From positions 124,001 to 188,000 of the IMG/VR virus record IMGVR_UViG_3300033153_013547: a stretch of 64,000 nucleotides of DNA, one strand, 5' to 3'. Position numbers and translations under genes: made by a program. The notes below the pieces were generated by a model, which worked only from the letters and a program-made list of their open reading frames with translations, had not been told where the DNA came from and ran no database searches. Within the stretch, counting starts at the first letter, position 1; every line of letters starts with the position of its first letter. Positions 1-64,000 of the stretch are shown here, one piece after another.

Positions 1-600
1 ATTACTGACCTCAAAGAATGCATTTCTAAATTGATGGAGGAATCTAAAAAGTTAGAAAAGCAAAATGACACTAGTGATACAAGGATCACCGAGCTTGAGG
101 AGGAAAAACTCAATCTTCAGTCACAATTTGAGGAAGTAACACAGGACTTAAAAAAAATCAAGGCAGAAACAACTGCTGAATTAGACAAACTGAAGGATGA
201 GAATAGCGAATTGAGCGTAGAGGTCGATACGCTCAAGGAAAATTATTCTACACTTACAGAAGACTATCGTCAGCACTTGATTGATCAGGTTGTACATAAT
301 AGGTTATCTATTATGTCAGTATCTGGTTCCTCAGATGAAGTAAGTAAAATAGCGACACAGATTCGTGACAAATTTGCAAAAGACACCATTGAAAGTTTGA
401 AAGCGAGACTGGAAGAGCATCGTGTTGTTGTAGACAATATTGAGTTCAAGCTCAATGTTGAAAAAGATGAAATTTCTGACGACTTTCCTAGTGATCCATC
501 AATCAATGATGAAACAGAGGAAGACGCGGAAGAAACCAAAGATCCTAAGTTCTGGGACCTAGAGAAAGATATTGGGATCCAAAACGAACAATCAAAATAA
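1..600 (+). CDS. Capsid scaffold / prohead protease C-terminal coiled-coil region (5' partial)
   Basis: Frame is open from base 1. Long E/K/L heptad coiled coil with an acidic tail, directly upstream of the decoration and capsid genes. Confidence 0.65.
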   Translation: MTDLKECISKLMEESKKLEKQNDTSDTRITELEEEKLNLQSQFEEVTQDLKKIKAETTAELDKLKDENSELSVEVDTLKENYSTLTEDYRQHLIDQVVHNRLSIMSVSGSSDEVSKIATQIRDKFAKDTIESLKARLEEHRVVVDNIEFKLNVEKDEISDDFPSDPSINDETEEDAEETKDPKFWDLEKDIGIQNEQSK

Positions 601-615
601 AGGAGTGGGAAAAAC

Positions 616-1965
616 ATGCCTTTCATGCCAAGCCCAAACGAAAGATTCATTGAGCGCGATAGTGATGGAGTGCCGGTACGAACATGGTCTAAGCTTATGG
701 CTGGTGACTATCACACGCTACCTCCTAATTACATACTCGACGCTCAGGCAATTCGTCAGGATTGGGCTGGGACTGCAACATCCATCAACGGCGCAGATGG
801 CAACCCCTGGGCTTTTGTAGATCAATTTACGAATCTACATACAGACATATCTCAGGGAAGGGTCGTTGTGCCAAAGGGCTTCCCACTAATGCCCTCGGAA
901 TTCAGTCTCAGCACAAGAACAGATAGATTTGCTGGAGATACAATTGATCAACTTAACTTAAATCGCCTTAGGTTAGCTAATTATACAGAAGATTCATTAG
1001 GCAATTATACTGGTAACACCCTTGGTGTAGCAGTCAAAGACTACTACATGCCAGTTTATGCGCGTGCACTGTCAGAACCAATTGCTGTAGTTGATAGAGC
1101 GGTTATTGAAATTCCATTTTATCAAAGCGATTTGACAACAGGTGGACGTGAATTAGCAAGATTAGTAACTCGTATTACAGCTCTTGCTAAAAACGCTGGC
1201 ACTGATGCAGATATTGCCGTTGGAGATTATGTAACAGTTGGCGCAGGAGCAGACCGTGGTCGTTTCATCAATATTGGTGCTAGTAATGCTAATTCTGATG
1301 TTGTGGGACAGATTATAGCTATTGAAACCGTAGATGTTGAAGGGGGCATTCGTGGATGGATGCAAAACAAACAGTTTGATCCATTTTACATGTTCCGTGA
1401 AGGCACATGGTATACGGATTGGGACACCGCAGAGACATTTACATATCCAACAGATTACAACGCTGACTACGTAATGCCTCCGTATTCATGGTTTGGAAGA
1501 GGCCTCACCGGTCTTACTGATGGTGGTGAATACCGCTTAACAATAACAGATACGGCAACATTCACGGTGCCGAATCCCGCCGTCCAGGACTATGAACTCG
1601 ATCTAGGTGCCTATGCCGCAACATTCGGCGCAGCCAAGATCGTTCGTGCGGATGGAACAGTAGTTACAGCAACAAACGCATTTACCACTGCTGACGTTAC
1701 TATCGTGTCAGTCACCAACGATGGTGTTGACGACCTAGTAGCAGGCACGTGGACGGTATCAGCCGTAGATGACACTACGATTGATTCTGATTACGCACAG
1801 CATATAAATGTTACATTCAACCGTGGCGCCGGAAATCCCGGAGTCGGTAATGAGATCGTGGTCGAGTTCTCATTTGTAGCAAAAGGTCAGCATACTGGTC
1901 TGCCGGTAAGCCTAGATAGTGCTACTGTCGTTGGCATTGCTCAGGTCAAGCTGACGCTTTCTTAA
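616..1965 (+). CDS. Head decoration (cement) protein with C-terminal beta-rich/Ig-like extension
   Basis: Lies between scaffold and major capsid genes; AGGAG RBS; beta-strand-rich with a T/V/D-rich C-terminal third. Confidence 0.55.
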   Translation: MPFMPSPNERFIERDSDGVPVRTWSKLMAGDYHTLPPNYILDAQAIRQDWAGTATSINGADGNPWAFVDQFTNLHTDISQGRVVVPKGFPLMPSEFSLSTRTDRFAGDTIDQLNLNRLRLANYTEDSLGNYTGNTLGVAVKDYYMPVYARALSEPIAVVDRAVIEIPFYQSDLTTGGRELARLVTRITALAKNAGTDADIAVGDYVTVGAGADRGRFINIGASNANSDVVGQIIAIETVDVEGGIRGWMQNKQFDPFYMFREGTWYTDWDTAETFTYPTDYNADYVMPPYSWFGRGLTGLTDGGEYRLTITDTATFTVPNPAVQDYELDLGAYAATFGAAKIVRADGTVVTATNAFTTADVTIVSVTNDGVDDLVAGTWTVSAVDDTTIDSDYAQHINVTFNRGAGNPGVGNEIVVEFSFVAKGQHTGLPVSLDSATVVGIAQVKLTLS

Positions 1966-1996
1966 TGCGCCAATAAATTACTAAGGAGCAATAAAA

Positions 1997-3172
1997 ATGG
2001 ATAACACAAAAATAATTGAACAAAGACTTTTGCCCAACAGTGATATCATCGAGCGCATTACACAGGCTGCCGACAGAGTGCAAAAGCTCATTGATCACTC
2101 TAAAAAAGAAGAGGCAAACAACATTCATATTAAGACCCTTTTACGAGCCGATAAAGACAAATTATACGAACTTGAAAAAGGGCGCAGAGACAAGTCGAGT
2201 AATGCATACGAAACAGTTAGCACTACCGCTCACTTACTGTTGGTTCCTCAGATTATAATGGGAGACATTATAGAATCAGAGGAAGCCCACACTGTGGCCG
2301 CCAACTATTTCGCCCCAGTACGTTTACCAGCCAAAACGGCCCAAAAAAGTATCACTTATCCAATAATCGGTACGTTTAGAGCAGGAGAGGTGCCAGAAGG
2401 TAATGCTTACCCAACAGCCACCCTTGATGTCTCAAAAGCAACTGCTCGTGAGGTCCGTGTACGCAAAATCGGTTTACAGCTCAATTTCACTGACGAAGCA
2501 ATCTCGGATTCGGCATGGGATATAATCAGGGTCTATACAGCAGAAGCCGGCAAGGCTATGGCCAGATATAAGGAATACTGGGCATTCAAAGAGTTCTCCA
2601 CATTTGGTCACACCGTATTCGACAACGACTTAGATGACCCTGACGCTCTAACAACGGGACGAAATCAGTTGGGCAACCTCAACAACACCGTTTCGTTTCA
2701 GGATATCATGGATGTATTTCAGGCCATGTATCTCAATGGCACAACTTTGACAGATCTGTTGATTCATCCTCTGTTGTGGTTCTCATGGCAACAGTCGGCA
2801 ATCTATGGCGGATTTAGCTATAACGATCCTGGAAGCGACTCATCAAAGGACGCTACGCCCTTTAGCTTCGATATCGCAAGCAAGCTTCCCCATAAGCCAA
2901 AACTCGTTTTGGCTCCTGAGCTACCATTTGACTACCACACCTTTAAGACAGATCTTTATGCTCTGGACGCAAGCAAAGTTGGAATCAACCTAATCAAGGA
3001 AGATCTCTCAACTGAAGGCTTTGACGATCCGACTAAAGACATCTTTGCTTACAAGGTACGTGAGCGTTATGCCCTCGCTGTGGTTAATGAAGGCAGAGGA
3101 ATCGCAACAGCGCGCAACGTTGTTGCAGAGCCTTCTTGGCCATACAAGATTTTATTGACAAACGAAGTATAA
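1997..3172 (+). CDS. Major capsid protein (HK97 fold)
   Basis: 391 aa with AGEVPEGNAYP, KIGLQLNFTDEAISDSAWDII and C-terminal RERYALAVVNEGRGIA segments typical of HK97-fold capsid proteins; AGGAG RBS; followed by a strong terminator hairpin. Confidence 0.9.
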   Translation: MDNTKIIEQRLLPNSDIIERITQAADRVQKLIDHSKKEEANNIHIKTLLRADKDKLYELEKGRRDKSSNAYETVSTTAHLLLVPQIIMGDIIESEEAHTVAANYFAPVRLPAKTAQKSITYPIIGTFRAGEVPEGNAYPTATLDVSKATAREVRVRKIGLQLNFTDEAISDSAWDIIRVYTAEAGKAMARYKEYWAFKEFSTFGHTVFDNDLDDPDALTTGRNQLGNLNNTVSFQDIMDVFQAMYLNGTTLTDLLIHPLLWFSWQQSAIYGGFSYNDPGSDSSKDATPFSFDIASKLPHKPKLVLAPELPFDYHTFKTDLYALDASKVGINLIKEDLSTEGFDDPTKDIFAYKVRERYALAVVNEGRGIATARNVVAEPSWPYKILLTNEV

Positions 3173-3213
3173 CAATAGTTTACCAATAAAATTTTGGATC
3201 ACTAAGATCACAT

Positions 3214-3254
3214 ATAGGGGCGGTAGTTCGTCAAGAACTACCGCCCCTATTTAA
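3214..3254 (+). terminator. Intrinsic terminator-like hairpin after major capsid gene
   Basis: Perfect 16-bp inverted repeat ATAGGGGCGGTAGTTC (3214-3229) / GAACTACCGCCCCTAT (3235-3250), loop GTCAA, followed by a short T/A run. Confidence 0.8.
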
Positions 3255-3277
3255 TAAACCCCAAAAGGAGGGGAAAA

Positions 3278-4063
3278 ATGAGTAAAAATGATAAAAAACT
3301 TGATGTTCCCAAAGGCTATAAAGGATACATAGTCTTAAACCAACGCGTTCGTGGATATAGAACAGATGTGGTTGATCCCAAAACAAGAAAACCTATCAAA
3401 TTAGACATCGCCGAACCACGCGGATATATTCCTGAAGAGTGGGGAGAAGATGAATATAAAGATATAGCATCAGCAGAACTAGCAGGAGCCATTACCGTAT
3501 ACATTAATGATCCAAAATATCAAAAAACAAAGGGCACAGTAAACAGCCCATATGCCCCCTATGCTGCTGTCCCCCCCGCCAGGCCTCGTTTTACCAAATT
3601 TACCGAAGATATTGATGGGTTAGGATTGCTTTCTCAAAAATTATCTAAAGAAGACTACGCCAAGGCAATAAGCTATAACGCTACCGATCCTGGAGAAATG
3701 CCTAATCAAGAAATTTATAGGGAAGATGCAGAAAAAATAGACTATCAAGCCAAAGAAGGCTTCCCCGATGATGATCCTAATTTTATTAACAAACATAATA
3801 TGACATATGAACCGCCATCACCCGCCTGGGAAATAGCCAGTAGCTTGACTACCACACCAGAAAAAGAAAACAGAGATGGGTGGGACTTAGGGGAAGTGAT
3901 AGATCATAGCAAAGATCTGCCAACCTCAATAAAGATAGAAAAAACTGGTGAAAGAGAAAAAACGCCACCCAATCAAGAAAAAAAAGACAACAAAAAAGAA
4001 AAAAAAAGCAGACAAGAAGACAACAGTAAAAAACAAAAAACTAAATTGATTAATGAACGTTAG
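3278..4063 (+). CDS. Hypothetical protein (head-associated) with Lys/Glu-rich low-complexity C-terminus
   Basis: 261-aa ORF with strong AAAAGGAGGGG RBS, directly after the capsid gene. Confidence 0.6.
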   Translation: MSKNDKKLDVPKGYKGYIVLNQRVRGYRTDVVDPKTRKPIKLDIAEPRGYIPEEWGEDEYKDIASAELAGAITVYINDPKYQKTKGTVNSPYAPYAAVPPARPRFTKFTEDIDGLGLLSQKLSKEDYAKAISYNATDPGEMPNQEIYREDAEKIDYQAKEGFPDDDPNFINKHNMTYEPPSPAWEIASSLTTTPEKENRDGWDLGEVIDHSKDLPTSIKIEKTGEREKTPPNQEKKDNKKEKKSRQEDNSKKQKTKLINER

Positions 4064-4110
4064 TTATTGGGTGGTTGCCTTAAAACAAATAAACAGGGAG
4101 GATCAACTAG

Positions 4111-5721
4111 ATGTCTCATCTTAGTCTATATGATTTTAGGGTAACCACCCAGGACCCCTTGCCTCATGCTGCTAATGCAGATCAATCTGGGGTATTTACT
4201 GTTAGTTTCAATTATCCAGTTAATATTAATAGTGCTACGTATGAAGTTATAACTTACACAAAAATAGCAACAGCCGACGATTTTAACCCCACTCCCGTTG
4301 AGTTTGACATTAGCTTCTCGTCAGATTCAATGACTATGATCTTGACACCTAGCGCTGTTTTAGATCCTGGCGGGGAGTATATGGTCGTTATTAGGGGTAG
4401 TGACGATCCAGATAGTCCATCACTAAAAAATAAATTGGGACACAATCTCAGATGGACATTTACTTCCAGTTTCATTACTGGAGAAATTACAATATCTCGC
4501 CCCACACTATCTGCCCCATCAGATGCATCTTCAACAAAAGCTCCAATAACTCTGTCTTGGGCAGAATCAGTCGTTACTGTTTGTAATACAGAATTAGATA
4601 CTTGTGTAGAATTAGAGCCCACCCGTTATGAAATATGCGTAGCAACAGATACCGCTTTTACAACCAAAGTATATGATGCTTATACAACAGACACAAACGT
4701 TATCATTGGTGTAGTACTACAAGAAAATGTAGACTATTTCTGGAAAGTGCGGGCTCAGTATGAAAAAGAGGTAGAGGGCGAAGATAATGTTTGGTATGCT
4801 AGTCAATGGAGTGACGTCTTTCAGTTTTATCTTGGATTTATTATTCCTGGCGAAAGTTTTACAGAAGCTCTTGGAGAAACACTTGAAGCAATCTATACCA
4901 TTCCTGACTACACAATATCTATAGCAAATGACTCAGTATTTGCCCCCACAAACTCTTCAGATCCTATAGTTATTGAATTTGAAAATGATATTGACATAGA
5001 TTCAGTAAGTGATACAGATATATCTCTTACATATAGAGTTCTCCCATTTCATAGGGGCAGGCCAGAAAGTTTGTCCTTTACCACAGATATAACTCACAAT
5101 CAACTAACTATCTCAGGCATCAATGGGGGTATGGGCTGGAGAGAAAACCTAATTTATACTCTTACACTAACAGGAATACTAGACACTGAAGGTAATCCCC
5201 TGATAGATGGCACAGATACATATACATTTGTTTATAACTTGGATCCACTATACTTTGATTGGGTATATGTTTCTGGTTATATCCAAGAAATTTTTAGCAT
5301 TGCCAATATTGATCTTGCAAAAATTACATATTCACTAATGATATGGGTTACTGAACAATATGCCAATTATTATGGCGGTGCAGAAATACCATCGTCTTTT
5401 GATAGATGGATTGAGTGTTTTATATTGTACGGAGCATTAGCAGACATTGCTGAACGTATTCTGTCAGATCAAAGCCAGTTATCCAGTGATTTTACACTTG
5501 GCGATCTCACTATAAGAGATGGAGCATCCAGCAATCTTCCTGAGCTCTTAAATAAATATGAGAGAGAAGCCAACATGTGTCTTAGCAGAATCATTCCCAA
5601 TATTCGTTACGCTGTCAAGGCATATTATAGAATATTGCCAGCAAGCTTGGCAGACAGTTCGCGCTCAAGCTACATACCCAGTGGAAGACTGGGGTGGCCA
5701 GCAAAAACGCCTTGGTTATAA
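4111..5721 (+). CDS. Head-tail adaptor fused to Ig-like and FN3-like domains
   Basis: N-terminal Ig-like repeat (VSFNYPVN...MILTPSAVLDPGGEYMVVI), FN3-like segment (LSW...YFWKVRAQ), second Ig-like repeat, and C-terminal helical adaptor-like segment (FILYGALADI...FTLGDLTI). First neck position; GGGAGG RBS. Confidence 0.6.
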   Translation: MSHLSLYDFRVTTQDPLPHAANADQSGVFTVSFNYPVNINSATYEVITYTKIATADDFNPTPVEFDISFSSDSMTMILTPSAVLDPGGEYMVVIRGSDDPDSPSLKNKLGHNLRWTFTSSFITGEITISRPTLSAPSDASSTKAPITLSWAESVVTVCNTELDTCVELEPTRYEICVATDTAFTTKVYDAYTTDTNVIIGVVLQENVDYFWKVRAQYEKEVEGEDNVWYASQWSDVFQFYLGFIIPGESFTEALGETLEAIYTIPDYTISIANDSVFAPTNSSDPIVIEFENDIDIDSVSDTDISLTYRVLPFHRGRPESLSFTTDITHNQLTISGINGGMGWRENLIYTLTLTGILDTEGNPLIDGTDTYTFVYNLDPLYFDWVYVSGYIQEIFSIANIDLAKITYSLMIWVTEQYANYYGGAEIPSSFDRWIECFILYGALADIAERILSDQSQLSSDFTLGDLTIRDGASSNLPELLNKYEREANMCLSRIIPNIRYAVKAYYRILPASLADSSRSSYIPSGRLGWPAKTPWL

Positions 5722-7178
5722 TGAGTAATAAACTAACAAAAATTAGATCTGATAATCTCAGTATCGACAAAATACAAACAGTGGGGACAGGACCCCTGAC
5801 TGAACTACTCGGTTACTCTAATAGTAGTTTTATCAATGTCAAAGATGCCAACAACATATTTGAGCTAAATATACCTTCGCCCAATGGTGAACTTAGAATT
5901 GGCCAGAAGTTCTCAGTCCCAGTATCAGATGATACAAACAATCAATATTTCACAATTGATAATGGCATAGATTCCCAAACATTTCCAGTCAATGTCTATA
6001 ATACTCTAGACAAAACAACAGTTGCAGTCACGGCCAAAAGCACCTATGAAGCAACCTTTGAATATTTAACCGTACCGCCAGCACCTAACGATTACTTTGA
6101 TTATTACTATATTGGTGGACATAACAGAACATATAATTTTCCTTCGACTGTAGCCATTGGTAATGGTGTGCCGCACAACAATCTTGTGTCTTTTCCTGAT
6201 GGAATAATGTCCATAGTCAATACTGACTGCACTTTTTCAACAATCGTCAATTCTGAGAATTTAATTCCAGTCAGAGCCTATCTTGTTATTACATTATATG
6301 ATGTAAGCAAATATTTATATTCCTCTGTATCAGACACAACATCTATCAACATTAGATGCACCAACACAGACATTTTGGGAACGAGTCAGGGCAATACATA
6401 TGTTGATTACTCTATTGATGTAACTCAAAACATCCACAGAATCCCCATAGAGTCCTTGATCAGACAGGATCTCATAACCAATACAATTACTATTACTTGT
6501 GTAGACACAGATGCTAATGCTGCTGTTTTTATAGATGATATTTCTGTTGAGATTTATCATTCTGACATAGTAAGTATCCCAACTGAATATAGATATGCAA
6601 GTAGTGATGACAATGGTGATCTATATTTTAGATCAGTAATTGATATCAACGATATTTTAGACGACATACCTTCTACAATAGTAGATATTCCAACAGACAT
6701 AAAAAAGACTCTCATACCTCTCCCCCATGGATCCTATGTTTCTAAAGTTATAGTAAGTAACAACGGAGTATTTCAATATTATTACACGCCAGAAGATATA
6801 ATTCAAGTCTGGAAATATGATGCCAATGATGTTAGCAATGAAAACAACGTTATTGGCACAGGACAACGTTTGGTATACACACGAGCAGATTTTGCAACAA
6901 ATGATGATGCCACTCTGTTAGACACAATATATGTTGATACCAACATAGATGGCACACAATACATAGATACAAGTAGGCTTGATAGTGTTTTCAATATATT
7001 GCAAGGGACATACAGACAGTATTTAAGATTTGAGAAATTCTCAAGTTATATTGTTCATAAAATAATGCTACCATTTACAAGTTCTATTGATGGCAGCAAG
7101 ATAGTTTTGACACCTATTGAGGATGGCAAACATGAAATAATATATGCCAAATCTTTGGTAGATGGTAGGATCAGATAA
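5721..7178 (+). CDS. Hypothetical beta-rich neck-region structural protein
   Basis: Long ORF; start placed at the ATG overlapping the upstream TAA (TAATG at 5719-5723) rather than 5694. Confidence 0.5.
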   Translation: MSNKLTKIRSDNLSIDKIQTVGTGPLTELLGYSNSSFINVKDANNIFELNIPSPNGELRIGQKFSVPVSDDTNNQYFTIDNGIDSQTFPVNVYNTLDKTTVAVTAKSTYEATFEYLTVPPAPNDYFDYYYIGGHNRTYNFPSTVAIGNGVPHNNLVSFPDGIMSIVNTDCTFSTIVNSENLIPVRAYLVITLYDVSKYLYSSVSDTTSINIRCTNTDILGTSQGNTYVDYSIDVTQNIHRIPIESLIRQDLITNTITITCVDTDANAAVFIDDISVEIYHSDIVSIPTEYRYASSDDNGDLYFRSVIDINDILDDIPSTIVDIPTDIKKTLIPLPHGSYVSKVIVSNNGVFQYYYTPEDIIQVWKYDANDVSNENNVIGTGQRLVYTRADFATNDDATLLDTIYVDTNIDGTQYIDTSRLDSVFNILQGTYRQYLRFEKFSSYIVHKIMLPFTSSIDGSKIVLTPIEDGKHEIIYAKSLVDGRIR

Positions 7179-7179
7179 C

Positions 7180-7716
7180 ATGACGCTTGGTGCCAATCAA
7201 ATAATTGATCATTATGGAATTAGGATAGCCTACATACGTAGTAGCACTTACTTCCGCTGCCCATATAAAGTACCCTGGTCAGGATATCACAAAACCACTG
7301 ATGGAATGGTTTGTCCTCTCTGTCTTGGCACTGGTAAAATAGTGTCCTCTGAAACCAGAATAGTACGTAAAAGTAGTACACAAGTAGAAGTTCCTGCTAA
7401 TTCTGGCATACCAAAGAGAATTGATCTTACTTGGTATTTCAAAAATAATGTCAACATCAAATCAGGAGATTATATTGTAGAATGTAGATGGCATGGAACG
7501 TTTCCTTCAATCAAACCAACTGGCATTGTAGATATTTTTAGAATAGATGACATAGACACATATACCAAAGAATTTGGAAGAGGGCTTGTATATTCAAGAG
7601 CCTTTACTACAAAAATTGTCAAATTCAATGAAGGACCATGGCCTGCATCAGATTCTGATGATGAAAGATCAATTATATTACATCAATTGACTCATGGAAT
7701 AAAGATTATAGAATAG
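7180..7716 (+). CDS. Head-closure (stopper)-like neck protein with Cys motif
   Basis: RCP...CPLCLGTG zinc-finger-like motif followed by a beta-barrel-like part (IKSGDYIVE); neck position. Start probably the ATG at 7180, just after the upstream stop. Confidence 0.55.
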   Translation: MTLGANQIIDHYGIRIAYIRSSTYFRCPYKVPWSGYHKTTDGMVCPLCLGTGKIVSSETRIVRKSSTQVEVPANSGIPKRIDLTWYFKNNVNIKSGDYIVECRWHGTFPSIKPTGIVDIFRIDDIDTYTKEFGRGLVYSRAFTTKIVKFNEGPWPASDSDDERSIILHQLTHGIKIIE

Positions 7717-7718
7717 CA

Positions 7719-8843
7719 ATGACTACAACAACAACACAGCAAGAACATTATATGTTACAGGCTCATTTAGAAGAGCTGTCTCACTTGCCATTTGAGGGTA
7801 GAATTTTGTTTGCCTTCAAAAGAGCTGCTGCATCAAATTCAATAGTTATTGCACCTGCTCTATTGTCTGAATTCAATGCCCAACACACTTTAGACATCTC
7901 TGGGAATGTTGTTGTAGGGGCCAATGTCATCTCTCAAGACACCTATGATTTTGTTAGTCAACAATTGATAGCAATAGCAGCAGCAGAAGGAACACATAGT
8001 TTTGCCATAGCTGACTACACAACCATGCAAGATCTCTATTTTTCAGTCAATGATGTAAGGCCAGATATCTTGTGTTTAGTAAACAATTATGCTGATGAGA
8101 TAGCATCTACTGATTGGTCTACAATTATTGATGACAGCTCAAAATATAAATTAGATGATATATGTTATGGTGTCAATTGCATAGCAATAATTCCTCTAAG
8201 TAGTAATTATTTGTTCTCAGTAGCTTCGTTGGTAGAGGCACCCATAAATTCATCAAGGATTGTGTTGGCTTATGGTAAGCCTGTTTATGGAGACATGGGG
8301 ACAATAGATCTTGCACCAATTCTTGCTATGGCATTGGCCAGATCCAGACACAACAGATCATTAAATAATGTTCCTATTGTAGCTACAGATGAAACAGTTT
8401 CATTTGAGAAACACTCTCTAACCAAAGGGCAAAGTGCCTATTTGGGTGCCCTTAGAATAAATACCCTAAAATGGTCAAGACAACAGGGCAGAAACAAAAC
8501 CAAAGCACTAACTTTTTATCCAGGGTATACAACATCTAATCATGATCTTTTAGGGAAAATACACCATTCTTACCTAGTTCAGTCTATTATCAGAAACTTC
8601 AGGCTGGCCATTGGTAATCCATCAACATTTGGACTAAAAAACTCTAAACCAGTCATAGGTGAGCCAATAAATATAAATCTTCTATACAAAATAGCTTATG
8701 CTGTTCTGGACACTTATAATTTAAATGAGGTGAACGTTAAGGTAGTTAATCAATATCTTGATATTGTAGATATCGATTTTACAGTTAGGCCATATGGTGA
8801 ACTAACTGGAGTAACTTTCTCGGTTAGAATAGGAGATTCATAA
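7719..8843 (+). CDS. Truncated tail-sheath paralogue (sheath C-terminal core)
   Basis: C-terminal half (SLNNVPI...LGALRINTL...LVQSIIRNFRLAIGNP...IDFTVRPYGELTGVTFSVRI) parallels the C-terminus of the 9513-12209 sheath (APTNKVV...LTTENLITF...FVKAVRAIGEQYIGEP...IKAIIIPALEMRKLELNI). Confidence 0.6.
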   Translation: MTTTTTQQEHYMLQAHLEELSHLPFEGRILFAFKRAAASNSIVIAPALLSEFNAQHTLDISGNVVVGANVISQDTYDFVSQQLIAIAAAEGTHSFAIADYTTMQDLYFSVNDVRPDILCLVNNYADEIASTDWSTIIDDSSKYKLDDICYGVNCIAIIPLSSNYLFSVASLVEAPINSSRIVLAYGKPVYGDMGTIDLAPILAMALARSRHNRSLNNVPIVATDETVSFEKHSLTKGQSAYLGALRINTLKWSRQQGRNKTKALTFYPGYTTSNHDLLGKIHHSYLVQSIIRNFRLAIGNPSTFGLKNSKPVIGEPININLLYKIAYAVLDTYNLNEVNVKVVNQYLDIVDIDFTVRPYGELTGVTFSVRIGDS

Positions 8844-9490
8844 TGAGCGATAACGAAATTATTATAGAACGACCACAGGGAGATTCTGGGCCAACTACCA
8901 GCAGCGGACGACAGCTTCTAAGCAGGAATATAGATTACCCCGTATTTCAGAGGCTTCTAGTTTATTTAGCTGACCAAATAGCTCCCGCTCTCAAATTGTC
9001 AGCTGGCATGGGCAAGGGCTTTCCAGGCGTTCATTTTTACGTTGTGTCTTCTTCACCAGTAGAGGGAAAGGGTCCTCGTCAAAAGGGGATAACCCAAACC
9101 CCCATAACCCAAGGTGATGGCGACAGAGAGCAGCTTGTAGAAATATATGGTCAAACCTTTTTGTATAACGTCCAGTTCAATGCCTGCGCAGAAGACGCAA
9201 TGGATGCAGAAAAACTAATGGCTCAGCTGGAAGACTTCATAGAGATGGCTAAGCCTACGTTGATCGAAAATGGTGTCAAAAAAATGGTATCTGATGGTCG
9301 CAATTTTGATGCATATGTGGTCGACCTCCACAAACCCAAATCAATCACGTCAGTCAGATATTTAGTTAAGATCGACAAAATAATAATGGTGCCTGTTGCT
9401 AAATTAGCAGATATACAGGCAGAAGTACAAACACTAACACTACAAAGGATTTTTGATCTAAATGAAGATCTTAGAGGATCTATTGAATAG
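8843..9490 (+). CDS. Tail terminator / completion protein
   Basis: Directly upstream of the sheath; VQFNACAEDAMDAEKLMAQLEDFI and SVRYLVKID pattern typical of tail terminators. Confidence 0.6.
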   Translation: MSDNEIIIERPQGDSGPTTSSGRQLLSRNIDYPVFQRLLVYLADQIAPALKLSAGMGKGFPGVHFYVVSSSPVEGKGPRQKGITQTPITQGDGDREQLVEIYGQTFLYNVQFNACAEDAMDAEKLMAQLEDFIEMAKPTLIENGVKKMVSDGRNFDAYVVDLHKPKSITSVRYLVKIDKIIMVPVAKLADIQAEVQTLTLQRIFDLNEDLRGSIE

Positions 9491-9512
9491 ATCAAGAAGG
9501 AGGCAAATCTAA

Positions 9513-12209
9513 ATGGCAACCTATCCTGAAATGACAGTAACCTTGGAAGATGGGAATCTATTCTCTCCTCCAACGCCAAAGTTAGGCGATACCGTACTGA
9601 TTGCAGGAACTGCTACAGACGGTCCCGTTCTAACCCCCATAAGACTAACAGATGAATATGGCATGCAAGCTGGTTTTGGAACACAAACAAGTGCTCCATG
9701 TAATCTTGTTAGGGGCTTAGCCCAAATAACAAGATCTACAAATGATGTCATGGCCATAAGATTGACAGGACAGCCCTCAGAAACTGTCCTTTTGGATCTG
9801 GGTGAATTTTCTGACGGAACGGTGCTGGTAGACCCAGAGAAACTGACACTCACAGCAACTGGAGGTAGTGCCACTACCTTTGTGTTTTCAATAGCAGCCA
9901 TGGGAATATTGTCTGGGGGTTTTGGCGCAGATGATTTTGATTTAATGGGCTATGGTATAGCGATCTATAATAGCGATGGTGACTTCGTAGCTAGTCGCAG
10001 AATTACAGATTATACAATAGCTGGCGATGTCGCAACAATTACATTCGACACGTTAGATGCATTAGGCCCCGTAGCAAACGACTGGGAATGCGTTGTATTC
10101 GGAGAGGAAATTTCCAGTACAGACTTTGAGGAAACCATAACACTTGCTTATGACTATATCGCTCATGGTTATGTTTCTCACTATACAGACGAATCACCTA
10201 CACCCACATTGACTCTTCTCACAGAAAATGAGTATAACTACGATACTGACGGAACACTTAGCAACAGCGGAGACTACGCACTCAACCGTAGAGCCGGCAC
10301 AATACAATTTAATCCAGACTTTACCATTACTACCAAAATCGTCCTTGCTTTTTGGCGCTATCCATATTCCATCAAGTTGCGAAGCCTATCTGGTGGCAGC
10401 AAATATAATGGAACAGTAAGAAGTGCCACGGGGGCAGCCAAATCCAATGAAAACGCAACATGGAAAATTGAGCCAGTAGTTGATGACGCAGGAACCGTAA
10501 CGGGGAAAACCCTAACAATTACGGCACCCGCTGGCGCCATAACACCACCCATTGTAGTTCAATGGACTGCTGGCACAGCTCTAATTGATATAATAAACAA
10601 GATCAACACATTCCCTCGTACTTGGGTATTTGCTTCGTTAGCCGACGGACTCTCCACGTCTGACGTAGACGATATCGTTGGCGCAACGCTACGCCCAACC
10701 CAAGATACGGACAAAATGTCATCCCTTGCTGGTTATCAAACATGGCTGGATCTGGATCCATCACCCGATACAGAAGAAGCATCATACTTAACCAATTCGT
10801 TTGGTTATTATGTTGCTACAGCTTGGGCCAACGTTGAACATCTTCTAAAATTCAGATTTGGGGACAATGAAGACTTCGTACTTGCAAACGTTCCAGTAAC
10901 TAACGGAATATTTGAGAAGCCACTTGCTGATAGAACGGCAACGTTCTCTGGCGGAACTGATGGTGATACATATCAAATTGCATATGATTACGCAGAAACC
11001 GCCATAACATATACAGATCCCTGGGAATTTACTGTTGGAGCCGATGGCACAGCAAACGTAACCATAACTCACGCAGATGGTTTTATACCTGCCAGAATAA
11101 TTCTGGTAGCAACATCAATCGGACCAACCAATGCGGGGGAAGTTTTGACATCAGCTGCATATACAACATATGACAGCACCAGCTCATGGCATACTCAAAG
11201 ATCACTCAAGTATGATCTTTACAACAAACTATCACCAACCAGTGAATCAACAATAGCCAATGGGCTCATTCCCAAAGCTACTGGAGAACGTGGTGCATAC
11301 GACCTGATCCTTAATGTCGAAGCTGAACATGCTTTGGCAATGAATATGTATATTGATGACGAACTTTATCCACCCCAGCCAGAATCGGGTACCGTTCGAA
11401 ATTCAACAATAAACTTTGCTTCTCAGGGTGCTCGTATGGCTTACAGAGCAACTGGTAGGGGAAGACCAAGACATTTCTATTCAACATTTGCAGTTCCAAG
11501 CATTGGAATTGATTATAATGCTGATATAGAAACATGGGTATCTTATTGCATCAGCACAGCACAGGCTGCTGACTTTAGCATATACAATTCAACATTCAGT
11601 TCTTATGCTGATGCAGGCAAGTTCCTGGCACTAATTGCAGGACCAGCAGTACTAATTGATGGTCTTGTGGTTACGCCAGAAGGTGTTTTTGCAGGATCTG
11701 TAGCCAAACTGGCTCCACAACATGCTCCTACAAACAAGGTTGTGCCTGTTCAAGGACTAAAATTCAAGTTTTTTGATGACCAACTAAGAGCACTAACAAC
11801 AGAGAATTTAATCACCTTCAAGTTCAATGACGTAGGCAATGTAATCTGCACAGCTGCTGATGTATATGCTTCACCCATTTCTGCAAACCAGGAAAGTGAC
11901 TATGTACATATGGCAACTGGTAGAGTTGTATTTGCCTTTGTCAAAGCAGTAAGAGCAATTGGGGAGCAATATATTGGTGAACCAATTAGCAGAGCCAATC
12001 TAGCAGCCCTGGGCACAGCAATCTCAGATTACATCGAATATCAGAAGCAAATCGGCGTAATTCAAGGTGCTACGTTCAGAATTGACTCTTCAACTCGTGA
12101 TCAAATCACTGGTACAGTAAAAATCAAGGCCATAATCATCCCAGCCCTTGAAATGCGAAAGTTGGAGCTAAATATAGCATTACAGGCACCAGCGGCGTTG
12201 TCTGTATAA
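9513..12209 (+). CDS. Contractile tail sheath protein with large beta-rich insertions
   Basis: N-terminal MTVTLEDGNL...VLIAGTATDGPVLTP and C-terminal sheath core (HAPTNKVV, MATGRVVFAFVKAVR, YIGEP, TVKIKAIIIPALEMRKL); AAGGAGG RBS; followed by the tube gene. Confidence 0.92.
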   Translation: MATYPEMTVTLEDGNLFSPPTPKLGDTVLIAGTATDGPVLTPIRLTDEYGMQAGFGTQTSAPCNLVRGLAQITRSTNDVMAIRLTGQPSETVLLDLGEFSDGTVLVDPEKLTLTATGGSATTFVFSIAAMGILSGGFGADDFDLMGYGIAIYNSDGDFVASRRITDYTIAGDVATITFDTLDALGPVANDWECVVFGEEISSTDFEETITLAYDYIAHGYVSHYTDESPTPTLTLLTENEYNYDTDGTLSNSGDYALNRRAGTIQFNPDFTITTKIVLAFWRYPYSIKLRSLSGGSKYNGTVRSATGAAKSNENATWKIEPVVDDAGTVTGKTLTITAPAGAITPPIVVQWTAGTALIDIINKINTFPRTWVFASLADGLSTSDVDDIVGATLRPTQDTDKMSSLAGYQTWLDLDPSPDTEEASYLTNSFGYYVATAWANVEHLLKFRFGDNEDFVLANVPVTNGIFEKPLADRTATFSGGTDGDTYQIAYDYAETAITYTDPWEFTVGADGTANVTITHADGFIPARIILVATSIGPTNAGEVLTSAAYTTYDSTSSWHTQRSLKYDLYNKLSPTSESTIANGLIPKATGERGAYDLILNVEAEHALAMNMYIDDELYPPQPESGTVRNSTINFASQGARMAYRATGRGRPRHFYSTFAVPSIGIDYNADIETWVSYCISTAQAADFSIYNSTFSSYADAGKFLALIAGPAVLIDGLVVTPEGVFAGSVAKLAPQHAPTNKVVPVQGLKFKFFDDQLRALTTENLITFKFNDVGNVICTAADVYASPISANQESDYVHMATGRVVFAFVKAVRAIGEQYIGEPISRANLAALGTAISDYIEYQKQIGVIQGATFRIDSSTRDQITGTVKIKAIIIPALEMRKLELNIALQAPAALSV

Positions 12210-12237
12210 ATTAAACACCTAAGGGAGGTGAAATAGA

Positions 12238-13101
12238 GTGGCAGAAGTAAACCAAGATCCCAATTACCTATATAACAATATATACACAGAGGGCTACGCA
12301 GACAATGGTGCTCAGAGATATCTCAATCCAGCTACGTTCAACTCATTCTCTGGCACTAACATTATAGCCATTTTCAATACTCGTGTTATCACAGAGGTTC
12401 AGGCTATAACCTATTCTGTGAAACGTGAAATAGCCCCTGTATATACCTTTGGAACAGCAGTCCCTCTGTCATTCTCTTCTGGTAAGAGAGGAATAGCAGG
12501 ATCTGTTGTAACAGTAGTATTTGACAGAGAATCTTTGCTGTCAGAAATGGTTGGTGAATGGGGGAATGACAATCCAGATGAGGTCCGCACCAAAATCTTT
12601 GGTAGCGTCACCCAGTTTGGACTAAATCAAGGCCAATATACCATCGATGCAGATGGAGTGGCCACAGCAACTCCTCCTGATATATCAAACATTGGCAACG
12701 AGTTGGTAAACGAAGGTGTCACAGATTATGGCGGAGCAGTTGCCAAGGCCATAACTAACTTTGGTGGAGTAGATCAATTCAACGCCACGTTGAATACGGC
12801 CCTTGGAGGAGACTATGGCAACCTTAATAAGCTGTATGTCAAGTCCAGAGGCTTTGGTGTTGGTGGGATGCTCTATGCTGATCAAATCCCTCCCTTCAAC
12901 ATTACAATCTCGATGCTGAACGAGACCGGCAGAGGTGCCCAATTAGACATTTTGGGTGTCAAAATAATGAACGAAGGACAGGGCTTTTCAGTTGATGACA
13001 TAACAAATGAAAAAGCCTATTCGTTTGTAGCCAGGGAAATTCTCCCGATGCGGCCTCGTGGGTTTGCGGCAGCAAGCTTTGGCGAGACGGTAAGTGCCTG
13101 A
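12238..13101 (+). CDS. Major tail tube protein
   Basis: Directly after the sheath; GGGAGGTGA RBS with GTG start; FSGTNI...EVQAITYSVKRE.APVYTFG...GKRGIAGS and PPFNITI...NEGQGFSVDD tube motifs; followed by a terminator. Confidence 0.85.
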   Translation: MAEVNQDPNYLYNNIYTEGYADNGAQRYLNPATFNSFSGTNIIAIFNTRVITEVQAITYSVKREIAPVYTFGTAVPLSFSSGKRGIAGSVVTVVFDRESLLSEMVGEWGNDNPDEVRTKIFGSVTQFGLNQGQYTIDADGVATATPPDISNIGNELVNEGVTDYGGAVAKAITNFGGVDQFNATLNTALGGDYGNLNKLYVKSRGFGVGGMLYADQIPPFNITISMLNETGRGAQLDILGVKIMNEGQGFSVDDITNEKAYSFVAREILPMRPRGFAAASFGETVSA

Positions 13102-13123
13102 TCAACGATAATAAATAATAATC

Positions 13124-13169
13124 GGCTGGGGTTTTAGTTTTTGTACAAAAGCTCAGCCCCAGCCTTTTT
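13124..13169 (+). terminator. Intrinsic terminator after tail tube gene
   Basis: GGCTGGGG (13124-13131) pairs with CCCCAGCC (13157-13164), with an inner stem AGTTTTTG/CAAAAGCT, followed by TTTTT. Confidence 0.85.
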
Positions 13170-14414
13170 GTGATTGAAATGACAATAGATAAAGACTTTC
13201 CTGGAACCCCCGATCAACGATCATCCTATTCACAAAAACAACAATTAGTTGATCAAAGGGCCAGAGATAGATGGAACAGCACAATGTTTGAACGTGAGGC
13301 TTATGCACTCACTCAATCATTTACAGGCACAGACTGCCTGGCCTATGCTGTTATACCAGCCAGGTTTGAGCATGAGATCACACAATATAGAACTCTACTT
13401 AGCACAACACCTGCAGGAAAAGGTCCTTGGCCCCTTGGCAGCTTACAAACACTCTCATATAGCTCTCATAGACCAGTATTTGGCGTCCAAAGAGCCCATC
13501 ATGTTCGACCCGTTCATTATACAAATGCTACGAGAACCATTGGTGGCACCATGATCTTTAGTGTATTTGATGCCAATGTTCTGGTTGAAATGTACAGAAA
13601 CTTCTACGGAGACATGGAAAGCAAAAGTGCTGAGCAAATAATAGCAGACACTACAAAATCAAGCAAGCCAACAGGAAACTTTTCGGGGGCAGGTGCAGCT
13701 GTTGCAAATGTAGCATACTCAGAAACCAACAAATTTTTAGTAAATGCTGGTGTCAAAGAATTTGCAGAACTTGCAGATGAATTGCCCCCTATAGATATTC
13801 ATATAATGGGAATCAATGAAGTAGGTCACCAAACATATATGGCTCTATTCAATGTGAAATTTTTAGATGAATCAATGACAGTGTCTATCAATGATACTTT
13901 TACAGAACATGTTGTTCAGTTTGTTTGTTCGTCTGTTACTCCATTACAAACACAAACAAGAAGGATCGAGTCAAGAGACAAATTATTTAGTCTAAATGCA
14001 TTTGCCAATAATCAAGAAGAAGCCGCTGCTATAGAAGCAGAGCTTGATGGAGAGCAGCCCATTCCTCCTCCTCAAAATGGAGAGCCCATTCCTCCTCCTC
14101 AAAATGGAGAGCCCATTCCTCCTCCTCAAATTGGAGCAGGGATTGGGGCTATCCAAAAGATAGAGCAAGATCCTGAGCCCGATGCTCTTCCACTGGATCA
14201 TCATTATTATGCCTTGGGAAATGGAACAATAATCAATGTTACAGAACCAGTAGATCTCGATACAATACCATCATCAGAACGAAAAACAGTAGCAGCCAAG
14301 AGAATGAGATATATCGAAATAATTCCTGGGTACTGGAATGACCCCGCTCTTTTGACAGAGCATAACAACATTGGAACAGAAGAGTTTGGGATAGTATTTC
14401 GGGGGACGACCTAA
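13170..14414 (+). CDS. Tube-family paralogue 2 with Pro-rich repeat linker and C-terminal extension
   Basis: SFTGTD, LQTLSYSSHR, RTIGGTMIFSVFD, LPPIDIHI, SMTVSINDTFTE mirror the tube protein motifs. Start may be 13170 (GTG) or 13179 (ATG). Confidence 0.75.
   Translation: MIEMTIDKDFPGTPDQRSSYSQKQQLVDQRARDRWNSTMFEREAYALTQSFTGTDCLAYAVIPARFEHEITQYRTLLSTTPAGKGPWPLGSLQTLSYSSHRPVFGVQRAHHVRPVHYTNATRTIGGTMIFSVFDANVLVEMYRNFYGDMESKSAEQIIADTTKSSKPTGNFSGAGAAVANVAYSETNKFLVNAGVKEFAELADELPPIDIHIMGINEVGHQTYMALFNVKFLDESMTVSINDTFTEHVVQFVCSSVTPLQTQTRRIESRDKLFSLNAFANNQEEAAAIEAELDGEQPIPPPQNGEPIPPPQNGEPIPPPQIGAGIGAIQKIEQDPEPDALPLDHHYYALGNGTIINVTEPVDLDTIPSSERKTVAAKRMRYIEIIPGYWNDPALLTEHNNIGTEEFGIVFRGTT
14057..14136 (+). 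repeat. 27-bp tandem repeat, about 3 copies, encoding (PIPPPQNGE)n
   Basis: GCCCATTCCTCCTCCTCAAAATGGAGA at 14057 and 14084, third copy at 14111 with one substitution. Confidence 0.95.
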
Positions 14415-14417
14415 TCA

Positions 14418-15512
14418 ATGACAGATACTAATGCTATAACAGGGATGAGCTCAACCAGGCTGGATGATCAGATTCGTAGACGTACAATTGAACGAATGAT
14501 CTATCCCAACCCCTATGCTTCTGGTGCTGATGCTTATCTTGTTGTTTCCAAGGGTAATCGCACGATAATTGATGTCATTGCCTTTGAATTTGTTATTGTT
14601 GAGCCAATATTATCGATTGCTGCTTATTATGATTACACCAGAACATCCAAGGCTTATGGTCAACGTAAAATACAAGGCAGCATTACTATCAATGCTACCA
14701 AGCCTGGCTATCTTATTGAATTGATAAATAGTGACATTATTCCTATAACCAATGTATCAGAAGGTGACTTGTTAGAAACAAGTGCTGATCTTGCTACTTA
14801 TAGCAAAACACTCACAGAATCAGGGAACACATTGGCTGTTGAGCTCTGGGGAGAAGCCCCTTGGGCAGGTCAAGGAGTGAGTAAAAACTTGAGGCCAGCC
14901 ATGTCACCCCTAAGCAAAGTAGGGCCTATCAATCCCAATAGTAGCACAGATCTTGTTTTAGTCTATATCCTTGGTAACACAAGGAGATATTATAAACTAA
15001 TAGATATTGACCTTTCTATTTTGAAACATGAGTTTGATCTATCAGGCAAGCCAGTGTTAGAAACCTATCAATTTGAAGCAACAGATATAGACATGAATTT
15101 AACTATGCATGAGGTTTCTAAAACAGAAGCAAGTGTCACTGAGGAAACCATAGAACAGGCAACTGAGCCTAATCCGCCGCCTAATGTCCAAAAGCCTAAT
15201 GTCAAACCTGGGACAACGGAGGGGACAACAGAGGGGGCAACAGAGGGGACAACAGAGGGGGCAACAAACGCTGCTGCCGCCGTTCAAGAGGCGGTGGACG
15301 ATAGTAATCCCATCAATCCTACGGGAATACCAATGCAAACCCTATATAATACTATAGATACTTGGGTACAAATGATGAAGGATCGTGGGCGAACCGCCGG
15401 ATCGCGGTCTAATTGGGAAACTTGTACAAACACACGACTGCGTTCATGCTACGACGATTTAACTCCGCAAGATCAGCATTTGTTATATAGACATTACCAA
15501 CAAGCATGGTAA
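14418..15512 (+). CDS. Tube-family paralogue 3 (possible tube initiator) with repeat linker and small C-terminal domain
   Basis: YASGADA...GQRKIQGSITIN...YKLIDI...ETYQFEATD resembles the tube motifs (GKRGIAGS...DILGV...YSFVARE). Confidence 0.6.
   Translation: MTDTNAITGMSSTRLDDQIRRRTIERMIYPNPYASGADAYLVVSKGNRTIIDVIAFEFVIVEPILSIAAYYDYTRTSKAYGQRKIQGSITINATKPGYLIELINSDIIPITNVSEGDLLETSADLATYSKTLTESGNTLAVELWGEAPWAGQGVSKNLRPAMSPLSKVGPINPNSSTDLVLVYILGNTRRYYKLIDIDLSILKHEFDLSGKPVLETYQFEATDIDMNLTMHEVSKTEASVTEETIEQATEPNPPPNVQKPNVKPGTTEGTTEGATEGTTEGATNAAAAVQEAVDDSNPINPTGIPMQTLYNTIDTWVQMMKDRGRTAGSRSNWETCTNTRLRSCYDDLTPQDQHLLYRHYQQAW
15210..15266 (+). repeat. 12-bp tandem repeat, about 5 copies, encoding G(T/A)TE
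   Basis: GGGACAACGGAG GGGACAACAGAG GGGGCAACAGAG GGGACAACAGAG GGGGCAACA, in frame within 14418-15512. Confidence 0.92.
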
Positions 15513-15540
15513 TATATAATTAAACAAAAAGGAGATAAGA

Positions 15541-16113
15541 ATGACAGAACCTGACGGAATAATTGAAGAAATCAAGGCTTTTGAGGAAGAAACGGCTGAA
15601 GAACCCGTTGAATCTCCCTCGACACCTGAGGCCGAAATTCCTTCAGCCTCAAATGAAGTGTTTTTGATCTCAGACAAGGAATGGGACAAGGAATCTGCTG
15701 AATTCCTTGAGGAACACAAAGAATTGGTAGATGAAGCCAAGAAAATCTCTCCAGTCTATGTGGTCAAATTCATAGATGGAATTGGTGAACACAAGTGTAT
15801 AATTCGTGGACTAACAAGAAAAGAATATATGCTCTCACAAAATCTATTCCATCCTATAATGAAGCACGGCCAAGAAAAGCTAGATGCCATGACAGAAACC
15901 GAGCGTCTGATCATTGGTATTGAGACCGCACAAGAACAGCAGGATTACACAATCAGAGTAGGTACCGTTTACTGTTCAACTGTTGGGGGCACAATATCAG
16001 AAAATGTACAGCTTGAATCTATTATGACAGCAGGCACAGCCACCCAGCTATATGAAAATATACTGGCAATATCTGGATTTGAAATTGAGCAAAAACAATT
16101 AAAAAAAGCCTAG
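15541..16113 (+). CDS. Tail assembly chaperone (G-like)
   Basis: Acidic N-terminus, CIIRGLTRKEY motif, AAAAGGAG RBS, position between tube and tape-measure genes, ends at a slippery A7 run. Confidence 0.8.
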   Translation: MTEPDGIIEEIKAFEEETAEEPVESPSTPEAEIPSASNEVFLISDKEWDKESAEFLEEHKELVDEAKKISPVYVVKFIDGIGEHKCIIRGLTRKEYMLSQNLFHPIMKHGQEKLDAMTETERLIIGIETAQEQQDYTIRVGTVYCSTVGGTISENVQLESIMTAGTATQLYENILAISGFEIEQKQLKKA

Positions 16114-16526
16114 ACCTCGCTCGTTTTAATCTAGAAAATGATCAGTTAGCAATTCTAGACTGTCTAATAATTGAAGCTTGCAACATGTCCCCAGAAGAAG
16201 TTGGGCAATTGACGGGCGAGGCTTATGCAAATCATGTGGCTATGGCTGAGTTCATTCTCAATGTTCTCAGAGCAGAAAATACTCCAGTAAATACAGGAAA
16301 AGCATTGGTTCCATATAGAACTAATTTTTCCATCAATCTTGATATGTTGCTTGATCCCACGAAAGCTGCACAAGTTCAGGCAGAAAGAGCAAAACAAAAC
16401 CAGAACCAACTGGATCGCAAAGGCAAGCTAAAACAGCAGCACATGAGAATAATCCAGGAAGATCTGGGGCAAGAAGTATTCAAAGATTTTGGTATTGTGG
16501 ACAATGACGAGAATCAGACAAGCTAA
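16089..16526 (+). CDS. Tail assembly chaperone C-terminal extension (T-like part of a GT fusion)
   Basis: The -1 frame is open from 16089 (SLDLARFNLENDQLAILDCLIIEACN) into the called ORF 16185-16526; no clear RBS before 16185. Confidence 0.72.
   Translation, partial: AKTIKKSLDLARFNLENDQLAILDCLIIEACNMSPEEVGQLTGEAYANHVAMAEFILNVLRAENTPVNTGKALVPYRTNFSINLDMLLDPTKAAQVQAERAKQNQNQLDRKGKLKQQHMRIIQEDLGQEVFKDFGIVDNDENQTS
16101..16107 (+). promoter_or_regulatory. Predicted -1 programmed ribosomal frameshift site A_AAA_AAA
   Basis: Zero frame reads TTA AAA AAA GCC TAG. The -1 frame opens after TGA at 16086-16088 and runs without a stop through the slippery site into ATG 16185 and on to 16526. Confidence 0.8.
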
Positions 16527-16542
16527 TAATTATTAGATAGCT

Positions 16543-19500
16543 ATGCGTGAGTATGAAAGTGATCGACTCTATGGTGGGCTAAAAAATCTTGGCATTCTTG
16601 CAAGTGTTGCTACGCTCGGCGTATGGGGATATAGATCTGGTCACGTTGCCAAAGCAGCTAGGTCACTTATACAAACCGGCTTCCCTGCCGTAAGAGCAGG
16701 ATTACAGGCCTTAAAACACACTGAAGAAGCCTATACAGCTTCACACATTGGTATTGGTGATGCTGTCAGTCAGTTTGGCATTCATTACCAGCGTGAATTC
16801 AAAAAGCTACAAAAATTTTATGCCACAAGAACTGCCACGGGCAACCCCCTTGATTCAATAATAGGTGCTGCTACACATCTTCCTTCTCTTTTAGAATCTA
16901 TACAAAGCTTTGTAACAGCCATACCACGGGCAGACTTTAGTCGAATTGGCTTTGAAGAAGCAAAAGGAGACTTAATACGTGATCTTGGCAAAATCAACCC
17001 CAACAGAGTTGTATCAGAAGAATTTGCCTATAGTGTTTATAGGATGCTTGGGCTTGAATCCCAAAAATTCACCCCCATATCTATTGGTGGACTTCATGTA
17101 AATGTAAATCAATTAAGCCAACTCACAACACACCATAAACCCCTGGACACCAGGGCAGTAAAAGCTGCATTTGATACTAGAAAAAAGAACCTCAAAGAAG
17201 ATTTTAGTAGATCTCAATTTGATGGTGGACTAACATTTATGAAGTGGCTACTGGGCGATCCCCAAGCTCGTAGAGCCACGTTATTTGATGTAAGACAAGA
17301 TCTAATCAATAGACTTGGTATTCGTGGCAAAACAGGAGCTGAAATAGACGAGAAGTTAGCAGCATATGTTGATAAAAGCTTAGACACGTTCAAACTGTCT
17401 GAAGATGCCAAAGTCATATTCAACGATCTCTTCTATGATCCCAAGGCAGCCAAAGAAATATTTTTAGATCACAATATCTTCAAAACAACAGAAGGGTTGT
17501 TAGATGCTAGATCAATAACGACATCTGTTGACGATCTTTTAGCCAGCCTCTCTAAACGTTGGAGAATTCCCCTAATCAAATGGAATCCATTTGATATGGT
17601 TCGTTCACAGCTTGCCCTAAAACAAACACAGCCATATGCAGTAGTTGTCACTGGTGATAAAATACCAATGCTGAGTGACAAGGACACAAACGTAATATAT
17701 TCCAAGATAGGTGAAAAACTATACAGATTCAAAAAGAAAGAAGCAGAAAAGTTTAGTTTTGAGCTTGTAGAAAAAATAGATTGGGGAGGTAAGAAAAGAC
17801 CATATAAAGTAATGCACCTTGATCCTTCAGCAGGCACAATGGGTGGCATTGTTGCCAAACGCCTGGGTCTCAGGGGTTATCATTCAGAAGCTCTGGACGA
17901 CATTGTGTTAGGCTGGGCAGCAAGGTTTGTTAAAGGAGGAATAGAGGGGGTTCCCGATCCCTATGTTTTTCTCAAAGAATTAGAACAGGGCAGATTGGTA
18001 GATTATGGTATTACAAGTCAGTCTCTTGAAAATCGATTAGAAAATTTTTGGAAAGGTGGCCTTCTCAATATAAATGTAGTTGCCATAGGCAAGTGGCTCG
18101 AAAAACAACTGGACAACCCCAAGATCACAGCAGAGGCAAGACAGAGCATTGCAGAATATGTTGATAGCCTCGTCTACAAACATCCTAAACAAGACAATAC
18201 ATTACACCTTGCCAGAATGATTGACAAGGCAATGGCAAAAGACACAGCATTTATGAGAATGTTCAAAGAGACAGGTGGTGTAGTCAAAGAACTGCTCAAT
18301 CTTTCTCCAGAACAACAGGAAGCCCGTATTCTTGAGATAGGAATGAAAAATGCTCTCAATATTTCTAAAAGATCTGTTGTAGAAGCAGGTGGTCAAAGAA
18401 CAATTTTAGAACGTATGGAAATGGATTTTGGAGTATGGAGTGTCTTAGAACACTTCAGACTGCTCAATAGTCCTGCCACTAGCATGAATGCCTTTATTAC
18501 TGGTGGACATATTACAGAATCTATGGCCCAGGAGATGGCAAGTCTCAAGATTCTGGATACATATTTGTATAGCATTATGAGAATGGCGCCAGCAAGAAAC
18601 AAGCTTCATTGGATGACACATGAAGGACATCAACTGGCAGCATTTGAAGCATTTAGCAAAACTCCAGATTGGGCAAGAATATTAAGAACACATTATGAAC
18701 CCTTAGACTCAATACGTATTCAAGATGCACTGATAAAGAAAAATGTTACGGCAACAGAAATTTATGAAAACCTAGCAAGGATCAACAAAGCAGCAGATAT
18801 CAGTGAAGTAGCAGGCATACTATATGACACAACCGTCGATGTAGGCGAAATGTTTCTCTCTGCGTTTGGATTCAGGGCCCAAGATTATGGAAGCTCAACC
18901 CTAATGCCACACTATTTTGCCGTAACACTATCAGAACAAATGGAGCTTCTAACGGGAATGATGGGTATTAGGCCATCAAACTCGTTGTGGGCCAAATCAC
19001 CCTTTTCTTTGGGCTTAGCATGGGCAGGTATTGAGGTGGCCTTTGGAACAGCAATCAATAGTTTCAACGCAGCAGATCTTGCCATGAGAGGCGCTGGTTT
19101 CAGGGGCCCCCGTCAATTTGCCATGGATGCTTGGGCCAACGCCAATCTACTCCTGGGTCTTGCTAGTGGCAAACTCAAAGAAACCCAGGATTATTATGCT
19201 GAGGGGGAAGAAGAAATAAGGGCCAGCAGATGGTGGTCATTAGGCAGCACCCCATGGGAAGGTGGAAGAATCAAATTCACTGTTCCCAACCTATACAGGC
19301 GTGTTGGAGTAAGAGACGTATACTACGAACAGAAATGGGGTGGAGAATTACAGGCTTTGGCCCACTCTTCATACCCATCCATACTAACACCATTTGCTCC
19401 AATAAGGCATTTCCTAACAGATAGATATTATTATGAACGTCTTCACCTGAAAGATGAACCTGTTCCACTGACTGGTGAATTGTTTGAACCCTCTGCACCA

Positions 19501-22464
19501 GGTGCTGGCTTACTCAATAACATGCTTGGTTTCATAATGAAACCACAGATAGGCATGCACACTGCAGAAATGCATCAAGCCATGAGATCTGATAGCATGC
19601 TTAGCACTGGTATTGATACAACCCCAAGAACAGGTGTGGATCAAGCAAGAATAAACACATTGTTCAGTCACAGAATAGTCACATCAGGTGCTGCTGGCCC
19701 AAGACTGGGTGCCAATAGACCAATATCTACACCTGATCGTTGGGGAACACAACTGGGAGATGATAGAAATAACAAAAATTTAGAAATGCGTGGAGCAATA
19801 ACAGCAGCCAATTTAGCATCAGGTAGCCAAGGCTCACCTTCACGTTTGGGTATAGCAGACTCTACTAGCCCATTCAATGCTCATCTAATAGACTACACAA
19901 GATCACAAATGGAATTGGCAGGTATTTGGGGTTACTATGGCCAAAACCTCACTGGACTAAACAACAGAATCTATAGAATGGAAACTGGTAGAGCAGGATA
20001 TTCCATATCAGATGCCATACAAAAAGCAAATGTAGGATCATGGTTGCCTATTCCAATGTTTGGGGAAATAATAACAGAGGTGCCAAGAAGAATTGTTGGT
20101 GGTGCCCCTAAGGATTATGTAATAAATCCTTTGAGAAATACTATGCCTACGTGGCTTCCTGACAGATTCAAATATGGGAATCAATATAACCGTTTGTCAT
20201 ATGGCCAATATAGGCTTCCGTCGCCAACTTACGAAGCACTGAACAAAGTAGATAGAGAAAGGATTGGTGGATCAACTATTGGCTTACCAATCAATGAATT
20301 GGCTGAAAAAATAGCTGGATTTGACAGAACAAAGATGGGGGCAACAGCTGTAACAGGCACTTTGATGCATAAAGCAATGTTACAAGAATTATTTCAAATG
20401 GGCAAGGTAATTGCTGTTGAAAAAGCAGTAGATGATCAGCAGCACAACATGTATGGATACATAGATGCCATAGTAGAAATAGGTGGACAACCAATGGTTG
20501 TTGATCTAAAAACTACTAATGCTATGAAGTTGCAAAGAATGAGAGAAGGAGAAATTCCTGAAGTATACAAGTCTCAGATCAATTATTATATGTGGGCTGC
20601 CAATGCCTCTATGGGTGCTTTGTATGTTGTAAATCGTGATAACCCAGCAGATAAAATGTTTTGGACAATGAAATTTGACGAAGGCAGACTACTTGACGAC
20701 TTCATCAAATTAGAAAAGGCCAGGGCAATGGTTAGAAGGCTCATTGAACAAGGCTATATTTCTCCATATGAAAGCTATAGGGACTTGGATAGGGCTAAAA
20801 TTTTGGCTGATGTTGCCCCTTATTCTGACGAATTTTCAGACACATTTGAAAGACTTTTGGCTGAGCCAGAAAAAGACATAACCAGACAAGAAGAACTTAA
20901 CAAACTAAAACTGAAAGTGAATAGGATCAAGTCAGGAGATACTTTTGACGAATATTTGTGGAGAAACCCTACAAAGGTCGTTGATGTTCAGAGCATGATG
21001 GTTGAAGATGATAATACCATAACCATGACATATAATTTCAGAGGCAAGAAAAGAACTCATACAGGTGTTCTTGCTGGGGCTATGCCAATAGAAGGTTATG
21101 AAGTGGCATTCAACAAAGCTCTCAAGCAACTAATGCCCATTGAAGCACTAGAAAACGTTAGAATAATGCCTGATGATCCTAAATCAAAAATCATCGTATT
21201 TACCAAGGGAGGTAATAGTGTAGCACAACAATTAGTGGACCTTCATCTTGGTTTGCCCGCCACAACAGGCAGACAAGAAGATAGAGAGGCTTTAATGAGA
21301 CATCAGGGATCATATGCTTGGGAATGGTTCACTCACTTAGATTCTCCTATGCACACCAAATTTGGGAAAGCAGATGCCTGGGAAGAATATAAAAGAAGAG
21401 TTGTATATGGCACAAGATATACATCTCCATTCACCCGTCCTATAAAATATACAGGACACATGTTAGAAGCCCTTGCTGGACACGACAACCCTATAGAAGC
21501 AGCCTTTGGTGGAGCCATGGTTGGAGCACTTATTGGTAGCACAGCAGGTAGATTAGCAGTGGGTGGCATGGCAAAAGGAGCAATAGCAGGTAGTATTTTG
21601 GCAGTTGCAATTTCTGGTGGACGTCAACTCATTGATCTTTTCACTGGTAAGGCTATGGTTCCACCAGAAGAAAGAAAATCAAGAGAGATAGAGGATTATG
21701 TGGACAAACTTGAATATGTCAAGTTTAAAAGGCTCTTTGAATCTACTTCCTTGATGTTAGAAAGAGCAGGAATCAATCTGTCTAAAATAGCCAATATGGT
21801 TATGTCTGGTAAGACAGTAGTTGATGAAGTAATGCAACAATTCCCTAACTATGGTCCTTTGATCAAAAGAGGGCTGTATTATAAACAAGAATATGAAAGC
21901 ACTATGTTTGCATTGAGTAGAGCCAGTGATATGAGAACTATTCTTAGAGCTTTACCCAAAAGAGAAAGACAATATTATTTGGCTTTCAAAAACTATCACC
22001 AACATAATAAAAAACAAATATTGAAACTAGCATCTCCATCACTGAGAAAGGCTCTGGCTATCACGTGGGGAGAAGACATGCCAGAGGGGGAATCTATAGA
22101 CAAATACTTCCAGTCTCATTGGCTACCAGAGCCCAGTTGGACAGGATGGCAACCAGATACATCTATCAGTGATTATAAGGTAGTTTTGGCAAGAGAAGAG
22201 GGGGTTGAATACCATGAATTGGGCATGTGGGAAGACTCAGTACAAAGAACCAGGATGTGGCAAGCTCAACCACGTATGCGTCATGGAACTGGCGTCAATA
22301 TGCAAAAAAGGATTAGAGAATTGTTAGGTAGAAACGGCCTGTCTGATATAAGTATTCAGATCTTACAGTCAACATCAGACAAAGACATTGATATAAACTT
22401 CACTATTCGGGAGGATGCATCCAGAAGTGCTGCAGTAAAATATGCGGCTAGTCTGGAAATGTAG
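16543..22464 (+). CDS. Tape-measure-position protein with PD-(D/E)XK nuclease and SNase-like domains
   Basis: Directly follows the chaperone frameshift pair; mostly helical with hydrophobic G/A-rich segments. GTLMH...GYIDA...VDLKT...QINYYM nuclease motifs at about 20356-20592; SNase-like segment at about 20968-21258. Confidence 0.75.
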   Translation: MREYESDRLYGGLKNLGILASVATLGVWGYRSGHVAKAARSLIQTGFPAVRAGLQALKHTEEAYTASHIGIGDAVSQFGIHYQREFKKLQKFYATRTATGNPLDSIIGAATHLPSLLESIQSFVTAIPRADFSRIGFEEAKGDLIRDLGKINPNRVVSEEFAYSVYRMLGLESQKFTPISIGGLHVNVNQLSQLTTHHKPLDTRAVKAAFDTRKKNLKEDFSRSQFDGGLTFMKWLLGDPQARRATLFDVRQDLINRLGIRGKTGAEIDEKLAAYVDKSLDTFKLSEDAKVIFNDLFYDPKAAKEIFLDHNIFKTTEGLLDARSITTSVDDLLASLSKRWRIPLIKWNPFDMVRSQLALKQTQPYAVVVTGDKIPMLSDKDTNVIYSKIGEKLYRFKKKEAEKFSFELVEKIDWGGKKRPYKVMHLDPSAGTMGGIVAKRLGLRGYHSEALDDIVLGWAARFVKGGIEGVPDPYVFLKELEQGRLVDYGITSQSLENRLENFWKGGLLNINVVAIGKWLEKQLDNPKITAEARQSIAEYVDSLVYKHPKQDNTLHLARMIDKAMAKDTAFMRMFKETGGVVKELLNLSPEQQEARILEIGMKNALNISKRSVVEAGGQRTILERMEMDFGVWSVLEHFRLLNSPATSMNAFITGGHITESMAQEMASLKILDTYLYSIMRMAPARNKLHWMTHEGHQLAAFEAFSKTPDWARILRTHYEPLDSIRIQDALIKKNVTATEIYENLARINKAADISEVAGILYDTTVDVGEMFLSAFGFRAQDYGSSTLMPHYFAVTLSEQMELLTGMMGIRPSNSLWAKSPFSLGLAWAGIEVAFGTAINSFNAADLAMRGAGFRGPRQFAMDAWANANLLLGLASGKLKETQDYYAEGEEEIRASRWWSLGSTPWEGGRIKFTVPNLYRRVGVRDVYYEQKWGGELQALAHSSYPSILTPFAPIRHFLTDRYYYERLHLKDEPVPLTGELFEPSAPGAGLLNNMLGFIMKPQIGMHTAEMHQAMRSDSMLSTGIDTTPRTGVDQARINTLFSHRIVTSGAAGPRLGANRPISTPDRWGTQLGDDRNNKNLEMRGAITAANLASGSQGSPSRLGIADSTSPFNAHLIDYTRSQMELAGIWGYYGQNLTGLNNRIYRMETGRAGYSISDAIQKANVGSWLPIPMFGEIITEVPRRIVGGAPKDYVINPLRNTMPTWLPDRFKYGNQYNRLSYGQYRLPSPTYEALNKVDRERIGGSTIGLPINELAEKIAGFDRTKMGATAVTGTLMHKAMLQELFQMGKVIAVEKAVDDQQHNMYGYIDAIVEIGGQPMVVDLKTTNAMKLQRMREGEIPEVYKSQINYYMWAANASMGALYVVNRDNPADKMFWTMKFDEGRLLDDFIKLEKARAMVRRLIEQGYISPYESYRDLDRAKILADVAPYSDEFSDTFERLLAEPEKDITRQEELNKLKLKVNRIKSGDTFDEYLWRNPTKVVDVQSMMVEDDNTITMTYNFRGKKRTHTGVLAGAMPIEGYEVAFNKALKQLMPIEALENVRIMPDDPKSKIIVFTKGGNSVAQQLVDLHLGLPATTGRQEDREALMRHQGSYAWEWFTHLDSPMHTKFGKADAWEEYKRRVVYGTRYTSPFTRPIKYTGHMLEALAGHDNPIEAAFGGAMVGALIGSTAGRLAVGGMAKGAIAGSILAVAISGGRQLIDLFTGKAMVPPEERKSREIEDYVDKLEYVKFKRLFESTSLMLERAGINLSKIANMVMSGKTVVDEVMQQFPNYGPLIKRGLYYKQEYESTMFALSRASDMRTILRALPKRERQYYLAFKNYHQHNKKQILKLASPSLRKALAITWGEDMPEGESIDKYFQSHWLPEPSWTGWQPDTSISDYKVVLAREEGVEYHELGMWEDSVQRTRMWQAQPRMRHGTGVNMQKRIRELLGRNGLSDISIQILQSTSDKDIDINFTIREDASRSAAVKYAASLEM

Positions 22465-22469
22465 CAATC

Positions 22470-25400
22470 ATGGCAATATACATTCCAACTTCTTCTACTG
22501 TATATGCAAGCGAAGACCTATTGCGGTTACCTGCCATGCTTGGAACAGAAGATGTTTTTGCCAAGTATCTTAGCAATATAACTGACAGAAAACATACTAT
22601 TACACTTTTTGTGATAGAAAGTGACAATCTACCACAAAAAAGGCTGGAAATTGTTTTGGAAGGAACAAAGATACGGGTTTATACAGAAACAACCACTACA
22701 CCAATCATTTTTTCCAATACAACGTTTACCAAAATGGAACCGTTTATTCGTAATGGCAAATTCGAAACCGCAGGACGTAACGTGGAAGTTAGAATACTGG
22801 CTCGTGATCTAGCCATTCTCATAGAAGAAACCAAATACCAGTCTGGTTCAGCATTCATACCTGATTCAATAGTGCAAATGGTCACAGCAGTTCAAAGAAG
22901 GACAGATCCAGAAGGAACGATAATCAACCTTATCACCGCTCTCGAAGAAAAAATGGCTCAAGTGCCCATAGGAAGAATAGGAGCCCAATTACCACGAACA
23001 CCAGGATTACAAGCGGGAGAGCATTTTATTACAGTTCTTGACGATCTAAAAAAGAGAGATGTGCTAAACGAAGGAATTAGAGAACTATCAGAAGCACGAA
23101 TCAGTGGAATAGCCAGAGGACAAACACCCGATATGGCTCAAAAAAAAACTCAAGCAGTCACTGCCATAGTTACCAAAGATTATCTGGATAGATTTTTTAG
23201 ACAAATAGTAGGTGGTGGCAAAAAAACTGTTACAGAAGAATTCGAAGAATTTGTCAAAACCAATAGGGTTGCCCAAATAATTGAAGATCTTGTAGATTGG
23301 CATGGCTGGATCACTGCCTTCTATGGTTATACAGGGCCTACTCAAGAGATTATAGAAACAGCCTTTGAAGAAGCTGCAAAGGAATACATTGGCATTGTAG
23401 GCCTACTATCTCCCGAGGAAAGAAGTAATATAAAGACCAGATTCATTGCCAAAGTAATGGATGGGATCAAAGAAAGAAAACAAGCAAATTTGCCATATGA
23501 AGTTAGTGTGCGTCTTAAGAAACTCAAATCCAGTGGGGCAGTAATAGATGTTGGCAAATTTGCCTTGTCAGCCCCAGATCAAATGACCAAATCCTTGGGA
23601 GCCAGAAATCTTAGTGATGCTTTTGGAACAACAAGAGTTCCTTCTGGGCTCAAAGAACACGTTAATCAGATTCTTGCTGCCCCACTACAGATCAGTAAGC
23701 CACTATACAGACAATACACACCTTACCAAGATCTAATATCCCTGATTGATCAACTAAAATCCATTCCTAAGTCTGGTGTTATTCCTAGAATATTAGACTT
23801 TGAGGGGTGGATTGGAGACAACATTACCCTCACAACCCAACTGGGTGTTCTGGATGTTGCTGATTGTGCCAAGAACTTCACAGAGATTACCAAAGCAGGC
23901 TCTCAGTTTATGATGTCCAGCAGACCTCATGGCATTCATGGTAAAGTAGATGAGCAAACAGCTACTTATTTGAAAGATGAGTTGCTCAAAATGTGGAGCA
24001 AAGCCAAGGCATGGTCACTTGATCCTAGAGAATCTCATTTCAACCCCAACGACAAAAACAGCAAACTGCTCATGAATCTTGGTAGAATGATTATTGCTGG
24101 TTCAGAAGATATGGAAACACAAGAACTCAGAGCTGCTACCATGGCCCAACTAAATGTTGAGGGCATTAGTGCAGACACATTATTAGACTGGTATGAAAAA
24201 GCACTTCATCAAAAAATGAGACACCACAAGTTTGAAGGCAAAGGAACAAAAGCAACACTCTCTGAATTTCAAGAGCTCATCAAAACCACATTCAAAGATG
24301 GTAGGGTTTTCATGCACAACCCAGAGGGTGCTGATATTACCCACATATACAATCTTTTAGAAAAAGGATCAGATCCTATAGCCTATGCAGAAGCCAAAAA
24401 ATTAGTGCAAAGCAAAACCACAGATAGTATTGCTATATTTCAGTATTTACAAGAATTGGCCATGGTTAGGGGGGACAAGTCTTGGGAAGATATGGCTTCA
24501 ACGTCTTTTGCCATGAACAATTTAGTCAAGAAGTATGAAAGCCTTATGGGGGGATTGACCACTGCAGATCTCCACCTGCTTGGTAAAAACGATGCTTATG
24601 CTGCAGGTCGACTCATGATTATCAGTCTGAATGCAGCAATGAACGACACCACCGCACATAGTATGGCTGATCAAGTATTTGCCAAAAGCGTTACATCTGA
24701 AACAATAACCAATAACTTACGATTTGTAGCAGAACTTTTTGATGAAAATCTTGCAAAAAACAAAAAACTCTTTACAAACATAGAAGATTGGATCAGAGTG
24801 GCCAGTGGTATTGATCCCTCAGAAGATTTGGGCTCTAAATTAGTTCATGAAGGAATTGAGGTTTATAGTATAGTAACCAAGCCTCTAAAAAGATCAGATC
24901 TTGAGCTATGGGCACAAAGATTCGATGTGACTATGGAGACCCCTGTCGGACTGGAACGACTGGAAATAAAACCACCACGAGGGCTACGTTTAGGACAAGT
25001 AGTTACTGATGATCCATCTGTATGGAGGGCGGGCACGGCGCTCAAAACACTTCTCCAAATGGACGCAAAAACCAATGAAATTCTATTTAGCTTCACAGAT
25101 ATGAATGGCATCCAGCATAAATTTAGGGCCAAAAACATATTAGCTCTAAACAACTTACTGGCTCAAGGAGGCTTTGAAACCACAACAGAAAAAGGAATGT
25201 CTAGATGGATCAACACACTCATGGACGATGCTCGAAGACTATTCGACAATCTCACTGGTTCTTTCAATGAAGATCCAAACATGATAGGACGAATAATTGA
25301 AATACATAGCAACAACATAAGAAACATTATAGATCATTCAACAAGAGACCCACAAATTGCGGGTATACTTGATAAAACATCAGAATTACTTGCTGCAATA

Positions 25401-26756
25401 AAATCTGGTGAACCACTATTTGACACAACCAATCCTCTAGGACATACTTTTATGCAGAACATGTTTGATCTACACAAGCTTGACTGGTTGGAGGGAGGCA
25501 GCAAGTCCATTGCAGAAGCAGTAATATTTGTGGCACAACACAAAAACAATCTTGAAGTTGTTGACACTATGCTAGGAAACCAGATGCTTTTACATCATCT
25601 AACCAAGAGCATGTATACTGGTGATGCTAGAAGTTTTCTAATGTATGATCAAGAATTAGCCGATAGATTAGGAAAATCAATGGAGGAAATTAGTTTTTAC
25701 AAATATAGCCCCCTGGCTGAAGGCACAGTGCTTGACAATGCTGTTTTGAGAATTGGGGACACAGATTCCTCGGTCATAGTATCAATGAATGCTCATAAAA
25801 CCCACGACGACATCAGGGCAATTTTGAGCAGAACCACAGACAAACATTCCAAGGCAGCAAGATTCTTGGCAGATGAATTTTTGGGTGAAACAATAGATCA
25901 AAAAACCTATGCACTGTCTAATAAAACAGAAAGAAAAGTGTTAGGAGACAGAATAGCAGCACAAATAATCAAGGAATCACAAGAGATCAATACCTTCAGA
26001 AGAACACATTCTGAATTGTTATACGAACCAACTATCGCTCCTGGCGTAGCCACGGGCAAAGGAAGAAGCGCCTGCGGAAGGGCTATTTTTGATGTTATCC
26101 ACGATGAAGAATTCATAGGCAGAATAGTGGGGAAAGGCCACACACTGTGGGAAGAACTCAAAATAGCTTCAGACACAGGTAGATTTAGAAACTTCCCAGA
26201 TGCCTTGATGCAATACGGTAATTCTATTATAGACACTATATCCGTGGCAGCAGAAGAAAGTGGACGTCTTAGAGACAAGACTTCAGCAGCCAACATAATT
26301 ATGGCATTCAATAATATGGGCATATTTGAACCTGCAAGTGTCGAGAATCGTTTCTTTCCACAAATGCCAAAAATACAGGCTGATATAAGTAAAACTGTTG
26401 TAAAGAACCTGGGTCGCATGGGAATGGCAGCAGCAGCAATTCCTCTAATTGCATTAGGTGCTGCTAGGCCCCCACTTAGAGGACTAGAAGAATTACCAGT
26501 AGATGAAGCATTTGATCCAGATTTTCTGCAAGGCAAAACATCAGCTGCTGGACCACCAATTGTTATTCAGAAACCACTTGGAATTACAATAAATATTGAT
26601 GCCAAGGGCACAGAAGGCAGATATGATTTGTCTAATATAATGAATAGCTTGAGACACACCATGGGAATAAACGCCGAACAGCGCGTGACAACGTCGTTTA
26701 ACAAGCTCTCTGATATTGAAATTGAGAGGCTCATGGAAATGGAGGCCATAGATTAA
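22470..26756 (+). CDS. Large protein with DEDDh (DnaQ-like) 3'-5' exonuclease motifs, probably virion-associated
   Basis: ExoI ILDFEG (23790-23807), HGI, ExoII FMHNPEGAD (24309-24335), DSIAIFQYL, ExoIII LHLLGKNDA (24570-24596), in the expected order with insertions. Confidence 0.65.
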   Translation: MAIYIPTSSTVYASEDLLRLPAMLGTEDVFAKYLSNITDRKHTITLFVIESDNLPQKRLEIVLEGTKIRVYTETTTTPIIFSNTTFTKMEPFIRNGKFETAGRNVEVRILARDLAILIEETKYQSGSAFIPDSIVQMVTAVQRRTDPEGTIINLITALEEKMAQVPIGRIGAQLPRTPGLQAGEHFITVLDDLKKRDVLNEGIRELSEARISGIARGQTPDMAQKKTQAVTAIVTKDYLDRFFRQIVGGGKKTVTEEFEEFVKTNRVAQIIEDLVDWHGWITAFYGYTGPTQEIIETAFEEAAKEYIGIVGLLSPEERSNIKTRFIAKVMDGIKERKQANLPYEVSVRLKKLKSSGAVIDVGKFALSAPDQMTKSLGARNLSDAFGTTRVPSGLKEHVNQILAAPLQISKPLYRQYTPYQDLISLIDQLKSIPKSGVIPRILDFEGWIGDNITLTTQLGVLDVADCAKNFTEITKAGSQFMMSSRPHGIHGKVDEQTATYLKDELLKMWSKAKAWSLDPRESHFNPNDKNSKLLMNLGRMIIAGSEDMETQELRAATMAQLNVEGISADTLLDWYEKALHQKMRHHKFEGKGTKATLSEFQELIKTTFKDGRVFMHNPEGADITHIYNLLEKGSDPIAYAEAKKLVQSKTTDSIAIFQYLQELAMVRGDKSWEDMASTSFAMNNLVKKYESLMGGLTTADLHLLGKNDAYAAGRLMIISLNAAMNDTTAHSMADQVFAKSVTSETITNNLRFVAELFDENLAKNKKLFTNIEDWIRVASGIDPSEDLGSKLVHEGIEVYSIVTKPLKRSDLELWAQRFDVTMETPVGLERLEIKPPRGLRLGQVVTDDPSVWRAGTALKTLLQMDAKTNEILFSFTDMNGIQHKFRAKNILALNNLLAQGGFETTTEKGMSRWINTLMDDARRLFDNLTGSFNEDPNMIGRIIEIHSNNIRNIIDHSTRDPQIAGILDKTSELLAAIKSGEPLFDTTNPLGHTFMQNMFDLHKLDWLEGGSKSIAEAVIFVAQHKNNLEVVDTMLGNQMLLHHLTKSMYTGDARSFLMYDQELADRLGKSMEEISFYKYSPLAEGTVLDNAVLRIGDTDSSVIVSMNAHKTHDDIRAILSRTTDKHSKAARFLADEFLGETIDQKTYALSNKTERKVLGDRIAAQIIKESQEINTFRRTHSELLYEPTIAPGVATGKGRSACGRAIFDVIHDEEFIGRIVGKGHTLWEELKIASDTGRFRNFPDALMQYGNSIIDTISVAAEESGRLRDKTSAANIIMAFNNMGIFEPASVENRFFPQMPKIQADISKTVVKNLGRMGMAAAAIPLIALGAARPPLRGLEELPVDEAFDPDFLQGKTSAAGPPIVIQKPLGITINIDAKGTEGRYDLSNIMNSLRHTMGINAEQRVTTSFNKLSDIEIERLMEMEAID

Positions 26757-29700
26757 TGACACAGACACCTTCACACATCAGTATTGAAAATCTACACAGG
26801 CAAGTAGTAGATAAAGTCATTGCACTGGATATGCATAGCATTTTACACACACTTGAAGAATCAGGAGCCATTGGGGGTGGCCTTACTCAAGAAGAACAGC
26901 TCAATACCATTCTCAATGCTGTAAAAAAGACGTCTTGGGGACAAGGCATCTCTCTTGAAAAACTATCCACATCACAAACTTCAGCATTGACGGGGCCATA
27001 TGACAGAAACAGGGTGGTTGCAGCTATTACTGCATCTGCTGAAGCATCTTCTATAATGAAGATAGTATTTAATCTCCAAAATTACAAGAGCAAAATCACA
27101 GGCAAGGAATTGTTTGATCAAGATATGATAGGGCCAAGGCTGTTGTTTTTATTAGAAAAACCACCTTCTGATGTGGAATCTATTGCCAAAACCTTTTCTA
27201 CATCTGACCAGCTGTCTAATAGAAACACTATTGCTGCAATGTTAAATACCTTCAACTACCTGGCAGCAATAGACAAAGTACATAGTGACTGGGATAAAAG
27301 GTTGGCAGAAGGGGAAACCCCCCAACAATTACAACGAACTGTCAATGATTTAGTAAATAAGATAAAAACCGACGTTAATCGAGCCAACGAATATAATCTT
27401 GATGCACAACATCTTGCAACGAGAATGCGTAAAAAAGATACATTACAGCAATCTCTGAAAGTAGTAAGTGATCCAAAACTCATCCGGCTTGAATCAGACA
27501 TTAGACAGGGCATTAAAGCAAAGCTTTCTGGAGACACCACTGGCAATGCTGTTTTGCTAATAGCTGATGTTGATGCTAAGGGCAATCAAGTAGGAATGTA
27601 TAAATCCATGAGGGAATTTTTGACCTCTTATGGATTCAATCAGCCAGAAATTATTGCAGAAGCTCTGGATATACAAATACAGCATCCACAAAACTTTGAT
27701 CAAGCAACAAAAGCACTGAAGGCTACAGATAAACTTCCTGAATTTCTTTTCAAGTTGAAAAAGGGCGACAGAGAAAGGGTGTTTAGGGGCAGGCTTGGTC
27801 CTGCTCCAGTTAGACACCCCCAAATAGACATAACGAAAGGTTTTCCCTACAATCTTGTCTTGGCTGCCCATCCTGATAGCACAATACCTGGTGGTAAAGC
27901 AGCCCAGCGAGCCACAAGTGGGATAGGAGTTAATCAGGTATACGTGAGTCTTCTAAACTTAGCCAGAATAAACGCAGACTATGATGGGGATACAATCATA
28001 AATTACATAAATACCAATCTAAAATCTGAGATACTTCAATACATAAAAGAACATGGTAAAAAAGAGAGCCCTGGGCTAGTATTAGTTGGGGCCATGGATA
28101 TGATAATTAAATCCCTGGCATTCGGTGAGGAAACCAAGAAAGAACTGATAAGTGCTGGAATGCTACGCTCCAAGCTGAGAGAACGAGTAGGCGTAATGGC
28201 TCGCCAAAGAGCAAACTTTGTATCCAAAAGAATCCTCAAAAAGTCTTATATCCCAGGACAAACAATGGTATTAGAGATTGGGGGCATCAAATATGGATTG
28301 GAAGCTAATCCTGCTCAGGGAATAAAAGAAATAGAAGTCCTCATAACTGAAACAATTATGAAGAATTTTGACAAAAACATGAATCCTGCAAAAGCATTTG
28401 TCAGAGCAGAAGAATTGATACATCAAGAGGGGGATATTTATGTTTTTGATCATCTTGCCAACAAAAAACTTTCTGGAATAGAAGTTGTAAAGTGGCAAGA
28501 GAAAAATATAAACCGTGCTCTCATTGAAGACAATCTACTGAAATGGGGATTGCACCTAAGTGATCGTGTAAAGAGACTGGGCGCAGACAATGCTCTCATA
28601 AAACAATTCATGGCAAAATTGGCAGACACAAAAGATCCAGACAATTTCTTAAGATCTATGGAAGCCATAAATGACATAGCACAAGATATTATCAGCAGAG
28701 GAGATGTTTCTGAAGAAACAGTCAGCAAAATTATAAAAGAACATGCCAGAAAAACGGGCATTGCTTTTGAAGCACACAAAATACTTAAAGGGGGAGTAGG
28801 GGAAATTGGAGTGATACAGTATGCGTTCTTTGAACACGTACACAATAACATCAAATATTTGTCCAATATTGGTGCAGAACAATTAACAGATCTCAAAAAA
28901 TTAGCTGATTTCTTTGAGGTAATGGCACAAATTCCGTTAGAAGCAAAGCACAAAACAGGTGGTTCTTTCAAAATGATAGCCCACATCCTTCGCACGGTTC
29001 TCAAGGGTGGAGGTGTCAATGTTAAGGACACGGCTCAAGACATAACAAACATTCTAATGCGTGGAAAGATGCCAGAAGTACTCGCAAGTGTCACGGCTAC
29101 TGCTTATCCGGTTGGCCAAATTTGGGAAGGCGAGGGTTTTACTCTACATCGTACAAACCTAAGAAACTGGGTAGAAGAAGCTATTCGTGTTTTGGCAAAT
29201 CCGCGTATATCCACAGCAATACAAGAACAAATTAGCAACAAATCAGCATGGACAGGGGGAGCGGGAGCAGCGGCAAGGGTTGCGGGCGGCATGGAAAGCA
29301 CTATTATTGAACTTACTGGAACCAAAGATATTACCCAAGCATTTGAGGGAGCACTAAGCATCAACCCAAAAGACCCAGGCGCCGTTGATGTTGTCAAAGA
29401 ACTTCACCAACTTAGTACTTCTAGTTTTAAAAGACGTGACTACGACAGTTTTACTCGCAAGCCCAACGAATTAGCAACCATCATTTCTGAAAAAGCAAAA
29501 AAGAATGTTTATGAAATTGCTCGTGTTACAGACAAAAGTGGCATATCTAAATTAGAACTAAGACAAATCTATGATCCTAACAAACCAGAAACCTTCGACG
29601 CCATAGCCTCGCGGCTACCTGCTGGAGTAGTTCCAGACGAAGACACAATACAATTTGTTATAAATGATAGGGTGCGAAAGCAAATACAAAATGGAAGAGC

Positions 29701-32332
29701 CGATTATCTCATGCCTGAATTTATGGAAACAGAGCTGAGAAAAAGAGGCGTAATGATAGAGGCAATGCAACGATTAGAAGGTGAAATGCTATCTCTATCT
29801 AAGGTCAGCACAATAGCAGATGAAGAAAAAGCAGCACTATCCAAGAATTTATATGCCTTTGCAATGGAATGGCATGAAAAAGTTCATGGTGGGAAAAGAG
29901 GGGCAGAGCATTCGTTTATCGAAGCATTTGGTGATTATCTAAAGAACACTGGTATTACTGCGTTAGACTTAGAAGAAAGTGGTCATATAGAACAATATGG
30001 GAAAAAAGTCATGTCTGCTATGGCAGATCTTAAAATAATATTTAGCAGCCCAACCAGTGGTCAAATAGCAAATCTACTGGGTGGTTCAATTGCATCAATA
30101 CCTGCAATAACAAATGCTGAAGAATTACAACAACTCGTAGCAACAAGAGTATTTGATCCTATGGCCAGAGTATTTGCAAAAGGCCAGTCAACAGAACTGG
30201 GAATCAACTTTATCAACGAAGGTGCCGTGCAAAATCTTGTCAACAAAGTCAGAACCATGGAAAGCCAGGGCATCAATCAGAGTGAGCTACAAAAAATATT
30301 TGCAAAAATTACTGGCTTAAATGAAGAACTAATCACAGATCCCCTTATGCAAGACATTGCAGACAAATTTCAAAAACTTCTCAATCAGTCTGAGGGTGCA
30401 ATGTGGATCCTAAATTGGCAACAAGTAGCTACAGTGCAAGAAATGAAGATCAGTGAAGAAAGTGCAAAAATCTTTAGTAAAGCTCTGCAAGGAATCTATG
30501 CTTCTGGTGAAGAAGCACTTGATGTTGTGCCAGGCACAAAACAATATGAAAGATTCTTGCAGCAATATGCTGCAGCTGAAGGAAAACACTCTCCTCAGTA
30601 TCTCAGAGATCATGGTATTCCTTTTACTGACGCCACAGGCAAACCACGCACTATTCGGCCAGAACATATGGGGCTAAACTTCCGCCCACTTATTCATGGC
30701 GATAAATATGCCATGGTGCAATGGAAAGGCTTTCAAGCAAGTCAAATCCCCTTTGCCAAGGCCCACCTATCTGGCCTTGCGTTTCCAGTAGGAAGCCTTA
30801 TGGAAGAAGTTATAGAAGAAGCGGGTAAAAAACCGGAAAACGTATACAATCGGCTTGCAGCTTTCATGATGAGTGGTGATCTAAATGCTATTGATTCATG
30901 GCTTGGGGAAGCAGAAAAAACAAATATTTTGATACCACGAAATCCCTTCAACAAATGGGCACGTGCTTTTTTAGGAGCAGCTCCTGGGTGGAACGCACAT
31001 AACGAGCGAGCAACTGCAACGGGTGTGGGACCCACCGTTGTGATAAATCTCGTAGAGGACTTGGGTCTTAGAGATGTTTTTGTTACATTGAGAGAGGGGC
31101 AATCTCCAGAATTTTCAGATATGATGACAAACATAATTGCTGAAGAAGCACCTGGTGGAAGCATAGGATTATATCGTATGGTAGAAGAATTGTCACGAAT
31201 ACGTACCAAACCACTGGTTGCACTTGAAAAACAGGGAATAATCAACCTACGTTATCTGGATCAAAACATGCTGCGTGATCCTCTGTTAGAACGAGCAACA
31301 ATGGGAGATCAAGTTAGACTGAGAAACACCATAAGACTAACAGAGCTTGGCATAGACAACACTACTAAAATTGATGAAATATTGCTCAAAAAGATCAGGG
31401 CAACTTTCCCAGCAGATGATAGCATAATTGTTGGACATAATGATTTAATCACCCAAATCCTAGCAGCAGACAAAAAACGAAATATTCTAGGCACAAAATT
31501 TGGGGCCATTGGCTACACAAAGGGAATTTATGACTATCTACAAGTAGCCATGGAAATGTTAGATGACATAATGGCTCCTGAAGATATTCCCATTGGACAG
31601 AGAAACCAGTGGGTTATAGAAAATATCCTTGCTGGATTTATCAACCCATCAGATTTACCCATAGATGAAGCAAGAGTTATAGATGCAGGCAAAAATATTT
31701 ACAAAAGGAATTTATACAATCTTGGTCAATCTTCTGAATGGATCAATAGATATGCAACAGATTATTCTGATACATTTAGAAAATCTATAGGAGCCAATGT
31801 TCATGATTTTATAACACAGGTAGGAGAAAGAAACCCAAAGATCATGGGGACACTTGGCCTCATAGCATTGGGAGTGGGAGCTTTTTCTGTGGCAAATATG
31901 CTGGATTATACCAGTCTAAAGGCTAATGAAGACAATCTTCATCAGTATTCAACTAATAAAAGATTAGCAGATTCCATGGCACATGCCAAGACATATGATC
32001 CGCGAATCATTGTTATAGATGGCATAGCCGCAAACGAAACTACTGAAGCAATAACTGGACTATCTAGTCCTCATTCAAGGGCCATGCAAAAGTTTGGCCC
32101 TATTGTGAATCGTCCCCCAAGTGGTGGCAGTAATGGACTTTTTAGAAGAGAAGGTATGGGGTATAACATACCCATATCAGAAGCCAGATCAGCAAGATCT
32201 CTACAAGAAATAAGCAGTGTTATATCTAATAGAAAGTTCAATGTAAATACTAATATAAAAGTTGTTCAAAGGGCTAATGCCGACAGTATAAAGACATATT
32301 ATAATAACTATGTAGAATATGGCAGTTTCTAA
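26756..32332 (+). CDS. Single-chain two-barrel RNA polymerase-like protein (putative virion RNA polymerase)
   Basis: NADYDGD at 27971-27991 with upstream RHPQI and RQGIKAK...GNQVGMYKSMREF; bridge-helix-like HARKTGIAFEAHKILKGG (28742-28795); trigger-loop-like QIPLEAKHKTGG (28928-28963); beta-like GDKYAMVQWKG (30698-30730), EAGKKPENVYNRL and GPTVVINL. Confidence 0.82.
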   Translation: MTQTPSHISIENLHRQVVDKVIALDMHSILHTLEESGAIGGGLTQEEQLNTILNAVKKTSWGQGISLEKLSTSQTSALTGPYDRNRVVAAITASAEASSIMKIVFNLQNYKSKITGKELFDQDMIGPRLLFLLEKPPSDVESIAKTFSTSDQLSNRNTIAAMLNTFNYLAAIDKVHSDWDKRLAEGETPQQLQRTVNDLVNKIKTDVNRANEYNLDAQHLATRMRKKDTLQQSLKVVSDPKLIRLESDIRQGIKAKLSGDTTGNAVLLIADVDAKGNQVGMYKSMREFLTSYGFNQPEIIAEALDIQIQHPQNFDQATKALKATDKLPEFLFKLKKGDRERVFRGRLGPAPVRHPQIDITKGFPYNLVLAAHPDSTIPGGKAAQRATSGIGVNQVYVSLLNLARINADYDGDTIINYINTNLKSEILQYIKEHGKKESPGLVLVGAMDMIIKSLAFGEETKKELISAGMLRSKLRERVGVMARQRANFVSKRILKKSYIPGQTMVLEIGGIKYGLEANPAQGIKEIEVLITETIMKNFDKNMNPAKAFVRAEELIHQEGDIYVFDHLANKKLSGIEVVKWQEKNINRALIEDNLLKWGLHLSDRVKRLGADNALIKQFMAKLADTKDPDNFLRSMEAINDIAQDIISRGDVSEETVSKIIKEHARKTGIAFEAHKILKGGVGEIGVIQYAFFEHVHNNIKYLSNIGAEQLTDLKKLADFFEVMAQIPLEAKHKTGGSFKMIAHILRTVLKGGGVNVKDTAQDITNILMRGKMPEVLASVTATAYPVGQIWEGEGFTLHRTNLRNWVEEAIRVLANPRISTAIQEQISNKSAWTGGAGAAARVAGGMESTIIELTGTKDITQAFEGALSINPKDPGAVDVVKELHQLSTSSFKRRDYDSFTRKPNELATIISEKAKKNVYEIARVTDKSGISKLELRQIYDPNKPETFDAIASRLPAGVVPDEDTIQFVINDRVRKQIQNGRADYLMPEFMETELRKRGVMIEAMQRLEGEMLSLSKVSTIADEEKAALSKNLYAFAMEWHEKVHGGKRGAEHSFIEAFGDYLKNTGITALDLEESGHIEQYGKKVMSAMADLKIIFSSPTSGQIANLLGGSIASIPAITNAEELQQLVATRVFDPMARVFAKGQSTELGINFINEGAVQNLVNKVRTMESQGINQSELQKIFAKITGLNEELITDPLMQDIADKFQKLLNQSEGAMWILNWQQVATVQEMKISEESAKIFSKALQGIYASGEEALDVVPGTKQYERFLQQYAAAEGKHSPQYLRDHGIPFTDATGKPRTIRPEHMGLNFRPLIHGDKYAMVQWKGFQASQIPFAKAHLSGLAFPVGSLMEEVIEEAGKKPENVYNRLAAFMMSGDLNAIDSWLGEAEKTNILIPRNPFNKWARAFLGAAPGWNAHNERATATGVGPTVVINLVEDLGLRDVFVTLREGQSPEFSDMMTNIIAEEAPGGSIGLYRMVEELSRIRTKPLVALEKQGIINLRYLDQNMLRDPLLERATMGDQVRLRNTIRLTELGIDNTTKIDEILLKKIRATFPADDSIIVGHNDLITQILAADKKRNILGTKFGAIGYTKGIYDYLQVAMEMLDDIMAPEDIPIGQRNQWVIENILAGFINPSDLPIDEARVIDAGKNIYKRNLYNLGQSSEWINRYATDYSDTFRKSIGANVHDFITQVGERNPKIMGTLGLIALGVGAFSVANMLDYTSLKANEDNLHQYSTNKRLADSMAHAKTYDPRIIVIDGIAANETTEAITGLSSPHSRAMQKFGPIVNRPPSGGSNGLFRREGMGYNIPISEARSARSLQEISSVISNRKFNVNTNIKVVQRANADSIKTYYNNYVEYGSF

Positions 32333-35300
32333 CAATTACACAGAGACCGTAAATCTTGGTGGCGTGACGTTCAATGTCCCCATAACTAACATCAAAACAT
32401 CTGTCCAGAGTAACATAACGTCTTCCAATTCAATTAGAGAATCTGGATCTGCTAAATTACAAACAGATCAGATTGTAGAATTGCTGGAAATAACGTTTTA
32501 TGCCTTTGATCAAAATGGGCTGAAAACTGCTGCAAGCCTCATGCAACTCTATAAAAATATACCCTTTGTATGGGTTGCTTCTCCATATATCAATGCTGGG
32601 CTCAATATATGTGATGTAGCACTGCATAGTGTTACTATTTCTAGTGTTCCTGGGTTCCCCAATACATATAAAATAGACTTGGTTCTTGCCCCCTTTGACT
32701 CGTTTGCTATAACCAACTGGCCCACCCTATTATCTGGCACAAATCTTGAGCTGTATTATACATATCAAACATATGTAGCAAACAAGACTGCAAAAAGACT
32801 TGGCTCAACCAAACAATATGGTGTTATGTTACCTACTGATCCTCCTGGGCAACCAAATCCCTTTGACATTTTTGTGCCATCTGATGACTTTTTGGAAGAG
32901 ACCAAAATGGCCATGGACATGATTGATAATGCCCTAAAGAATGCTATTACATTTTCCAATAAAAACGAAGATGGATTGTATGCAGTAATCACACGCGACA
33001 TAGGAACAGACAATACTCCAGAAGAAATGTCTAAGAAACTGGCTGATCAACTCAAAGGATATTTATTAAATGCTGTGGCCAAAGATGCAGACGGCAATGA
33101 AATTAGTTTATTTACCAAAAACAAAAATGGAGACATTGTGCCAGCCCCATGGGACAAATGGCAACAGTGCAGAATATTTGATGTTTATGATCCTGACACA
33201 GGCAAAATACTTACTGGTGCATCTGCAGAAAGCAAGTTCCTAAATCTTTTTGAAGCCATAGAAGAAGCCATTGGGCAAAACTCTCTTGAAGAATACATAA
33301 GAAGAATAGATGCAAATCAATCTTTAGCAACCTTTCTCAATTCTTTTGCCAGTATTGCCAAAAATACAGATCTATACACACATGCAGCTACAGCACTCCA
33401 AATCAACGCAGTAGATATAAATTTAATTAGGCAAGTAATAACAGGAGAAAATCTTCAACTCAAAGTCAAGTTGCCTAATTATTCCTACGGACAGGAGGGT
33501 GCAGCAATAAACAGGGGATATTGGGATTATCTTCTGATGGGTGTAAATATAGATGTAAATATTGGAGGAAATTTCAAAGCCCAAGCTCCTACAACAACCA
33601 ATCAAACAGTCCCAGATCACTTAGATTTATTTGTTGAAGACATTGACTCACTAAAAAGACCAGGTTTCCTTGGTTTACTTTATGACATATATCTAGGAGC
33701 CAGAGGCTTTCAAAATATATTGTCTGGAGCCACAGAATCACTTGCAAAATTGTTTGATAGAGACAGATATAGAGAAAGTGGATATATTCCAGCAGGACTA
33801 ACCCAATTTTCCCCACAGCAGGTTGTTGTTTCATTCAACAACAAATTTTCTACTGGATATTTGCAAAATGCTCTGACTGTAAGACCCATATATTCCTATG
33901 TTGGATCAGGAGACTTCACAATACAAATACTAAATACTGTTACAGATCCTGACCATAGTGAACTGAAAAAATTTACAGATACAATAGATTTGGCTTTCTT
34001 ACAAAACAAAAAGTTCCAGGGAGAATTGCCTGCAGGATTTATTGCTATTAGAGACCCATTGGTTCAGTCAATGGGTATTTTTGAGTGTCTGATAATTGGT
34101 TATTCTGTTACTCCTATGCCAGAATATCCCAATGTTTTTCATGTAGAACTTACTACAACTGATTTCAATTTACAGAAACGCACAGAATACATGATCAACC
34201 GCATTGATCCTTATGGAAAAATACATGGTGGCGATGACAAAAGCACTGCTGCCGCAACAGCACTATCTTCTTCATTGCTTGATCCTGTTTTTGATCCTGC
34301 GTCACAATTTTCATCGCAAGAACCGAGAACACTTGAGACGGCGTTTGGAGAGCAACAAATACAATACGATCCAGAATATAAGCCACCCACAACCAGCAAT
34401 AGTGCCTCTGGTAGCGAAGCCTACTATGATTATGAAAACATAGATGGTGGAGATATATTATGCGTCAAAGAATTATATCAAGACTGGTTCAGAGCCAAGT
34501 ATTCACTCAGACAGTATAATTGTTACCCAGATATTATTTTACCAACACTACACGAGGCACAAATTATATTTGGTGATTTTGACAAGCCCATATCCATTGC
34601 TACTGGTGCAACCAATATTGACAACCCCTCCACTGCTGAAAACAAAACAGAAGTTCATGTGCTAAAAGACTTCAAAGCATACTATGAATGGCGTCAGGCA
34701 GGGCTGATCAACGGAGAAAGAACAGATCCATTCATGGACTATGGGGGAGATATCAATGTTACTAAATTAGATTGGACTGAAACTGGTGAATATGTAGTGC
34801 CCTATTTTTTCTTCTATCCATCAAGGATTGAAGTAATCAGTGATGCAAATGCAAATGTCAATCAATATGACACTCCACTTATAGGAGGAGATGATCAACT
34901 AAACCGAGGAGATAATCAACTAAACCTCAGTAGTTTCAATATAGACGGAGATATCAACGGAACAACAGAACAACCAGATGGCTCCTCTGCCATTACCGAA
35001 AAAGAAAAAATATACGAATCTCCATTTGGTGCCGCTGCGCGGGTGTTTGGGCTGGCGCCTGTGGCGCCGCCCCCTACAGCACCAGCTGGATCCATAACTG
35101 ATGTTACAGAAGACATTGCAGAAAATTCGGAGTCAGGCACGCCTGCAACAACAAAAGAAAAAAGCACGATGCAGGAGAAGATGGTTGGAAAGAAACGTAT
35201 CAAGAAAATTAAGGAAATACAAAAACACCAGGCAGAACACCCCACTACAGATGATGAAGTCGGCACGGAAGACACAGCATTTACAATGCCTCTTGGTGAA

Positions 35301-38300
35301 TTCCCATTAGAATTCTACTGGATAGAAGAAGAAAGATATAACAAAAGAGGGGACATAGCTCAACTATTTCCAACCTTTCATATTATGATCATAGATGAAT
35401 TTCCCTGGCAATTTGGTTGGAAAATGAAAGATTTTCTTTATCAATCAGTCAGGGTTGAAAGAATAAAAACATATGGGGCATCTGATGATCTAAAAGAGTT
35501 TGCATTTGTTGATGTGGCAAATACTTATGGAGACCTTACCAAGGAAGAGATGAACCCAAGTCTTCTGGTAAGCTATGCCTTTGCACTCAAGAAACCACCA
35601 AGTCTTGAGGAAAGACTTTTTGATGATTACAGAAATTTCTTTAGCAATCTTGCAAATATGCTGGATCGAACAGATGATATAGAAACATACTTTGCAGTCA
35701 AGTCTGCTATTTCTAATGTTTCTGGTGCTCTGTTTTTGAAACAGGGTGTGCGTGTTCAGATTAGAATGGGTTATGAATCTAACCCCCTGAGACTAAAACT
35801 AGAGTTTATGGGCAAAATTCAAACTTTAGGAACAGGTGAATCTTTTCAAATTGTGTGTGTTTCTGATGGGGTAGAATTTGATACGCCCATCAATAACAGA
35901 ATAGATACCAAGGGGACAATGTGGAATAATATTACCACATTCTTTGACAAGCCTGCTGATGTCTATGGGGTTATAAACAATTTTATGAATGAACGTGGAG
36001 GAGCAGGAATCTTTGGCAACCTTGGTGATTCAGTCAAAACCTGGTTGGGCAAAGCTGGTGATTGGGGATTTGATAGATTGGTATACGAATCTCCTTATGG
36101 GATAGAACACTTTGGATACAGAAACAAGGCTGTTCCAGGCAGGTTTACCAGAACTGATTGGGATTTTAAGTCAACCAAGGAAGTTCTGAAAAAGCTCAGC
36201 TCAGATTCTACTGAAAATTCTGATCTCAAAGATATTTTCTCTAATTTGATGGCCTACAAAGACGAAGGCCAGATACAAAAAAACATAGAAGCATACGAAG
36301 AAGCACTAGAAGCAGCAGCCAAAGCAATCGAAGAAAAGGCAAAAGAGCTTAAGGCAGGAAAGGCTTGTCTATTTAGTCCCACTGAATGTCTTAAAATGCC
36401 TAAATCCTTACAGATTCCAACTGACCCCGATAATGGCACAATGACACTAAATTGGAACATTCTGCAAAGCAACACGAAGATCAAAGCCAATATACTCAAA
36501 GGTAATTTTATAGACCATTGGTCAGATCTCAGACTACGCTCACAAGGATTAGAAGAGCCCCTTAGCACCATCATCAAAATGATGAATGATATTGCTGGAA
36601 TTGATGAATTTATATCAATATTTGATCCTTTTACACCATTTTTTCCACGATATCAATTGTTTGGTGGAGACAAATATTATCAGCTATTTGGGACAATTAG
36701 TGGGCTACAAAAAGACTTGAAAGATAAAGATTTTAATCCAGAAGAAGGGTTAGAAACAGCCAAAGCACTAGATGAATTAGTCTATTTTATTCTCAATGAA
36801 TTGAGAAAACTATATGGGACTTACTCAAATTATTTCAGACCGACAAACATAGCAGAATTTGACATAGACATAGACAATATTTTGGGAGATGCCAGTATAC
36901 TACTCAAAGAACTAGAAATAACAAGAGGATCAGTCACAGCAATAGGGAATAAATCTGATAGTTCTCTAGATCTATTATTTAGATCAATGAGACTAAATAC
37001 TGGGCTTGCTCAATCTCATGGTAGAGCAAGCACACAAGCATCTCTTACGAAAAATGATATAATAACCAAAATCCTTGTCAATAAAGTTGGACTAAATAAA
37101 GAAACAATAACTCTTTATTCTAGGGGCAACAAAACACTTCTAAGCCTTCCCAACGAAGAAGCGATGATCTTGGGAGAATGGTTGCTAACCATAATCAATG
37201 CTGGTAGATCTGAAGAAGAGCAACAAACCATAGATCCATTGATCCGAGCCCTAGACGTGGCACAAGATACTCCATTAGATGTCTTTGGCATAGATATTGG
37301 TCACATTCTTTTTGCTGGTGAAACTATGATGAACATCCATCAGCCTGCCCATGCATTTAGTAAGGCAGGCAGTGAGATAAATCAGTTTGGAGGAACAGGA
37401 GCAGGAGACTTTGGCAGTGGCACAACCTATGATGAAGAAGGACTATCAACCAAAAACGACCACAGAGACGTAGGAAACACACAATTAATAACAAGTGATG
37501 GTGACAAGTTCAAATTTAGTTCCAAATTTATTAGATGGATAAAACTAACAGAAAACGGGGGGCTTCATGAATCTGTTATCAAAGGAGGAACAATAAAACC
37601 ATATGATGATGGACCACAATGGTCTATTGGATACGGAAATTTTGCTGGGGAAAAGCAACGGGACATAATAGATCTCACGCTTCACCCCCCAATCTACAAA
37701 TCGATCCCAGAATCTCTTGCAGATCAATTGCTTGTTGATGAACTAAATAAGTTTAGAAAGCAAGTTTTACGAATACTTGGAGATAGTGCTAATTTGCTGA
37801 ACCAATCACAAATTGAGGCACTAACAAGCATGACCTACAACACTGGCGCAGGCAATACAAAAACTAAAAGAGTTTATGCTGCCATCAAAGAAGGCAATTT
37901 ATCAGATGTGCCCAGACTAATTAGAGAGGGAGAAAATCGCATAAGAGGCAAAGGAGTCGATCCAGGCCTTACCAGACGCAGAAAAGATGAATCAATTATA
38001 TGGTCATGGCAAGACGCTACTATATCATCTAAAAATATAATCAATCCATTGAGCAATCCGTTTACCGAACCATCTCCCTCTTCACAATGGGACCCTGAAA
38101 CGGTATTCAATCCCTTTCCATATGAGAAAGATCTTCCTACACCCAATACTCGCATTCCAGTTAAATCATTTCTCGACGAAATAAAGCCTGCCTTCGAGGA
38201 CAGTGTGAACGCGGCACTTGGGCGACCACCCGGGAAAGAAATCCGAATCACATCGACAACAGGTGGCACCCACGCCGAGAACAGCATGCATTATAGGAGA

Positions 38301-40244
38301 TATTGTAATGGCAAATATAAGGGGCTTGCCTTCGACGTTGGTGCCGCAAGAGAGCGGTGGACAGATGCGCAAGTTGCAATAATGCGTGATATTGGCGAAC
38401 AATATGGATTATGGATGCTTGACGAACGGCATAAAGCAAGTAAGAACTGGACAGGCTCTCATTTGCACTTTCAAGCCGACAAAGACCTTTATAAAGCACT
38501 AGACAATGGAACAGCCACAATTCCTTCTACCATCACGACTCCTTCCGGTACCATCACGACTCCTTCCAGTACTATCCCTGCTTCTTCTCCTTCTGGCATC
38601 GGCATCACAGGTGGAGTCAGCGCGCCAATATCTGGCGAAGATCTTCCACCAAACGAAGCCCTTGATATAAGCACAAAAGACATGTCCTTTGGAGATCTCT
38701 TCTCAATATACCAAATGGCTTGTGCTGACTTCATAGTCAAAGCCATTCCATTTGAAAACAGAAGCACCATATTCTTTGGTAGACCAAGATTTGGGGTGGT
38801 TGATGGATATGTTGACATGGCAAATACAATAATTCCTGACCCAGCCAAAAACCTGGCAACCTGGCAGTTTGATATCAGCAAACCACTTGTCAAACCATTT
38901 ATGCAAAATCATGTGATCAATAGCAAGAATATAATTGCCAATGGTGTTGTGGCAACAGACAAATATATTGCTAATGTAGCAATCCCAACATACCATACAG
39001 GAAATCCAGTGGGAGTCAATGTTTTTGTAGATCACTTTATTCCTGCTTCAGAACGTAAAGCATCAGAAGTAAATACAAGAATTATGGCAGCAGGACAATC
39101 CCAGATTGCCAAGTTCCTGGGTATTGCAGAGGATTACTCTCGTGGAGATGCCATAGCAATTGCTCGTGGATACCTCAAGAACAAAATGAGAGAAATGTAT
39201 CAAGGTTACATAATAACCATGGGAATGCCTGGTATCAAACCATTTGATATGGTACATTTATATGACCATATAACAGAAATGAATGGAGCATTTGAGGCTG
39301 GTGTAGTGATCAATGAATTGAGCCAAGAAACTGGGTATATTACTTCTATCAAGCCTAACTTGATAAGCACCATTATGGACGCCAAATTTATTTATATTTA
39401 CCAGAAACTTTGTGAAATGGCTGGCATATATCAATCTATTCAGTCTGCCAATGACCTGATGAATTCTGAAACAGCAGTAATCTGGAAGCAGCTGGGACAC
39501 TCTGATCCCAGTGCAACTCAAGAAGCACTGATGCCACCAAGTGTTGGTAAATCTGACAATGTAGTAACCATTCCTGGTGTTCGTGTAGCAGCTACTGCTG
39601 GTGTGTTATGGTGGGCATCAGCAACTGTGGTACATTGTATTATCCATGGCAATCCCATTAGCTTGGTGTCTGGACTAAAAAGAGTCGCAAGAGCATTTGA
39701 AGGAGCAGAAAAATTCGGTTGGTTAGCATCTCCTGCCAAAAAATCAGCTCACACACTAATCAAGCTTACCCGAGCCACAAAGAGCCTTCCGCTAATGCAA
39801 CGATTCCTCAAACCAGCAGGAATATCAGTTAAACTAGGAACAAAAGCCAATGTTATCACTCTTGTAGCAACAGTAGTAATTAGTGCCATTGTTGGATCAA
39901 TGGTAAGATCACTAATAAATTCTGTTAGTAATCTACAGTCTCTATGTATGATGCCAATGAAAATAGGTTGTGCAGAATTCTCTGCTGGCATCAATGGACA
40001 TTTGGGTTCAGTCATTGGGGATCCATCTGATCCAATAATTAGTGCACTTGATAAATTTATGGGTTCAACCAGTGGTCAAATAGCAAGCATTGCAGCATCA
40101 CTATTTACTGCTGTCCCAGGAGATTTGGGTAACATAACATATAAGATGCCTTTTAAATTTGTTTCACCATGTCAAGTTGATCAATTAATCAGTGCTCCTA
40201 AAACTGAAGCCAAGAAAGAAGAGAAGGAGGAAACAACAGAATAA
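32319..40244 (+). CDS. Baseplate hub / tail-associated lysin with GH24 lysozyme and M15-type peptidase domains
   Basis: Hub-like segments (GVRVQIRMGY...FMGKI; MYQGYIITMGMPGIKPFDMVHLYD...ETGYITSIKP). Lysozyme motifs TE...PYDD...WSIGYG, SMTYNTGAG, GLTRRRKDE (about 37530-38010). LAS/M15 motifs SMHY...GLAFD...HLHFQ (about 38240-38475). Confidence 0.82.
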   Translation: MAVSNNYTETVNLGGVTFNVPITNIKTSVQSNITSSNSIRESGSAKLQTDQIVELLEITFYAFDQNGLKTAASLMQLYKNIPFVWVASPYINAGLNICDVALHSVTISSVPGFPNTYKIDLVLAPFDSFAITNWPTLLSGTNLELYYTYQTYVANKTAKRLGSTKQYGVMLPTDPPGQPNPFDIFVPSDDFLEETKMAMDMIDNALKNAITFSNKNEDGLYAVITRDIGTDNTPEEMSKKLADQLKGYLLNAVAKDADGNEISLFTKNKNGDIVPAPWDKWQQCRIFDVYDPDTGKILTGASAESKFLNLFEAIEEAIGQNSLEEYIRRIDANQSLATFLNSFASIAKNTDLYTHAATALQINAVDINLIRQVITGENLQLKVKLPNYSYGQEGAAINRGYWDYLLMGVNIDVNIGGNFKAQAPTTTNQTVPDHLDLFVEDIDSLKRPGFLGLLYDIYLGARGFQNILSGATESLAKLFDRDRYRESGYIPAGLTQFSPQQVVVSFNNKFSTGYLQNALTVRPIYSYVGSGDFTIQILNTVTDPDHSELKKFTDTIDLAFLQNKKFQGELPAGFIAIRDPLVQSMGIFECLIIGYSVTPMPEYPNVFHVELTTTDFNLQKRTEYMINRIDPYGKIHGGDDKSTAAATALSSSLLDPVFDPASQFSSQEPRTLETAFGEQQIQYDPEYKPPTTSNSASGSEAYYDYENIDGGDILCVKELYQDWFRAKYSLRQYNCYPDIILPTLHEAQIIFGDFDKPISIATGATNIDNPSTAENKTEVHVLKDFKAYYEWRQAGLINGERTDPFMDYGGDINVTKLDWTETGEYVVPYFFFYPSRIEVISDANANVNQYDTPLIGGDDQLNRGDNQLNLSSFNIDGDINGTTEQPDGSSAITEKEKIYESPFGAAARVFGLAPVAPPPTAPAGSITDVTEDIAENSESGTPATTKEKSTMQEKMVGKKRIKKIKEIQKHQAEHPTTDDEVGTEDTAFTMPLGEFPLEFYWIEEERYNKRGDIAQLFPTFHIMIIDEFPWQFGWKMKDFLYQSVRVERIKTYGASDDLKEFAFVDVANTYGDLTKEEMNPSLLVSYAFALKKPPSLEERLFDDYRNFFSNLANMLDRTDDIETYFAVKSAISNVSGALFLKQGVRVQIRMGYESNPLRLKLEFMGKIQTLGTGESFQIVCVSDGVEFDTPINNRIDTKGTMWNNITTFFDKPADVYGVINNFMNERGGAGIFGNLGDSVKTWLGKAGDWGFDRLVYESPYGIEHFGYRNKAVPGRFTRTDWDFKSTKEVLKKLSSDSTENSDLKDIFSNLMAYKDEGQIQKNIEAYEEALEAAAKAIEEKAKELKAGKACLFSPTECLKMPKSLQIPTDPDNGTMTLNWNILQSNTKIKANILKGNFIDHWSDLRLRSQGLEEPLSTIIKMMNDIAGIDEFISIFDPFTPFFPRYQLFGGDKYYQLFGTISGLQKDLKDKDFNPEEGLETAKALDELVYFILNELRKLYGTYSNYFRPTNIAEFDIDIDNILGDASILLKELEITRGSVTAIGNKSDSSLDLLFRSMRLNTGLAQSHGRASTQASLTKNDIITKILVNKVGLNKETITLYSRGNKTLLSLPNEEAMILGEWLLTIINAGRSEEEQQTIDPLIRALDVAQDTPLDVFGIDIGHILFAGETMMNIHQPAHAFSKAGSEINQFGGTGAGDFGSGTTYDEEGLSTKNDHRDVGNTQLITSDGDKFKFSSKFIRWIKLTENGGLHESVIKGGTIKPYDDGPQWSIGYGNFAGEKQRDIIDLTLHPPIYKSIPESLADQLLVDELNKFRKQVLRILGDSANLLNQSQIEALTSMTYNTGAGNTKTKRVYAAIKEGNLSDVPRLIREGENRIRGKGVDPGLTRRRKDESIIWSWQDATISSKNIINPLSNPFTEPSPSSQWDPETVFNPFPYEKDLPTPNTRIPVKSFLDEIKPAFEDSVNAALGRPPGKEIRITSTTGGTHAENSMHYRRYCNGKYKGLAFDVGAARERWTDAQVAIMRDIGEQYGLWMLDERHKASKNWTGSHLHFQADKDLYKALDNGTATIPSTITTPSGTITTPSSTIPASSPSGIGITGGVSAPISGEDLPPNEALDISTKDMSFGDLFSIYQMACADFIVKAIPFENRSTIFFGRPRFGVVDGYVDMANTIIPDPAKNLATWQFDISKPLVKPFMQNHVINSKNIIANGVVATDKYIANVAIPTYHTGNPVGVNVFVDHFIPASERKASEVNTRIMAAGQSQIAKFLGIAEDYSRGDAIAIARGYLKNKMREMYQGYIITMGMPGIKPFDMVHLYDHITEMNGAFEAGVVINELSQETGYITSIKPNLISTIMDAKFIYIYQKLCEMAGIYQSIQSANDLMNSETAVIWKQLGHSDPSATQEALMPPSVGKSDNVVTIPGVRVAATAGVLWWASATVVHCIIHGNPISLVSGLKRVARAFEGAEKFGWLASPAKKSAHTLIKLTRATKSLPLMQRFLKPAGISVKLGTKANVITLVATVVISAIVGSMVRSLINSVSNLQSLCMMPMKIGCAEFSAGINGHLGSVIGDPSDPIISALDKFMGSTSGQIASIAASLFTAVPGDLGNITYKMPFKFVSPCQVDQLISAPKTEAKKEEKEETTE
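34885..34926 (+). repeat. 21-bp direct duplication (GDDQLNR/GDNQLNL)
   Basis: GAGGAGATGATCAACTAAACC followed by GAGGAGATAATCAACTAAACC, one mismatch. Confidence 0.85.
38528..38575 (+). repeat. 21-bp tandem repeat in Ser/Thr/Pro linker after the M15 domain
   Basis: TACCATCACGACTCCTTCCGG, TACCATCACGACTCCTTCCAG, then partial TACTAT. Confidence 0.85.
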
Positions 40245-42019
40245 TGCCTCCAAAACCCAAAAACTTTTTGATTCCTTCTGGGCCCCAACAAATAACCAAG
40301 TCTATAATAGGACTTGCTGTTCCAACCAGCAATCCTACTGTATCTCATGATGGCCCCAGAGGTTCAACCAAAACCAGTGATGTAAATGTAATTATCTTTG
40401 ACAGATCTGGGCAAAAGAAAATGATCAACAACCTCAGGTGGCCATTTGATAATATTGATTATGAAATGGCAGCAGGTATGGCACCAGACAACCCTGGTGA
40501 AACCATAGATCAATTTGACAAGAGATATAGAGAGGCGTTTGAAGCCATATCAAAAACAGATCAGTCACTATCTACTCTGGCTCAAATATATCAACTTGGC
40601 ATAATCAAACAACAAATACCAACCATGCCTGGTCGTCTTGTTATTGTCAAAATTGAAGACGGAAGTCGTTTTAGGATCGATAAATTGTTTGACTCAGGCA
40701 TGCCCCCTCGGATTGACATGACCCAAGGGGGTTCTCTAACAGGAACTACTGGATCCGTAACATCCACCATTCCTGCTGGTAGATCACACATAAAACAAAT
40801 ATCTATTGAAGAAAGATTGGCAAAAATGAAAAGAAATGCACTTTCTGATAGAGACAATCACATCAAAGAATTACTAACAGATCCATCTCCTACTGCTACA
40901 ATTAAGGATATTGATGTTATCAGAGGTAGTAGCAATGAGTTTATCATCATGGAAGATGGCATCATCAGAATAGGCAAAGATGGCACAGGTGTTGTCATTG
41001 ACACAAACAAAAGAGAAATTACCATGAGAGCCCAGGGTGGCACTATTGATCTCAATACTGACAAACTAAGGTGGCAAGAAGCCCCTTTCAATGACAACCT
41101 TGTTAGCACAGATTTAGCTACCACTGACTATCATATTAGTAATTTAGTAGAAAAACATGAGTTGTTTGCCAGACAAGAAGCTGTTGGTGGTGGTGGTATA
41201 GGCTTACTGCCCCCTCCATATACTCCACTTACAACAAAGTTGTGGATGGGAATGGCCTCTTTTGGTCTTTCTGGTGTAGTCCAAACAGGTTATACACTAA
41301 ATACTGTTATAGCAGCAATGGGATCCATGGAATCTGCTCCTTTTGATGATATAACAGCCAAAATGTCTTACATAGCTACTGATAGAAGGCTGCATCCTCC
41401 ACATGTTAGTTCTCTTCCTCTTTCTCTGAGCTTATCTGTAAAGGCCATAGCAGAATCTATGACAGTAGATGCTGCTTTTCTTGTGCCAAATGTTATAGAC
41501 GAGCTAATAGCAACCCAATCCCAAACAACAAGATCTCTATTGGCAACTCCTCCTACTGACTGGATACCTGATATGTTGGACAGTCCACCTGCCTGTTTCC
41601 CACCTGTGCCTTATGCATATAGTCTGATGACACCAAATGTATCATTGTTGTCTAGTGTTTTTCTGAACCCAGAAATAACAATGATGGATTCTAAGACTAC
41701 AATGGCCAAATTGTGGAGTGAGGCTGCAACAGAAGTAGCAGCATTTGGTGCACACACACACCCTGTGCCTGATGGAGTTACTGGCATTCCTGTGCCTTTT
41801 GAGTTGCCCAAACTAGAAGCATGGATGTTTGCAATTACTGATCAATTTATGGGGCATACTCACATTTGCCATCAAGCATATGAATATCATATTGCTCCTC
41901 GGCTATACCGAACATACCCTTTACAAGAAATTTTCAAATCGAGGACATTAGATCGCATACGAACCATATACAAAACAGTAAAAGACATGGCCATTGGAGC
42001 CAAAATGATCAAAGTTTAG
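40244..42019 (+). CDS. Baseplate central spike (gpV/gp5-like)
   Basis: Follows the hub; short beta-strand repeats (FIIMEDGIIRIGKDGTGVVIDT...ITMRAQGGTIDL); two HxH motifs near the C-terminus (HTH at 41753-41761 and 41855-41863). Confidence 0.65.
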   Translation: MPPKPKNFLIPSGPQQITKSIIGLAVPTSNPTVSHDGPRGSTKTSDVNVIIFDRSGQKKMINNLRWPFDNIDYEMAAGMAPDNPGETIDQFDKRYREAFEAISKTDQSLSTLAQIYQLGIIKQQIPTMPGRLVIVKIEDGSRFRIDKLFDSGMPPRIDMTQGGSLTGTTGSVTSTIPAGRSHIKQISIEERLAKMKRNALSDRDNHIKELLTDPSPTATIKDIDVIRGSSNEFIIMEDGIIRIGKDGTGVVIDTNKREITMRAQGGTIDLNTDKLRWQEAPFNDNLVSTDLATTDYHISNLVEKHELFARQEAVGGGGIGLLPPPYTPLTTKLWMGMASFGLSGVVQTGYTLNTVIAAMGSMESAPFDDITAKMSYIATDRRLHPPHVSSLPLSLSLSVKAIAESMTVDAAFLVPNVIDELIATQSQTTRSLLATPPTDWIPDMLDSPPACFPPVPYAYSLMTPNVSLLSSVFLNPEITMMDSKTTMAKLWSEAATEVAAFGAHTHPVPDGVTGIPVPFELPKLEAWMFAITDQFMGHTHICHQAYEYHIAPRLYRTYPLQEIFKSRTLDRIRTIYKTVKDMAIGAKMIKV

Positions 42020-42160
42020 TGCTAATAATAACTAATAATAGAGAGTAAACATATGAGAAAAATAACAGATCTAAACTGGGAAAAGATTTGGTAGATTGAC
42101 TGTGATTGAAGATATGTGAATCATTTCACACTGCTATATTTTTTGGAGATTGGACATAAT

Positions 42161-42625
42161 ATGACAAATGACTTAGCACTTGATTCAAATGGTGATATTT
42201 ATCTAACTAATAATAGACAAATGGTGGATTGCTCCAACTATCCAGCTGCCAAACCCTACTACGATCCAAGATACAGGAATCTCATCCAAAACATCTTTAT
42301 TTCTTTACAAACTTTGAGGGGAGAGTGGCCATCCAGTAGCCTCATAGGAAATTCTTCTGAAAATTTTTTGGGCAGACTCTATACTTATGATCTTCATAAG
42401 GCTATTGTCAATGATATTACATCTGCCATCACTAATATACTTCCATCTAATGCTACTGCAGAGATCAAGGCAGTGCCAACCAGTGCAAATGCCTGTAATA
42501 TAACCATCAAAATTGTTGTTAATAACACAAGAATTGTTTGCATGCAATTTCCTTTTAACTTAGTAGATGGACTTGTAATCACAGGAGAAGGATCTTCAAT
42601 GTTCACACATGGTGATATTTCATGA
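42161..42625 (+). CDS. gp25-like baseplate wedge / sheath initiator
   Basis: MTNDLALDSNGDIYL...LIQNIFISLQTLRGEW...IGN pattern; start taken at ATG 42161 (GGAG upstream) instead of 42116. Confidence 0.75.
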   Translation: MTNDLALDSNGDIYLTNNRQMVDCSNYPAAKPYYDPRYRNLIQNIFISLQTLRGEWPSSSLIGNSSENFLGRLYTYDLHKAIVNDITSAITNILPSNATAEIKAVPTSANACNITIKIVVNNTRIVCMQFPFNLVDGLVITGEGSSMFTHGDIS

Positions 42626-43407
42626 TAGTAAAAGAAAGCACCACAGATTTCATAAATCGTATGATGACAAAACTAGAGGATGCTGGTATTGACACAACTA
42701 ATTCACATGTAGCTAATGCCCTGACTTCAATTGTTGCTGCAGAACTTGCTGACGCCAATGATAAGTTGTTTGAGGCTGATAGAGAAAGCAAGGCAGATAC
42801 AGCTACAACACTTGATTCTCTAACAAAAATAGCCAATCAGTTTGGAATAATCACACTACCCACTGATACTACAGATACTTTGAGATATAAAATCAAAAAT
42901 CATCGTAGAGAACAGTCTTATGGAAGTTTATTTAGCATACGTAGAGCAGCTCTCAGTGTCCCTGGTGTTTCTAACGTCAATGTAGTATCTCAGTTCTTTG
43001 GTCCAGCAACTGTGGGGGTTTTTGTAGAAGCACAGAATCACACAATTCCTTCTGCAGATCTATTAGCACAAGTCAAGGAAATTGTGTCTGCAGCAGATGG
43101 TGGAGTACATATAGAAGTTAGTGCCCCAGAATATATTGAGGTTTTAGTACGTTGTACAATAAAGGATTTGATAGATGTATCTAATATCACAGCAATTGTG
43201 AATAAAACTATCACAGAATCTAACATTGGGGACACAATAAATCTTACAAGAATGTTGTCAAATATTAGTAGCAGTATTGTTGTTGATAGTGTTTACCTAA
43301 ATGGCAGAAAAACCAGGAGCAAGATAATTCAGTTAAAAGAGAATGAGAAAGCCATCATTGATCGTACGAAAGATACATCTATAGAGATTCGTGTGACGGC
43401 GGGATAG
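42622..43407 (+). CDS. Compact baseplate J-like wedge protein
   Basis: DTAT..SLTKIANQFGI, DTLRYKI, GSLFSIRRAALSVPGVSNVNV...GPATVGVFV motifs; follows the gp25-like gene. Confidence 0.8.
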   Translation: MIVKESTTDFINRMMTKLEDAGIDTTNSHVANALTSIVAAELADANDKLFEADRESKADTATTLDSLTKIANQFGIITLPTDTTDTLRYKIKNHRREQSYGSLFSIRRAALSVPGVSNVNVVSQFFGPATVGVFVEAQNHTIPSADLLAQVKEIVSAADGGVHIEVSAPEYIEVLVRCTIKDLIDVSNITAIVNKTITESNIGDTINLTRMLSNISSSIVVDSVYLNGRKTRSKIIQLKENEKAIIDRTKDTSIEIRVTAG

Positions 43408-43430
43408 GCTAAAAGAGGAGTCAAAACACC

Positions 43431-44561
43431 ATGGCTAATAATGTGATACTGAACATATATGAGATAATATCGGATTTACCAGTAGCCGTAGATCTTCCGT
43501 TGGAATTCGGGAATGCCAGTGGGTATGTAATAGGTGGCGGGACCAGCACAACACGAAACTTTAGAATCGTAAATTCAGCAGAAGATGATTCGGGAGATGA
43601 GAACAATATTGCGATAAACAGTGTAATCAACGTCTACCCCGTAAATGAGCAAAACGTCGCATGCGATCCTGGAGACGGCTCGTTTGACCCAGCAACACAA
43701 ATTGGCAATGGCGATCAAGTTGCTTTTCATCGTTGGCTTAACGTCAAATGCACTACCTTACAAAGAATTGCCGAAAATGAGGTGTTCGAGGGGCCTGGCG
43801 CCACCTTCACGACATCTAATGCTATAGCACAAGACGGCTTAGGCAATTATTTATCTATCGTGCGTAAGAGTGTTGAAATACTTGAGCAGGCAGTAACAGT
43901 TACAGATATGGGGGGTGGCACATATATTGTTGCACTAACAAATACTTCTGTTACTAAATATAGTTCTTCAGTTATAGATGGTTCGCCAATACCCATATTA
44001 TACGTAACGCAACTGCTTGACGAATCGTCTACGCCTGTAGACATAAGTGAAGCAACAATAGTTTATAACATAGACTCTATCACTATTACTGGCGTTGTTT
44101 TAGACGCAGGTGCTGGTAATTATACAATGTCTTATTACATACTAGAAAACATGGTAGAAGGCGTAGGCATAGATCAATATTCAATAACAGAAGATAGTGA
44201 AGAGACCAGCATAGTTCTTGGGGCAGCTCTTGTGGATACAGAATTTGTGGAGGTCAATTACATAACTGACTATTCAGATTTAGAATATGTAGCAGTTGGC
44301 AGGAGATATTTTCCTTCTTCACCCACTATTGAAGACATCACTGCTTATATTGGCAGTGCTCCAGACACATCTGACATTGATCTAAACTATATTGAAGATG
44401 ATCCAAACGGATTGTATGAGAAAAATGCTGACATAAGGATTTTCAACACCATAAAACCTAACAATGGATATGCAGATGTGTCTATGTATTTAGATGCAAC
44501 GGGTTCAACCATTTTGGAGGGCCCCGATAATTTCGAGATTATTCTTGGATATCAATACTAG
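43431..44561 (+). CDS. Acidic beta-rich baseplate-region structural protein
   Basis: 376-aa ORF with AGAGGAG RBS within the baseplate cluster. Confidence 0.5.
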   Translation: MANNVILNIYEIISDLPVAVDLPLEFGNASGYVIGGGTSTTRNFRIVNSAEDDSGDENNIAINSVINVYPVNEQNVACDPGDGSFDPATQIGNGDQVAFHRWLNVKCTTLQRIAENEVFEGPGATFTTSNAIAQDGLGNYLSIVRKSVEILEQAVTVTDMGGGTYIVALTNTSVTKYSSSVIDGSPIPILYVTQLLDESSTPVDISEATIVYNIDSITITGVVLDAGAGNYTMSYYILENMVEGVGIDQYSITEDSEETSIVLGAALVDTEFVEVNYITDYSDLEYVAVGRRYFPSSPTIEDITAYIGSAPDTSDIDLNYIEDDPNGLYEKNADIRIFNTIKPNNGYADVSMYLDATGSTILEGPDNFEIILGYQY

Positions 44562-44573
44562 AACTAGCTAATC

Positions 44574-45575
44574 ATGGCAGAATTCCGTATAATTTCAACC
44601 GTTAAAGTAGATAGCAGCCAAGAATGGAGACTTGCTGCTGGAACCACAGTAATGGGCACAGCTAATCACTATGTAGATTCTAGTGTATTTATTGCTATTC
44701 TAAATGAAGTGGGGCAACCAATAGTTCCCACAACATATCAAATAATTGAAAATACTCATGATGTTTTGAACTATAAATATCTTGATACTGTGGGAATGCC
44801 ACCTTGGATGAAGGGTGCTTGGAGTCCTGTGTCTAATATGCAGAGATATTTTTCTTCTATACAAGATTCAATCAATGTTTACTTGGATGATATTGACAGA
44901 TATTATAATAGTAAATTTGTTAATACAGCCACAGGTTTTGCTAATTGTTTTGGGATTATAAATGAAAAGTTTGCAAGCAATGTATTGATCACAGATTCTA
45001 CTTTTGTTGAAATAGAAAAAACTGATAATTCTATAGACCTATTTTTAGAAGATCCTTTTCTTGAAAACAAGTGTTTGATCAAAAGCCAATACACTATCAT
45101 AAGATATGCTGGACCTATAGAGACTGTGGCTTATGTAAATGGACAACCATACGAGGTTATACCACTGAACATTACAGATGACTTAGACTCATGGGGGTAT
45201 TTGTTAGATCTTTACAGACATAATAAAGAATCTGACGGGGAATACTCAACAAGATTGAACTATGAGTTTGGCACCACCACACTGGCTGATGAAGAGGTGC
45301 TTCGATATGCTAATAGCACAGACTTTGGGCTTCGAGCACAACTAGCAAGATTCACGGGAGAAGATATCAACGATATTACTGTGCAAAGCGTAATAGACTA
45401 TACCAATTTGTTTATGGATAATTATGACTATCCAGATATTGCCACTATGCAATATTTGAAGAATAAATATGATTGGGGTTCTTTTATTTATAATAGAATC
45501 ACATGGTGGGACAACGTAGACCTCAATCGTTCGTTGTATTTGATACACACCAAGGCCGACAGTGACCTATTATGA
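44574..45575 (+). CDS. Baseplate wedge subunit, gpI/gp7-like
   Basis: LDSWGYLLDLYRHNKESDGEYSTRL matches the lD..G...gl.R...EsD..Y..Rl pattern of wedge subunits. Confidence 0.55.
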   Translation: MAEFRIISTVKVDSSQEWRLAAGTTVMGTANHYVDSSVFIAILNEVGQPIVPTTYQIIENTHDVLNYKYLDTVGMPPWMKGAWSPVSNMQRYFSSIQDSINVYLDDIDRYYNSKFVNTATGFANCFGIINEKFASNVLITDSTFVEIEKTDNSIDLFLEDPFLENKCLIKSQYTIIRYAGPIETVAYVNGQPYEVIPLNITDDLDSWGYLLDLYRHNKESDGEYSTRLNYEFGTTTLADEEVLRYANSTDFGLRAQLARFTGEDINDITVQSVIDYTNLFMDNYDYPDIATMQYLKNKYDWGSFIYNRITWWDNVDLNRSLYLIHTKADSDLL

Positions 45576-48544
45576 CATTTACTAAACCAGGAATTGGAGA
45601 CAACACAGATCTCAGGCTCTATAATCCTGAGCCAGCAGATGTTGATGTGTCTGTGGTGCTGGGCAGAAAATCAATGACAGAGAGACATATCTATTCTGGT
45701 TATTCTCCCAAGCAATTTATGTATAATATGACATATAATGGAATATTACACAATATGTTGCACTGCAGCACACAAATGGAAATCCCCATATATGCTCCAG
45801 ATCAGTTCTCTGATCCTGACTCACTATACTTTCCGTTCAGTGCAAGTAATCCAGCCTGGGACATCTATTATTGGACAATTACTACTGACATTGATCCCAC
45901 CTACGAAACAAGACCATTTGGATCAAGAAACGTTAGATTTGCCAAAATATATGGGGAGGCCACTATTGAATCAGACTACTTAATATCAGAAGCCTTACCT
46001 GATAAAACACAAATGTTATTTAGCTTCTATTTTAGAAAAATACAATCCATAGATGTTCCAAGACCTGAGGTTGGTTACATAACTATCACAATCAAAGATT
46101 CACTGAACTCTGCTATTCTTGGGATGTCTACATATAATATTGCAGACAATAATTTATACTTGTTTGATCAGGTTTTGTATACTCACTTTCAATATGATAC
46201 CACCAAGATGGCATCAAGCAGAGTTATCGTTACTATTAGTGTGTCTGGCCAGACAAATGAACGTCCTTGTTATACAATAGGTGGCCCACAAATTACGCCA
46301 CTACTATTTGTAGAAACAAATTTAGATACTGACAATACACTTTACTCATTTGGTAACAACCTATACATAGCTCCGTATTACAGCCCAATATACAACAACG
46401 TAATCGATATAGTAGACAACAACTATGATACGACAAGTCCTAATACTCAACTGAAACCCTATATTGGTGGCATTCAATCTCCAAGGCTTGACGCGTTTAT
46501 CAACGAATGCAACGAGTCCAACGCTCGTCCAACAATTTCTTCACAACAACAAGTTATTCCTATAATAAATGCCCAAAATACGGGTAATGGTCCATCTAAT
46601 GGTATCTCTCCAGTAATCCCACCTGATATGATATCAAAAAAACAATATGGATCTGATATAAATAGTTTTGCTTATATGTATTTTGACAATATCATCAAAG
46701 GACCTGGGGTTCATATTTTAGATCTATTGTCTTCTCACTTTATTCCAAATTTTCAGAATGTATGGGACAGATGTTATGTAAGCAATGGTAAATATTATCT
46801 AAAAATAGATGGCACTGCAACAGAAATAGACATAGATTCTGATTATACTTTTGTTGACTTGGCATATGAATCAGAAGGAAACCAGGCATCATATAGAATA
46901 CAAACAATAGATGATCTTGATCATAAGATATATGTAGAACGATGGGTAAAAATCAGTGGAGAAGACATTTATAAAGCAGACAGAGAAACAAAATTCACAA
47001 TATATTTGTTTGGGGATTATAACAATATTCAACCACCATCAACTGATAACTACAATGCAACAAGTTTGCTTTCTGCTTGGGAAGATCTGGCATCATATAA
47101 AATAACAATAGGAGAAGGAGAAACAGACAATAATAAAAACATTGTTCTGTGCTCCAATGATGCTAAAAGACTATGGATAGGAATACATATCAAAACCAAA
47201 TTCCATGCTGCTCTTGCTGGCTATGATGTTGCTGCCTTTGATAAAAAAGAAGTGGAATTTGATGGCTTAGAATCTAGGCCATTGTTTTATTTTGGCAAAG
47301 GAGATGGGCATGACACAAGTGCCAACACAAGTTATTCAATAGCCCCAATTTTCCCCAATGATATCACTTTATATGACATAGGCTTCATAAAAAAGAGATT
47401 CAAAACAGATAATTATGCAACACAAACTCCCGTGTGTATTTCCAATGGAGAAACATACAAATGGGAGCTTCTTGGGCTAGACTTTGCTGCAGCAGTGCCT
47501 TGGTATCAAATACCAACTATAATTTTTGTTACAAAAACTATTGGCAAAAAAACAATAATAGATGTTTCGGCTTCGTCTGGGTTTACACTTGATACAGATA
47601 TAGCCTTTACACTCACAAGCAAGACCAAGCAGGCACATGTGAATTGGCCTAATTATGAATCTGCAGGAGAATATAGCCCATATAGATCTGGGATCAATGA
47701 AATATTCAACGAACATGATGCCAATATTATTAGGCAAACATGGGCAGATTCTTACATAGACGGAATTAATCCATTTACCATAACCGATCTTAGGCTCCAT
47801 GAGGGTTACGTATTAGATCGATTCAATATAACAGACAACAACGATCAACTATATCTAACAGGTGGAGACGGGGATTATCAGGCCGGTCCTCCTGAGCGTT
47901 TCTTTCAGTATTGCACAGAAGCAATATGGCCCACTATTGCTGGCTATGTATCTGGCTATCCTCCTACATTTGCTGATCCAGATGATGTAGAAATTTATTC
48001 AATGACCAGACTACCAGCAACCCATCCTGATTATGGACGTCCAAGGGTGGTTTTACCAAGTCTTAGCAACAATTATGTGCTAACTATCAGGAGTGATTAC
48101 AGCACCACCTGGTGTCCTGATATAAGTGTTGGCTATGCATCTCTATATGGATTTGCTAATTATGCAGATTATGTAGGAAGTCCAGATGACTATGAAGGTG
48201 ATGATTATTATGGATTGATCACAGATAATTATTCCAAATACATACCAGGCAGTGGTGTTGTCAAACACTTATTACAACATGCTGGCATGGAATATACCAG
48301 CAACTGGTGTTTGGCAGCCAAGATCAAAACAACTATATTAAATGGCTCTAAATTATTTGAGCATACAGTTAGCCCAGCAGAAGTATTGAGATTTATTATT
48401 GATGATGAATTGACAGACAACTGGTTCAATGGCATCATTGATCCACAAATAGGCACAACAGTCAGTTGGCTTGATGCTGATTTCAATGACAAAATAAGCA
48501 CAATACTACCACACTGTAATGTGATGGTAGTTGACGTGGAGTAG
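45572..48544 (+). CDS. Large hypothetical baseplate/appendage protein
   Basis: 990-aa ORF, ATGA-coupled to the upstream gene; Y/D/I/T-rich beta composition. Confidence 0.5.
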   Translation: MTFTKPGIGDNTDLRLYNPEPADVDVSVVLGRKSMTERHIYSGYSPKQFMYNMTYNGILHNMLHCSTQMEIPIYAPDQFSDPDSLYFPFSASNPAWDIYYWTITTDIDPTYETRPFGSRNVRFAKIYGEATIESDYLISEALPDKTQMLFSFYFRKIQSIDVPRPEVGYITITIKDSLNSAILGMSTYNIADNNLYLFDQVLYTHFQYDTTKMASSRVIVTISVSGQTNERPCYTIGGPQITPLLFVETNLDTDNTLYSFGNNLYIAPYYSPIYNNVIDIVDNNYDTTSPNTQLKPYIGGIQSPRLDAFINECNESNARPTISSQQQVIPIINAQNTGNGPSNGISPVIPPDMISKKQYGSDINSFAYMYFDNIIKGPGVHILDLLSSHFIPNFQNVWDRCYVSNGKYYLKIDGTATEIDIDSDYTFVDLAYESEGNQASYRIQTIDDLDHKIYVERWVKISGEDIYKADRETKFTIYLFGDYNNIQPPSTDNYNATSLLSAWEDLASYKITIGEGETDNNKNIVLCSNDAKRLWIGIHIKTKFHAALAGYDVAAFDKKEVEFDGLESRPLFYFGKGDGHDTSANTSYSIAPIFPNDITLYDIGFIKKRFKTDNYATQTPVCISNGETYKWELLGLDFAAAVPWYQIPTIIFVTKTIGKKTIIDVSASSGFTLDTDIAFTLTSKTKQAHVNWPNYESAGEYSPYRSGINEIFNEHDANIIRQTWADSYIDGINPFTITDLRLHEGYVLDRFNITDNNDQLYLTGGDGDYQAGPPERFFQYCTEAIWPTIAGYVSGYPPTFADPDDVEIYSMTRLPATHPDYGRPRVVLPSLSNNYVLTIRSDYSTTWCPDISVGYASLYGFANYADYVGSPDDYEGDDYYGLITDNYSKYIPGSGVVKHLLQHAGMEYTSNWCLAAKIKTTILNGSKLFEHTVSPAEVLRFIIDDELTDNWFNGIIDPQIGTTVSWLDADFNDKISTILPHCNVMVVDVE

Positions 48545-50849
48545 CACAGTGTATAGAGAAATAGATTATCATATTAAAGACAATTCAGACAGGATTGTAA
48601 CAAAACTCAATCCTTATGAAGCACTCACCATTCTATTTGAGAGAAAAGATAGGGGCAATGATGCTAATGATCCAATAGAACTATTACTTGAAAACACACC
48701 ACCTGGTCTTTTTACAGAATCAACAGTAGTAGCATACTGCTCAATAGATGAAATTCCTGAATTAGATTATAATAAAATATACAAACCCATTGGCATAACC
48801 ACAGATGATATAGATGGCATTGTCAAACTTAATAGATATGACAAAACTCAAACCAACAATTATTGGGATTACTATCCCAAAACAAAAACCATTAAACTTG
48901 TGCTTGCATCAACTGCTCCTGACATTGTGGCTGTTATTATCTATAAACCCACAGCTATTACTGTTTATCAAGATCTGACCCCAAGATGGAGTCCTTATGT
49001 TGAGTCTGGATTCTATTTGTTTGACAATGATTATTATTTTTATCCACTACCTACTGTTCAAGATGAAGGGGTTATACTGACAGACAATGAGATAACATTA
49101 CACAATCTCAATATGTTGAAATTCTTCAATCCAAATATTTATGGATCAAGCAATTTTGCAAATTTGTTTGACAATATAGTAGATACCACACAAGAATTTA
49201 CCTTATTAGGAAACAACATTAATACACAAAAGCCTATTAATATTATTGTGGGTAACCAGTGGGAATTTGATGAATTTGTAGAGGATCTGGAAATAACCAT
49301 TGCAGACATAATAGATATTTTTACATACAATGATGAATTGAGGTTCGTCAAGGCAAACAATATCATCTCTGATGTTAATAACAATACTCTATTCACAATC
49401 GATGCGGGAGCAGGATGGGAAATAACTTCTGCTGAATATCGACATAATCAATTATACTATTCTGCAGAAAACCTACCAAATTACAAGGTGTCTATTGTTG
49501 ACTTCGATGCCGTTGGCAATCAGATCGCACAATGGCAATCATCAAGAATTGAATACCCAACGACAGATCAAATACATTCCACTGGTCTAATTAATAATAG
49601 TTCGTTTGCCTTTGTAGATGGTGAAGTTAGAATACTAAATAATATTCCTGATGGATTAGTTATAGACAAAACCTATGATTTACAAAACTTTGAACAGTTT
49701 GATACATCTTTGGAAGTGTCCAGTGGAACCTTTCATGTTTTTTATGATACCACTATTGAAGATGTCTGTTATTACAAAGATTCTTTATTTGTTCTTGTCA
49801 AGTGTTACCATCAACCCAGTGCAGGCATTCCTCATGCCAATACAGATGCTCCCAACATATGTTTCGTAGCAGAATTTCATAATCAAGATGGCACCTTCAT
49901 CAATGTAGGTTGTCAGATTTTAGAAGAACTCATAACAGCCACGAGGTTTACCATCTTCAATGACACAATGTATGTTGTGGGCACTGGCATTGTTGAATCA
50001 TCTGTTTCAAGTGTCATTGCCAAATATTCTATCACAATCAATAAGCATAGACTATTTCAAACAGGAGAATTCTGCATCAAAGAGACAATAGATATAGAAA
50101 AAAAGATAGGAAAATTAAGTTTCTTGAATACAGATTTACTATACACAGAACCATCTGTTGGTTTTGATCATATAGAAGACAACATATATCACTTTAATTA
50201 CATTGGTAGTGATCCTATTGATGTATATTATAAAATAAAAGATGCTTTCAAAATTATCAAAAACACAGACAACATAGGAAATAACAGTTTTGATCTTGTG
50301 TTTAGCAATCCTCAAACAATTTTTGGAGCCATATATGACAGTAGTGGTGAAAAAAGTACCAATATGAGAACAGATCCTTTGCTAACAGGATCAAGGTATT
50401 TGTATGTTGCTGGATCTAACAGCACCCTTCCAGTAACCCATATTGGACTAAGTGCTAATAGCAATACTCTTGGTGATGACATAATAATTAGTGGTAGACT
50501 TACGCATAACGATACATTTATTTCTGATCGTAATGTGGCTATCAGCATATACCAAATATCTGCTATTGAAGTCATTGAAAATTCAGAAGTTACTGGATAT
50601 CAATATATTTTTACAGAACTTGATCCATCAAATCCCAATGTTGTGCTCAAAGATCTAAGTGGTGAATCTAATGAACATGGATCATTTTCTTTTGTTGTAG
50701 AAACAACACTATTGAGCACAGATTATCACTATATGGTAGTTGTATCAATAGACAATGTCAATGCTTACGAACTAATAATTAGTAGCAGTCAAGTGGCCCC
50801 TATTATTGCAACTTCACTCTATGATGCTATTGCTGAGTTATTGATGTAA
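48531..50849 (+). CDS. Large hypothetical baseplate/appendage protein
   Basis: 772-aa ORF with GTG start overlapping the upstream stop; beta-rich. Confidence 0.5.
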   Translation: MTWSSTVYREIDYHIKDNSDRIVTKLNPYEALTILFERKDRGNDANDPIELLLENTPPGLFTESTVVAYCSIDEIPELDYNKIYKPIGITTDDIDGIVKLNRYDKTQTNNYWDYYPKTKTIKLVLASTAPDIVAVIIYKPTAITVYQDLTPRWSPYVESGFYLFDNDYYFYPLPTVQDEGVILTDNEITLHNLNMLKFFNPNIYGSSNFANLFDNIVDTTQEFTLLGNNINTQKPINIIVGNQWEFDEFVEDLEITIADIIDIFTYNDELRFVKANNIISDVNNNTLFTIDAGAGWEITSAEYRHNQLYYSAENLPNYKVSIVDFDAVGNQIAQWQSSRIEYPTTDQIHSTGLINNSSFAFVDGEVRILNNIPDGLVIDKTYDLQNFEQFDTSLEVSSGTFHVFYDTTIEDVCYYKDSLFVLVKCYHQPSAGIPHANTDAPNICFVAEFHNQDGTFINVGCQILEELITATRFTIFNDTMYVVGTGIVESSVSSVIAKYSITINKHRLFQTGEFCIKETIDIEKKIGKLSFLNTDLLYTEPSVGFDHIEDNIYHFNYIGSDPIDVYYKIKDAFKIIKNTDNIGNNSFDLVFSNPQTIFGAIYDSSGEKSTNMRTDPLLTGSRYLYVAGSNSTLPVTHIGLSANSNTLGDDIIISGRLTHNDTFISDRNVAISIYQISAIEVIENSEVTGYQYIFTELDPSNPNVVLKDLSGESNEHGSFSFVVETTLLSTDYHYMVVVSIDNVNAYELIISSSQVAPIIATSLYDAIAELLM

Positions 50850-50852
50850 ATT

Positions 50853-53552
50853 ATGTCACATCCATTCAACAACAATATTATCTTGAAATATGCTGGTCAA
50901 GGAACAACCAGTAATATTGTACCACAGCAAAACATAGTTACTTTTGATGATGTCAATATTGATAATCAACTATCAGAACTATTGGTAAATACTTCTGTTG
51001 TCAACCTCATAGTAGATGGACAATATGCTGTGTGTCATTTTAGCAATACTACAGAAGCAAATGATAACAACACTATAGATTATGATAACTCATATAATTC
51101 TACCCTGCTGTTCTCTCCAGCTCTGTCAATAGACAACACCAAACAGATCAATCTGGGTGTTAGTGTTTATAACGATTGTTCTATTGACAAAAACCTAATT
51201 ATAGCAAATACACTTCAAACAGAAGCTGCTATAAAAGATATATTGTATAAGCAAACACACAGACTCATTGAGGGTACACCAGTGGGAGAAACTGATTGGG
51301 CTACTCGATACACTTCTATTCAATTTCATGGTGAAAGAGCGTTTTTGCCTGATGATCCCATCCCGTTTTTCTATCAGTTCCCACTTACTTACTCACACAT
51401 GGGCATCATAGATACTGGTATTGCTTATTACAGAGCGTCTAAGAACGATCCAGGTGGTATTGCCTATGATTCATCCGAACTATTTTACATAGGTAACGAT
51501 CTCAAGGTATTTGATGAACAAGGAAGGCTGTTGATCAATGGACTTGACTATATTGCTCTGATAACGGATCTATTGAGTGAAACTACAACGGTAATAGACA
51601 ATGCCTTTGATATTACCCTCTATCTTAACAAACAACCACATGAAATATGGACAGTGGAATATGATAAATGCAATACTTCTGCTGGCAAAATGACAGGATA
51701 TGAAAACAATTTTTCAGAATACATAGTGGCAACACCCGTAGATCTTGACACATCGATTTATCCAAGAGCCGTGAAAAACGGTAAGCCCATTTATACAACC
51801 CTTGATAATGATATCTCTGTTAGCAAATCCTCAGCCCTAACACCTTATGATCCATGGAACATCAGAATACACAGGGGCAACATAACCCAAATAATTAGAT
51901 TTGACAGATTTGTACATACTTCTGCTGTTAATGAAGTGTCACCTGTCCAAGCAGTTTTGTTCAATGCTGTTTCATACAAAGGGGATATTATTACACTGAG
52001 TTCAGATCTCACTGGTAACATAATTCCCAAGATACAGACAGTGTTGCAAAGTGCTGGGCTTACTATAACAGCAGATGGCCATGTTACTAAGGACAATGTC
52101 AATCAAGAAATCAAATTAGGCTTGACATACAGAGTCAATGTAGCAGAAGAAGATATTGCCAATAATAGCAATAGTATTATCTTTGAAGCCCTTGAAGAGG
52201 CTACACCCTTTACCAACACCAAGATTAGAGTAAGCAACACTCCAATTTTTATGGGTGGAAATGTAACAGATCCAGACACCAACACAACAGGGCATATAAT
52301 AGTAACCATTGGTGATGAAATCTATACTCCTGATGACTACAATATGACAATAGACTCCTATGGTGGTACTATTGATCTTGGTATAGATCTTAGTAGAAGA
52401 CTCAAAACAGATAGAATATACGTTCGTTATCTATATGTAAAAGATTATTATTTGGTCAAAGAATTAGAAATAGCAGATGGCACCAAGTATCTGCTGGACT
52501 TTAATCCAGCCACTGGTCACTATTGTTCTGTTGAATCTGTAATAGAAGAAATGTCATCCCATGAATCAGGGCAATACTATACAGATTTTGTAGATCTAGT
52601 CTTTGACACAAGAGACTATCCTAAATCTATTGGAGATTATGATCTTTCTGCTGATTTGGATGCCATATTATATGATGGCACAACGTTAGCCAGCAGCAAT
52701 GAAATAAGCTATCCCAGGATCAATAGCCAAGCCTACAATTCTGTTCAGTTGCTTGATTTCTATTCTAAATATATGCCTTCATATACTTTACTAAAACGCA
52801 ATTTACATGTTTATTTATTACCAACAACAATAGATCTGAGAGTTCCAGAAATTGGTGGGTATGATAAGATATATCCAATCGTTAATTTGGGGTATCTTGA
52901 TAATGTGCGAATAAGTTTCGATGACAACATATTTAACCCAGATTCACCTTCATATAATGGATTGCTTCTACGGCTTTGTATCATAAATATGCTTTCAAAT
53001 AATAGATTTAATATTATTGATTCAAGAACCAGGGGTGGTGAGATTGCCCTTCCTTATTTTGATGTAGGACCACAAGATGTGGTGGCACCAGGAAATCTTG
53101 TTATAACTTTACCTGCATCTGTTCAATCCTCTATACAAAATGGCAAATTTAGTGAGCAAGAGCTAGCTGAAGCTATAGACAACTATATTAGGGCAGGATT
53201 TGGCTATATTGTAAAATATGATAAAAGTGCACCATTGAAACTAACCGTATCTGCCAAACTATGTGAGACTTCTGGATCAATGTTGTTGAGAGGAGAGTCA
53301 CCTCTCTGTGTCCAATTTTTTGCAGAAGCTGTAGGAACAGATCCTATCACAATAGTGTGGTCATTTGGAGATCAATTTACAAGTAATGACCCCAATCCTG
53401 TTCATATGTATATTAATGAATCAAGTGATGTAAAGATTTTTAGTGCTATTGCAACTGCATATGATAGCTCAGGCAATATGATCTCTAAGTATGTTGGTCC
53501 CATTACTGTTGTTCCACCAATGAACATTGAAATTGATGGAGAGGTAGATTAA
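50853..53552 (+). CDS. Baseplate-region protein with C-terminal PKD domain
   Basis: C-terminal PLCVQFFAE...IVWSFGDQFTSNDPNPVHMY...ATAYDSSGN is a PKD signature; it is preceded by a DSRTRGG...AIDNYIRAGFGYIVKY segment. Confidence 0.6.
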   Translation: MSHPFNNNIILKYAGQGTTSNIVPQQNIVTFDDVNIDNQLSELLVNTSVVNLIVDGQYAVCHFSNTTEANDNNTIDYDNSYNSTLLFSPALSIDNTKQINLGVSVYNDCSIDKNLIIANTLQTEAAIKDILYKQTHRLIEGTPVGETDWATRYTSIQFHGERAFLPDDPIPFFYQFPLTYSHMGIIDTGIAYYRASKNDPGGIAYDSSELFYIGNDLKVFDEQGRLLINGLDYIALITDLLSETTTVIDNAFDITLYLNKQPHEIWTVEYDKCNTSAGKMTGYENNFSEYIVATPVDLDTSIYPRAVKNGKPIYTTLDNDISVSKSSALTPYDPWNIRIHRGNITQIIRFDRFVHTSAVNEVSPVQAVLFNAVSYKGDIITLSSDLTGNIIPKIQTVLQSAGLTITADGHVTKDNVNQEIKLGLTYRVNVAEEDIANNSNSIIFEALEEATPFTNTKIRVSNTPIFMGGNVTDPDTNTTGHIIVTIGDEIYTPDDYNMTIDSYGGTIDLGIDLSRRLKTDRIYVRYLYVKDYYLVKELEIADGTKYLLDFNPATGHYCSVESVIEEMSSHESGQYYTDFVDLVFDTRDYPKSIGDYDLSADLDAILYDGTTLASSNEISYPRINSQAYNSVQLLDFYSKYMPSYTLLKRNLHVYLLPTTIDLRVPEIGGYDKIYPIVNLGYLDNVRISFDDNIFNPDSPSYNGLLLRLCIINMLSNNRFNIIDSRTRGGEIALPYFDVGPQDVVAPGNLVITLPASVQSSIQNGKFSEQELAEAIDNYIRAGFGYIVKYDKSAPLKLTVSAKLCETSGSMLLRGESPLCVQFFAEAVGTDPITIVWSFGDQFTSNDPNPVHMYINESSDVKIFSAIATAYDSSGNMISKYVGPITVVPPMNIEIDGEVD

Positions 53553-53559
53553 TTATCAA

Positions 53560-56500
53560 ATGACAAGTAGAATCATTAAAAACTATCAATTCCACAATCT
53601 CCTCGGCACTCCACCTGCTTTAGGATCGGTAACACTCGATTTAGAACCATGGATATCTGGAGGACTTGCTCCGTTCACATATTTGTGGACATTCGATTGT
53701 CTTGGTACTACATCAACAGACAAATATCCCTCTGTTGTTTATACAACACATGGTACCTTCATGACCGACAACATATCTGAAGCCATGGCAACCAGCACAT
53801 GGCGTTCATATAATTTTAATGATCCTTCAATTAACTTGTTTGAAATAGTAGATGGAAAACTCCTCAGAAGATATGGCGGTGCTCGTGATATAGGAAAATA
53901 CTATGAAAAACTTGCTGGTGGCACCCGTATTAACCCCTCTGCGTGTGAAGGATATTATCCAACACCTGTAGAATCCACTGTTCCTGTGGGATCATCATCT
54001 GTTGGTTCCAGTTGTGAACTATTAAGTGTGGGGCCCTATTGTCTCCCCATTTGTTCTGGTAGTGAGCATGATTGTGTAAATGGAGCTACTACTTTTGAAT
54101 TTGGTTTGTTTGGATCTGTTCAATTAGATGGCACCAATCCTGGTACTGATATAGACCTTGTTCTAAGTGGTCCTTACAGGCTAACTGATGGCACAGATAC
54201 TATACACACTGCTCTGTCTTATTTCTACTTAGACTTAGGCATACCTGCCACAACATGGGGGGCACCAGGTGGTCACCCAACCCTTGGTGGGAGTAGTGTT
54301 GTCCTTCCTTATAGCAAGTCATACATATATTTCAATAATTGTCCAAGGTTTTATTTACTAAAAGGGGAATGGTTGATAGAAAACTACTTCACCAGTGCTA
54401 CAAATAAATGGTTCTATGAATTTGATGCTACTATTTCTATCAACAATAGTCTTAGCTCAACCTTCAATAATGTAACTGGCAACAAAGATACTACTGATCC
54501 TTATGATATCTTGGGCTATGAGGGGGGTGGAGCTGCCCCCATAACAGCCCAACGAGTAGCATGGAATGCTGGAACCGGTGCTTGTGTATCTGTAAATCTT
54601 AGCTCTAAAAGACTAAGACCAAATGAACGAAGCTTTGTAGACATTGATATCATAGATAACGACGGAACATGCCTCAAAGACGGAATGAAAATATGGATCT
54701 CTCCAATAATGTATGTGGGTGCCGGTGCTCCGGATCCTGCTGTTGACTTGAACAACATCAATATGACCACCATAAATTATAGCAGTTTGTTAGATCCTCA
54801 TATGAACATACTGCCAAATGATGCGGCACCAATCATAACAACAGGAGGAAACCTAACGACCAGTGAGTATTCATTTGGACATCCAATTCTGCCTCCTGCA
54901 ACCCCTATAGGCACTCCAGCATGGACAACATCAGACAATTTGGGTGTCAACTTCTCCATAACTGCTGATGCAGATGCTGCTACTACCATAACATGTAGAC
55001 TCAATCTTGATATACAAAATAACATGGATGGAATAAGATATGTTCTTGTAAGAATCACTAATTGTGATGCCTGCGACGGGGGAGAAGATGCAGGAAAAAT
55101 AGAACTCGGAGAAGATGGAGGGGCCAGCAAAGGGTGTTCTAATTATATTGTTTTTCTTGGTTGGTCTGATGAAACCTCATATTTCAACGAATTTGGACAT
55201 AGAGCAGTTATTAGATATTATGATCCATCAGATCCAACCAATATTGATGCCAACAATCTCAGTTTGATAGCATCAACACTAAATAGCTATTTAGTGGTTG
55301 ACATTACAGACACCAATGTAGAAACCCTAGAAGCTACTATTACATACGACAGAGGATATGGTGGCATCCCCCCAGGACTTCAACTACTAAACACAAGCAT
55401 TGATGGCAAATTCTTTGCCTATGAGCACCCAGTAAGAGACACAACAATGATATGGATCCCATGGATAGAATCGGGGGCAGCTGAGTTGGAAACAACTTAC
55501 AGACATTACAATGTTATTGATGGTATTACCTATCCAGAATTCTCCTGTCTCAATAATGATATGCCATATTTTATGGTATATGGAACACCCCCAACATATA
55601 CTAATGAGGCAGCCCCATCTTTTACCGAGTATATTCAATCAAATCCTTCAGACCCCATAATCAACAGTGACACAGAGGAGGAGCTTTTGTGTATAACTGG
55701 TTGGCCACTTCTTGAATTCTACTCAACACCTCTTGGGTCTACAACTGACCCATGTGTTGGTTTCTTTATATGGAATTTGGCAGTGGGTGAATGTTGCTGG
55801 GGCAGTTCATCTGATTCTGATGATGGAAGCAGTGTTTCTGTCCCAGCAACCTTTTTTGGTTATACAACCAAACTTGGGACCATATATCAATCTCTGCCTA
55901 TGCTAATTGGAGAATATTCTGTATTATCTACAGAATGGATCCCACCATGGCTTGGTGTATTTATCAGAGAGGGGACATACATCCCCACTACAGCACTGAC
56001 TGATTATACAACTGGATTTACTTATCAATATTATTCTCTTTGTAATATTGGTTTGTCTGTTACTGATGACATGGGCACTGTTAAAACTGATACTACACAG
56101 GTTGCTTTATTATATGACATAACCAGTGCACAGATCAACTTGAGTGCTGCTGATTATACTTTTGAGGACAGAAACATATATTTTGTTGGCAGCAACATAA
56201 CATTTACAGCAACAACAAATAATCCATTACCTGCAGCCATAATTACCTATGCATGGGATTTTGGTGATACTACTACATCAGCAGCCAACCCAGCTACTCA
56301 TACATATACAGCACAAGGCAATTATCTTGTAACAGTTGTTGCTACTGATAACAATGGCAACACATGGTCAACAACTCATATTGTGGAAATTAGAGATCCA
56401 TTTAAGGTTTCTGTCAACCCATCTACGACAAAAATTATGCCCAATACTATTGGTGATTTTAGCATATTGGCTTACCACAATATACCCATGGACATATCCA

Positions 56501-57102
56501 ACCCACCATATACATATACATTCAGTCTTGCAAGTGGCACCACAGTAGATTCAGAGAATGTAGAATACTATCACAAATCTAGGTGTTATTCTATGTTTGT
56601 AAACAGTGATCCAACAGGAGTGGATTTCTGCTATAAAGATGTTGACGAAACATTGGTTCTTCAAACCATGCATGATAATAGATTCAAACGTTCCACTGTT
56701 ACCTATGGCATCAATGATGGAACAGAATTTATATCAGATATGGTATACATTAGTTTGGCAGATGATTATAACTACGACAATTCACTTCTCTTAGGCAAAA
56801 TGATTTTTGAGTCTAACGATGAAGAAGCACTTATATTAGCAAATAACACCAATGATTTGAGCACAGGATATGCTGAAGTTTATTTAGATAGATATGTAAG
56901 TGTTAGTACCACAGATACATTTTACATAAAAATTGAAAGAATTTTTGGAAGCAATCAAGGAGTCTATGCTGTTGGATATAATCATATGTATTTAGACCAA
57001 CCATCCATCAGTCCACCTGAAGACTATTTGGTGGTTTCTTGTGTAGATGCAGATGGCTTTGCGTTAGAACCATCTGATCCATTGACTATAAAGTGGCTAT
57101 AA
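53560..57102 (+). CDS. PKD-domain-containing putative adhesion/appendage protein
   Basis: Complete PKD at about 56188-56395 (ITFTA...YAWDFGDTTTSAANPATHTYTAQGNYLVTVVATDNNG) plus split PKD-like halves; Cys/Gly/Pro-rich interior. Confidence 0.65.
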   Translation: MTSRIIKNYQFHNLLGTPPALGSVTLDLEPWISGGLAPFTYLWTFDCLGTTSTDKYPSVVYTTHGTFMTDNISEAMATSTWRSYNFNDPSINLFEIVDGKLLRRYGGARDIGKYYEKLAGGTRINPSACEGYYPTPVESTVPVGSSSVGSSCELLSVGPYCLPICSGSEHDCVNGATTFEFGLFGSVQLDGTNPGTDIDLVLSGPYRLTDGTDTIHTALSYFYLDLGIPATTWGAPGGHPTLGGSSVVLPYSKSYIYFNNCPRFYLLKGEWLIENYFTSATNKWFYEFDATISINNSLSSTFNNVTGNKDTTDPYDILGYEGGGAAPITAQRVAWNAGTGACVSVNLSSKRLRPNERSFVDIDIIDNDGTCLKDGMKIWISPIMYVGAGAPDPAVDLNNINMTTINYSSLLDPHMNILPNDAAPIITTGGNLTTSEYSFGHPILPPATPIGTPAWTTSDNLGVNFSITADADAATTITCRLNLDIQNNMDGIRYVLVRITNCDACDGGEDAGKIELGEDGGASKGCSNYIVFLGWSDETSYFNEFGHRAVIRYYDPSDPTNIDANNLSLIASTLNSYLVVDITDTNVETLEATITYDRGYGGIPPGLQLLNTSIDGKFFAYEHPVRDTTMIWIPWIESGAAELETTYRHYNVIDGITYPEFSCLNNDMPYFMVYGTPPTYTNEAAPSFTEYIQSNPSDPIINSDTEEELLCITGWPLLEFYSTPLGSTTDPCVGFFIWNLAVGECCWGSSSDSDDGSSVSVPATFFGYTTKLGTIYQSLPMLIGEYSVLSTEWIPPWLGVFIREGTYIPTTALTDYTTGFTYQYYSLCNIGLSVTDDMGTVKTDTTQVALLYDITSAQINLSAADYTFEDRNIYFVGSNITFTATTNNPLPAAIITYAWDFGDTTTSAANPATHTYTAQGNYLVTVVATDNNGNTWSTTHIVEIRDPFKVSVNPSTTKIMPNTIGDFSILAYHNIPMDISNPPYTYTFSLASGTTVDSENVEYYHKSRCYSMFVNSDPTGVDFCYKDVDETLVLQTMHDNRFKRSTVTYGINDGTEFISDMVYISLADDYNYDNSLLLGKMIFESNDEEALILANNTNDLSTGYAEVYLDRYVSVSTTDTFYIKIERIFGSNQGVYAVGYNHMYLDQPSISPPEDYLVVSCVDADGFALEPSDPLTIKWL

Positions 57103-57103
57103 T

Positions 57104-60100
57104 ATGAAAATATTTCGTGGACAATCGTTTGAAGAATACATAAATGGACTGGTAACCATTGTAGAAAACTCCACAAACACTGCTGATTCATTAGATAGAC
57201 TAGCACAGACATTTAATTGGAAGGCAGAATCAATGCTGAACGCTGCCAGACAAGCCTATGCAGATGCCACCAAATCTTCAGGGCGTTTATTTGCTGATTT
57301 TGGGATAACCAATCCATTAGAAACAGATCCAAAATTTTACATTCCGCAAGAAACGAGTTCCATTATTCAAGTGCCCCGCACCATGGTCTATGAATCTGGC
57401 GTTCTCAAAAACGCACCATTGACATCTGTTAGTAGAACTCATATAGGGGATCAAATAACAGCCAGTGCAACGGTCTTATCGTCTACAGGCAATATTTCTT
57501 ACCTAACCAACCCAGACGAAATGTTTTTAGAGAATCTTTGGGTGGGAGAAATATTTAGTAACGAAGAAATAACCATAGAACCATCATGGTTGCCCGAAGG
57601 AATATACCAAGAAAAATCCGTTTCTGGTGCTATCATAGCGTTACACATTAGTTTATCAAATATAACTAACTTCAATGAAATATATTTGAATCCATTTACA
57701 TCCATGGTGTTGATCGACATTGTCTTACACGGAAACAATGGCAAATCCGTAAGCATTCTTGATAGAAGTGAATTTATTGAACTCAATGGTCCTACAACTA
57801 TAAACATACCAAGAACTTCTGTAAGCACTATCGACGATATAACGAGCTCATATGGTATAATAGGCAATGATGGAGCAATAGCACATTCAATTACTCTATA
57901 TTTGTCTCAACCTAATTATTCTGTTGTAACCACAGCACTTGCTGCAAATGATCAGATTAGCAACATCAATCTTACCAATCTACTATATGAAATGCTCAAC
58001 TACAAGCCAACTAGCAATCTTGTTTTTGATCATTCCAAGCCATGGTCAGAGCCAATTGAAAGATTTGATGCCGATATCAAACAACATGTTACGGAATTGG
58101 GAGACACATCTGGAGCCACCCTAAAAAGAGCCATTGATAATGCAATAACCAAGTCTGGAGATAATCAATTAAAATATCAGTTTGGGTTTTACAGCATAGA
58201 TGTAAAAAACTCAATAAGAACAGCCTCTGGAGCAGCCCTACTAAAACCAATTGCTTATGAAGAAAACATTAGATATATGAATCCAATCTTTGATTTTGAT
58301 TGCTATGACGGGCTGACATATAATATTGGATCCATGACCCAAGAACTGAAAGATGAATTAGATAGGGCATTTACCATTAAATCTACTTCATATTTTGGCA
58401 ATGATCTGGTCTTAATAAAAACAGTCAAACCAATAACCAAATCAGTTGTTAGTAATCTCTCTGTGCAGCCTATAGATGTAAAATATACAACAGATTACAT
58501 TTCCACTTTTATTTCTGTTGATGACAATACATTTGGAAACAAGATAGATCCTTCGCATGACATTTTTATTTTTTCAGAAGCATCTATTCGCAGTAATCCA
58601 AAACTAGTCAATTTCCTGTTAGAGGATGGATCATTCAATACCGTTTATAACAACCACCTTACAGAATGCTTGGTAGATTTTGAATACATGGTTACAGATG
58701 CAGATGGTCTTGGGATCTCTCCCAAAAACTTTGCTTATCAACTTGTATCAGACGATCTAGGGCAAGATTTTCACTGCACTATAAAATACATGCCAGACCG
58801 TGGGCTTTCTTCCGTTAGAAATTTCGTAACCAGCACGTATAAAACAGCAAGCAAAACAAAATATCTTGAAGTTCAATTTATGTTGAATTACATGATGGGA
58901 AGTTCTGTGAGAATTAGATTATTCAACATAGGCTACAATGGCAAATCATATGAGATTCCTTGTAACACAACATCTGACAACAAACTAATTCGTTTGTTGG
59001 CTGATATTACCAATACTGACATAAACAAAATATACGTAACAATTGACTATTTAGACGAAGATAAACGCACGCTCTATACAATAAAGACCAAAACAACGTC
59101 ATCCTTTGGGGCATTATACGAAATTGAATTATTTGTTCCCAAAGAAAATAAAAGAGTGATAAGTCAATTTAGGTGTGAAACAGGCAGAAGATTCAAATTC
59201 ACCTGTTCTAAATTTGGTAATCATATTTTTGTATATGTAAATGATCAATCAGTGTCTGGATATTACTTCAATAGTCTAGAAGATAGAGTAATCAATCCTG
59301 TTGATACAAATAAACAACCTAATAGCGCGGCAGTTCTAAACGATGCAACAGCAGCCTTGGCAACTGATGATGGAGTTCTGTCTTCGATCAAATATACGGA
59401 TACAAATATTATTACAATATCGTCATTAACACCTAATCGAACTGAAATATTTGATAAGTTAGATGACGATAACACAATTACGCTTGGTAGCCCAGTATTT
59501 GTTGATCACGATTTATTGGCATCTACCAAGCTCAATCCAAATGAGTTGGTTGATGGTAAAATACCTCACCCCCTCGTTGTCGAATTTATTGACAATACGG
59601 CAGACAACACAACTATTGTCATGGCAGATCATCATGCAGAAGAATATTATTCAGAAGCCATTAACAAATCAATCCCAAGCAACAAGACAATATCACTAAT
59701 AAAGCTGTCAGCCAACTCATTTCAGTTTCCTCATTCTAAGATTGGGAAGGGAAATATAATAATTAATGTATCTGTAGGCAAACAATCTGCTACCATTGAA
59801 CAAAGCACTATTTCTAATCTGCCAGCAAGTAATATACCAAATGAACAGGGCAACACGTTTGTAACAATACGTGGTGGGGGAATTATTGAAATGGATCCTT
59901 ATTCTGTCAATTATAGCATCAATTTCAATAATAGCACCATTACATTCACAGATTATTTTATCAGTAAAGTAGAGTCCATTGTCACAGTAGATGCTTCCTA
60001 TACTTATAGTGATAGTAAGGCAATAACTATTCAAAGACAGACTCCTTATACCAGGAATATTACTCATTATTTTGACAAAACACAAACTACACTGAAGCCC

Positions 60101-60307
60101 TATAGCACAGATTATCCTGTTTATGAATACCTGCACTTTGGACAAACCATAAAGTTTGCCCAACCTTTGCCACCTAATATCAAGGTAAAGGTGCTGTATC
60201 CTTCTTATGGCAATAACGTAAGGCTGGGTTTTATTACCCACGATAGAAATGCATCTATTAGCTCAGTAGATGCTCTTGTTGTTACAGAAAAGAAGCACAA
60301 GATGTAA
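57104..60307 (+). CDS. Large hypothetical virion structural protein
   Basis: 1067-aa ORF starting one base after the upstream stop; beta-rich. Confidence 0.5.
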   Translation: MKIFRGQSFEEYINGLVTIVENSTNTADSLDRLAQTFNWKAESMLNAARQAYADATKSSGRLFADFGITNPLETDPKFYIPQETSSIIQVPRTMVYESGVLKNAPLTSVSRTHIGDQITASATVLSSTGNISYLTNPDEMFLENLWVGEIFSNEEITIEPSWLPEGIYQEKSVSGAIIALHISLSNITNFNEIYLNPFTSMVLIDIVLHGNNGKSVSILDRSEFIELNGPTTINIPRTSVSTIDDITSSYGIIGNDGAIAHSITLYLSQPNYSVVTTALAANDQISNINLTNLLYEMLNYKPTSNLVFDHSKPWSEPIERFDADIKQHVTELGDTSGATLKRAIDNAITKSGDNQLKYQFGFYSIDVKNSIRTASGAALLKPIAYEENIRYMNPIFDFDCYDGLTYNIGSMTQELKDELDRAFTIKSTSYFGNDLVLIKTVKPITKSVVSNLSVQPIDVKYTTDYISTFISVDDNTFGNKIDPSHDIFIFSEASIRSNPKLVNFLLEDGSFNTVYNNHLTECLVDFEYMVTDADGLGISPKNFAYQLVSDDLGQDFHCTIKYMPDRGLSSVRNFVTSTYKTASKTKYLEVQFMLNYMMGSSVRIRLFNIGYNGKSYEIPCNTTSDNKLIRLLADITNTDINKIYVTIDYLDEDKRTLYTIKTKTTSSFGALYEIELFVPKENKRVISQFRCETGRRFKFTCSKFGNHIFVYVNDQSVSGYYFNSLEDRVINPVDTNKQPNSAAVLNDATAALATDDGVLSSIKYTDTNIITISSLTPNRTEIFDKLDDDNTITLGSPVFVDHDLLASTKLNPNELVDGKIPHPLVVEFIDNTADNTTIVMADHHAEEYYSEAINKSIPSNKTISLIKLSANSFQFPHSKIGKGNIIINVSVGKQSATIEQSTISNLPASNIPNEQGNTFVTIRGGGIIEMDPYSVNYSINFNNSTITFTDYFISKVESIVTVDASYTYSDSKAITIQRQTPYTRNITHYFDKTQTTLKPYSTDYPVYEYLHFGQTIKFAQPLPPNIKVKVLYPSYGNNVRLGFITHDRNASISSVDALVVTEKKHKM

Positions 60308-60312
60308 CTAAC

Positions 60313-62151
60313 ATGATTGAATATAAATTATTATATCAGATACTCAACAATATAAAGTCTTCTATTACAGAAGATCAAGCAATGCCAGCTACAATACAAA
60401 ATGATCTAACCAGTTTTGTTAGCAAACTATGTGATAATCAGGCTATTTTTGATGGTGTTCATTATGGCGAATTACCAACAATAGGTCCACTAACAACTAC
60501 CAGTGATGGACTGAACGGCAACTATAATTCAATACAATTGTTAGATGCAAATAGTAAAGAAATTGCATCATCTGGTGTTTTAGATGGCATGTTATCTAAT
60601 ATCAGGCAAATTGCCCAAAATATCATAGATGCAAACACTCTTATTATAGAAGACAGCAATGAGATACAAATCAGTTTACATAGCTGGCAAATGATAGAAG
60701 CAGACTTGAGCAAAGGATATAGCCAAACAGCAACAGGCTGTTGTCTTGGTCATTTAGATGAATATGTTCTGAAGGGCATGTCCTCTATTTCTGAGTTTCA
60801 GATATCAGGCAATGGTGATCCAGGTAATTGTAGAGAATTGATCAATAACAAATATATCGGCAACGTTTGGGACGATCCACTGGTTCTATTTGACGATAAT
60901 TATGATACAATATTCTCATACGAATTGTGCAAATTAGATGAACACATCAATGTGTCAACCAAGTCCTCTACAACATTTAGTGGTAATATTGTTGGTACCA
61001 ATTCACTATTAGGCAAGTACGAAATATCTGAAAATGGCAGACCAATCAAACTAACAGATTTTGTGGGTAAAACAGGGGGATTTGCCAATGGCACCAAATA
61101 TTCTGGACTCAATCTGTCTTGGTCCAGAAATCCATCAAAGAATTCCCGTGATTTGATCGGTAACATTGTCGGCACGACCAAGGATGATGGGCTCTATCTT
61201 ACCATAGAATGTCAACTCCGTAATGCCACTCGTGCTGAGAATCTTGTGATAACTGGCGTTTTAGTTAGAGAACTCCAATGTATTCCAGAACTATATGACG
61301 TGGAAATCAATGGATTCAAAATTTCTTTATCCAATATTCAATATCAATTGACTAATCAAGATGTAGGGCCCGATGTATGGGCCATCAGCATTCCTGTCTC
61401 TCTAAATACCCAAGAACCAATTGGCCGCTTCAAAATCACTTTTGTCCAAAAATATTCATACCAATCACAATTGGCTTATGCCTATTTGCGCGGCGATTAT
61501 TCAATGCAAATAGGATCAGAATTGGATAAATCTAATCCTAGCAAGGGACTTAGATTCTCCGTATATTACGACAATAAATTTAATCAATATGGCCGTAGAG
61601 CAACATTTCAGAATGCGCCTGATGTTGACTATTTTGCCACAGAACTGGGGTCATATATGGACGACATAACAACACTTGGCACAGAAGACGCAAGATTCGC
61701 CGTTGATTTCAATATGCAGAAATCTACATATTCTTCAGGAATTATGCCCCTTCCTGGCACAAAACATTCTATTATTCTTAGTGAAATTCAGTTGATCAAT
61801 AGAAGATATGTAGAAAAAGCACTAATCACCACCATACCTGTAGATGTTTCATCTTACAAGGAAATATCTATCAATGTTGATGACCATATACCATCAGAAA
61901 TTGTAGGCAACATACAGCACCCCATTAAATATTACATCAAATCAGATGCTAACATTTACCCAATATTACCAATAAATAGGAGCTATTCATATAGGGGTAA
62001 GCAAAGATATGCTGTTGGACAAGGACTCATGGGAGATATCAATCCTTCTGATGGTACAATATCTATAGTTATTGAAATACAAAGACCCAGTGGGACGTCT
62101 TTTGCTACTTATAGTCCATATGTAAAGTATGTAACTATTGGAGGATTTTAG
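60313..62151 (+). CDS. Hypothetical virion structural protein
   Basis: 612-aa ORF with a helical N-terminus and beta-rich remainder, in the same operon. Confidence 0.5.
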   Translation: MIEYKLLYQILNNIKSSITEDQAMPATIQNDLTSFVSKLCDNQAIFDGVHYGELPTIGPLTTTSDGLNGNYNSIQLLDANSKEIASSGVLDGMLSNIRQIAQNIIDANTLIIEDSNEIQISLHSWQMIEADLSKGYSQTATGCCLGHLDEYVLKGMSSISEFQISGNGDPGNCRELINNKYIGNVWDDPLVLFDDNYDTIFSYELCKLDEHINVSTKSSTTFSGNIVGTNSLLGKYEISENGRPIKLTDFVGKTGGFANGTKYSGLNLSWSRNPSKNSRDLIGNIVGTTKDDGLYLTIECQLRNATRAENLVITGVLVRELQCIPELYDVEINGFKISLSNIQYQLTNQDVGPDVWAISIPVSLNTQEPIGRFKITFVQKYSYQSQLAYAYLRGDYSMQIGSELDKSNPSKGLRFSVYYDNKFNQYGRRATFQNAPDVDYFATELGSYMDDITTLGTEDARFAVDFNMQKSTYSSGIMPLPGTKHSIILSEIQLINRRYVEKALITTIPVDVSSYKEISINVDDHIPSEIVGNIQHPIKYYIKSDANIYPILPINRSYSYRGKQRYAVGQGLMGDINPSDGTISIVIEIQRPSGTSFATYSPYVKYVTIGGF

Positions 62152-62157
62152 CAGCCA

Positions 62158-64000
62158 ATGGGTGAAAGAGATAAGCATGCCAATTTTCTATTACGTAAAT
62201 CTGCAGAACTTGGTGCAACCCTTGATCTTGACAATATGTTTGACAAAGAACCTGCAGATAATCTTGCAGACACACTGCCTTCTATAAAATCCAATGAACA
62301 ATCCTCTCCTGAAAAAATAAATACCATACTGCATAAATTGTGTCGTAGATCCTCAGATGTCCACTTTGATTCCAAAGAATCATATAGATCTATTCTCATG
62401 ACCTTTTTGCGCACACAATATGTGTTGAATTCGATTACTGACAAACTTTCTAGTCTAGCTGTTCAAACATCTAATGTTACAACGGTAGATTTCCCATCAT
62501 ATGGCACGGAAATTGCGTCTAATGGCATAATAAGCCATAATAAAAAACTAATAATGTCAGGATATGATGTTATATATAGAGACACCCCAATCTTGTCAAA
62601 TATAAAGCCAATCATTGGCAACGTGACATCCAGTGATATTGGCTCTGGTTATTTTACCACAACACTAAGCTCCACCATACAAACCAGGCTTGCTGGATCA
62701 GTTAGCATAACAACACATAAGCCAATCAATTATTTAGAAATTGAGCTGATCAATCCAGATGTGTCAGTAAGCATATCTGATTCTACAGGCCATCCAATAG
62801 AATTCGTAAAATCAGGATACCATATTTTTTGCTTAAACATATTGGATGCAGGAACATATTCAATGACCATTCAGTGTTCTCCCACCAAAATGAGAAATGA
62901 ATATGTAGGCATTATAGGCATAAAAAATATCAAAACATCCATGGTCAAATATGACAAAACCAATTCATTTGACTTTTGGATACTCAACAACAACTCTGGC
63001 ATCTATGCCTCCTCAATTACAATACTGAATGAAGGTGTTGTTTCTAATAATAACAATAGCATTCTCATAAATATTCATTTGCCAGATATAGTAGATGAAG
63101 ATATAGTAGCATTACCTAATCAAACCATTAAATTGTATCACAATATTGGATATGAACCCACAATAACTTTAGACACAGACATATACAATTCCAAATACAA
63201 TGTTAATACATTTAGTAACAAGCAAGATATATACAGACACCAGTGGTCTTTGCCTGCAGATTATCCTACTGGATATCCAGCAATAGAATTTACAAAGATC
63301 ATCCCAAGCAGTGGTAGGTGTCTGACTACCCACATGCAAAGCGAAACGGCTGTTGATTTTGATCCTACTTCGATAGATTGGTCAGATGATTCTATTGAAT
63401 CTCGAAGCTTGTTCGGTCATATTCGACAAGAATTCAAATCAGACGATAAGCTCTTTGGTGACGCTGTATTATTTTACATACATAGCCCTTCAGAAGAGTA
63501 TATCAGTTCAAATATCATTGTAACCAATTGTTCTTGTAATGTGTATATCAACGATGAACTAACATCTAGTGCATCATGCAATGATACAACCATTCCAATG
63601 AGTATTGCTGCCAGGATGAAAAAAGACACAATGAACAAGGTTATTATTATGACATCCTATAACTCTACAACTCCTGGAACATCAGAAGTCGACATAAGTG
63701 ACTTCATCAAAATATTTACGGATGATGACAAATATATTGTATCATCACAGCCAGATTTTATCAAACCAATTCCTTTTTACGAATTCATAATCAATACTTA
63801 TCAAGATTCTACTAAATATTGTGGATACAAGATCACAGATGATCGCAAGTTGCAACTATTCTTTAGGCCCGACAGCCTAATTGCTACGAAGCTTCGCATT
63901 GCTTATTATAAGCACCCAATAAAAACAGCAACCATCAATATCGTTATGGACAAAACGTCAAAAGATATTGGCTACGATGATCAATTAAGCAACAACACTG
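62158..64000 (+). CDS. Hypothetical structural protein, 3' partial (absent from the supplied ORF track)
   Basis: ATG at 62158 with GGAGG at 62140-62144. I read the frame (MGERDKHANFLLRKSAELG...) as open to the window end, about 614 codons. Confidence 0.75.
   Translation, partial: MGERDKHANFLLRKSAELGATLDLDNMFDKEPADNLADTLPSIKSNEQSSPEKINTILHKLCRRSSDVHFDSKESYRSILMTFLRTQYVLNSITDKLSSLAVQTSNVTTVDFPSYGTEIASNGIISHNKKLIMSGYDVIYRDTPILSNIKPIIGNVTSSDIGSGYFTTTLSSTIQTRLAGSVSITTHKPINYLEIELINPDVSVSISDSTGHPIEFVKSGYHIFCLNILDAGTYSMTIQCSPTKMRNEYVGIIGIKNIKTSMVKYDKTNSFDFWILNNNSGIYASSITILNEGVVSNNNNSILINIHLPDIVDEDIVALPNQTIKLYHNIGYEPTITLDTDIYNSKYNVNTFSNKQDIYRHQWSLPADYPTGYPAIEFTKIIPSSGRCLTTHMQSETAVDFDPTSIDWSDDSIESRSLFGHIRQEFKSDDKLFGDAVLFYIHSPSEEYISSNIIVTNCSCNVYINDELTSSASCNDTTIPMSIAARMKKDTMNKVIIMTSYNSTTPGTSEVDISDFIKIFTDDDKYIVSSQPDFIKPIPFYEFIINTYQDSTKYCGYKITDDRKLQLFFRPDSLIATKLRIAYYKHPIKTATINIVMDKTSKDIGYDDQLSNNT

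Follow-up and report, generated by a model that had tools for sequence, protein, structure and literature searches.

Single-chain RNA polymerases (RNAPs) are encoded by several phages, exemplified by gp66 of phi14:2 (a crAss-like phage), YonO of SPbeta, and the virion RNAP (vRNAP) of N4. The phi14:2 and N4 enzymes are virion-delivered giants that begin early transcription; they are housed in podovirus capsids, and their genes lie outside tape-measure slots. N4 vRNAP is a T7-like rather than a two-barrel enzyme, and YonO is not a virion protein. To our knowledge, none of the three is fused to a DEDDh exonuclease, virion RNA polymerases known before 2024 were capsid cargo only, and, P23-45 gp96 apart, the characterized giant virion RNAPs (N4, crAss001, phiKZ) all reside in the phage head. 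In Thermus phage P23-45, gp96 is described as a tape-measure-fused virion RNAP that transcribes the pre-early genes (Chaban et al. 2024, PMC10770324). For Bacillus phage 0305phi8-36, the papers and GenBank record consulted call gp146 no more than a putative tape measure and gp145 no more than a structural protein of the virion (Thomas et al. 2007; Hardies et al. 2007, PMC2147016).

The window analyzed here comprises 64 kb of the 261-kb contig IMGVR_UViG_3300033153_013547. The phage is an uncultured 261-kb jumbo myovirus (contractile tail) and very distant kin of 0305phi8-36. All features described below lie on the plus strand. The upstream tail genes encode the sheath (9513-12209; PHROG 16991, 1.5e-47, and a tblastn match to the 0305phi8-36 sheath), the tube (12238-13101; tblastn to gp140), and a tube paralogue (13170-14414; tblastn to gp141), followed by an ORF at 14418-15512, in an order colinear with 0305phi8-36 ORF139-144. 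Two small ORFs (15541-16113 and 16185-16526) are assigned as putative chaperones by position alone. Three giant, stop-free ORFs come next: ORF A (1973 aa, 16543-22464), ORF B (1428 aa, 22470-26756), and ORF C (1858 aa, 26756-32332). ORFs A and B are separated by a gap of 5 nt, and ORFs B and C share a TAATG stop/start with a 1-nt overlap; lengths, gap, and overlap are exactly those given in a preliminary description of the locus. ORF D (2641 aa, 32319-40244), whose start overlaps the end of ORF C by 14 nt, is a baseplate hub/tail lysin with a Pfam Phage_lysozyme domain (2.5e-14, aa 1758-1891) and a match to PHROG 20474 (5.9e-71); it is homologous to 0305phi8-36 gp147, KLEB27-3 gp035, and MTATph1 CDS0032. 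The gene order of the window is that of 0305phi8-36 ORF139-147. Placement of the cassette in the tail module, between genes at tube/chaperone position and the 2641-aa lysozyme-bearing hub, is as previously proposed. The picture of a slot filled by three giants applies to this locus but not to the lineage, where two giants are the norm and exonuclease and RNAP mostly form one fused protein.

ORF A had been taken for the tape measure. It is instead a homologue of the giant virion protein gp145 of 0305phi8-36 (BLASTP, 4e-53 over aa 879-1958, with a further segment at 9e-38), whereas the tape measure of the literature is gp146, the counterpart of the slot held by ORFs B and C (PMC2147016). Searches by tblastn also connect ORF A to gp145-like genes of Moorella phage MTATph1 and Bacillus phages Edson, WH1, and KLEB27-3; like gp145, it lies 3′ of the chaperone genes, and it belongs to the gp145 family. 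The GenBank record of 0305phi8-36 gp145 reads “identified as virion protein by mass spectrometry”. A profile of the gp145 C-terminal region retrieved 57 additional viral loci. Inserted in ORF A at aa 1265-1403 (20335-20751) is the PD-(D/E)XK (RecB/Cas4-like) nuclease domain that had been recognized earlier, with an E-value of 7.8e-13 to PHROG 1706 and 21.2 bits to Pfam PDDEXK_1 (cut-off 22). An alignment with eight related lineages shows its core motifs in place (D1308, D1318-L-K1320, and Q1344...Y1348), and the set is intact in ORF A and in seven of the eight other domain-bearing lineages, L036 alone having lost the (D/E)xK and QxxxY residues. The domain is absent from the gp145-like homologues of MTATph1 and KLEB27-3. 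Cas4 proper carries a four-Cys Fe-S cluster. An assignment of the ORF A domain to Cas4 proper was considered and rejected: the domain reaches 16.3 bits on TIGR00372, whose cut-off is 65, and no Cys cluster is apparent in its sequence. By these comparisons, the domain is a member of the PD-(D/E)XK superfamily and not a Cas4. The SNase-like domain also ascribed to ORF A found no support. This reading probably arose from a region at aa ~1478-1590 (20974-21312) that is conserved across the gp145 C-terminal family; Pfam SNase yields no match in ORF A and an E-value of 0.17 in one of four gp145-family members, and the catalytic Arg/Glu/Asp positions, as judged against the SNase motifs, are substituted in the gp145 C-terminal alignment. 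Further downstream, a hydropathy scan reveals a Gly/Ala-rich hydrophobic segment (aa ~1640-1700, 21460-21642), whose G columns are conserved in an alignment of gp145-like proteins.

What ordinarily follows a gp145-like gene was assessed in a census of 45 non-redundant related viral loci, in which the next ORF was scored. This gp146-slot gene contains a DEDDh exonuclease in 27 loci, a two-barrel RNAP in 30, and both in 23, each module also being found without the other; PD-(D/E)XK domains are present in 8 of the 45 loci, and L011, L018, L019, and L032 possess all three modules. The PD-(D/E)XK, exonuclease, and RNAP modules named in the preliminary description do co-occur in related genomes. As predicted from sequence, the usual arrangement in the lineage is a gp145-like giant, sometimes with a PD-(D/E)XK insert, followed by a gp146-like presumed tape measure, which in most members appears to comprise an N-terminal DEDDh 3′–5′ exonuclease, an RNAP in the second half, and a C-terminal module of ~150 aa. 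The latter is significant in 40 gp146-slot ORFs and is the only module in the short slot proteins of L047 (1242 aa) and L045 (805 aa). Five loci (L047, L055, L057, L058, and L062) initially considered as three-part were rejected as such, consisting of a gp145-like gene, one shorter gp146-like gene, and the hub. Throughout ~45 divergent genomes, the cassette genes are positioned strictly between tail chaperones and hub.

In the KLEB27-3 gp034 family (36 clusters), the DEDDh residues and the R-x-P...D-x-D-G-D motif are invariant; in gp034/gp095, the exonuclease region spans aa ~80-370 and the RNAP region aa ~1290-2110. Pfam RNase_T is detected in the exonuclease module of 6 of 17 members (best 1.5e-6), and the family profile matches solved DEDDh exonucleases at 5.5e-6. 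Among 55 relatives of 12-47% identity, the Asp triad of the RNAP is invariant and R-x-P is invariant or nearly so, and the catalytic triad is thus kept across these homologues, as the preliminary description required of its proposal. An AlphaFold model of the relatives' RNAP region, computed from the 55-sequence alignment, reached a pLDDT of 81.8 and a pTM of 0.74. Foldseek returned 283 PDB matches for it at E<=1e-3; the best 50 of the 283 are all RNAP beta-prime chains, and P23-45 gp96 is absent from these best 50 of 283 listed. Matches in BFVD comprise viral RNAP subunits and a siphoviral “minor tail protein”. Virion association, likewise expected earlier, is documented for homologues of ORF A and for B/C-slot proteins of cultured relatives: GenBank notes designate KLEB27-3 gp031/033/034, WH1 gp095, and 0305phi8-36 gp145/gp146 as virion or structural proteins, and the 0305phi8-36 record assigns gp145 and gp146 to the virion by mass spectrometry. 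The cassette is apparently widespread and undescribed, the literature search having found no description of an exonuclease–RNAP tape-measure family. A genome scan returned three MAG contigs only and therefore provides no evidence of a prophage reservoir.

ORF C (26756-32332) is a sequence orphan with the active-site signature of a two-barrel RNAP near its N-terminus. Its own contig aside, no homologue was found in 5.8 billion proteins, 50,697 phage records, or viral contigs; a full HMMER search of aa 1-1200 against 1.84 billion representatives, a phmmer comparison with all ORFs of 58 related loci, and searches of Pfam, PHROGs, NCBIfam, and PDB sequences were likewise without a match. A similarity of aa 243-305 to pertussis toxin S1 (E 0.5) is at chance level and was discarded as noise. 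Within the RNAP-homologous region (aa 136-479, 27161-28192), delimited by motifs, hhalign, and an iterated profile, a beta-prime-like barrel at aa 352-418 can be read directly as R353-H-P355...N-A-D408-Y-D410-G-D412. R353-H-P355 stands 53 aa upstream of the Asp triad; an R-x-P in this place provides the equivalents of Rpb1 R446/P448 (PMC2919709). The composition-based chance expectation in the 7,900 aa of ORFs A-D is 0.009 for D[FY]DGD and 3.6e-5 for NAD[FY]DGD. Alignment by hhalign to the 55-sequence RNAP alignment gives an E-value of 0.0011, aligning exactly RxP...DxDGD and setting R-H-P of ORF C on N-R-Y-P of the relatives. An iterated RNAP profile, built with the window sequences excluded, matches ORF C alone among ORFs A-D (full-sequence E 2e-6, Z=420; two colinear segments), its support fading in later iterations as the alignments degrade. 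As a lead only, RNA_pol_Rpb1_2 or LEF-9 is present in more than 80 of the 100 named ESM-Atlas clusters lying nearest to ORF C. At the level of motifs, ORF C carries a polymerase active-site barrel, and the profiles point weakly in the same direction. The earlier assignment of a two-barrel RNAP stands as regards R-x-P, NADYDGD, and the hhalign match, but the second, beta-like barrel was not located in ORF C. About 350 aa precede the Asp-triad barrel, and in the profile alignment, aa 136-224 correspond to the relatives' helical connector, located behind the second barrel. Single-sequence AlphaFold prediction of aa 1-900 gave a pLDDT of 37.6. The hydropathy scan also detects a hydrophobic Gly-rich segment near the C-terminus (aa 1695-1716, 31838-31903). 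Neither a whole-family HMM, run against ORFs A-D, nor profiles built from the family's poorly conserved central part, run against ORFs B and C, gave a match.

ORF B (22470-26756), which occupies the first half of the gp146 slot, is also a sequence orphan. No homologue was detected among 50,697 phage records (tblastn), in 5.8 billion proteins (word search), or among all ORFs of 58 related loci (phmmer), and no family match in Pfam, PHROGs, NCBIfam, or PDB sequence searches; BLASTP finds no similarity of ORF B or ORF C to 0305phi8-36 gp146. The DEDDh exonuclease previously assigned to ORF B is traceable in faint motifs and a profile match at E 0.14, but the canonical signature and any Pfam, PHROG, or NCBIfam match are lacking. 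The candidate, degenerate region spans aa ~435-720 (23772-24629) and is the best match in the window of the relatives' exonuclease profile, at a sub-significant E-value (0.14, Z=420). Candidate residues are D444-x-E446 (ExoI), H614-N615...D620 (ExoII), and H702...D708 (ExoIII). The profile pairs HNPEGAD of ORF B with YNILNFD of the family and H702..D708 with HLALSD; ExoI and ExoII are 171 aa apart as compared to 167 in the family, and the x5 spacing of ExoIII is one residue off the canonical x4. With 10.2 bits, the segment exceeds the maximum of ~470 shuffles (6.9 bits). Language-model features of ORF B are devoid of an exonuclease signal, and the ESM-Atlas neighbours of aa 400-760 score low, consist mainly of tape-measure clusters, and include no exonuclease. 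At the other end of the protein, aa 1296-1416 (26355-26717) form a module of a hydrophobic Gly/Ala stretch and alternating beta-strand. Aligned by hhalign, aa 1315-1383 match the C-terminus of the gp146-slot family at E 0.052, and an iterated C-terminal profile matches at E 0.16, always placed at the extreme C-terminus. These comparisons weakly suggest that ORF B still terminates in a tape-measure-like module and may harbor a decayed exonuclease. The idea that ORFs B and C represent a gp146-like gene cut in two was dropped because ORF B carries a complete C-terminal module of its own.

Taken together, the reading that we favour, with somewhat better than even confidence, is that the window shows an unbundled variant of the cassette, in which ORF A is the nuclease-bearing gp145 orthologue, while ORF C would provide the polymerase barrel and ORF B the tape-measure-like end, all delivered through the tail. 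The strongest competitor, which has nearly an even chance of being correct, regards ORFs A and C alone as enzymes and ORF B as a plain tape measure, i.e., a length ruler with coincidental DEDDh-like residues. It draws on the missing family match, an exonuclease profile reaching only E 0.14, the low-scoring Atlas neighbours of aa 400-760 (mainly tape-measure clusters, no exonuclease), a resemblance to gp146-slot proteins confined to the C-terminus, and the relatives L047 and L045, whose short slot proteins bear that module alone. Chance resemblance accounts less readily for the fact that ORF B is the best match of the exonuclease profile in the window, with ExoII and ExoIII aligned at a score beyond ~470 shuffles, and that it shares the unusual N-x4-D spacing of the family together with a plausible ExoI at family spacing. 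Extending such scepticism to all three products, i.e., viewing them as purely structural proteins of tail lumen or tail tip whose enzyme motifs are inactive relics or accidents, appears very unlikely. Decay does occur, since gp146 of 0305phi8-36 keeps the slot and the exonuclease region and lacks the Asp triad, and the L036 nuclease has lost its (D/E)xK and QxxxY residues; ORFs B and C, moreover, are very fast evolving orphans. However, the Asp triad and R-x-P are (nearly) invariant over 55 divergent relatives (12-47% identity), the nuclease motif set is kept by ORF A and seven of eight other lineages, and the ORF C motif has a chance expectation of at most 0.009. Motif retention across divergent relatives and the low chance expectation therefore indicate selection on catalysis.

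The location and the cooperation of the proteins can also be viewed differently. Capsid-internal ejection or cargo proteins, as known from N4 vRNAP, crAss-like cargo, and phiKZ/SPN3US, might merely be encoded beside tail genes. The head residence of the other characterized giant virion RNAPs (P23-45 gp96 excepted) speaks for this possibility, as does the bulk of three or four chains of 1400-2600 aa to be packed into one tube lumen. It is nevertheless quite unlikely in view of the strict chaperone–hub position in ~45 divergent genomes, which is the canonical tape-measure position, and of the conserved extreme C-terminal module and hydrophobic, Gly-rich, tape-measure-like segments of gp146-slot proteins; length, moreover, correlates with the very long 0305phi8-36 tail (PMC2147016). 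The preliminary description had gone further and proposed a single co-ejected complex of the three ORF products (A, B, and C) that would join transcription to the processing of genome ends, the trimming of transcripts, or the elimination of host or defence nucleic acids. Tight translational coupling (a gap of 5 nt, overlaps of 1 nt and 14 nt) is consistent with this proposal, as is the presence of all three modules in L011, L018, L019, and L032. In 23 of 45 relatives, a single chain contains both exonuclease and RNAP, which therefore act side by side in these phages. In the census, however, PD-(D/E)XK is restricted to 8 of 45 loci and exonuclease and RNAP each occur alone; as the modules occur separately, none is obligatory for the others, and a single complex of all three is unlikely. 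Tail delivery itself has a precedent in P23-45 gp96 (PMC10770324), and by this analogy the part of the earlier proposal concerning the tail would be strengthened.

In the favoured reading of an unbundled, tail-delivered cassette, the products of ORFs A, B, and C would become part of the tail, where, by analogy to P23-45 gp96, they would probably occupy the lumen of the tube. Upon sheath contraction, the giants would exit via the tube, before or together with the DNA. The polymerase could then make the first phage transcripts without host RNA polymerase, and the nucleases might attack host or incoming nucleic acid at the site of entry. By the same analogy, the tape-measure-slot RNA polymerase probably enters the host with the DNA. 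A tape-measure-like module in ORF B (a weak match) and the RNAP signature in ORF C correspond to parts that relatives have in one gp146-slot protein. The absence of the Asp triad from gp146 of 0305phi8-36, a phage that has a separate YonO-like gp99, indicates that the RNAP module is dispensable in the slot. More tentatively, and with less than even confidence, these loci may define an undescribed class in 0305phi8-36-like jumbo myoviruses (at least 45 contigs, 36 clusters), namely a contractile-tail-delivered DEDDh exonuclease–two-barrel RNAP fusion inside the tape-measure gene, with transcript/template-end processing or attack on host nucleic acid at entry; the window would then represent its unbundled form, with co-translated chains beside a PD-(D/E)XK partner.

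If the favoured reading holds true, the strategy of P23-45 would be a common one in a lineage of jumbo myoviruses that is large, ancient, and for the most part uncultured, and it would be coupled there to one or two nucleases. It would also be modular, being fused in most members, split here, and lost from the slot in 0305phi8-36. The annotation “tape measure” would have to change in these phages, and the cultured Bacillus phages KLEB27-3, WH1, and Edson would constitute ready test systems. The family would furthermore offer a natural series for how large enzymes traverse a tail tube, and it would raise the hypothetical idea of an RNA polymerase working beside a 3′–5′ exonuclease.

Among the known systems, 0305phi8-36 has the same gene order as the window, with ORF A corresponding to gp145 (4e-53) and ORF D to gp147. 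The same PD-(D/E)XK insertion is found in gp145 of this phage, and both the exonuclease region and the C-terminal module are present in its gp146. In contrast, the YonO-like RNAP of 0305phi8-36 (gp99) is encoded elsewhere and gp146 has no Asp triad, whereas the window has two ORFs, B and C, in the gp146 slot, neither of them significantly similar to gp146. The KLEB27-3 gp034/WH1 gp095/Edson family occupies the same slot, is annotated as structural, and combines DEDDh exonuclease, two-barrel RNAP, and C-terminal module. There, they reside on one fused chain of ~2,450 aa, to which ORF C matches weakly and ORF B sub-significantly. The preliminary description knew of no characterized system of this kind; a related precedent, and the closest characterized system, does exist in the tape-measure-fused vRNAP of P23-45 (PMC10770324). 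It likewise is a giant tail-module protein in tape-measure position, harboring a single-chain two-barrel RNAP whose sole sequence signature is DxDGD. As a component of the virion, it has been proposed to exit via the tail and to perform pre-early transcription. Several differences exist between the two systems. P23-45 is a siphovirus whose genome measures 83 kb, whereas the window derives from a jumbo myovirus, and sequence similarity between gp96 and the putative RNAPs described here is not apparent. In gp96, a single protein of 5,002 aa that includes a metallopeptidase as well, the RNAP is N-terminal, whereas the relatives of the window carry theirs behind a DEDDh exonuclease, in the second half of a protein of ~2,400-3,300 aa. 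In the window, the RNAP signature resides in an ORF of its own (ORF C), next to a gp145-like giant that bears a nuclease. A tape-measure-slot RNAP accompanied by nucleases, here split into separate genes, is the first such case found in myoviruses.

The giant ORFs A (16543-22464, 1973 aa), B (22470-26756, 1428 aa) and C (26756-32332, 1858 aa), all uninterrupted on the + strand, were recovered by ORF calling in the window with exactly the coordinates and sizes of the preliminary description, and the junctions claimed there, a 5-nt gap between A and B and a TAATG stop/start overlap of B and C, are confirmed by the sequence. ORF D (32319-40244, + strand), encoding a 2641-aa hub protein, shares 14 nt with the 3' end of C, so that the four giants probably form a single translational unit; no Shine-Dalgarno-like sequence is seen in the few bases read ahead of their starts. 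A, B and C lie within a tail module. The 64-kb window, part of a 261-kb viral contig (IMGVR_UViG_3300033153_013547), is a single + strand block of structural genes throughout, with a GC content of ~35-43% and no tRNA genes at positions 1-64000. Upstream of the giants lie a tail sheath gene (PHROG 16991, 1.5e-47), the tail tube gene (12238-13101, + strand) and a tube paralogue (13170-14414, + strand), followed by one unassigned ORF and then two small ORFs at the chaperone position; baseplate wedge genes lie downstream of D. This order is colinear with ORF139-147 of phage 0305phi8-36 (sheath, tube, tube paralogue, gp142, chaperones gp143/144, gp145, gp146, gp147). The label 'major head protein' (PHROG 9206) attached to the tube gene and its paralogue is misleading and was ruled out because both are homologous to gp140 and gp141, respectively (tblastn); the same label is repeated in the record of Moorella phage MTATph1.

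The only cultured relatives are MTATph1 and the Bacillus phages 0305phi8-36, KLEB27-3, WH1 and Edson, at 24-31% protein identity. Comparison of sequences establishes A and D as homologues of gp145 and gp147, the latter a hub with wall-degrading domains; D itself carries a predicted Phage_lysozyme domain (aa 1758-1891; Pfam, 2.5e-14) and, at aa 2506-2534, a strongly hydrophobic segment. According to the 0305phi8-36 record, gp145 (1930 aa) and gp146 (2537 aa, 'hypothetical tape measure') are virion proteins by mass spectrometry; virion presence, for these two as for their KLEB27-3 and WH1 homologues, is a statement of the database records. Conservation of gp146 among relatives has been described as limited to the last ~60 residues (PMC2147016).

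The gp146 slot, between the gp145-like gene and the hub, is filled in KLEB27-3 by gp034 (2434 aa, annotated 'structural protein'), which reads N-R-Y-P-T-I ... A-D-Y-D-G-D at aa 1892-1937 and matches Pfam RNA_pol_Rpb1_2 below threshold (E 0.0014). A word-index search places it in a family of 36 clusters of 2,400-2,540 aa (one of 1,809 aa), among them WH1 'virion structural protein gp095' and a protein labelled 'DNA polymerase III epsilon subunit-like' by JGI. In their alignment, D96, E98, D270, H351 and D356, characteristic of a DEDDh 3'-5' exonuclease, and R1893, P1895, D1933, D1935, G1936 and D1937, belonging to the barrel of an RNA polymerase (RNAP), are invariant. The exonuclease identity is established at the level of profiles: Pfam RNase_T matches 6 of 17 family members (best 1.5e-6), the exonuclease of MTATph1 CDS0027 exceeds the Pfam cut-off, and the family profile matches solved DEDDh exonucleases (5.5e-6). 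For the RNAP region, the predicted structure shows the fold. An AlphaFold model built from an alignment of 55 sequences, with identities to the first sequence down to 12%, is confident (pLDDT 81.8, pTM 0.74) and yields 283 PDB matches in Foldseek at E<=1e-3, the best 50 of which are all RNAP beta-prime chains of phage AR9, bacteria and plastids. Matches in BFVD include viral RNAP subunits, a siphoviral 'minor tail protein' (A0A8S5SD80_1, 5.9e-10) and a protein of Acinetobacter jumbo phage ME3 (A0A172Q021_2, 3.2e-9). Tail-associated RNAPs may extend beyond the 0305phi8-36 lineage, and a short match to A exists in ME3 as well.

The distribution of these modules was followed in 58 viral loci retrieved with a gp145 C-terminal profile, 45 of them non-redundant with the window excluded. 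The ORF after the gp145-like gene carries the exonuclease in at least 27 of the 45 loci, the RNAP (profile or R-x-P...DxDxD) in at least 30 and both in at least 23, the counts being lower bounds because some loci are truncated. A ~150-aa C-terminal module is significant in 40 gp146-slot ORFs, invariably at the extreme C-terminus, and a hub homologue normally follows directly. Two giant genes are thus the normal state; the three-giant arrangement holds for the window but not as a lineage norm, the presence of two ORFs in the gp146 slot being unusual. The expected co-occurrence of the enzyme modules is borne out in the related sequences, all three occurring together in loci L011, L018, L019 and L032, as is retention of catalytic residues: among the 55 RNAP sequences P616 and the triad D654/D656/D658 never vary, R614 is almost invariant, and nuclease motifs are lost in L036 only. 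The cassette is lineage-wide and therefore more general than the preliminary description assumed. In MTATph1 (locus L004, 12513-19869), a transposase gene (CDS0028) interrupts the gp146-like gene, so that CDS0027 holds the exonuclease part and CDS0031 the conserved C-terminal module. In L040, R-x-P...DxDGD occurs both in the gp145-like ORF (5849-12556, 2236 aa), a bare pattern match possibly due to chance, and in the next ORF (3295 aa). A 551-aa ORF lying ~10 kb ahead of the tail giants (L063, 234-1886; L020, 216-1868) matches the RNAP-region profile (E ~1e-40) and may represent a second, small RNAP paralogue, comparable to the non-virion RNAP of phage P23-45.

Enzyme motifs are likewise present in the sequences of A and C. 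A aligns with gp145 over aa 879-1958 (BLASTP 4e-53 and 9e-38), and its proposed PD-(D/E)XK domain is recovered at aa 1265-1403 (PHROG 1706, 7.8e-13), with a Pfam score just short of the cut-off (21.2 vs 22 bits); an assignment as Cas4 proper was rejected (TIGR00372, 16.3 vs 65 bits). The domain occurs in 8 of the 45 non-redundant loci and is a sporadic insertion, as it is absent from the gp145 homologues of MTATph1 and KLEB27-3. The motifs D, (D/E)xK and QxxxY are kept in A and in 7 of the 8 other domain-bearing lineages of the alignment; in L036 the (D/E)xK and QxxxY residues are lost. In KLEB27-3 (locus L005, 7827-14980), the gp145-like gene is split into gp031 and gp033, which flank a 211-aa ORF, gp032, and the break coincides with the site of the domain in A and 0305phi8-36 gp145. 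The SNase-like domain also ascribed to A is unsupported (Pfam SNase E 0.17, in one of four family members); the stretch meant is probably aa ~1478-1590, conserved in the family, where the positions we take to be catalytic in SNases are substituted.

Direct searches of the phage collection, protein databases and related loci found no homologue of C or B, which are orphans. C nevertheless contains V-R353-H-P355 ... I-N-A-D408-Y-D-G-D412, the near-universal NADFDGD with F replaced by Y; from their composition, the four giants would be expected to contain 0.009 D[FY]DGD and 3.6e-5 NAD[FY]DGD. Alignment of C 1-700 with the 55-sequence RNAP alignment (hhalign) gave a single match (E 0.0011), setting C 352-418 exactly onto R-x-P...DxDGD. 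An iterated RNAP profile, built with every window sequence excluded, matched only C among A-D, in two colinear segments (136-224 and 391-479), with full-sequence E-values (Z=420) that improved from 0.0016 in round 1 to 2e-6 in round 2; the match was lost in later rounds. Among the ESM-Atlas neighbours of C 1-700 in language-model features, more than 80 of 100 clusters carry RNA_pol_Rpb1_2 or LEF-9 (score 0.83), which serves as a lead only. The polymerase claimed for C thus retains its active-site motif and weak profile matches, but its second barrel was not found, and a single-sequence structure model of C gave no usable fold. C is likely to be a relative of the two-barrel RNAPs and, in our reading, a polymerase module that has become a gene of its own and continues into a long, unique C-terminal part. 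A chance-level match of aa 243-305 to pertussis toxin S1 (E 0.5, 10.8 bits) was dismissed as noise.

For B, in which a DEDDh exonuclease had been proposed, motif-like residues occur in order: H-N-P-E-G-A-D (614-620) aligns with the family Y-N-I-L-N-F-D at identical, unusual spacing, H702...D708 aligns with H-L-A-L-S-D, being one residue longer in B, and I-L-D444-F-E446-G-W lies 171 aa upstream (family spacing 167). The segment scores 10.2 bits against at most 6.9 in ~470 shuffles, a comparison carrying selection bias because the segment was picked after the motifs had been seen. However, B, although the best window match to the family exonuclease profile, does not reach significance (E 0.14), and its candidate region has mostly tape-measure clusters of low score and no exonuclease among its Atlas neighbours. 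Within the window, resemblance to the C-terminal module of gp146-slot proteins is confined to the extreme C-terminus of B (E 0.052 and 0.16). We read B as a tape-measure-like remnant of a gp146-type protein; that it harbors a decayed or very divergent exonuclease is a tentative suggestion, somewhat less probable than its absence. In 0305phi8-36, gp146 (locus L002, 22624-30237) has an exonuclease-profile region at aa 1300-1543, no Asp triad (DxDxD) was found in it, and a YonO-like RNAP, gp99, is encoded elsewhere in the genome (PMC2147016, PMC7824862, PMC2919709). The polymerase module looks to have been lost from this slot, or relocated.

The closest characterised system is the tape-measure-fused virion RNAP of Thermus phage P23-45, gp96, an analogue in tail delivery (PMC10770324). 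By this analogy, the giants would be assembled with the tail and exit via the tube upon contraction, whereupon the polymerase would transcribe the first genes of the incoming DNA; the nucleases might act on host DNA, genome ends, nascent RNA or defence nucleic acids. A search of literature mostly from outside the subscription journals found no paper describing gp146-like proteins as carrying an RNAP or exonuclease, and the survey tables of the P23-45 paper, in the portion available, do not list 0305phi8-36-like phages. Because a tail-delivered RNAP was already known, the cassette is less unprecedented than the preliminary description held; its nuclease-coupled form is apparently undescribed. 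In contrast to P23-45, the lineage considered here comprises contractile-tailed jumbo phages, the gp146-slot relatives carry a fused exonuclease ahead of the RNAP, there is a partner protein with a nuclease and, in the window, the modules reside on separate genes.

What the first reader, a model, noticed from the sequence alone, without database searches (positions are those of the whole stretch)
20350..20730. Intact-looking PD-(D/E)XK (RecB/Cas4-like) nuclease inside the tape-measure-position protein
Seen: GTLMH, EKAV, GYIDAIV, VVDLKT and QINYYM (RecB-type QxxxY), without the Cys cluster of Fe-S Cas4 proteins. Tape measures often carry cell-wall hydrolases, but a DNA nuclease domain is unusual. 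Inference: if ejected into the cytoplasm it could cut host DNA or process the incoming genome.
Basis: partly seen in the sequence, partly recalled or inferred. Interest (0 to 1): 0.65.

Follow-up and report, generated by a model that had tools for sequence, protein, structure and literature searches.

The report
Exonuclease domain inside phage tail protein
A giant tail-module protein of a 261-kb jumbo phage carries a real lambda-exonuclease/RecB-type DNA nuclease domain with all its catalytic residues, which suggests the virion brings its own DNA-end-processing enzyme to the infection site.

Summary
ORF 16543-22464 (+, 1973 aa) holds a PD-(D/E)XK nuclease domain at aa 1240-1409. Evidence: Pfam PDDEXK_1 at 27.7 bits, PHROG E=2e-14, an AF2 model (pLDDT 87) matching LHK-Exo and lambda exonuclease at Z 14-15 and Cas4 SSO0001 at Z 13.8, and no cysteine in the whole protein.

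The carrier is the ortholog of Bacillus phage 0305phi8-36 gp145, a virion protein identified by mass spectrometry. It lies between the tail chaperone genes and the tape-measure slot, so it is probably a second tail-internal protein, not the tape measure itself.

Among 30 family members, 18 keep all seven catalytic residues at 25-35% identity. Three have lost several of them together. One clade of nine has lost the whole domain cleanly. The activity therefore looks selected but accessory.

In homologs an SNase-like OB domain follows, without the SNase catalytic residues.

My best reading is a virion-delivered, DNA-end-dependent exonuclease acting where the DNA enters the cell. Delivery and target are inferred, not shown. 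It is not a Cas4. I found no published description of the domain. I rate it a new variant of the known "enzyme fused to a tail or ejection protein" theme.

The parts
16543..22464 (+). Carrier ORF, 1973 aa, with no cysteine. It is the ortholog of Bacillus phage 0305phi8-36 gp145, a virion structural protein identified by mass spectrometry.
   Evidence: ORF list and translation. tblastn to gp145: E=3e-47 over aa 880-1958. GenBank annotation. Synteny by blastp.
16576..16632 (+). N-terminal hydrophobic segment (aa 12-30). gp145 has a comparable segment at aa 31-51.
   Evidence: Seen in the translation. A Kyte-Doolittle scan flags the gp145 segment at 31-51.
19180..20259 (+). Conserved scaffold blocks of the gp145 family (aa 880-1239). 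They end in the 'RLP..YEALN' block that directly precedes the nuclease insertion point.
   Evidence: blastp blocks shared by all 29 homologs. Junction sequences.
20260..20769 (+). PD-(D/E)XK nuclease domain (aa 1240-1409) of the lambda-exonuclease/RecB/Cas4-like exonuclease clade, without an Fe-S cluster.
20368..20370 (+). H1276 of the GTxxH motif.
   Evidence: Conserved in 18 of 21 domain-bearing homologs.
20419..20421 (+). E1293, a conserved acidic residue.
   Evidence: Glu at this position in 19 of 21; all 18 proteins with the intact heptad have it.
20464..20466 (+). D1308, the first catalytic Asp (hhD motif). It aligns with the Asp of 'GRADAII' in Cas4 SSO0001.
20503..20511 (+). D1321-L-K1323, the (D/E)xK motif. 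It aligns with 'EIK' of SSO0001, and the acidic residue alternates between D and E among homologs.
20575..20589 (+). Q1345...Y1349, the RecB-type QxxxY motif.
20770..20949 (+). Helical linker containing the near-invariant 'DRxxILADVAPYS' motif (ILADVAPYS starts at aa 1420). This is the family's most conserved signature, and it is also present in members that lack the nuclease.
   Evidence: Alignment A1, near-invariant columns..
20950..21342 (+). Segment (aa 1470-1600) at the position where homologs have an SNase/thermonuclease-like OB domain. In the window protein the similarity is only weak.
   Evidence: The A2 profile matches PDB thermonuclease at E=1.1e-5. P0015 hits Pfam SNase at 21.1 bits against a cut-off of 21. 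The window protein scores only 2.9 bits against the homolog profile.
21487..21621 (+). Gly/Ala-rich hydrophobic segments (aa 1649-1693) of the membrane-insertion type seen in tape measures. They are conserved in position across the family.
21640..22461 (+). Conserved C-terminal region of the family (aa 1700-1973).
   Evidence: blastp blocks.
9513..12209 (+). Tail sheath (context).
   Evidence: phrog_16991 at E=1.5e-47. Matches gp139.
12238..14414 (+). Tail tube (12238-13101) and tube paralog (13170-14414) (context).
   Evidence: blastp to gp140 and gp141.
14418..16526 (+). A gp142-like ORF and two small ORFs (15541-16113, 16185-16526) at the position of the tail chaperonins gp143 and gp144.
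   Evidence: Weak blastp to gp142. The two small ORFs are assigned by position only, from the annotation.
22470..32332 (+). Two giant ORFs (1428 aa and 1858 aa) that fill the gp146 tape-measure slot.
   Evidence: They lie between the gp145 and gp147 orthologs. No family hits.
32319..40244 (+). Baseplate hub protein (2641 aa) with a phage lysozyme domain. It is the gp147 ortholog.
   Evidence: PF00959 at E=2.5e-14. phrog_20474 at E=5.9e-71. blastp to gp147.

Best explanation
SHOWN. The window comes from a 261-kb jumbo myophage of the Bacillus phage 0305phi8-36 lineage. ORF 16543-22464 is the ortholog of gp145, a ~2000-aa virion protein encoded between the tail assembly chaperones and the tape-measure and hub genes. 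Between two conserved scaffold motifs ('RLP..YEALN' and 'DRxxILADVAPYS') it carries a ~170-aa PD-(D/E)XK domain of the lambda-exonuclease/RecB/Cas4 exonuclease clade. The catalytic set is complete (H1276, E1293, D1308, D1321-x-K1323, Q1345-xxx-Y1349) and there is no Fe-S cluster. These seven residues survive in 18 of 21 domain-bearing relatives at 25-35% identity. That argues for a working, metal-dependent phosphodiesterase.

INFERRED. The protein travels in the tail interior with the tape measure. It leaves the virion at infection, and its Gly-rich hydrophobic segments (aa 1649-1693) help form or line the membrane conduit. This would place the nuclease module at the cytoplasmic exit of the channel. 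There it would act as a DNA-end-dependent exonuclease. The most likely substrate is the leading end of the incoming linear phage genome: 5' resection would give a 3' single-stranded tail that is recombinogenic and a poor substrate for AddAB/RecBCD. Less likely substrates are other DNA ends in the cell. The function is accessory, because one clade deleted the domain and three lineages let the active site decay.
For: Domain identity and intactness.

Virion and tail context: gp145 homology; 'identified as virion protein by mass spectrometry'; the gene order sheath, tube, tube paralog, gp142-like, chaperone-position ORFs, this ORF, TMP slot, hub, gpJ-like is conserved with 0305phi8-36 and with a 220-kb metagenomic relative.

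TMP-like Gly-rich hydrophobic segments are conserved across the family.

The domain is a clean insertion or deletion unit. The domain-less proteins form one clade, whose sister is the window protein.

All top structural relatives are end-dependent exonucleases or ssDNA nucleases: lambda exonuclease, LHK-Exo, RecE, Cas4, MGME1, Dna2, Exo5 and the AdnAB/AddAB/RecB nuclease domains.

The closest sequence relatives of the domain alone are stand-alone phage 'RecB/Cas4 family exonucleases'.

Precedent for a DNA-acting enzyme fused to a tail-interior protein and delivered into the cell: the P23-45 gp96 TMP-RNAP (10.1101/2022.12.01.518664). A staphylococcal-nuclease domain on the hub protein of the related BtI1 element is reported in PMC2147016.
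Against: There is no direct evidence that gp145-type proteins lie in the tail lumen or enter the cell. Mass spectrometry shows only that gp145 is in the 0305phi8-36 virion.

Nuclease activity is untested.

The carrier matches no tape-measure or ejection-protein family, and no other domain was found in 24 N-terminal regions.

The domain has been lost or inactivated in 12 of 30 relatives, so it cannot be essential for genome delivery.

A folded ~20-kDa domain present in several copies would be a tight fit in a ~4-nm tube. This rests on general knowledge, not on a test here.

A lambda-exonuclease-like homotrimer was not supported. The prediction gave no answer, which is not evidence either way.

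The true genome ends of this phage are unknown. The record's 114-bp terminal repeat may be an assembly overlap.
Confidence: 0.45

Rival explanations
1. Host or competitor attack. The virion-delivered nuclease degrades host, plasmid, prophage or co-infecting phage DNA, or a nucleic-acid component of a host defence, and not the phage's own DNA end.
For: The catalytic residues are intact and conserved. The patchy loss and decay is typical of accessory arms-race functions. Homologs carry a second, SNase-like nucleic-acid-binding module next to it. The related BtI1 element carries an SNase domain on its hub protein (PMC2147016).
Against: The structural relatives need a free DNA end or ssDNA, and an intact circular chromosome offers none. 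Only a few copies per virion are expected for a tail-interior protein (general knowledge), which is too few for bulk host DNA degradation. No sequence-specific or nicking partner is evident in the tail module.
Confidence: 0.2
2. Non-catalytic role in vivo. The domain serves as a DNA-end-binding or structural module. It might hold or cap the genome terminus that sits in the tail, as T4 gp2 does, or it might be an exapted Cas4-like virion protein like TTV1 TP1. On this view the conserved 'catalytic' residues bind metal and DNA without turnover.
For: There is precedent for a Cas4-derived virion protein (PMC4625639, listed). Three family members keep the fold with a ruined active site, so the fold is retained without catalysis in some lineages. 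The adjacent SNase-like OB has also lost its catalytic residues.
Against: Eighteen of 21 domain-bearing proteins keep all seven residues, with D/E alternation at the (D/E)xK acid, despite ~70% sequence divergence. That pattern is what catalysis predicts. In TP1 the active site is lost. One clade deleted the domain while keeping the scaffold, so it is not a needed structural element.
Confidence: 0.15
3. Assembly-phase enzyme. The nuclease works in the infected cell during morphogenesis or DNA maturation, for example by trimming DNA protruding from filled heads at head-tail joining or by resolving packaging intermediates. It is then merely carried along in the virion.
For: Virion-associated REase-fold nucleases with a packaging role are known: the T4 gp4-type head completion protein, discussed in PMC7824862. 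The gene is a late structural gene in the tail operon.
Against: The gene belongs to the tail module, not the head or packaging module. Myophage tails assemble independently of DNA (general knowledge). The domain is dispensable in a whole clade.
Confidence: 0.07
4. Selfish insertion. The domain is a mobile in-frame homing-type nuclease or intein remnant that serves no purpose for the phage.
For: The domain behaves as a clean insertion or deletion unit. One homolog, P0017, has an intein immediately upstream of its nuclease domain.
Against: There is no Hint or splicing domain in the window protein, and no Cys anywhere in it. The ~170-aa insert is too small to hold both a Hint domain and a nuclease. 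The domain is present in all deep branches of the family and co-diverges with the scaffold at 25-35% identity. This fits ancient vertical inheritance with a single loss.
Confidence: 0.03

Closest known systems
Lambda exonuclease / LHK-Exo (alkaline exonuclease, YqaJ-type)
   Same: These are the best structural matches: Z 15.2 and 14.1, 163-171 aligned residues at 3.2-3.5 A, Foldseek E ~6e-7. They share the D...(D/E)xK...QxxxY active-site layout.
   Different: Sequence identity is only 9-18%. Pfam YqaJ scores below its threshold (14.9 against 22 bits). No SSAP partner gene lies next to it. A toroidal trimer was not supported, since the prediction gave no answer. The domain is embedded in a 1973-aa virion protein and is not a free recombination enzyme.
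Cas4 (SSO0001, 4ic1; Pcal_0546, 4r5q)
   Same: Best sequence-profile match among solved structures (E=1.2e-4). Z 13.8. PHROG 'CRISPR/Cas associated' family 1706 at E=2e-14.
   Different: All Cas4 family members bind an Fe-S cluster through four cysteines (PMC5704561), and this protein has no cysteine. The NCBIfam cas4 model gives 16.3 bits against a cut-off of 65. There is no cas context.
Stand-alone phage RecB/Cas4-family exonucleases (Thermus phages phiFa and phiYS40, Mycobacterium phage Tonenili, Rhodococcus phages)
   Same: These are the closest sequence relatives of the domain alone among deposited phages, at 24-30% identity and E from 4e-6 to 6e-3. They are a likely evolutionary source.
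   Different: They are small free-standing proteins annotated as exonucleases, and are not fused to a virion protein.
Bacillus phage 0305phi8-36 gp145 (ORF145)
   Same: Ortholog of the whole carrier (E=3e-47, same gene position). It carries the same nuclease domain with all seven catalytic residues. Shown to be in the virion by mass spectrometry (annotation).
   Different: 27% identity. gp145 has a ~60-aa insertion between the D and DxK motifs and a clearer SNase-like OB. It is annotated only as 'virion structural protein'. The comparative genomics paper does not mention ORF145 or a nuclease in it.
Thermus phage P23-45 gp96, a tape measure fused to a virion RNA polymerase
   Same: A DNA-acting enzyme built into a giant tail-interior protein and delivered into the cell at infection (10.1101/2022.12.01.518664). 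It is the closest functional analogue.
   Different: The enzyme is an RNA polymerase at the N-terminus of the bona fide TMP of a siphophage. Here it is an exonuclease-type domain in the C-terminal third of a protein adjacent to the TMP slot of a myophage. Delivery is shown for gp96 and only inferred here.
TTV1 nucleocapsid protein TP1 (Cas4-derived virion protein)
   Same: A Cas4-like PD-(D/E)XK fold recruited into a virion protein (PMC4625639).
   Different: By the title and abstract listed (I did not read the paper), TP1 is a nucleocapsid protein derived from the Cas4 nuclease. From my own knowledge, not checked here, its catalytic site is inactivated. Here the catalytic residues are intact and conserved.
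Staphylococcal nuclease domain on the hub protein of the 0305phi8-36-like element BtI1
   Same: A nuclease-fold domain fused to a tail-tip or tail-interior protein in the same phage lineage (PMC2147016). gp145-family proteins also carry an SNase-like OB.
   Different: It is a different carrier (the hub) and a different fold. In the gp145 family the SNase-like module lacks the catalytic residues.

Membership tests
PD-(D/E)XK nuclease superfamily, RecB/lambda-exonuclease-like clade (Pfam PDDEXK_1, PF12705) | Restriction-endonuclease-like alpha/beta core fold | tested here: met
   AF2 model with pLDDT 87. The 39 top VIA matches (Z 7.5-15.2) are all nucleases of this clade. 37 Foldseek hits at E<=1e-3.
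PD-(D/E)XK nuclease superfamily, RecB/lambda-exonuclease-like clade (Pfam PDDEXK_1, PF12705) | Catalytic D ... (D/E)xK | tested here: met
   D1308 and D1321-L-K1323, aligned with the D and EIK of SSO0001. Conserved in 18 of 21 homologs.
PD-(D/E)XK nuclease superfamily, RecB/lambda-exonuclease-like clade (Pfam PDDEXK_1, PF12705) | QxxxY motif of the RecB-type subgroup | tested here: met
   Q1345 and Y1349.
PD-(D/E)XK nuclease superfamily, RecB/lambda-exonuclease-like clade (Pfam PDDEXK_1, PF12705) | Score above the Pfam gathering threshold (22 bits) | tested here: met
   27.7 bits for aa 1240-1460. The whole 1973-aa protein scores 21.2 bits, just under the threshold.
PD-(D/E)XK nuclease superfamily, RecB/lambda-exonuclease-like clade (Pfam PDDEXK_1, PF12705) | Metal-dependent nuclease activity | not testable with these tools
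   Needs biochemistry.
Cas4 (CRISPR-associated; TIGR00372) | Four-cysteine Fe-S cluster module | tested here: not met
   No Cys in the 1973 aa. The requirement is stated in PMC5704561.
Cas4 (CRISPR-associated; TIGR00372) | Equivalog model score at or above 65 bits | tested here: not met
   16.3 bits.
Cas4 (CRISPR-associated; TIGR00372) | Association with cas1/cas2 or a CRISPR locus | tested here: not met
   The domain lies inside a tail-module ORF flanked by sheath, tube, TMP-slot and hub genes.
Lambda exonuclease / YqaJ recombination exonucleases | Pfam YqaJ (PF09588) at or above 22 bits | tested here: not met
   14.9 bits, E=0.03.
Lambda exonuclease / YqaJ recombination exonucleases | Toroidal homo-oligomer | tested here: inconclusive
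   The three-copy complex prediction gave 'no answer'.
Lambda exonuclease / YqaJ recombination exonucleases | Adjacent single-strand annealing protein gene | tested here: not met
   The neighbouring genes are tail genes. The rest of the genome was not scanned for SSAPs.
Phage tail tape measure protein | Gene immediately downstream of the tail assembly chaperone genes | tested here: met
   The ORF starts 17 bp after the second chaperone-position ORF. The same position as gp145 after gp143 and gp144.
Phage tail tape measure protein | Match to a TMP family model | tested here: not met
   No TMP family in Pfam at E<=1, PHROGs or NCBIfam.
Phage tail tape measure protein | Length proportional to tail length | not testable with these tools
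   This phage has no virion images. In 0305phi8-36 the authors assigned the TMP to gp146 from tail length, with gp145 lying between the chaperonins and the TMP (PMC2147016).
Phage tail tape measure protein | Gly-rich hydrophobic (membrane-active) segments towards the C-terminus | tested here: met
   aa 1649-1693, conserved in homologs.
0305phi8-36 gp145 virion protein family | Sequence homology over the conserved scaffold, in the same gene position | tested here: met
   E=3e-47, blastp blocks, synteny.
0305phi8-36 gp145 virion protein family | Presence in the virion | not testable with these tools
   Known only for gp145, by mass spectrometry, as annotated.
Staphylococcal nuclease (SNase, PF00565), for the adjacent module | OB-fold sequence profile | tested here: inconclusive
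   The homolog profile A2 matches thermonuclease at E=1.1e-5, and P0015 reaches the Pfam cut-off. The window protein's own segment scores only 2.9 bits against the homolog profile.
Staphylococcal nuclease (SNase, PF00565), for the adjacent module | Ca2+ and catalytic residues (D21, D40, E43, R87 in SNase numbering, from general knowledge) | tested here: not met
   The equivalent columns are not conserved in A2.
Polyvalent injected proteins (Iyer et al. 2017) | Several effector domains, usually with a processing metallopeptidase | tested here: not met
   No Pfam domain in the N-terminal regions of 24 family members. Only PDDEXK_1 in the window protein, with SNase added in one homolog.

The most novel reading that the evidence does not exclude
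A tail-interior 'pilot' protein places a lambda-exonuclease-like enzyme at the cytoplasmic mouth of the ejection channel. The leading end of the jumbo phage genome would then be resected as it enters, before any gene is expressed. That would make the end recombinogenic (circularisation or concatemerisation through terminal repeats) and invisible to AddAB/RecBCD. This would be a virion-delivered start of recombination and end protection, which has not been described for any phage.
Probability: 0.2. Interest if true: 0.8.

Novelty: new variant of a known kind. Interest (0 to 1): 0.55.

Why it matters
Enzymes fused to tail-interior or ejected phage proteins are known mainly as cell-wall hydrolases. 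More recently an RNA polymerase of this kind was described (P23-45 gp96). A conserved exonuclease of the recombination/repair type with intact catalytic residues, sitting in such a protein, would add DNA-end processing to what a virion can do before gene expression starts. That bears on how large linear phage genomes survive host end-dependent nucleases. The family includes a cultured phage with virion proteomics (0305phi8-36 gp145) on a non-pathogenic laboratory host, so the idea is directly testable. The natural variants with a decayed active site or a deleted domain provide ready-made comparison groups.

Tried and rejected
1. Homotrimer (lambda-exonuclease-like toroid) of the domain. Complex prediction with 3 copies returned 'no answer' (score 0.00). 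This is not evidence either way.

2. Cas4 membership. Rejected: no Cys, and 16.3 against 65 bits.

3. Intein or homing element. Rejected: no Hint domain and an insert that is too small. Only homolog P0017 has an intein, and it lies upstream of the nuclease.

4. Polyvalent-protein architecture. No further Pfam domains in 24 N-terminal regions.

5. ESM Atlas on the C-terminal region aa 1590-1973. No usable hit.

6. Side lead: ORF 26756-32332 as a tail-borne RNA polymerase, suggested by an 'NADYDGD' motif.
   - The word search found no relatives.
   - The 1.84-billion-protein search found no relatives.
   - The PDB sequence search gave only chance-level rows at E 0.5-1.4, including pertussis toxin S1. 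These are not significant and I did not pursue them.
   - Single-sequence AF2 gave pLDDT 39, which is unusable.
   - The ESM Atlas gave only a weak lead to Rpb1 domain 2 (score 0.77).
   - PF00623 does not hit this ORF.
   - The motif is absent from gp146 and from the TMP of relative L003.
   - The lead remains open.

7. The primary 0305phi8-36 genome and proteomics paper could not be read, because the id I tried is not held. The virion status of gp145 therefore rests on the GenBank note.

8. Literature searches for a PD-(D/E)XK, Cas4 or RecB domain in a tape-measure or ejection protein found no description. This covers open-access holdings only.

9. The reads tools, other genetic codes and metagenome scans were not used.

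Full report
**Observation.** The window is positions 124001-188000 of a 261,124-bp IMG/VR virus record. ORF 16543-22464 (+) encodes 1973 aa.
- Pfam PDDEXK_1 matches aa 1240-1460 at 27.7 bits (E=3.2e-6, cut-off 22). The whole protein scores 21.2 bits.
- Five PHROG exonuclease/Cas4-type families match, the best at E=2.2e-14.
- A profile of 19 homologous domain segments (A1) finds Cas4 SSO0001 in the PDB at E=1.2e-4. The alignment runs through the D, (D/E)xK and QxxxY motifs.
- An AF2 model built on that alignment has pLDDT 87.
- Foldseek places the model among MGME1, lambda exonuclease, LHK-Exo, Cas4, RecE, Dna2, Exo5 and the AdnAB nuclease domains, at E from 1e-7 to 1e-3.
- VIA-align gives Z 15.2 to LHK-Exo, 14.1 to lambda exonuclease and 13.8 to SSO0001, over 150-170 residues.
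- The protein contains no cysteine.

The full fold spans aa 1240-1409 (window 20260-20769).

**What carries the domain.** tblastn against deposited phages finds only Bacillus phage 0305phi8-36 and a few related jumbo phages. The match is to ORF145 (gp145), annotated 'virion structural protein; identified as virion protein by mass spectrometry'.

Gene order is conserved with 0305phi8-36:

| Window ORF | 0305phi8-36 counterpart |
|---|---|
| 9513-12209 | sheath, gp139 |
| 12238-13101 | tube, gp140 |
| 13170-14414 | tube paralog, gp141 |
| 14418-15512 | gp142-like |
| 15541-16113 and 16185-16526 | position of the tail chaperonins gp143 and gp144 |
| 16543-22464 (this ORF) | gp145 |
| 22470-26756 and 26756-32332 | gp146 slot |
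| 32319-40244 | hub with a lysozyme domain, gp147 |
| 42622-43407 | gpJ-like baseplate protein, gp151 |

A 220-kb metagenomic relative shows the same order, with a 3716-aa gene following.

The comparative-genomics paper on 0305phi8-36 assigns the tape measure to orf146 from tail length. [quoted passage not shown] It mentions neither ORF145 nor a nuclease in it (PMC2147016).

So the carrier is in the tape-measure neighbourhood and has TMP-like traits. It is giant and cysteine-free, and it has conserved Gly-rich hydrophobic segments at aa 1649-1693. Even so, it is probably a second tail-interior protein and not the tape measure. No TMP model matches it.

**The family.** A word search seeded on aa 1200-1500 returned 29 unnamed proteins of 1176-3437 aa, on contigs of up to 262 kb. 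With gp145 the set is 30 proteins.
- Twenty-one have the domain.
- Eighteen of these, including gp145, keep all seven residues H1276, E1293, D1308, D/E1321, K1323, Q1345 and Y1349, at 25-35% overall identity.
- P0018, P0019 and P0021 have each lost three or more of the seven together.
- In nine proteins the conserved 'RLPGxGYEALN' block joins the near-invariant 'DRFKILADVAPYS' helix after about 12 residues. That is a clean, domain-sized deletion.
- On a tree of the scaffold with the nuclease and OB columns removed, these nine form one clade. The window protein is its sister (support 0.93).
- The domain occurs in every other deep branch. The simplest history is an ancient acquisition, one loss and three independent decays.

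This pattern fits a selected but accessory catalytic function.

The closest relatives of the domain alone among deposited phages are free-standing 'RecB/Cas4 family exonucleases' of Thermus, Mycobacterium and Rhodococcus phages. A search of the phage's own genome with the domain found no second copy.

**Neighbouring module.** Downstream of the linker helix, most homologs have a ~110-aa segment whose profile matches staphylococcal nuclease over almost the whole OB fold (E=1.1e-5). One homolog reaches the Pfam SNase cut-off. The positions of the SNase Ca2+ and catalytic residues are not conserved, so this module is probably a non-catalytic nucleic-acid-binding or structural OB. In the window protein the equivalent segment (aa 1470-1600) is only weakly similar. 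Five homologs lack the module. No other Pfam domain occurs in the N-terminal regions of 24 members, so this is not a polyvalent multi-effector protein.

**Mechanism.**
- *Shown:* a PD-(D/E)XK fold of the exonuclease clade with conserved catalytic residues; insertion in a conserved tail-module protein; and virion status of the ortholog.
- *Inferred:* the protein occupies the tail interior, is expelled at infection, and its hydrophobic segments take part in the membrane conduit. This would put the nuclease at the site where the DNA enters.

Every close structural relative works on a free DNA end or on single-stranded DNA. Only a few copies per virion are expected. I therefore favour action on a single DNA end, most plausibly the leading end of the incoming linear genome. 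Resection there would give a 3' tail that is recombinogenic and a poor AddAB/RecBCD substrate. I favour this over bulk attack on the circular host chromosome.

The dispensability seen in 12 of 30 relatives fits a host-dependent, arms-race type of benefit. The rivals are attack on host or competitor DNA, a non-catalytic end-binding or structural role, an assembly-phase role, and a selfish insertion. They are listed with their evidence in the rival explanations.

**Comparison with the known.**
- The domain is a member of the PD-(D/E)XK superfamily (PDDEXK_1). It is not a Cas4: it has no Fe-S cysteines, which are required in all Cas4 proteins according to PMC5704561, and it scores 16.3 against 65 bits on the equivalog model.
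- It does not meet the YqaJ/lambda exonuclease model threshold, although that is the nearest structure.
- The nearest functional analogue is the tape-measure-fused virion RNA polymerase of Thermus phage P23-45.
- Within this lineage, a staphylococcal nuclease domain on the BtI1 hub protein has been noted.
- A Cas4-derived but inactivated virion protein is known in TTV1 (PMC4625639).
- Searches of the held literature found no description of a PD-(D/E)XK, RecB or Cas4-type domain in a tape-measure-region or ejection protein, nor in gp145. Automated pipelines have touched it, with a precomputed PF12705 on one homolog and 'endonuclease YncB' names on two.

I therefore rate it a new variant of a known kind.

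**Side observations and limits.**
- The second ORF of the TMP slot (26756-32332) contains 'NADYDGD', which resembles the universal Mg-binding motif of two-barrel RNA polymerases. Every attempt to test this was negative or unusable, so it stays an open lead.
- A clear beta'-like RNAP subunit lies elsewhere in the genome, at G000 25723-27390 on the minus strand (PF00623, E=3.7e-9).
- The homotrimer prediction gave no answer.
- The virion status of the family rests on one GenBank note. Nuclease activity, location in the tail and delivery are all untested.

Noticed in passing
window 26756-32332 (+), motif at about aa 426-432: The second giant ORF of the tape-measure slot (1858 aa, no cysteine) contains 'NADYDGD' preceded by a hydrophobic strand. 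This resembles the NADFDGD Mg-binding motif of two-barrel RNA polymerases and recalls the TMP-fused virion RNAP of phage P23-45. The protein has no detectable relative among 1.84 billion representatives. The single-sequence fold was unusable, PF00623 does not hit it, and the motif is absent from gp146 and from a relative's TMP.
   Followed up: partly
G000:C1:25723-27390 (-), outside the window: A 555-aa ORF has a clear RNA polymerase beta'-like double-psi barrel ('RNPVLHR...CDFDGDG'; PF00623 at E=3.7e-9, above the cut-off). It is flanked by ORFs of 553 and 558 aa. The phage therefore probably encodes its own multisubunit RNA polymerase.
   Followed up: partly
window 20950-21342 and the homologs in alignment A2: gp145-family proteins carry a staphylococcal-nuclease-like OB domain after the PD-(D/E)XK domain (PDB profile E=1e-5). 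It lacks the SNase catalytic residues. It is missing in five deep-branching members and is barely recognisable in the window protein.
   Followed up: yes
homolog P0017 (3437 aa), aa 1496-1773: An intein-like Hint domain (PF14890 at E=1.7e-6, below the cut-off) sits immediately upstream of this homolog's nuclease domain, which spans aa 1802-2030.
   Followed up: no
window 22470-32332: The tape-measure slot is split into two ORFs (1428 aa and 1858 aa; the first ends at 26756, where the second starts). Relatives have one gene there: 2537 aa in 0305phi8-36 and 3716 aa in L003. I did not check whether this is a real split, a frameshift or an assembly error.
   Followed up: no
window 16543-32332 and L001 (gp145, gp146): The giant tail-interior proteins have almost no cysteine. 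There is none in the 1973-aa and 1858-aa ORFs or in gp145 and gp146, and 0.1% in the 1428-aa ORF. The hub has 0.5-0.6%.
   Followed up: no
window 32319-40244 (+): The hub protein is very large (2641 aa), with a phage lysozyme domain at aa 1758-1891. It overlaps the preceding ORF by 14 nt.
   Followed up: no
G000 ends: The record's 'direct terminal repeat' is an exact 114-bp overlap. That looks more like a circular assembly overlap than a physical terminal repeat; 0305phi8-36 has a 6.5-kb repeat according to PMC3357382 (abstract). The real genome ends are therefore unknown.
   Followed up: no
window 12238-14414: The two tube-family ORFs hit PHROG 9206, which is labelled 'major head protein', although blastp and synteny identify them as the tail tube and its paralog. 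The PHROG label appears to be misleading.
   Followed up: partly

Follow-up and report, generated by a model that had tools for sequence, protein, structure and literature searches.

The question raised by this locus is whether a giant protein encoded among phage tail genes is an RNA polymerase carried in the virion. The stretch of DNA analysed (the window, 64,000 nucleotides) represents the tail module of an uncultured myophage (261 kb), which is known from a metagenome alone and is distantly related to Bacillus phage 0305phi8-36. The original prediction placed the catalytic half of a two-barrel polymerase at 26756-29000, an interval covering only residues 1-748 of the product of an intact ORF, here called wC; the giant proteins around it are called wA, wB and wD (Table 1). 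The sequence strings quoted in that prediction, including the putative catalytic NADYDGD, were all found in wC at the sites given for them. We favour, at about even chances, a reading in which wC is a tail-interior virion protein that has, in its N-terminal third, an RNA polymerase module of the single-chain two-barrel type, diverged to an extreme degree. The strongest alternative, which is quite possible though short of probable, is that the role of wC is purely structural, as a tape-measure-like or ejection protein, and that NADYDGD either arose by chance or forms a loop that binds a divalent cation and is unconnected with a polymerase.

Table 1. Giant tail genes of the window and the features of wC discussed in the text (window coordinates; residue numbers refer to the protein named).
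Feature	Coordinates	Strand	Description
wA	16543..22464	+	1973 aa, cysteine-free; homologue of 0305phi8-36 virion protein gp145
wB	22470..26756	+	1428 aa, 2 cysteines, orphan; shares tape-measure slot with wC
wC	26756..32332	+	1858 aa, cysteine-free orphan; start overlaps wB stop
wC aa 249-288, IRQGIKAKLSGDTTGNAVLL...NQVGMYKSMREF	27500..27619	+	predicted first beta' strands, or second-barrel remnant
wC aa 328-368, PEFLFKLKKGD...VRHPQID...	27737..27859	+	candidate first strands of DPBB-A, with R353-x-P355
wC aa 393-419, NQVYVSLLNLARI-NADYDGD-TIINYIN	27932..28012	+	block aligning to the beta' barrel around the triad
wC aa 406-412, NADYDGD	27971..27991	+	candidate Mg-binding Asp triad of the catalytic barrel (DPBB-A)
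wC aa 663-736	28742..28963	+	bridge-helix-like and trigger-loop-like strings
wC aa 1315-1325, GDKYAMVQWKG	30698..30730	+	form of beta/Rpb2 GDKx7KG (regular-expression scan)
wC aa 1696-1716	31841..31903	+	hydrophobic, membrane-span-like segment (Kyte-Doolittle scan)
wD	32319..40244	+	2641 aa, hub/lysin protein; lysozyme domain aa 1758-1891

The genes of the module run in the order sheath, tube, tube paralogue, chaperone-sized ORFs, wA, wB, wC and wD, so that wC lies in the slot of the tape measure, after the tail tube and chaperone genes and before the hub. wA matches gp145 of 0305phi8-36 with a BLASTP E of 2e-52, and wD is homologous to the gp147 hub of the same phage and to CDS32 of Moorella phage MTATph1. 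Between these two, wB and wC stand in place of 0305phi8-36 gp146, a 'hypothetical tape measure' identified as a virion protein by mass spectrometry. The placement of wC inside the tail locus is supported: it is directly upstream of wD and occupies the gp146 slot. Packaging and ejection of wC may therefore reasonably be inferred from this slot and from its location upstream of a hub/lysin homologue. The slot is hypervariable among relatives, and the giants at syntenic positions in 0305phi8-36 and MTATph1 lack DxDGD. Freedom from cysteine is a conserved trait of the giants in these slots: wA, wC, gp145, gp146 and MTATph1 CDS26 and CDS27 have none, against 10-15 in the hub proteins. A beta'-type Cys zinc cluster, noted at the outset to be missing from wC, is indeed absent, since the protein contains no cysteine at all. 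Domains of nucleic-acid enzymes are present in neighbouring or equivalent giants, namely a PD-(D/E)XK/Cas4-like nuclease domain in wA (residues 1265-1403, nt 20335-20751; phrog_1706, E 7.8e-13) and an RNase_T-like domain in MTATph1 CDS27, an observation in keeping with the favoured reading.

The seven residues of the triad motif have the same form as the NAD[FY]DGD of beta' and phage beta'-like proteins in A2, an alignment of phage beta'-like proteins with E. coli beta', and hhalign aligns D408, D410 and D412 with the invariant D/D/G/D columns of A2. The shorter DxDGD is unremarkable on its own, since chance should give its degenerate DNA pattern 0.12 times per window (it was present in 11 of 100 shuffles), and its recurrence in a further giant protein encoded on the contig speaks for a purely structural wC. 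The DNA pattern for NADxDGD appeared in none of 100 shuffles; the amino-acid frequencies of the window predict 1.4e-5 occurrences of NAD[FY]DGD in wC and 1.5e-4 across all 28 window proteins. The heptapeptide is very unlikely to have arisen by chance, and its expectation of ~1e-5 in wC counts against the structural alternative. On the other side, scanning very many windows will eventually yield a chance 7-mer, and N-x-D-x-D-G fits generic calcium-binding loops too.

Comparison of wC with A2 in hhalign gave a match of 27 columns around the triad with an E of 1.7e-4 and a probability of 49% (score 38.7, against at most 21.8 in 112 decoys). Most of this score stems from the 7-mer itself, as a structural wC would predict: NADYDGD implanted in random contexts scored 32.1 on average and 9 of 300 implants reached 38.7, the flanking context adding p ~0.03 beyond the motif alone. 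When scored with a beta' position matrix, the 13 residues preceding NADYDGD differed from random contexts at p=0.02. The proposed likeness to beta' is thus retained for the triad and its 13-residue lead-in and lost for the blocks further upstream, whose scores at chance level also favour the structural alternative. RHPQI (residues 353-357) had been equated with the RAPTL of beta', and the beta' position matrix scores this site like random windows (p 0.84). Likewise IRQGIKAKLSGDTTGNAVLL (residues 249-268) and NQVGMYKSMREF (residues 277-288), which had been read as the first strands of the beta' barrel, do no better than random windows (p 0.67 and 0.45); this block scores at chance for the K-x-G-x-x-R...S-G-R strands of beta', and wC has Asn264 at the position of the invariant Arg of SGR. 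Canonical beta'/Rpb1 (Pfam RNA_pol_Rpb1_2) gave no match in wC at E up to 10.

A resemblance to single-chain enzymes was found upstream of the triad. Barrel A of two-barrel polymerases carries an R-x-P with invariant Arg and Pro about 35-45 residues ahead of the triad (PMC2919709). When the whole gp99/YonO-family profile is compared by hhalign with residues 1-1000 of wC, its best match is residues 328-368 (E 0.1), and this alignment puts R353 and P355 onto the invariant R529 and P531 of the gp99 family. The best match sits 44-55 residues upstream of the triad (R353 is 55 residues upstream), which appears to be exactly where homology predicts. The 100 residues upstream of the triad match the equivalent part of gp99/YonO with R-x-P aligned, and in a conditional test this match scored 19.8 against a null of 10.4 +/- 2.1, a value reached by 0 of 400 random segments. 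The signal was not reproduced using a more diverse YonO profile, and the best p-values for wC need correction because about ten tests were tried. A profile of gp96 from Thermus phage P23-45 picks out the wC FKLKKGD...FR just before its own FRNP, and this match is not significant. The agreement of two independent flanking contexts (p ~0.02 and <0.0025), together with an R-x-P at the right distance from the triad, argues against a purely structural wC. The profile comparison with beta' and YonO proposed at the outset yielded local hhalign matches and no family-wide one, and the description of wC as a 'catalytic half' is probably wrong, the upstream context resembling the gp99/YonO type in which both barrels lie in one chain.

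A second barrel would be recognised by two invariant Lys and one Asp (Rpb2 K979, K987 and D837), and none with the two lysines was found in wC with beta, gp99-family or gp96-family profiles. These profiles support none of three candidate sites, at residues 249-272, 1082-1150 and 1315-1325, and a profile test did not find the R293/K298/G299 barrel of the gp99 family. Residues 249-288, which give the beta' blocks their highest score in range despite the p-values given above, are also the best site for the gp99-family DPBB-B profile (p ~0.12, invariant Lys unmatched), and the gp96-family DPBB-B profile has no match there. Chance would produce the GDKx7KG form 1.4e-3 times in wC and 0.015 times in the window; GDKYAMVQWKG is supported as a beta second-barrel signature neither by the beta position matrix nor by hhalign, and is probably a coincidence. 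The strings that had been likened to the bridge helix (HARKTGIAFEAHKILKGG, residues 663-680) and the trigger loop (AQIPLEAKHKTGG, residues 724-736) are present as quoted.

That no second barrel was found adds to the case for a structural wC and also bears on an unlikely alternative, in which the polymerase module is a decayed and inactive relic, for instance a gp99-type fragment fused into a hypervariable cargo slot and retaining a role in structure or nucleic-acid binding only. Such a relic would fit the failure to find the second-barrel lysines, the variability of the slot between relatives and the flanking similarity, which reaches significance only for the gp99 subfamily of 0305phi8-36-like phages and not for YonO relatives generally. 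Against it, selection would probably be needed to keep all seven residues of a catalytic signature intact in a protein otherwise so diverged. That residues 230-760 are the beta'-like half of a split multisubunit enzyme of the phiKZ/AR9 style, with a separate beta half such as wB, is very unlikely: the motif is of the canonical NADFDGD type, wB overlaps wC by its stop and precedes it in rpoB-rpoC order, and the best window-wide match of the beta profile falls at wC residues 1143-1203 (score 24.1, against at most 18.3 in decoys) and in no other protein, but wB lacks a beta signature, no beta-like or beta'-like Pfam family occurs across 110 kb of the contig, and upstream of the triad the beta' blocks score no better than random, in a context that resembles single-chain enzymes. 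As a beta-like barrel, residues 1143-1203 were rejected, the match lying mostly within variable helical columns.

All family, profile and structure searches with wC were negative for RNA polymerases, as a structural protein would have it. No homologue of wC was found by tblastn in the 50,697 phage records of INPHARED, by a 5.8-billion word search with residues 200-800, or by phmmer with residues 1-1200 among 1.84 billion representatives, and IMG/VR scans with wB, wC and wD returned the query protein itself or nothing. No Pfam or PHROG family was assigned to wC, including its sub-fragments, at E up to 10, the Pfam scan detecting no peptidase or other domain; no RNA polymerase matched it in Pfam, PHROG or PDB sequences at E up to 10, and hmmsearch with gp99-family sub-models did not pick it. 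Matches in a phmmer search of PDB sequences, of residues 243-305 to pertussis toxin S1 chains (E 0.05-1.4) and of wC to a formyltransferase, a Fab light chain and a transketolase (E 0.3-1.2), are all at chance level and are read as noise; Pfam shows no such domain in wC. Along the contig, 104.9-215.7 kb of 261 kb contain no RNA polymerase Pfam family and no polymerase-like large ORF. Single-sequence AlphaFold2 models were unusable (pLDDT 38.4 for residues 201-860 and 34.3 for 221-450); these low-confidence models are mostly helical beyond about residue 430, like tape measures, which again suits a structural protein. The evidence for an RNA polymerase in wC is at the level of motifs, with modest support beyond NADYDGD.

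A precedent for such a polymerase is gp96 of Thermus phage P23-45, a tape-measure-fused virion RNA polymerase described in 2024, which its authors found through its motif alone and then established experimentally (PMC10770324; PDB 8H2M, 8H2N). Both gp96 and wC are giant proteins at the tape-measure position with an N-terminal D[FY]DGD, an [FV]R-x-P 39-55 residues upstream and an LK-x-G-[DE] ahead of it; in both, the motif is the only direct sequence clue, the remaining chain is unrecognisable as a polymerase and hydrophobic membrane or membrane-span-like segments follow further on. They differ in that gp96 has 5002 residues and wC 1858 and no metallopeptidase domain, in that wC belongs to a contractile-tailed jumbo phage and gp96 to a siphophage, and in that wC has another orphan giant, wB, beside it in the slot. 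No clear counterpart of the second barrel of gp96 (QVR...GLKG) is seen in wC, phmmer gave no match between the two at E up to 10 (PDB including 8H2M and 8H2N), and gp96-family profiles of the upstream, downstream and second-barrel regions scored wC no better than decoys. The claimed novelty of a tail-locus virion polymerase is weakened by gp96 (PMC10770324), with which wC shares no detectable sequence homology; the idea of a tape-measure-fused enzyme is not new, and wC would be a plausible, unproven variant of it.

Similarities to gp99 of 0305phi8-36 and its YonO-like relatives (PF05183; PMC2147016, PMC2919709) comprise the R-x-P ... ADxDGD of the catalytic barrel, a candidate one in wC, and the 40 residues before R-x-P, which align with 36% identity over 39 columns. 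No PF05183 match was found in wC, and the similarity is limited to these local columns. Genes for gp99-like proteins occur in the phage lineage closest to the contig, but gp99 is a non-structural early gene product of 1218 residues and wC a tail-module giant.

The candidate in wC had also been likened to the virion-packaged polymerases of crAss-like phage phi14:2 (gp66), phiKZ/AR9 and N4, which are delivered with the DNA and transcribe early genes. These enzymes are stored in the head and are not known to be encoded in a tape-measure slot, and that of N4 is T7-like, not two-barrel. PHROG, PDB and tblastn searches gave no sequence match of wC to any of them. The phiKZ and AR9 enzymes are multisubunit (PMC7598289), unlike the single-chain candidate. 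Like wC, phi14:2 gp66 lies amid giant proteins, and it was its Asp motif that led to its recognition (bioRxiv 10.1101/2020.03.07.982082). Its authors describe it as undetectable by sequence, as do those of gp96 (PMC10770324), and this equal undetectability argues against taking the negative searches as proof of a structural wC.

In the favoured reading, the jumbo myophage would have in wC a tape-measure-slot or ejection protein whose catalytic barrel spans approximately residues 328-420, with R353-x-P355 and Mg-binding D408, D410 and D412. If it behaves like gp96, the chain, free of cysteine, would pass out through the tail tube when the phage infects, the hydrophobic segment near the C-terminus may hold it in the membrane, and transcription of the earliest-entering genes would fall to the N-terminal module. 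An active wC would bring to two the known RNA polymerases that are delivered by a phage tail; it would be the first from a contractile-tailed jumbo phage and would have no sequence relation to the Thermus case. It would suggest that tape-measure and ejection proteins are a general route for enzyme injection and that very small clamp-less two-barrel polymerases evolve repeatedly, and would give a reason for the conservation of cysteine-free giants across the 0305phi8-36 lineage. An inactive wC would serve as a warning that a perfect seven-residue catalytic signature can occur in an orphan structural protein. More tentatively, this jumbo contractile-tailed lineage might use its hypervariable cysteine-free tape-measure slot to deliver nucleic-acid enzymes. 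The train injected here would consist of wA with its Cas4-like nuclease, wC as a single-chain RNA polymerase that lacks a clamp and evolved independently, and the lysin/hub wD; sending a transcription enzyme through the tail tube would then be a recurrent solution rather than a curiosity of Thermus phages. The hydrophobic segment of wC is the single one of its kind in the Kyte-Doolittle scan, about 150 residues before the C-terminus, and similar segments are present in wA (aa 1672) and wD (aa 2511).

The protein wC, one of four consecutive giant ORFs (wA, wB, wC and wD) of the tail module, contains the string NADYDGD at residues 406–412. The single likeliest reading of its sequence is that this marks a genuine, highly diverged polymerase active-site barrel (barrel A, the catalytic barrel with the Asp triad D408/D410/D412). 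The original prediction described wC as the catalytic half of a two-barrel RNA polymerase. All of the strings it quoted are present at the positions it gave, and the lack of a Cys zinc-binding cluster is borne out by a protein containing no cysteine at all. Its observation on the sequence is confirmed and its interpretation is partly supported: the active-site barrel stands as the likeliest reading, but the upstream beta' blocks score at chance and the 'catalytic half' frame is probably wrong (see below). DxDGD alone is unremarkable: chance would supply 0.12 copies per window at the DNA level and 0.43 among the proteins of the window. The full NAD[FY]DGD occurred in none of 100 shuffles, and its expectation is 1.4e-5 in wC and 1.5e-4 in the proteome of this window only; on that figure alone the motif may still have arisen by chance. 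A second DxDGD of the contig, HDSDGDE, is found in an 1835-aa giant with 14 Cys downstream of the fibre genes (contig 190.3–195.8 kb; L112 10001–15508).

The large genes of the window, which covers positions 124,001–188,000 of the 261,124 bp contig IMGVR_UViG_3300033153_013547, all lie on the + strand and together form a myophage structural module.

Large genes of the structural module, in window coordinates
Feature	Position	Strand	Remark
Major capsid protein	1997-3172	+	
Tail sheath	9513-12209	+	
Tube	12238-13101	+	
Tube paralogue	13170-14414	+	
wA	16543-22464	+	1973 aa
wB	22470-26756	+	1428 aa
wC	26756-32332	+	1858 aa
wD	32319-40244	+	2641 aa
Baseplate_J protein	42622-43407	+	followed by fibre proteins bearing PKD

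Comparison with the beta' barrel used an alignment of the E. coli domain with twelve divergent phage beta'-like proteins. With hhalign, 27 columns of this profile matched residues 393–419 of wC aa 1–1000 (E = 1.7e-4, probability 49%) with a score of 38.7; the other window proteins reached no more than 20.5, and 112 decoys, reversed or shuffled, no more than 21.8. When NADYDGD was implanted in 300 random natural contexts the mean score was 32.1 and 9 implants reached 38.7, so the flanks contribute only p of about 0.03; in a position matrix the gain over the motif comes from the 13 residues that precede it (p = 0.02). The beta' strand blocks originally proposed at aa 245–268 and 272–293 are the best sites in range, yet have chance scores (p = 0.67 and 0.45), and the R-x-P block of RHPQI, likened to beta' RAPTL, is likewise at chance on the beta' matrix (p = 0.84). 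Asn264 of wC occupies the position of the invariant Arg in the SGR motif.

Among cultured phages, this one is closest to the 0305phi8-36-like Bacillus jumbo phages, which encode gp99, a non-structural single-chain polymerase (PMC2147016). We collected 47 gp99 homologues, none of which comes from a contig of 261,124 bp, the length of this phage's contig, and built an alignment of gp99 and 29 of these. The top hhalign match of the resulting 1201-column profile in wC aa 1–1000 is weak (E = 0.1), and places family columns 502–545 on wC 328–368, precisely the site that homology predicts, with R353/P355 on the family-invariant R529/P531; the distance from R-x-P to the triad is 44 aa in the gp99 family and 55 aa in wC. 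Leaving the triad out, the stretch of 100 wC residues ahead of it scores 19.8 on the 72 family columns that precede GGADTDGD; none of 400 segments of that length, drawn at random from the same proteome, reached this value (10.4 ± 2.1, maximum 18.5). The upstream resemblance is not robust: a more diverse YonO profile made from IMG/VR loci did not recover it as its top match, although the extended alignment of that profile placed R-x-P identically. Downstream and second-barrel profiles of the gp99 family gave nothing significant against wC.

For the second barrel (barrel B), the strongest match of the entire window to a profile from the beta comparison set is again in wC (aa 1143–1203, score 24.1 against decoys of at most 18.3), but depends mainly on variable helical columns. 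GDKYAMVQWKG at aa 1315–1325 (30698–30730) matches the beta/Rpb2 signature GDKx7KG exactly in form and, like E. coli beta, is followed by a Pro eight residues past its second Lys; no profile supports it as homology, and it was set aside. About ten flank and barrel tests were made and their p-values need correction, after which the combined flanking evidence for a polymerase in wC is suggestive, short of conclusive.

The serious rival is that wC is a structural protein whose motif is coincidental or binds a cation, which we judge improbable on balance though far from negligible. In all databases searched wC is an orphan: it has no family match in Pfam or PHROG, no polymerase match at E up to 10 among PDB sequences (including P23-45 gp96, phi14:2 gp66, QDE-1 and cellular polymerases) and, by tblastn, no hit among 50,697 phage genomes. 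A word-indexed search of 5.8 billion proteins with aa 200–800 returned only the self-match, and so did a full phmmer run with aa 1–1200 on 1.84 billion cluster representatives. AlphaFold2 run without an alignment gave low-confidence models (pLDDT 38.4 for aa 201–860 and 34.3 for aa 221–450). The sole PDB matches of aa 243–305 (27482–27670), to pertussis toxin S1 chains, have chance-level E-values (0.05–1.4) and were judged noise, Pfam giving no toxin domain there. Across the genes at contig 104.9–215.7 kb of 261,124 bp there is neither a polymerase Pfam family nor a polymerase-like large ORF. A 1559-aa ORF with 17 Cys on the opposite strand (contig about 206.0–210.7 kb; L114 4971–9650), which belongs to no Pfam family and shows no polymerase-like signal, sits in a block of small genes adjoining a GmrSD/HNH protein, a patatin and a CHAP/PG-binding lysin.

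The position of wC in the tail module bears on the delivery of the putative active-site barrel. The upstream giant wA is homologous to gp145 of 0305phi8-36 (BLASTP E = 2e-52) and to CDS26 of Moorella phage MTATph1, and wD to gp147 (annotated baseplate hub or endolysin) and MTATph1 CDS32. Jointly, wB and wC fill the slot of gp146, whose record annotates it as 'hypothetical tape measure protein' and gives it as detected in virions by mass spectrometry; neither has detectable similarity to gp146. Proteins of the gp145 and gp146 slots contain almost no cysteine (two in wB; none in wA, wC, gp145, gp146, CDS26 or CDS27), and such Cys-poor giants occur in three distant phages (window 16543–32332; L003 787–14237; L110, the MTATph1 locus, 6649–16442); the adjoining hub/lysin giants have 10–15. 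Were wC to use cysteine as often as the remaining window proteins do, it would be expected to have 13.5 (P = 1.3e-6). This near-absence fits proteins that have to travel down the tail tube or act outside the cytoplasm. One hydrophobic segment resembling a membrane span lies 130–300 residues before the C-terminus in each of wA (aa 1672–1690), wC (aa 1696–1716) and wD (aa 2511–2529); that of wB is weaker (LGRMGMAAAAIPLIALGAA). Enzyme domains are also present: wA aa 1265–1403 (20335–20751) is a PD-(D/E)XK/Cas4-like nuclease domain (phrog_1706, E = 7.8e-13; Pfam PDDEXK_1 slightly below threshold), and CDS27 (L110 12513–16442), in the slot equivalent to wB/wC, matches an RNase_T-like (DEDD) exonuclease with a score right at the Pfam threshold (24.2 bits, cutoff 24; E = 5.4e-5). 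The CDS27 match suggests a slot that swaps enzyme domains among relatives. The slot has the look of a hypervariable vehicle for nucleic-acid enzymes within proteins made for tail passage, from which we infer that wC is probably an ejected virion protein.

N4, phiKZ/AR9 and crAss-like phages, originally offered as comparators, are not the nearest; the closest published case is gp96 of Thermus phage P23-45, a tape measure protein of 5,002 residues in which residues 327–1124 make up a two-barrel RNA polymerase that is active, lacks a clamp and carries its DFDGD triad at 779–783 (PMC10770324). Found in virions, with the pre-early genes as its transcription targets, gp96 was discovered through a DxDxD search of virion proteins because the remainder lacks similarity to known polymerases (PMC10770324). 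Single-chain enzymes, gp96 among them, run from barrel B through a connector to barrel A and conserve the bridge helix and trigger loop (PMC10770324). Given this order, 'catalytic half' is probably the wrong frame for wC. Bridge helix and trigger loop are assumed to lie downstream of barrel A in single-chain enzymes, as in beta', and with that order the candidate elements proposed downstream of the wC triad would be topologically possible. A profile of gp96 and four database relatives gave no significant match to wC; qualitatively, both proteins contain LK-x-G-[DE], [FV]R-x-P, VNQ-x-Y and D[FY]DGDT[LI][VI] in the same order. The concept of a tape-measure-borne virion polymerase is no longer categorically new. 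We regard the full model for wC, a delivered polymerase, as evenly poised, and a genuine barrel-A relic of whatever kind as somewhat more probable. If the full model is true, wC would be such a polymerase set apart from the Thermus enzyme by its siting in a contractile-tailed jumbo phage and by the absence of sequence kinship.

Directly ahead of wA, two overlapping chaperone-sized frames (15541–16113 and 16089–16523) occupy the usual place of tail assembly chaperones with a programmed frameshift. Two intein-containing genes precede the head module: one encodes a 965-aa protein with an Intein_splicing domain (L113 708–3605), the other a ribonucleotide reductase with intein and LAGLIDADG homing endonuclease domains (L115 1–1555). 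The 449-aa protein at 616–1965, ahead of the capsid gene, is identical in sequence on a second contig of 5–10 kb, and the phage or a close variant has therefore been sampled at least twice.
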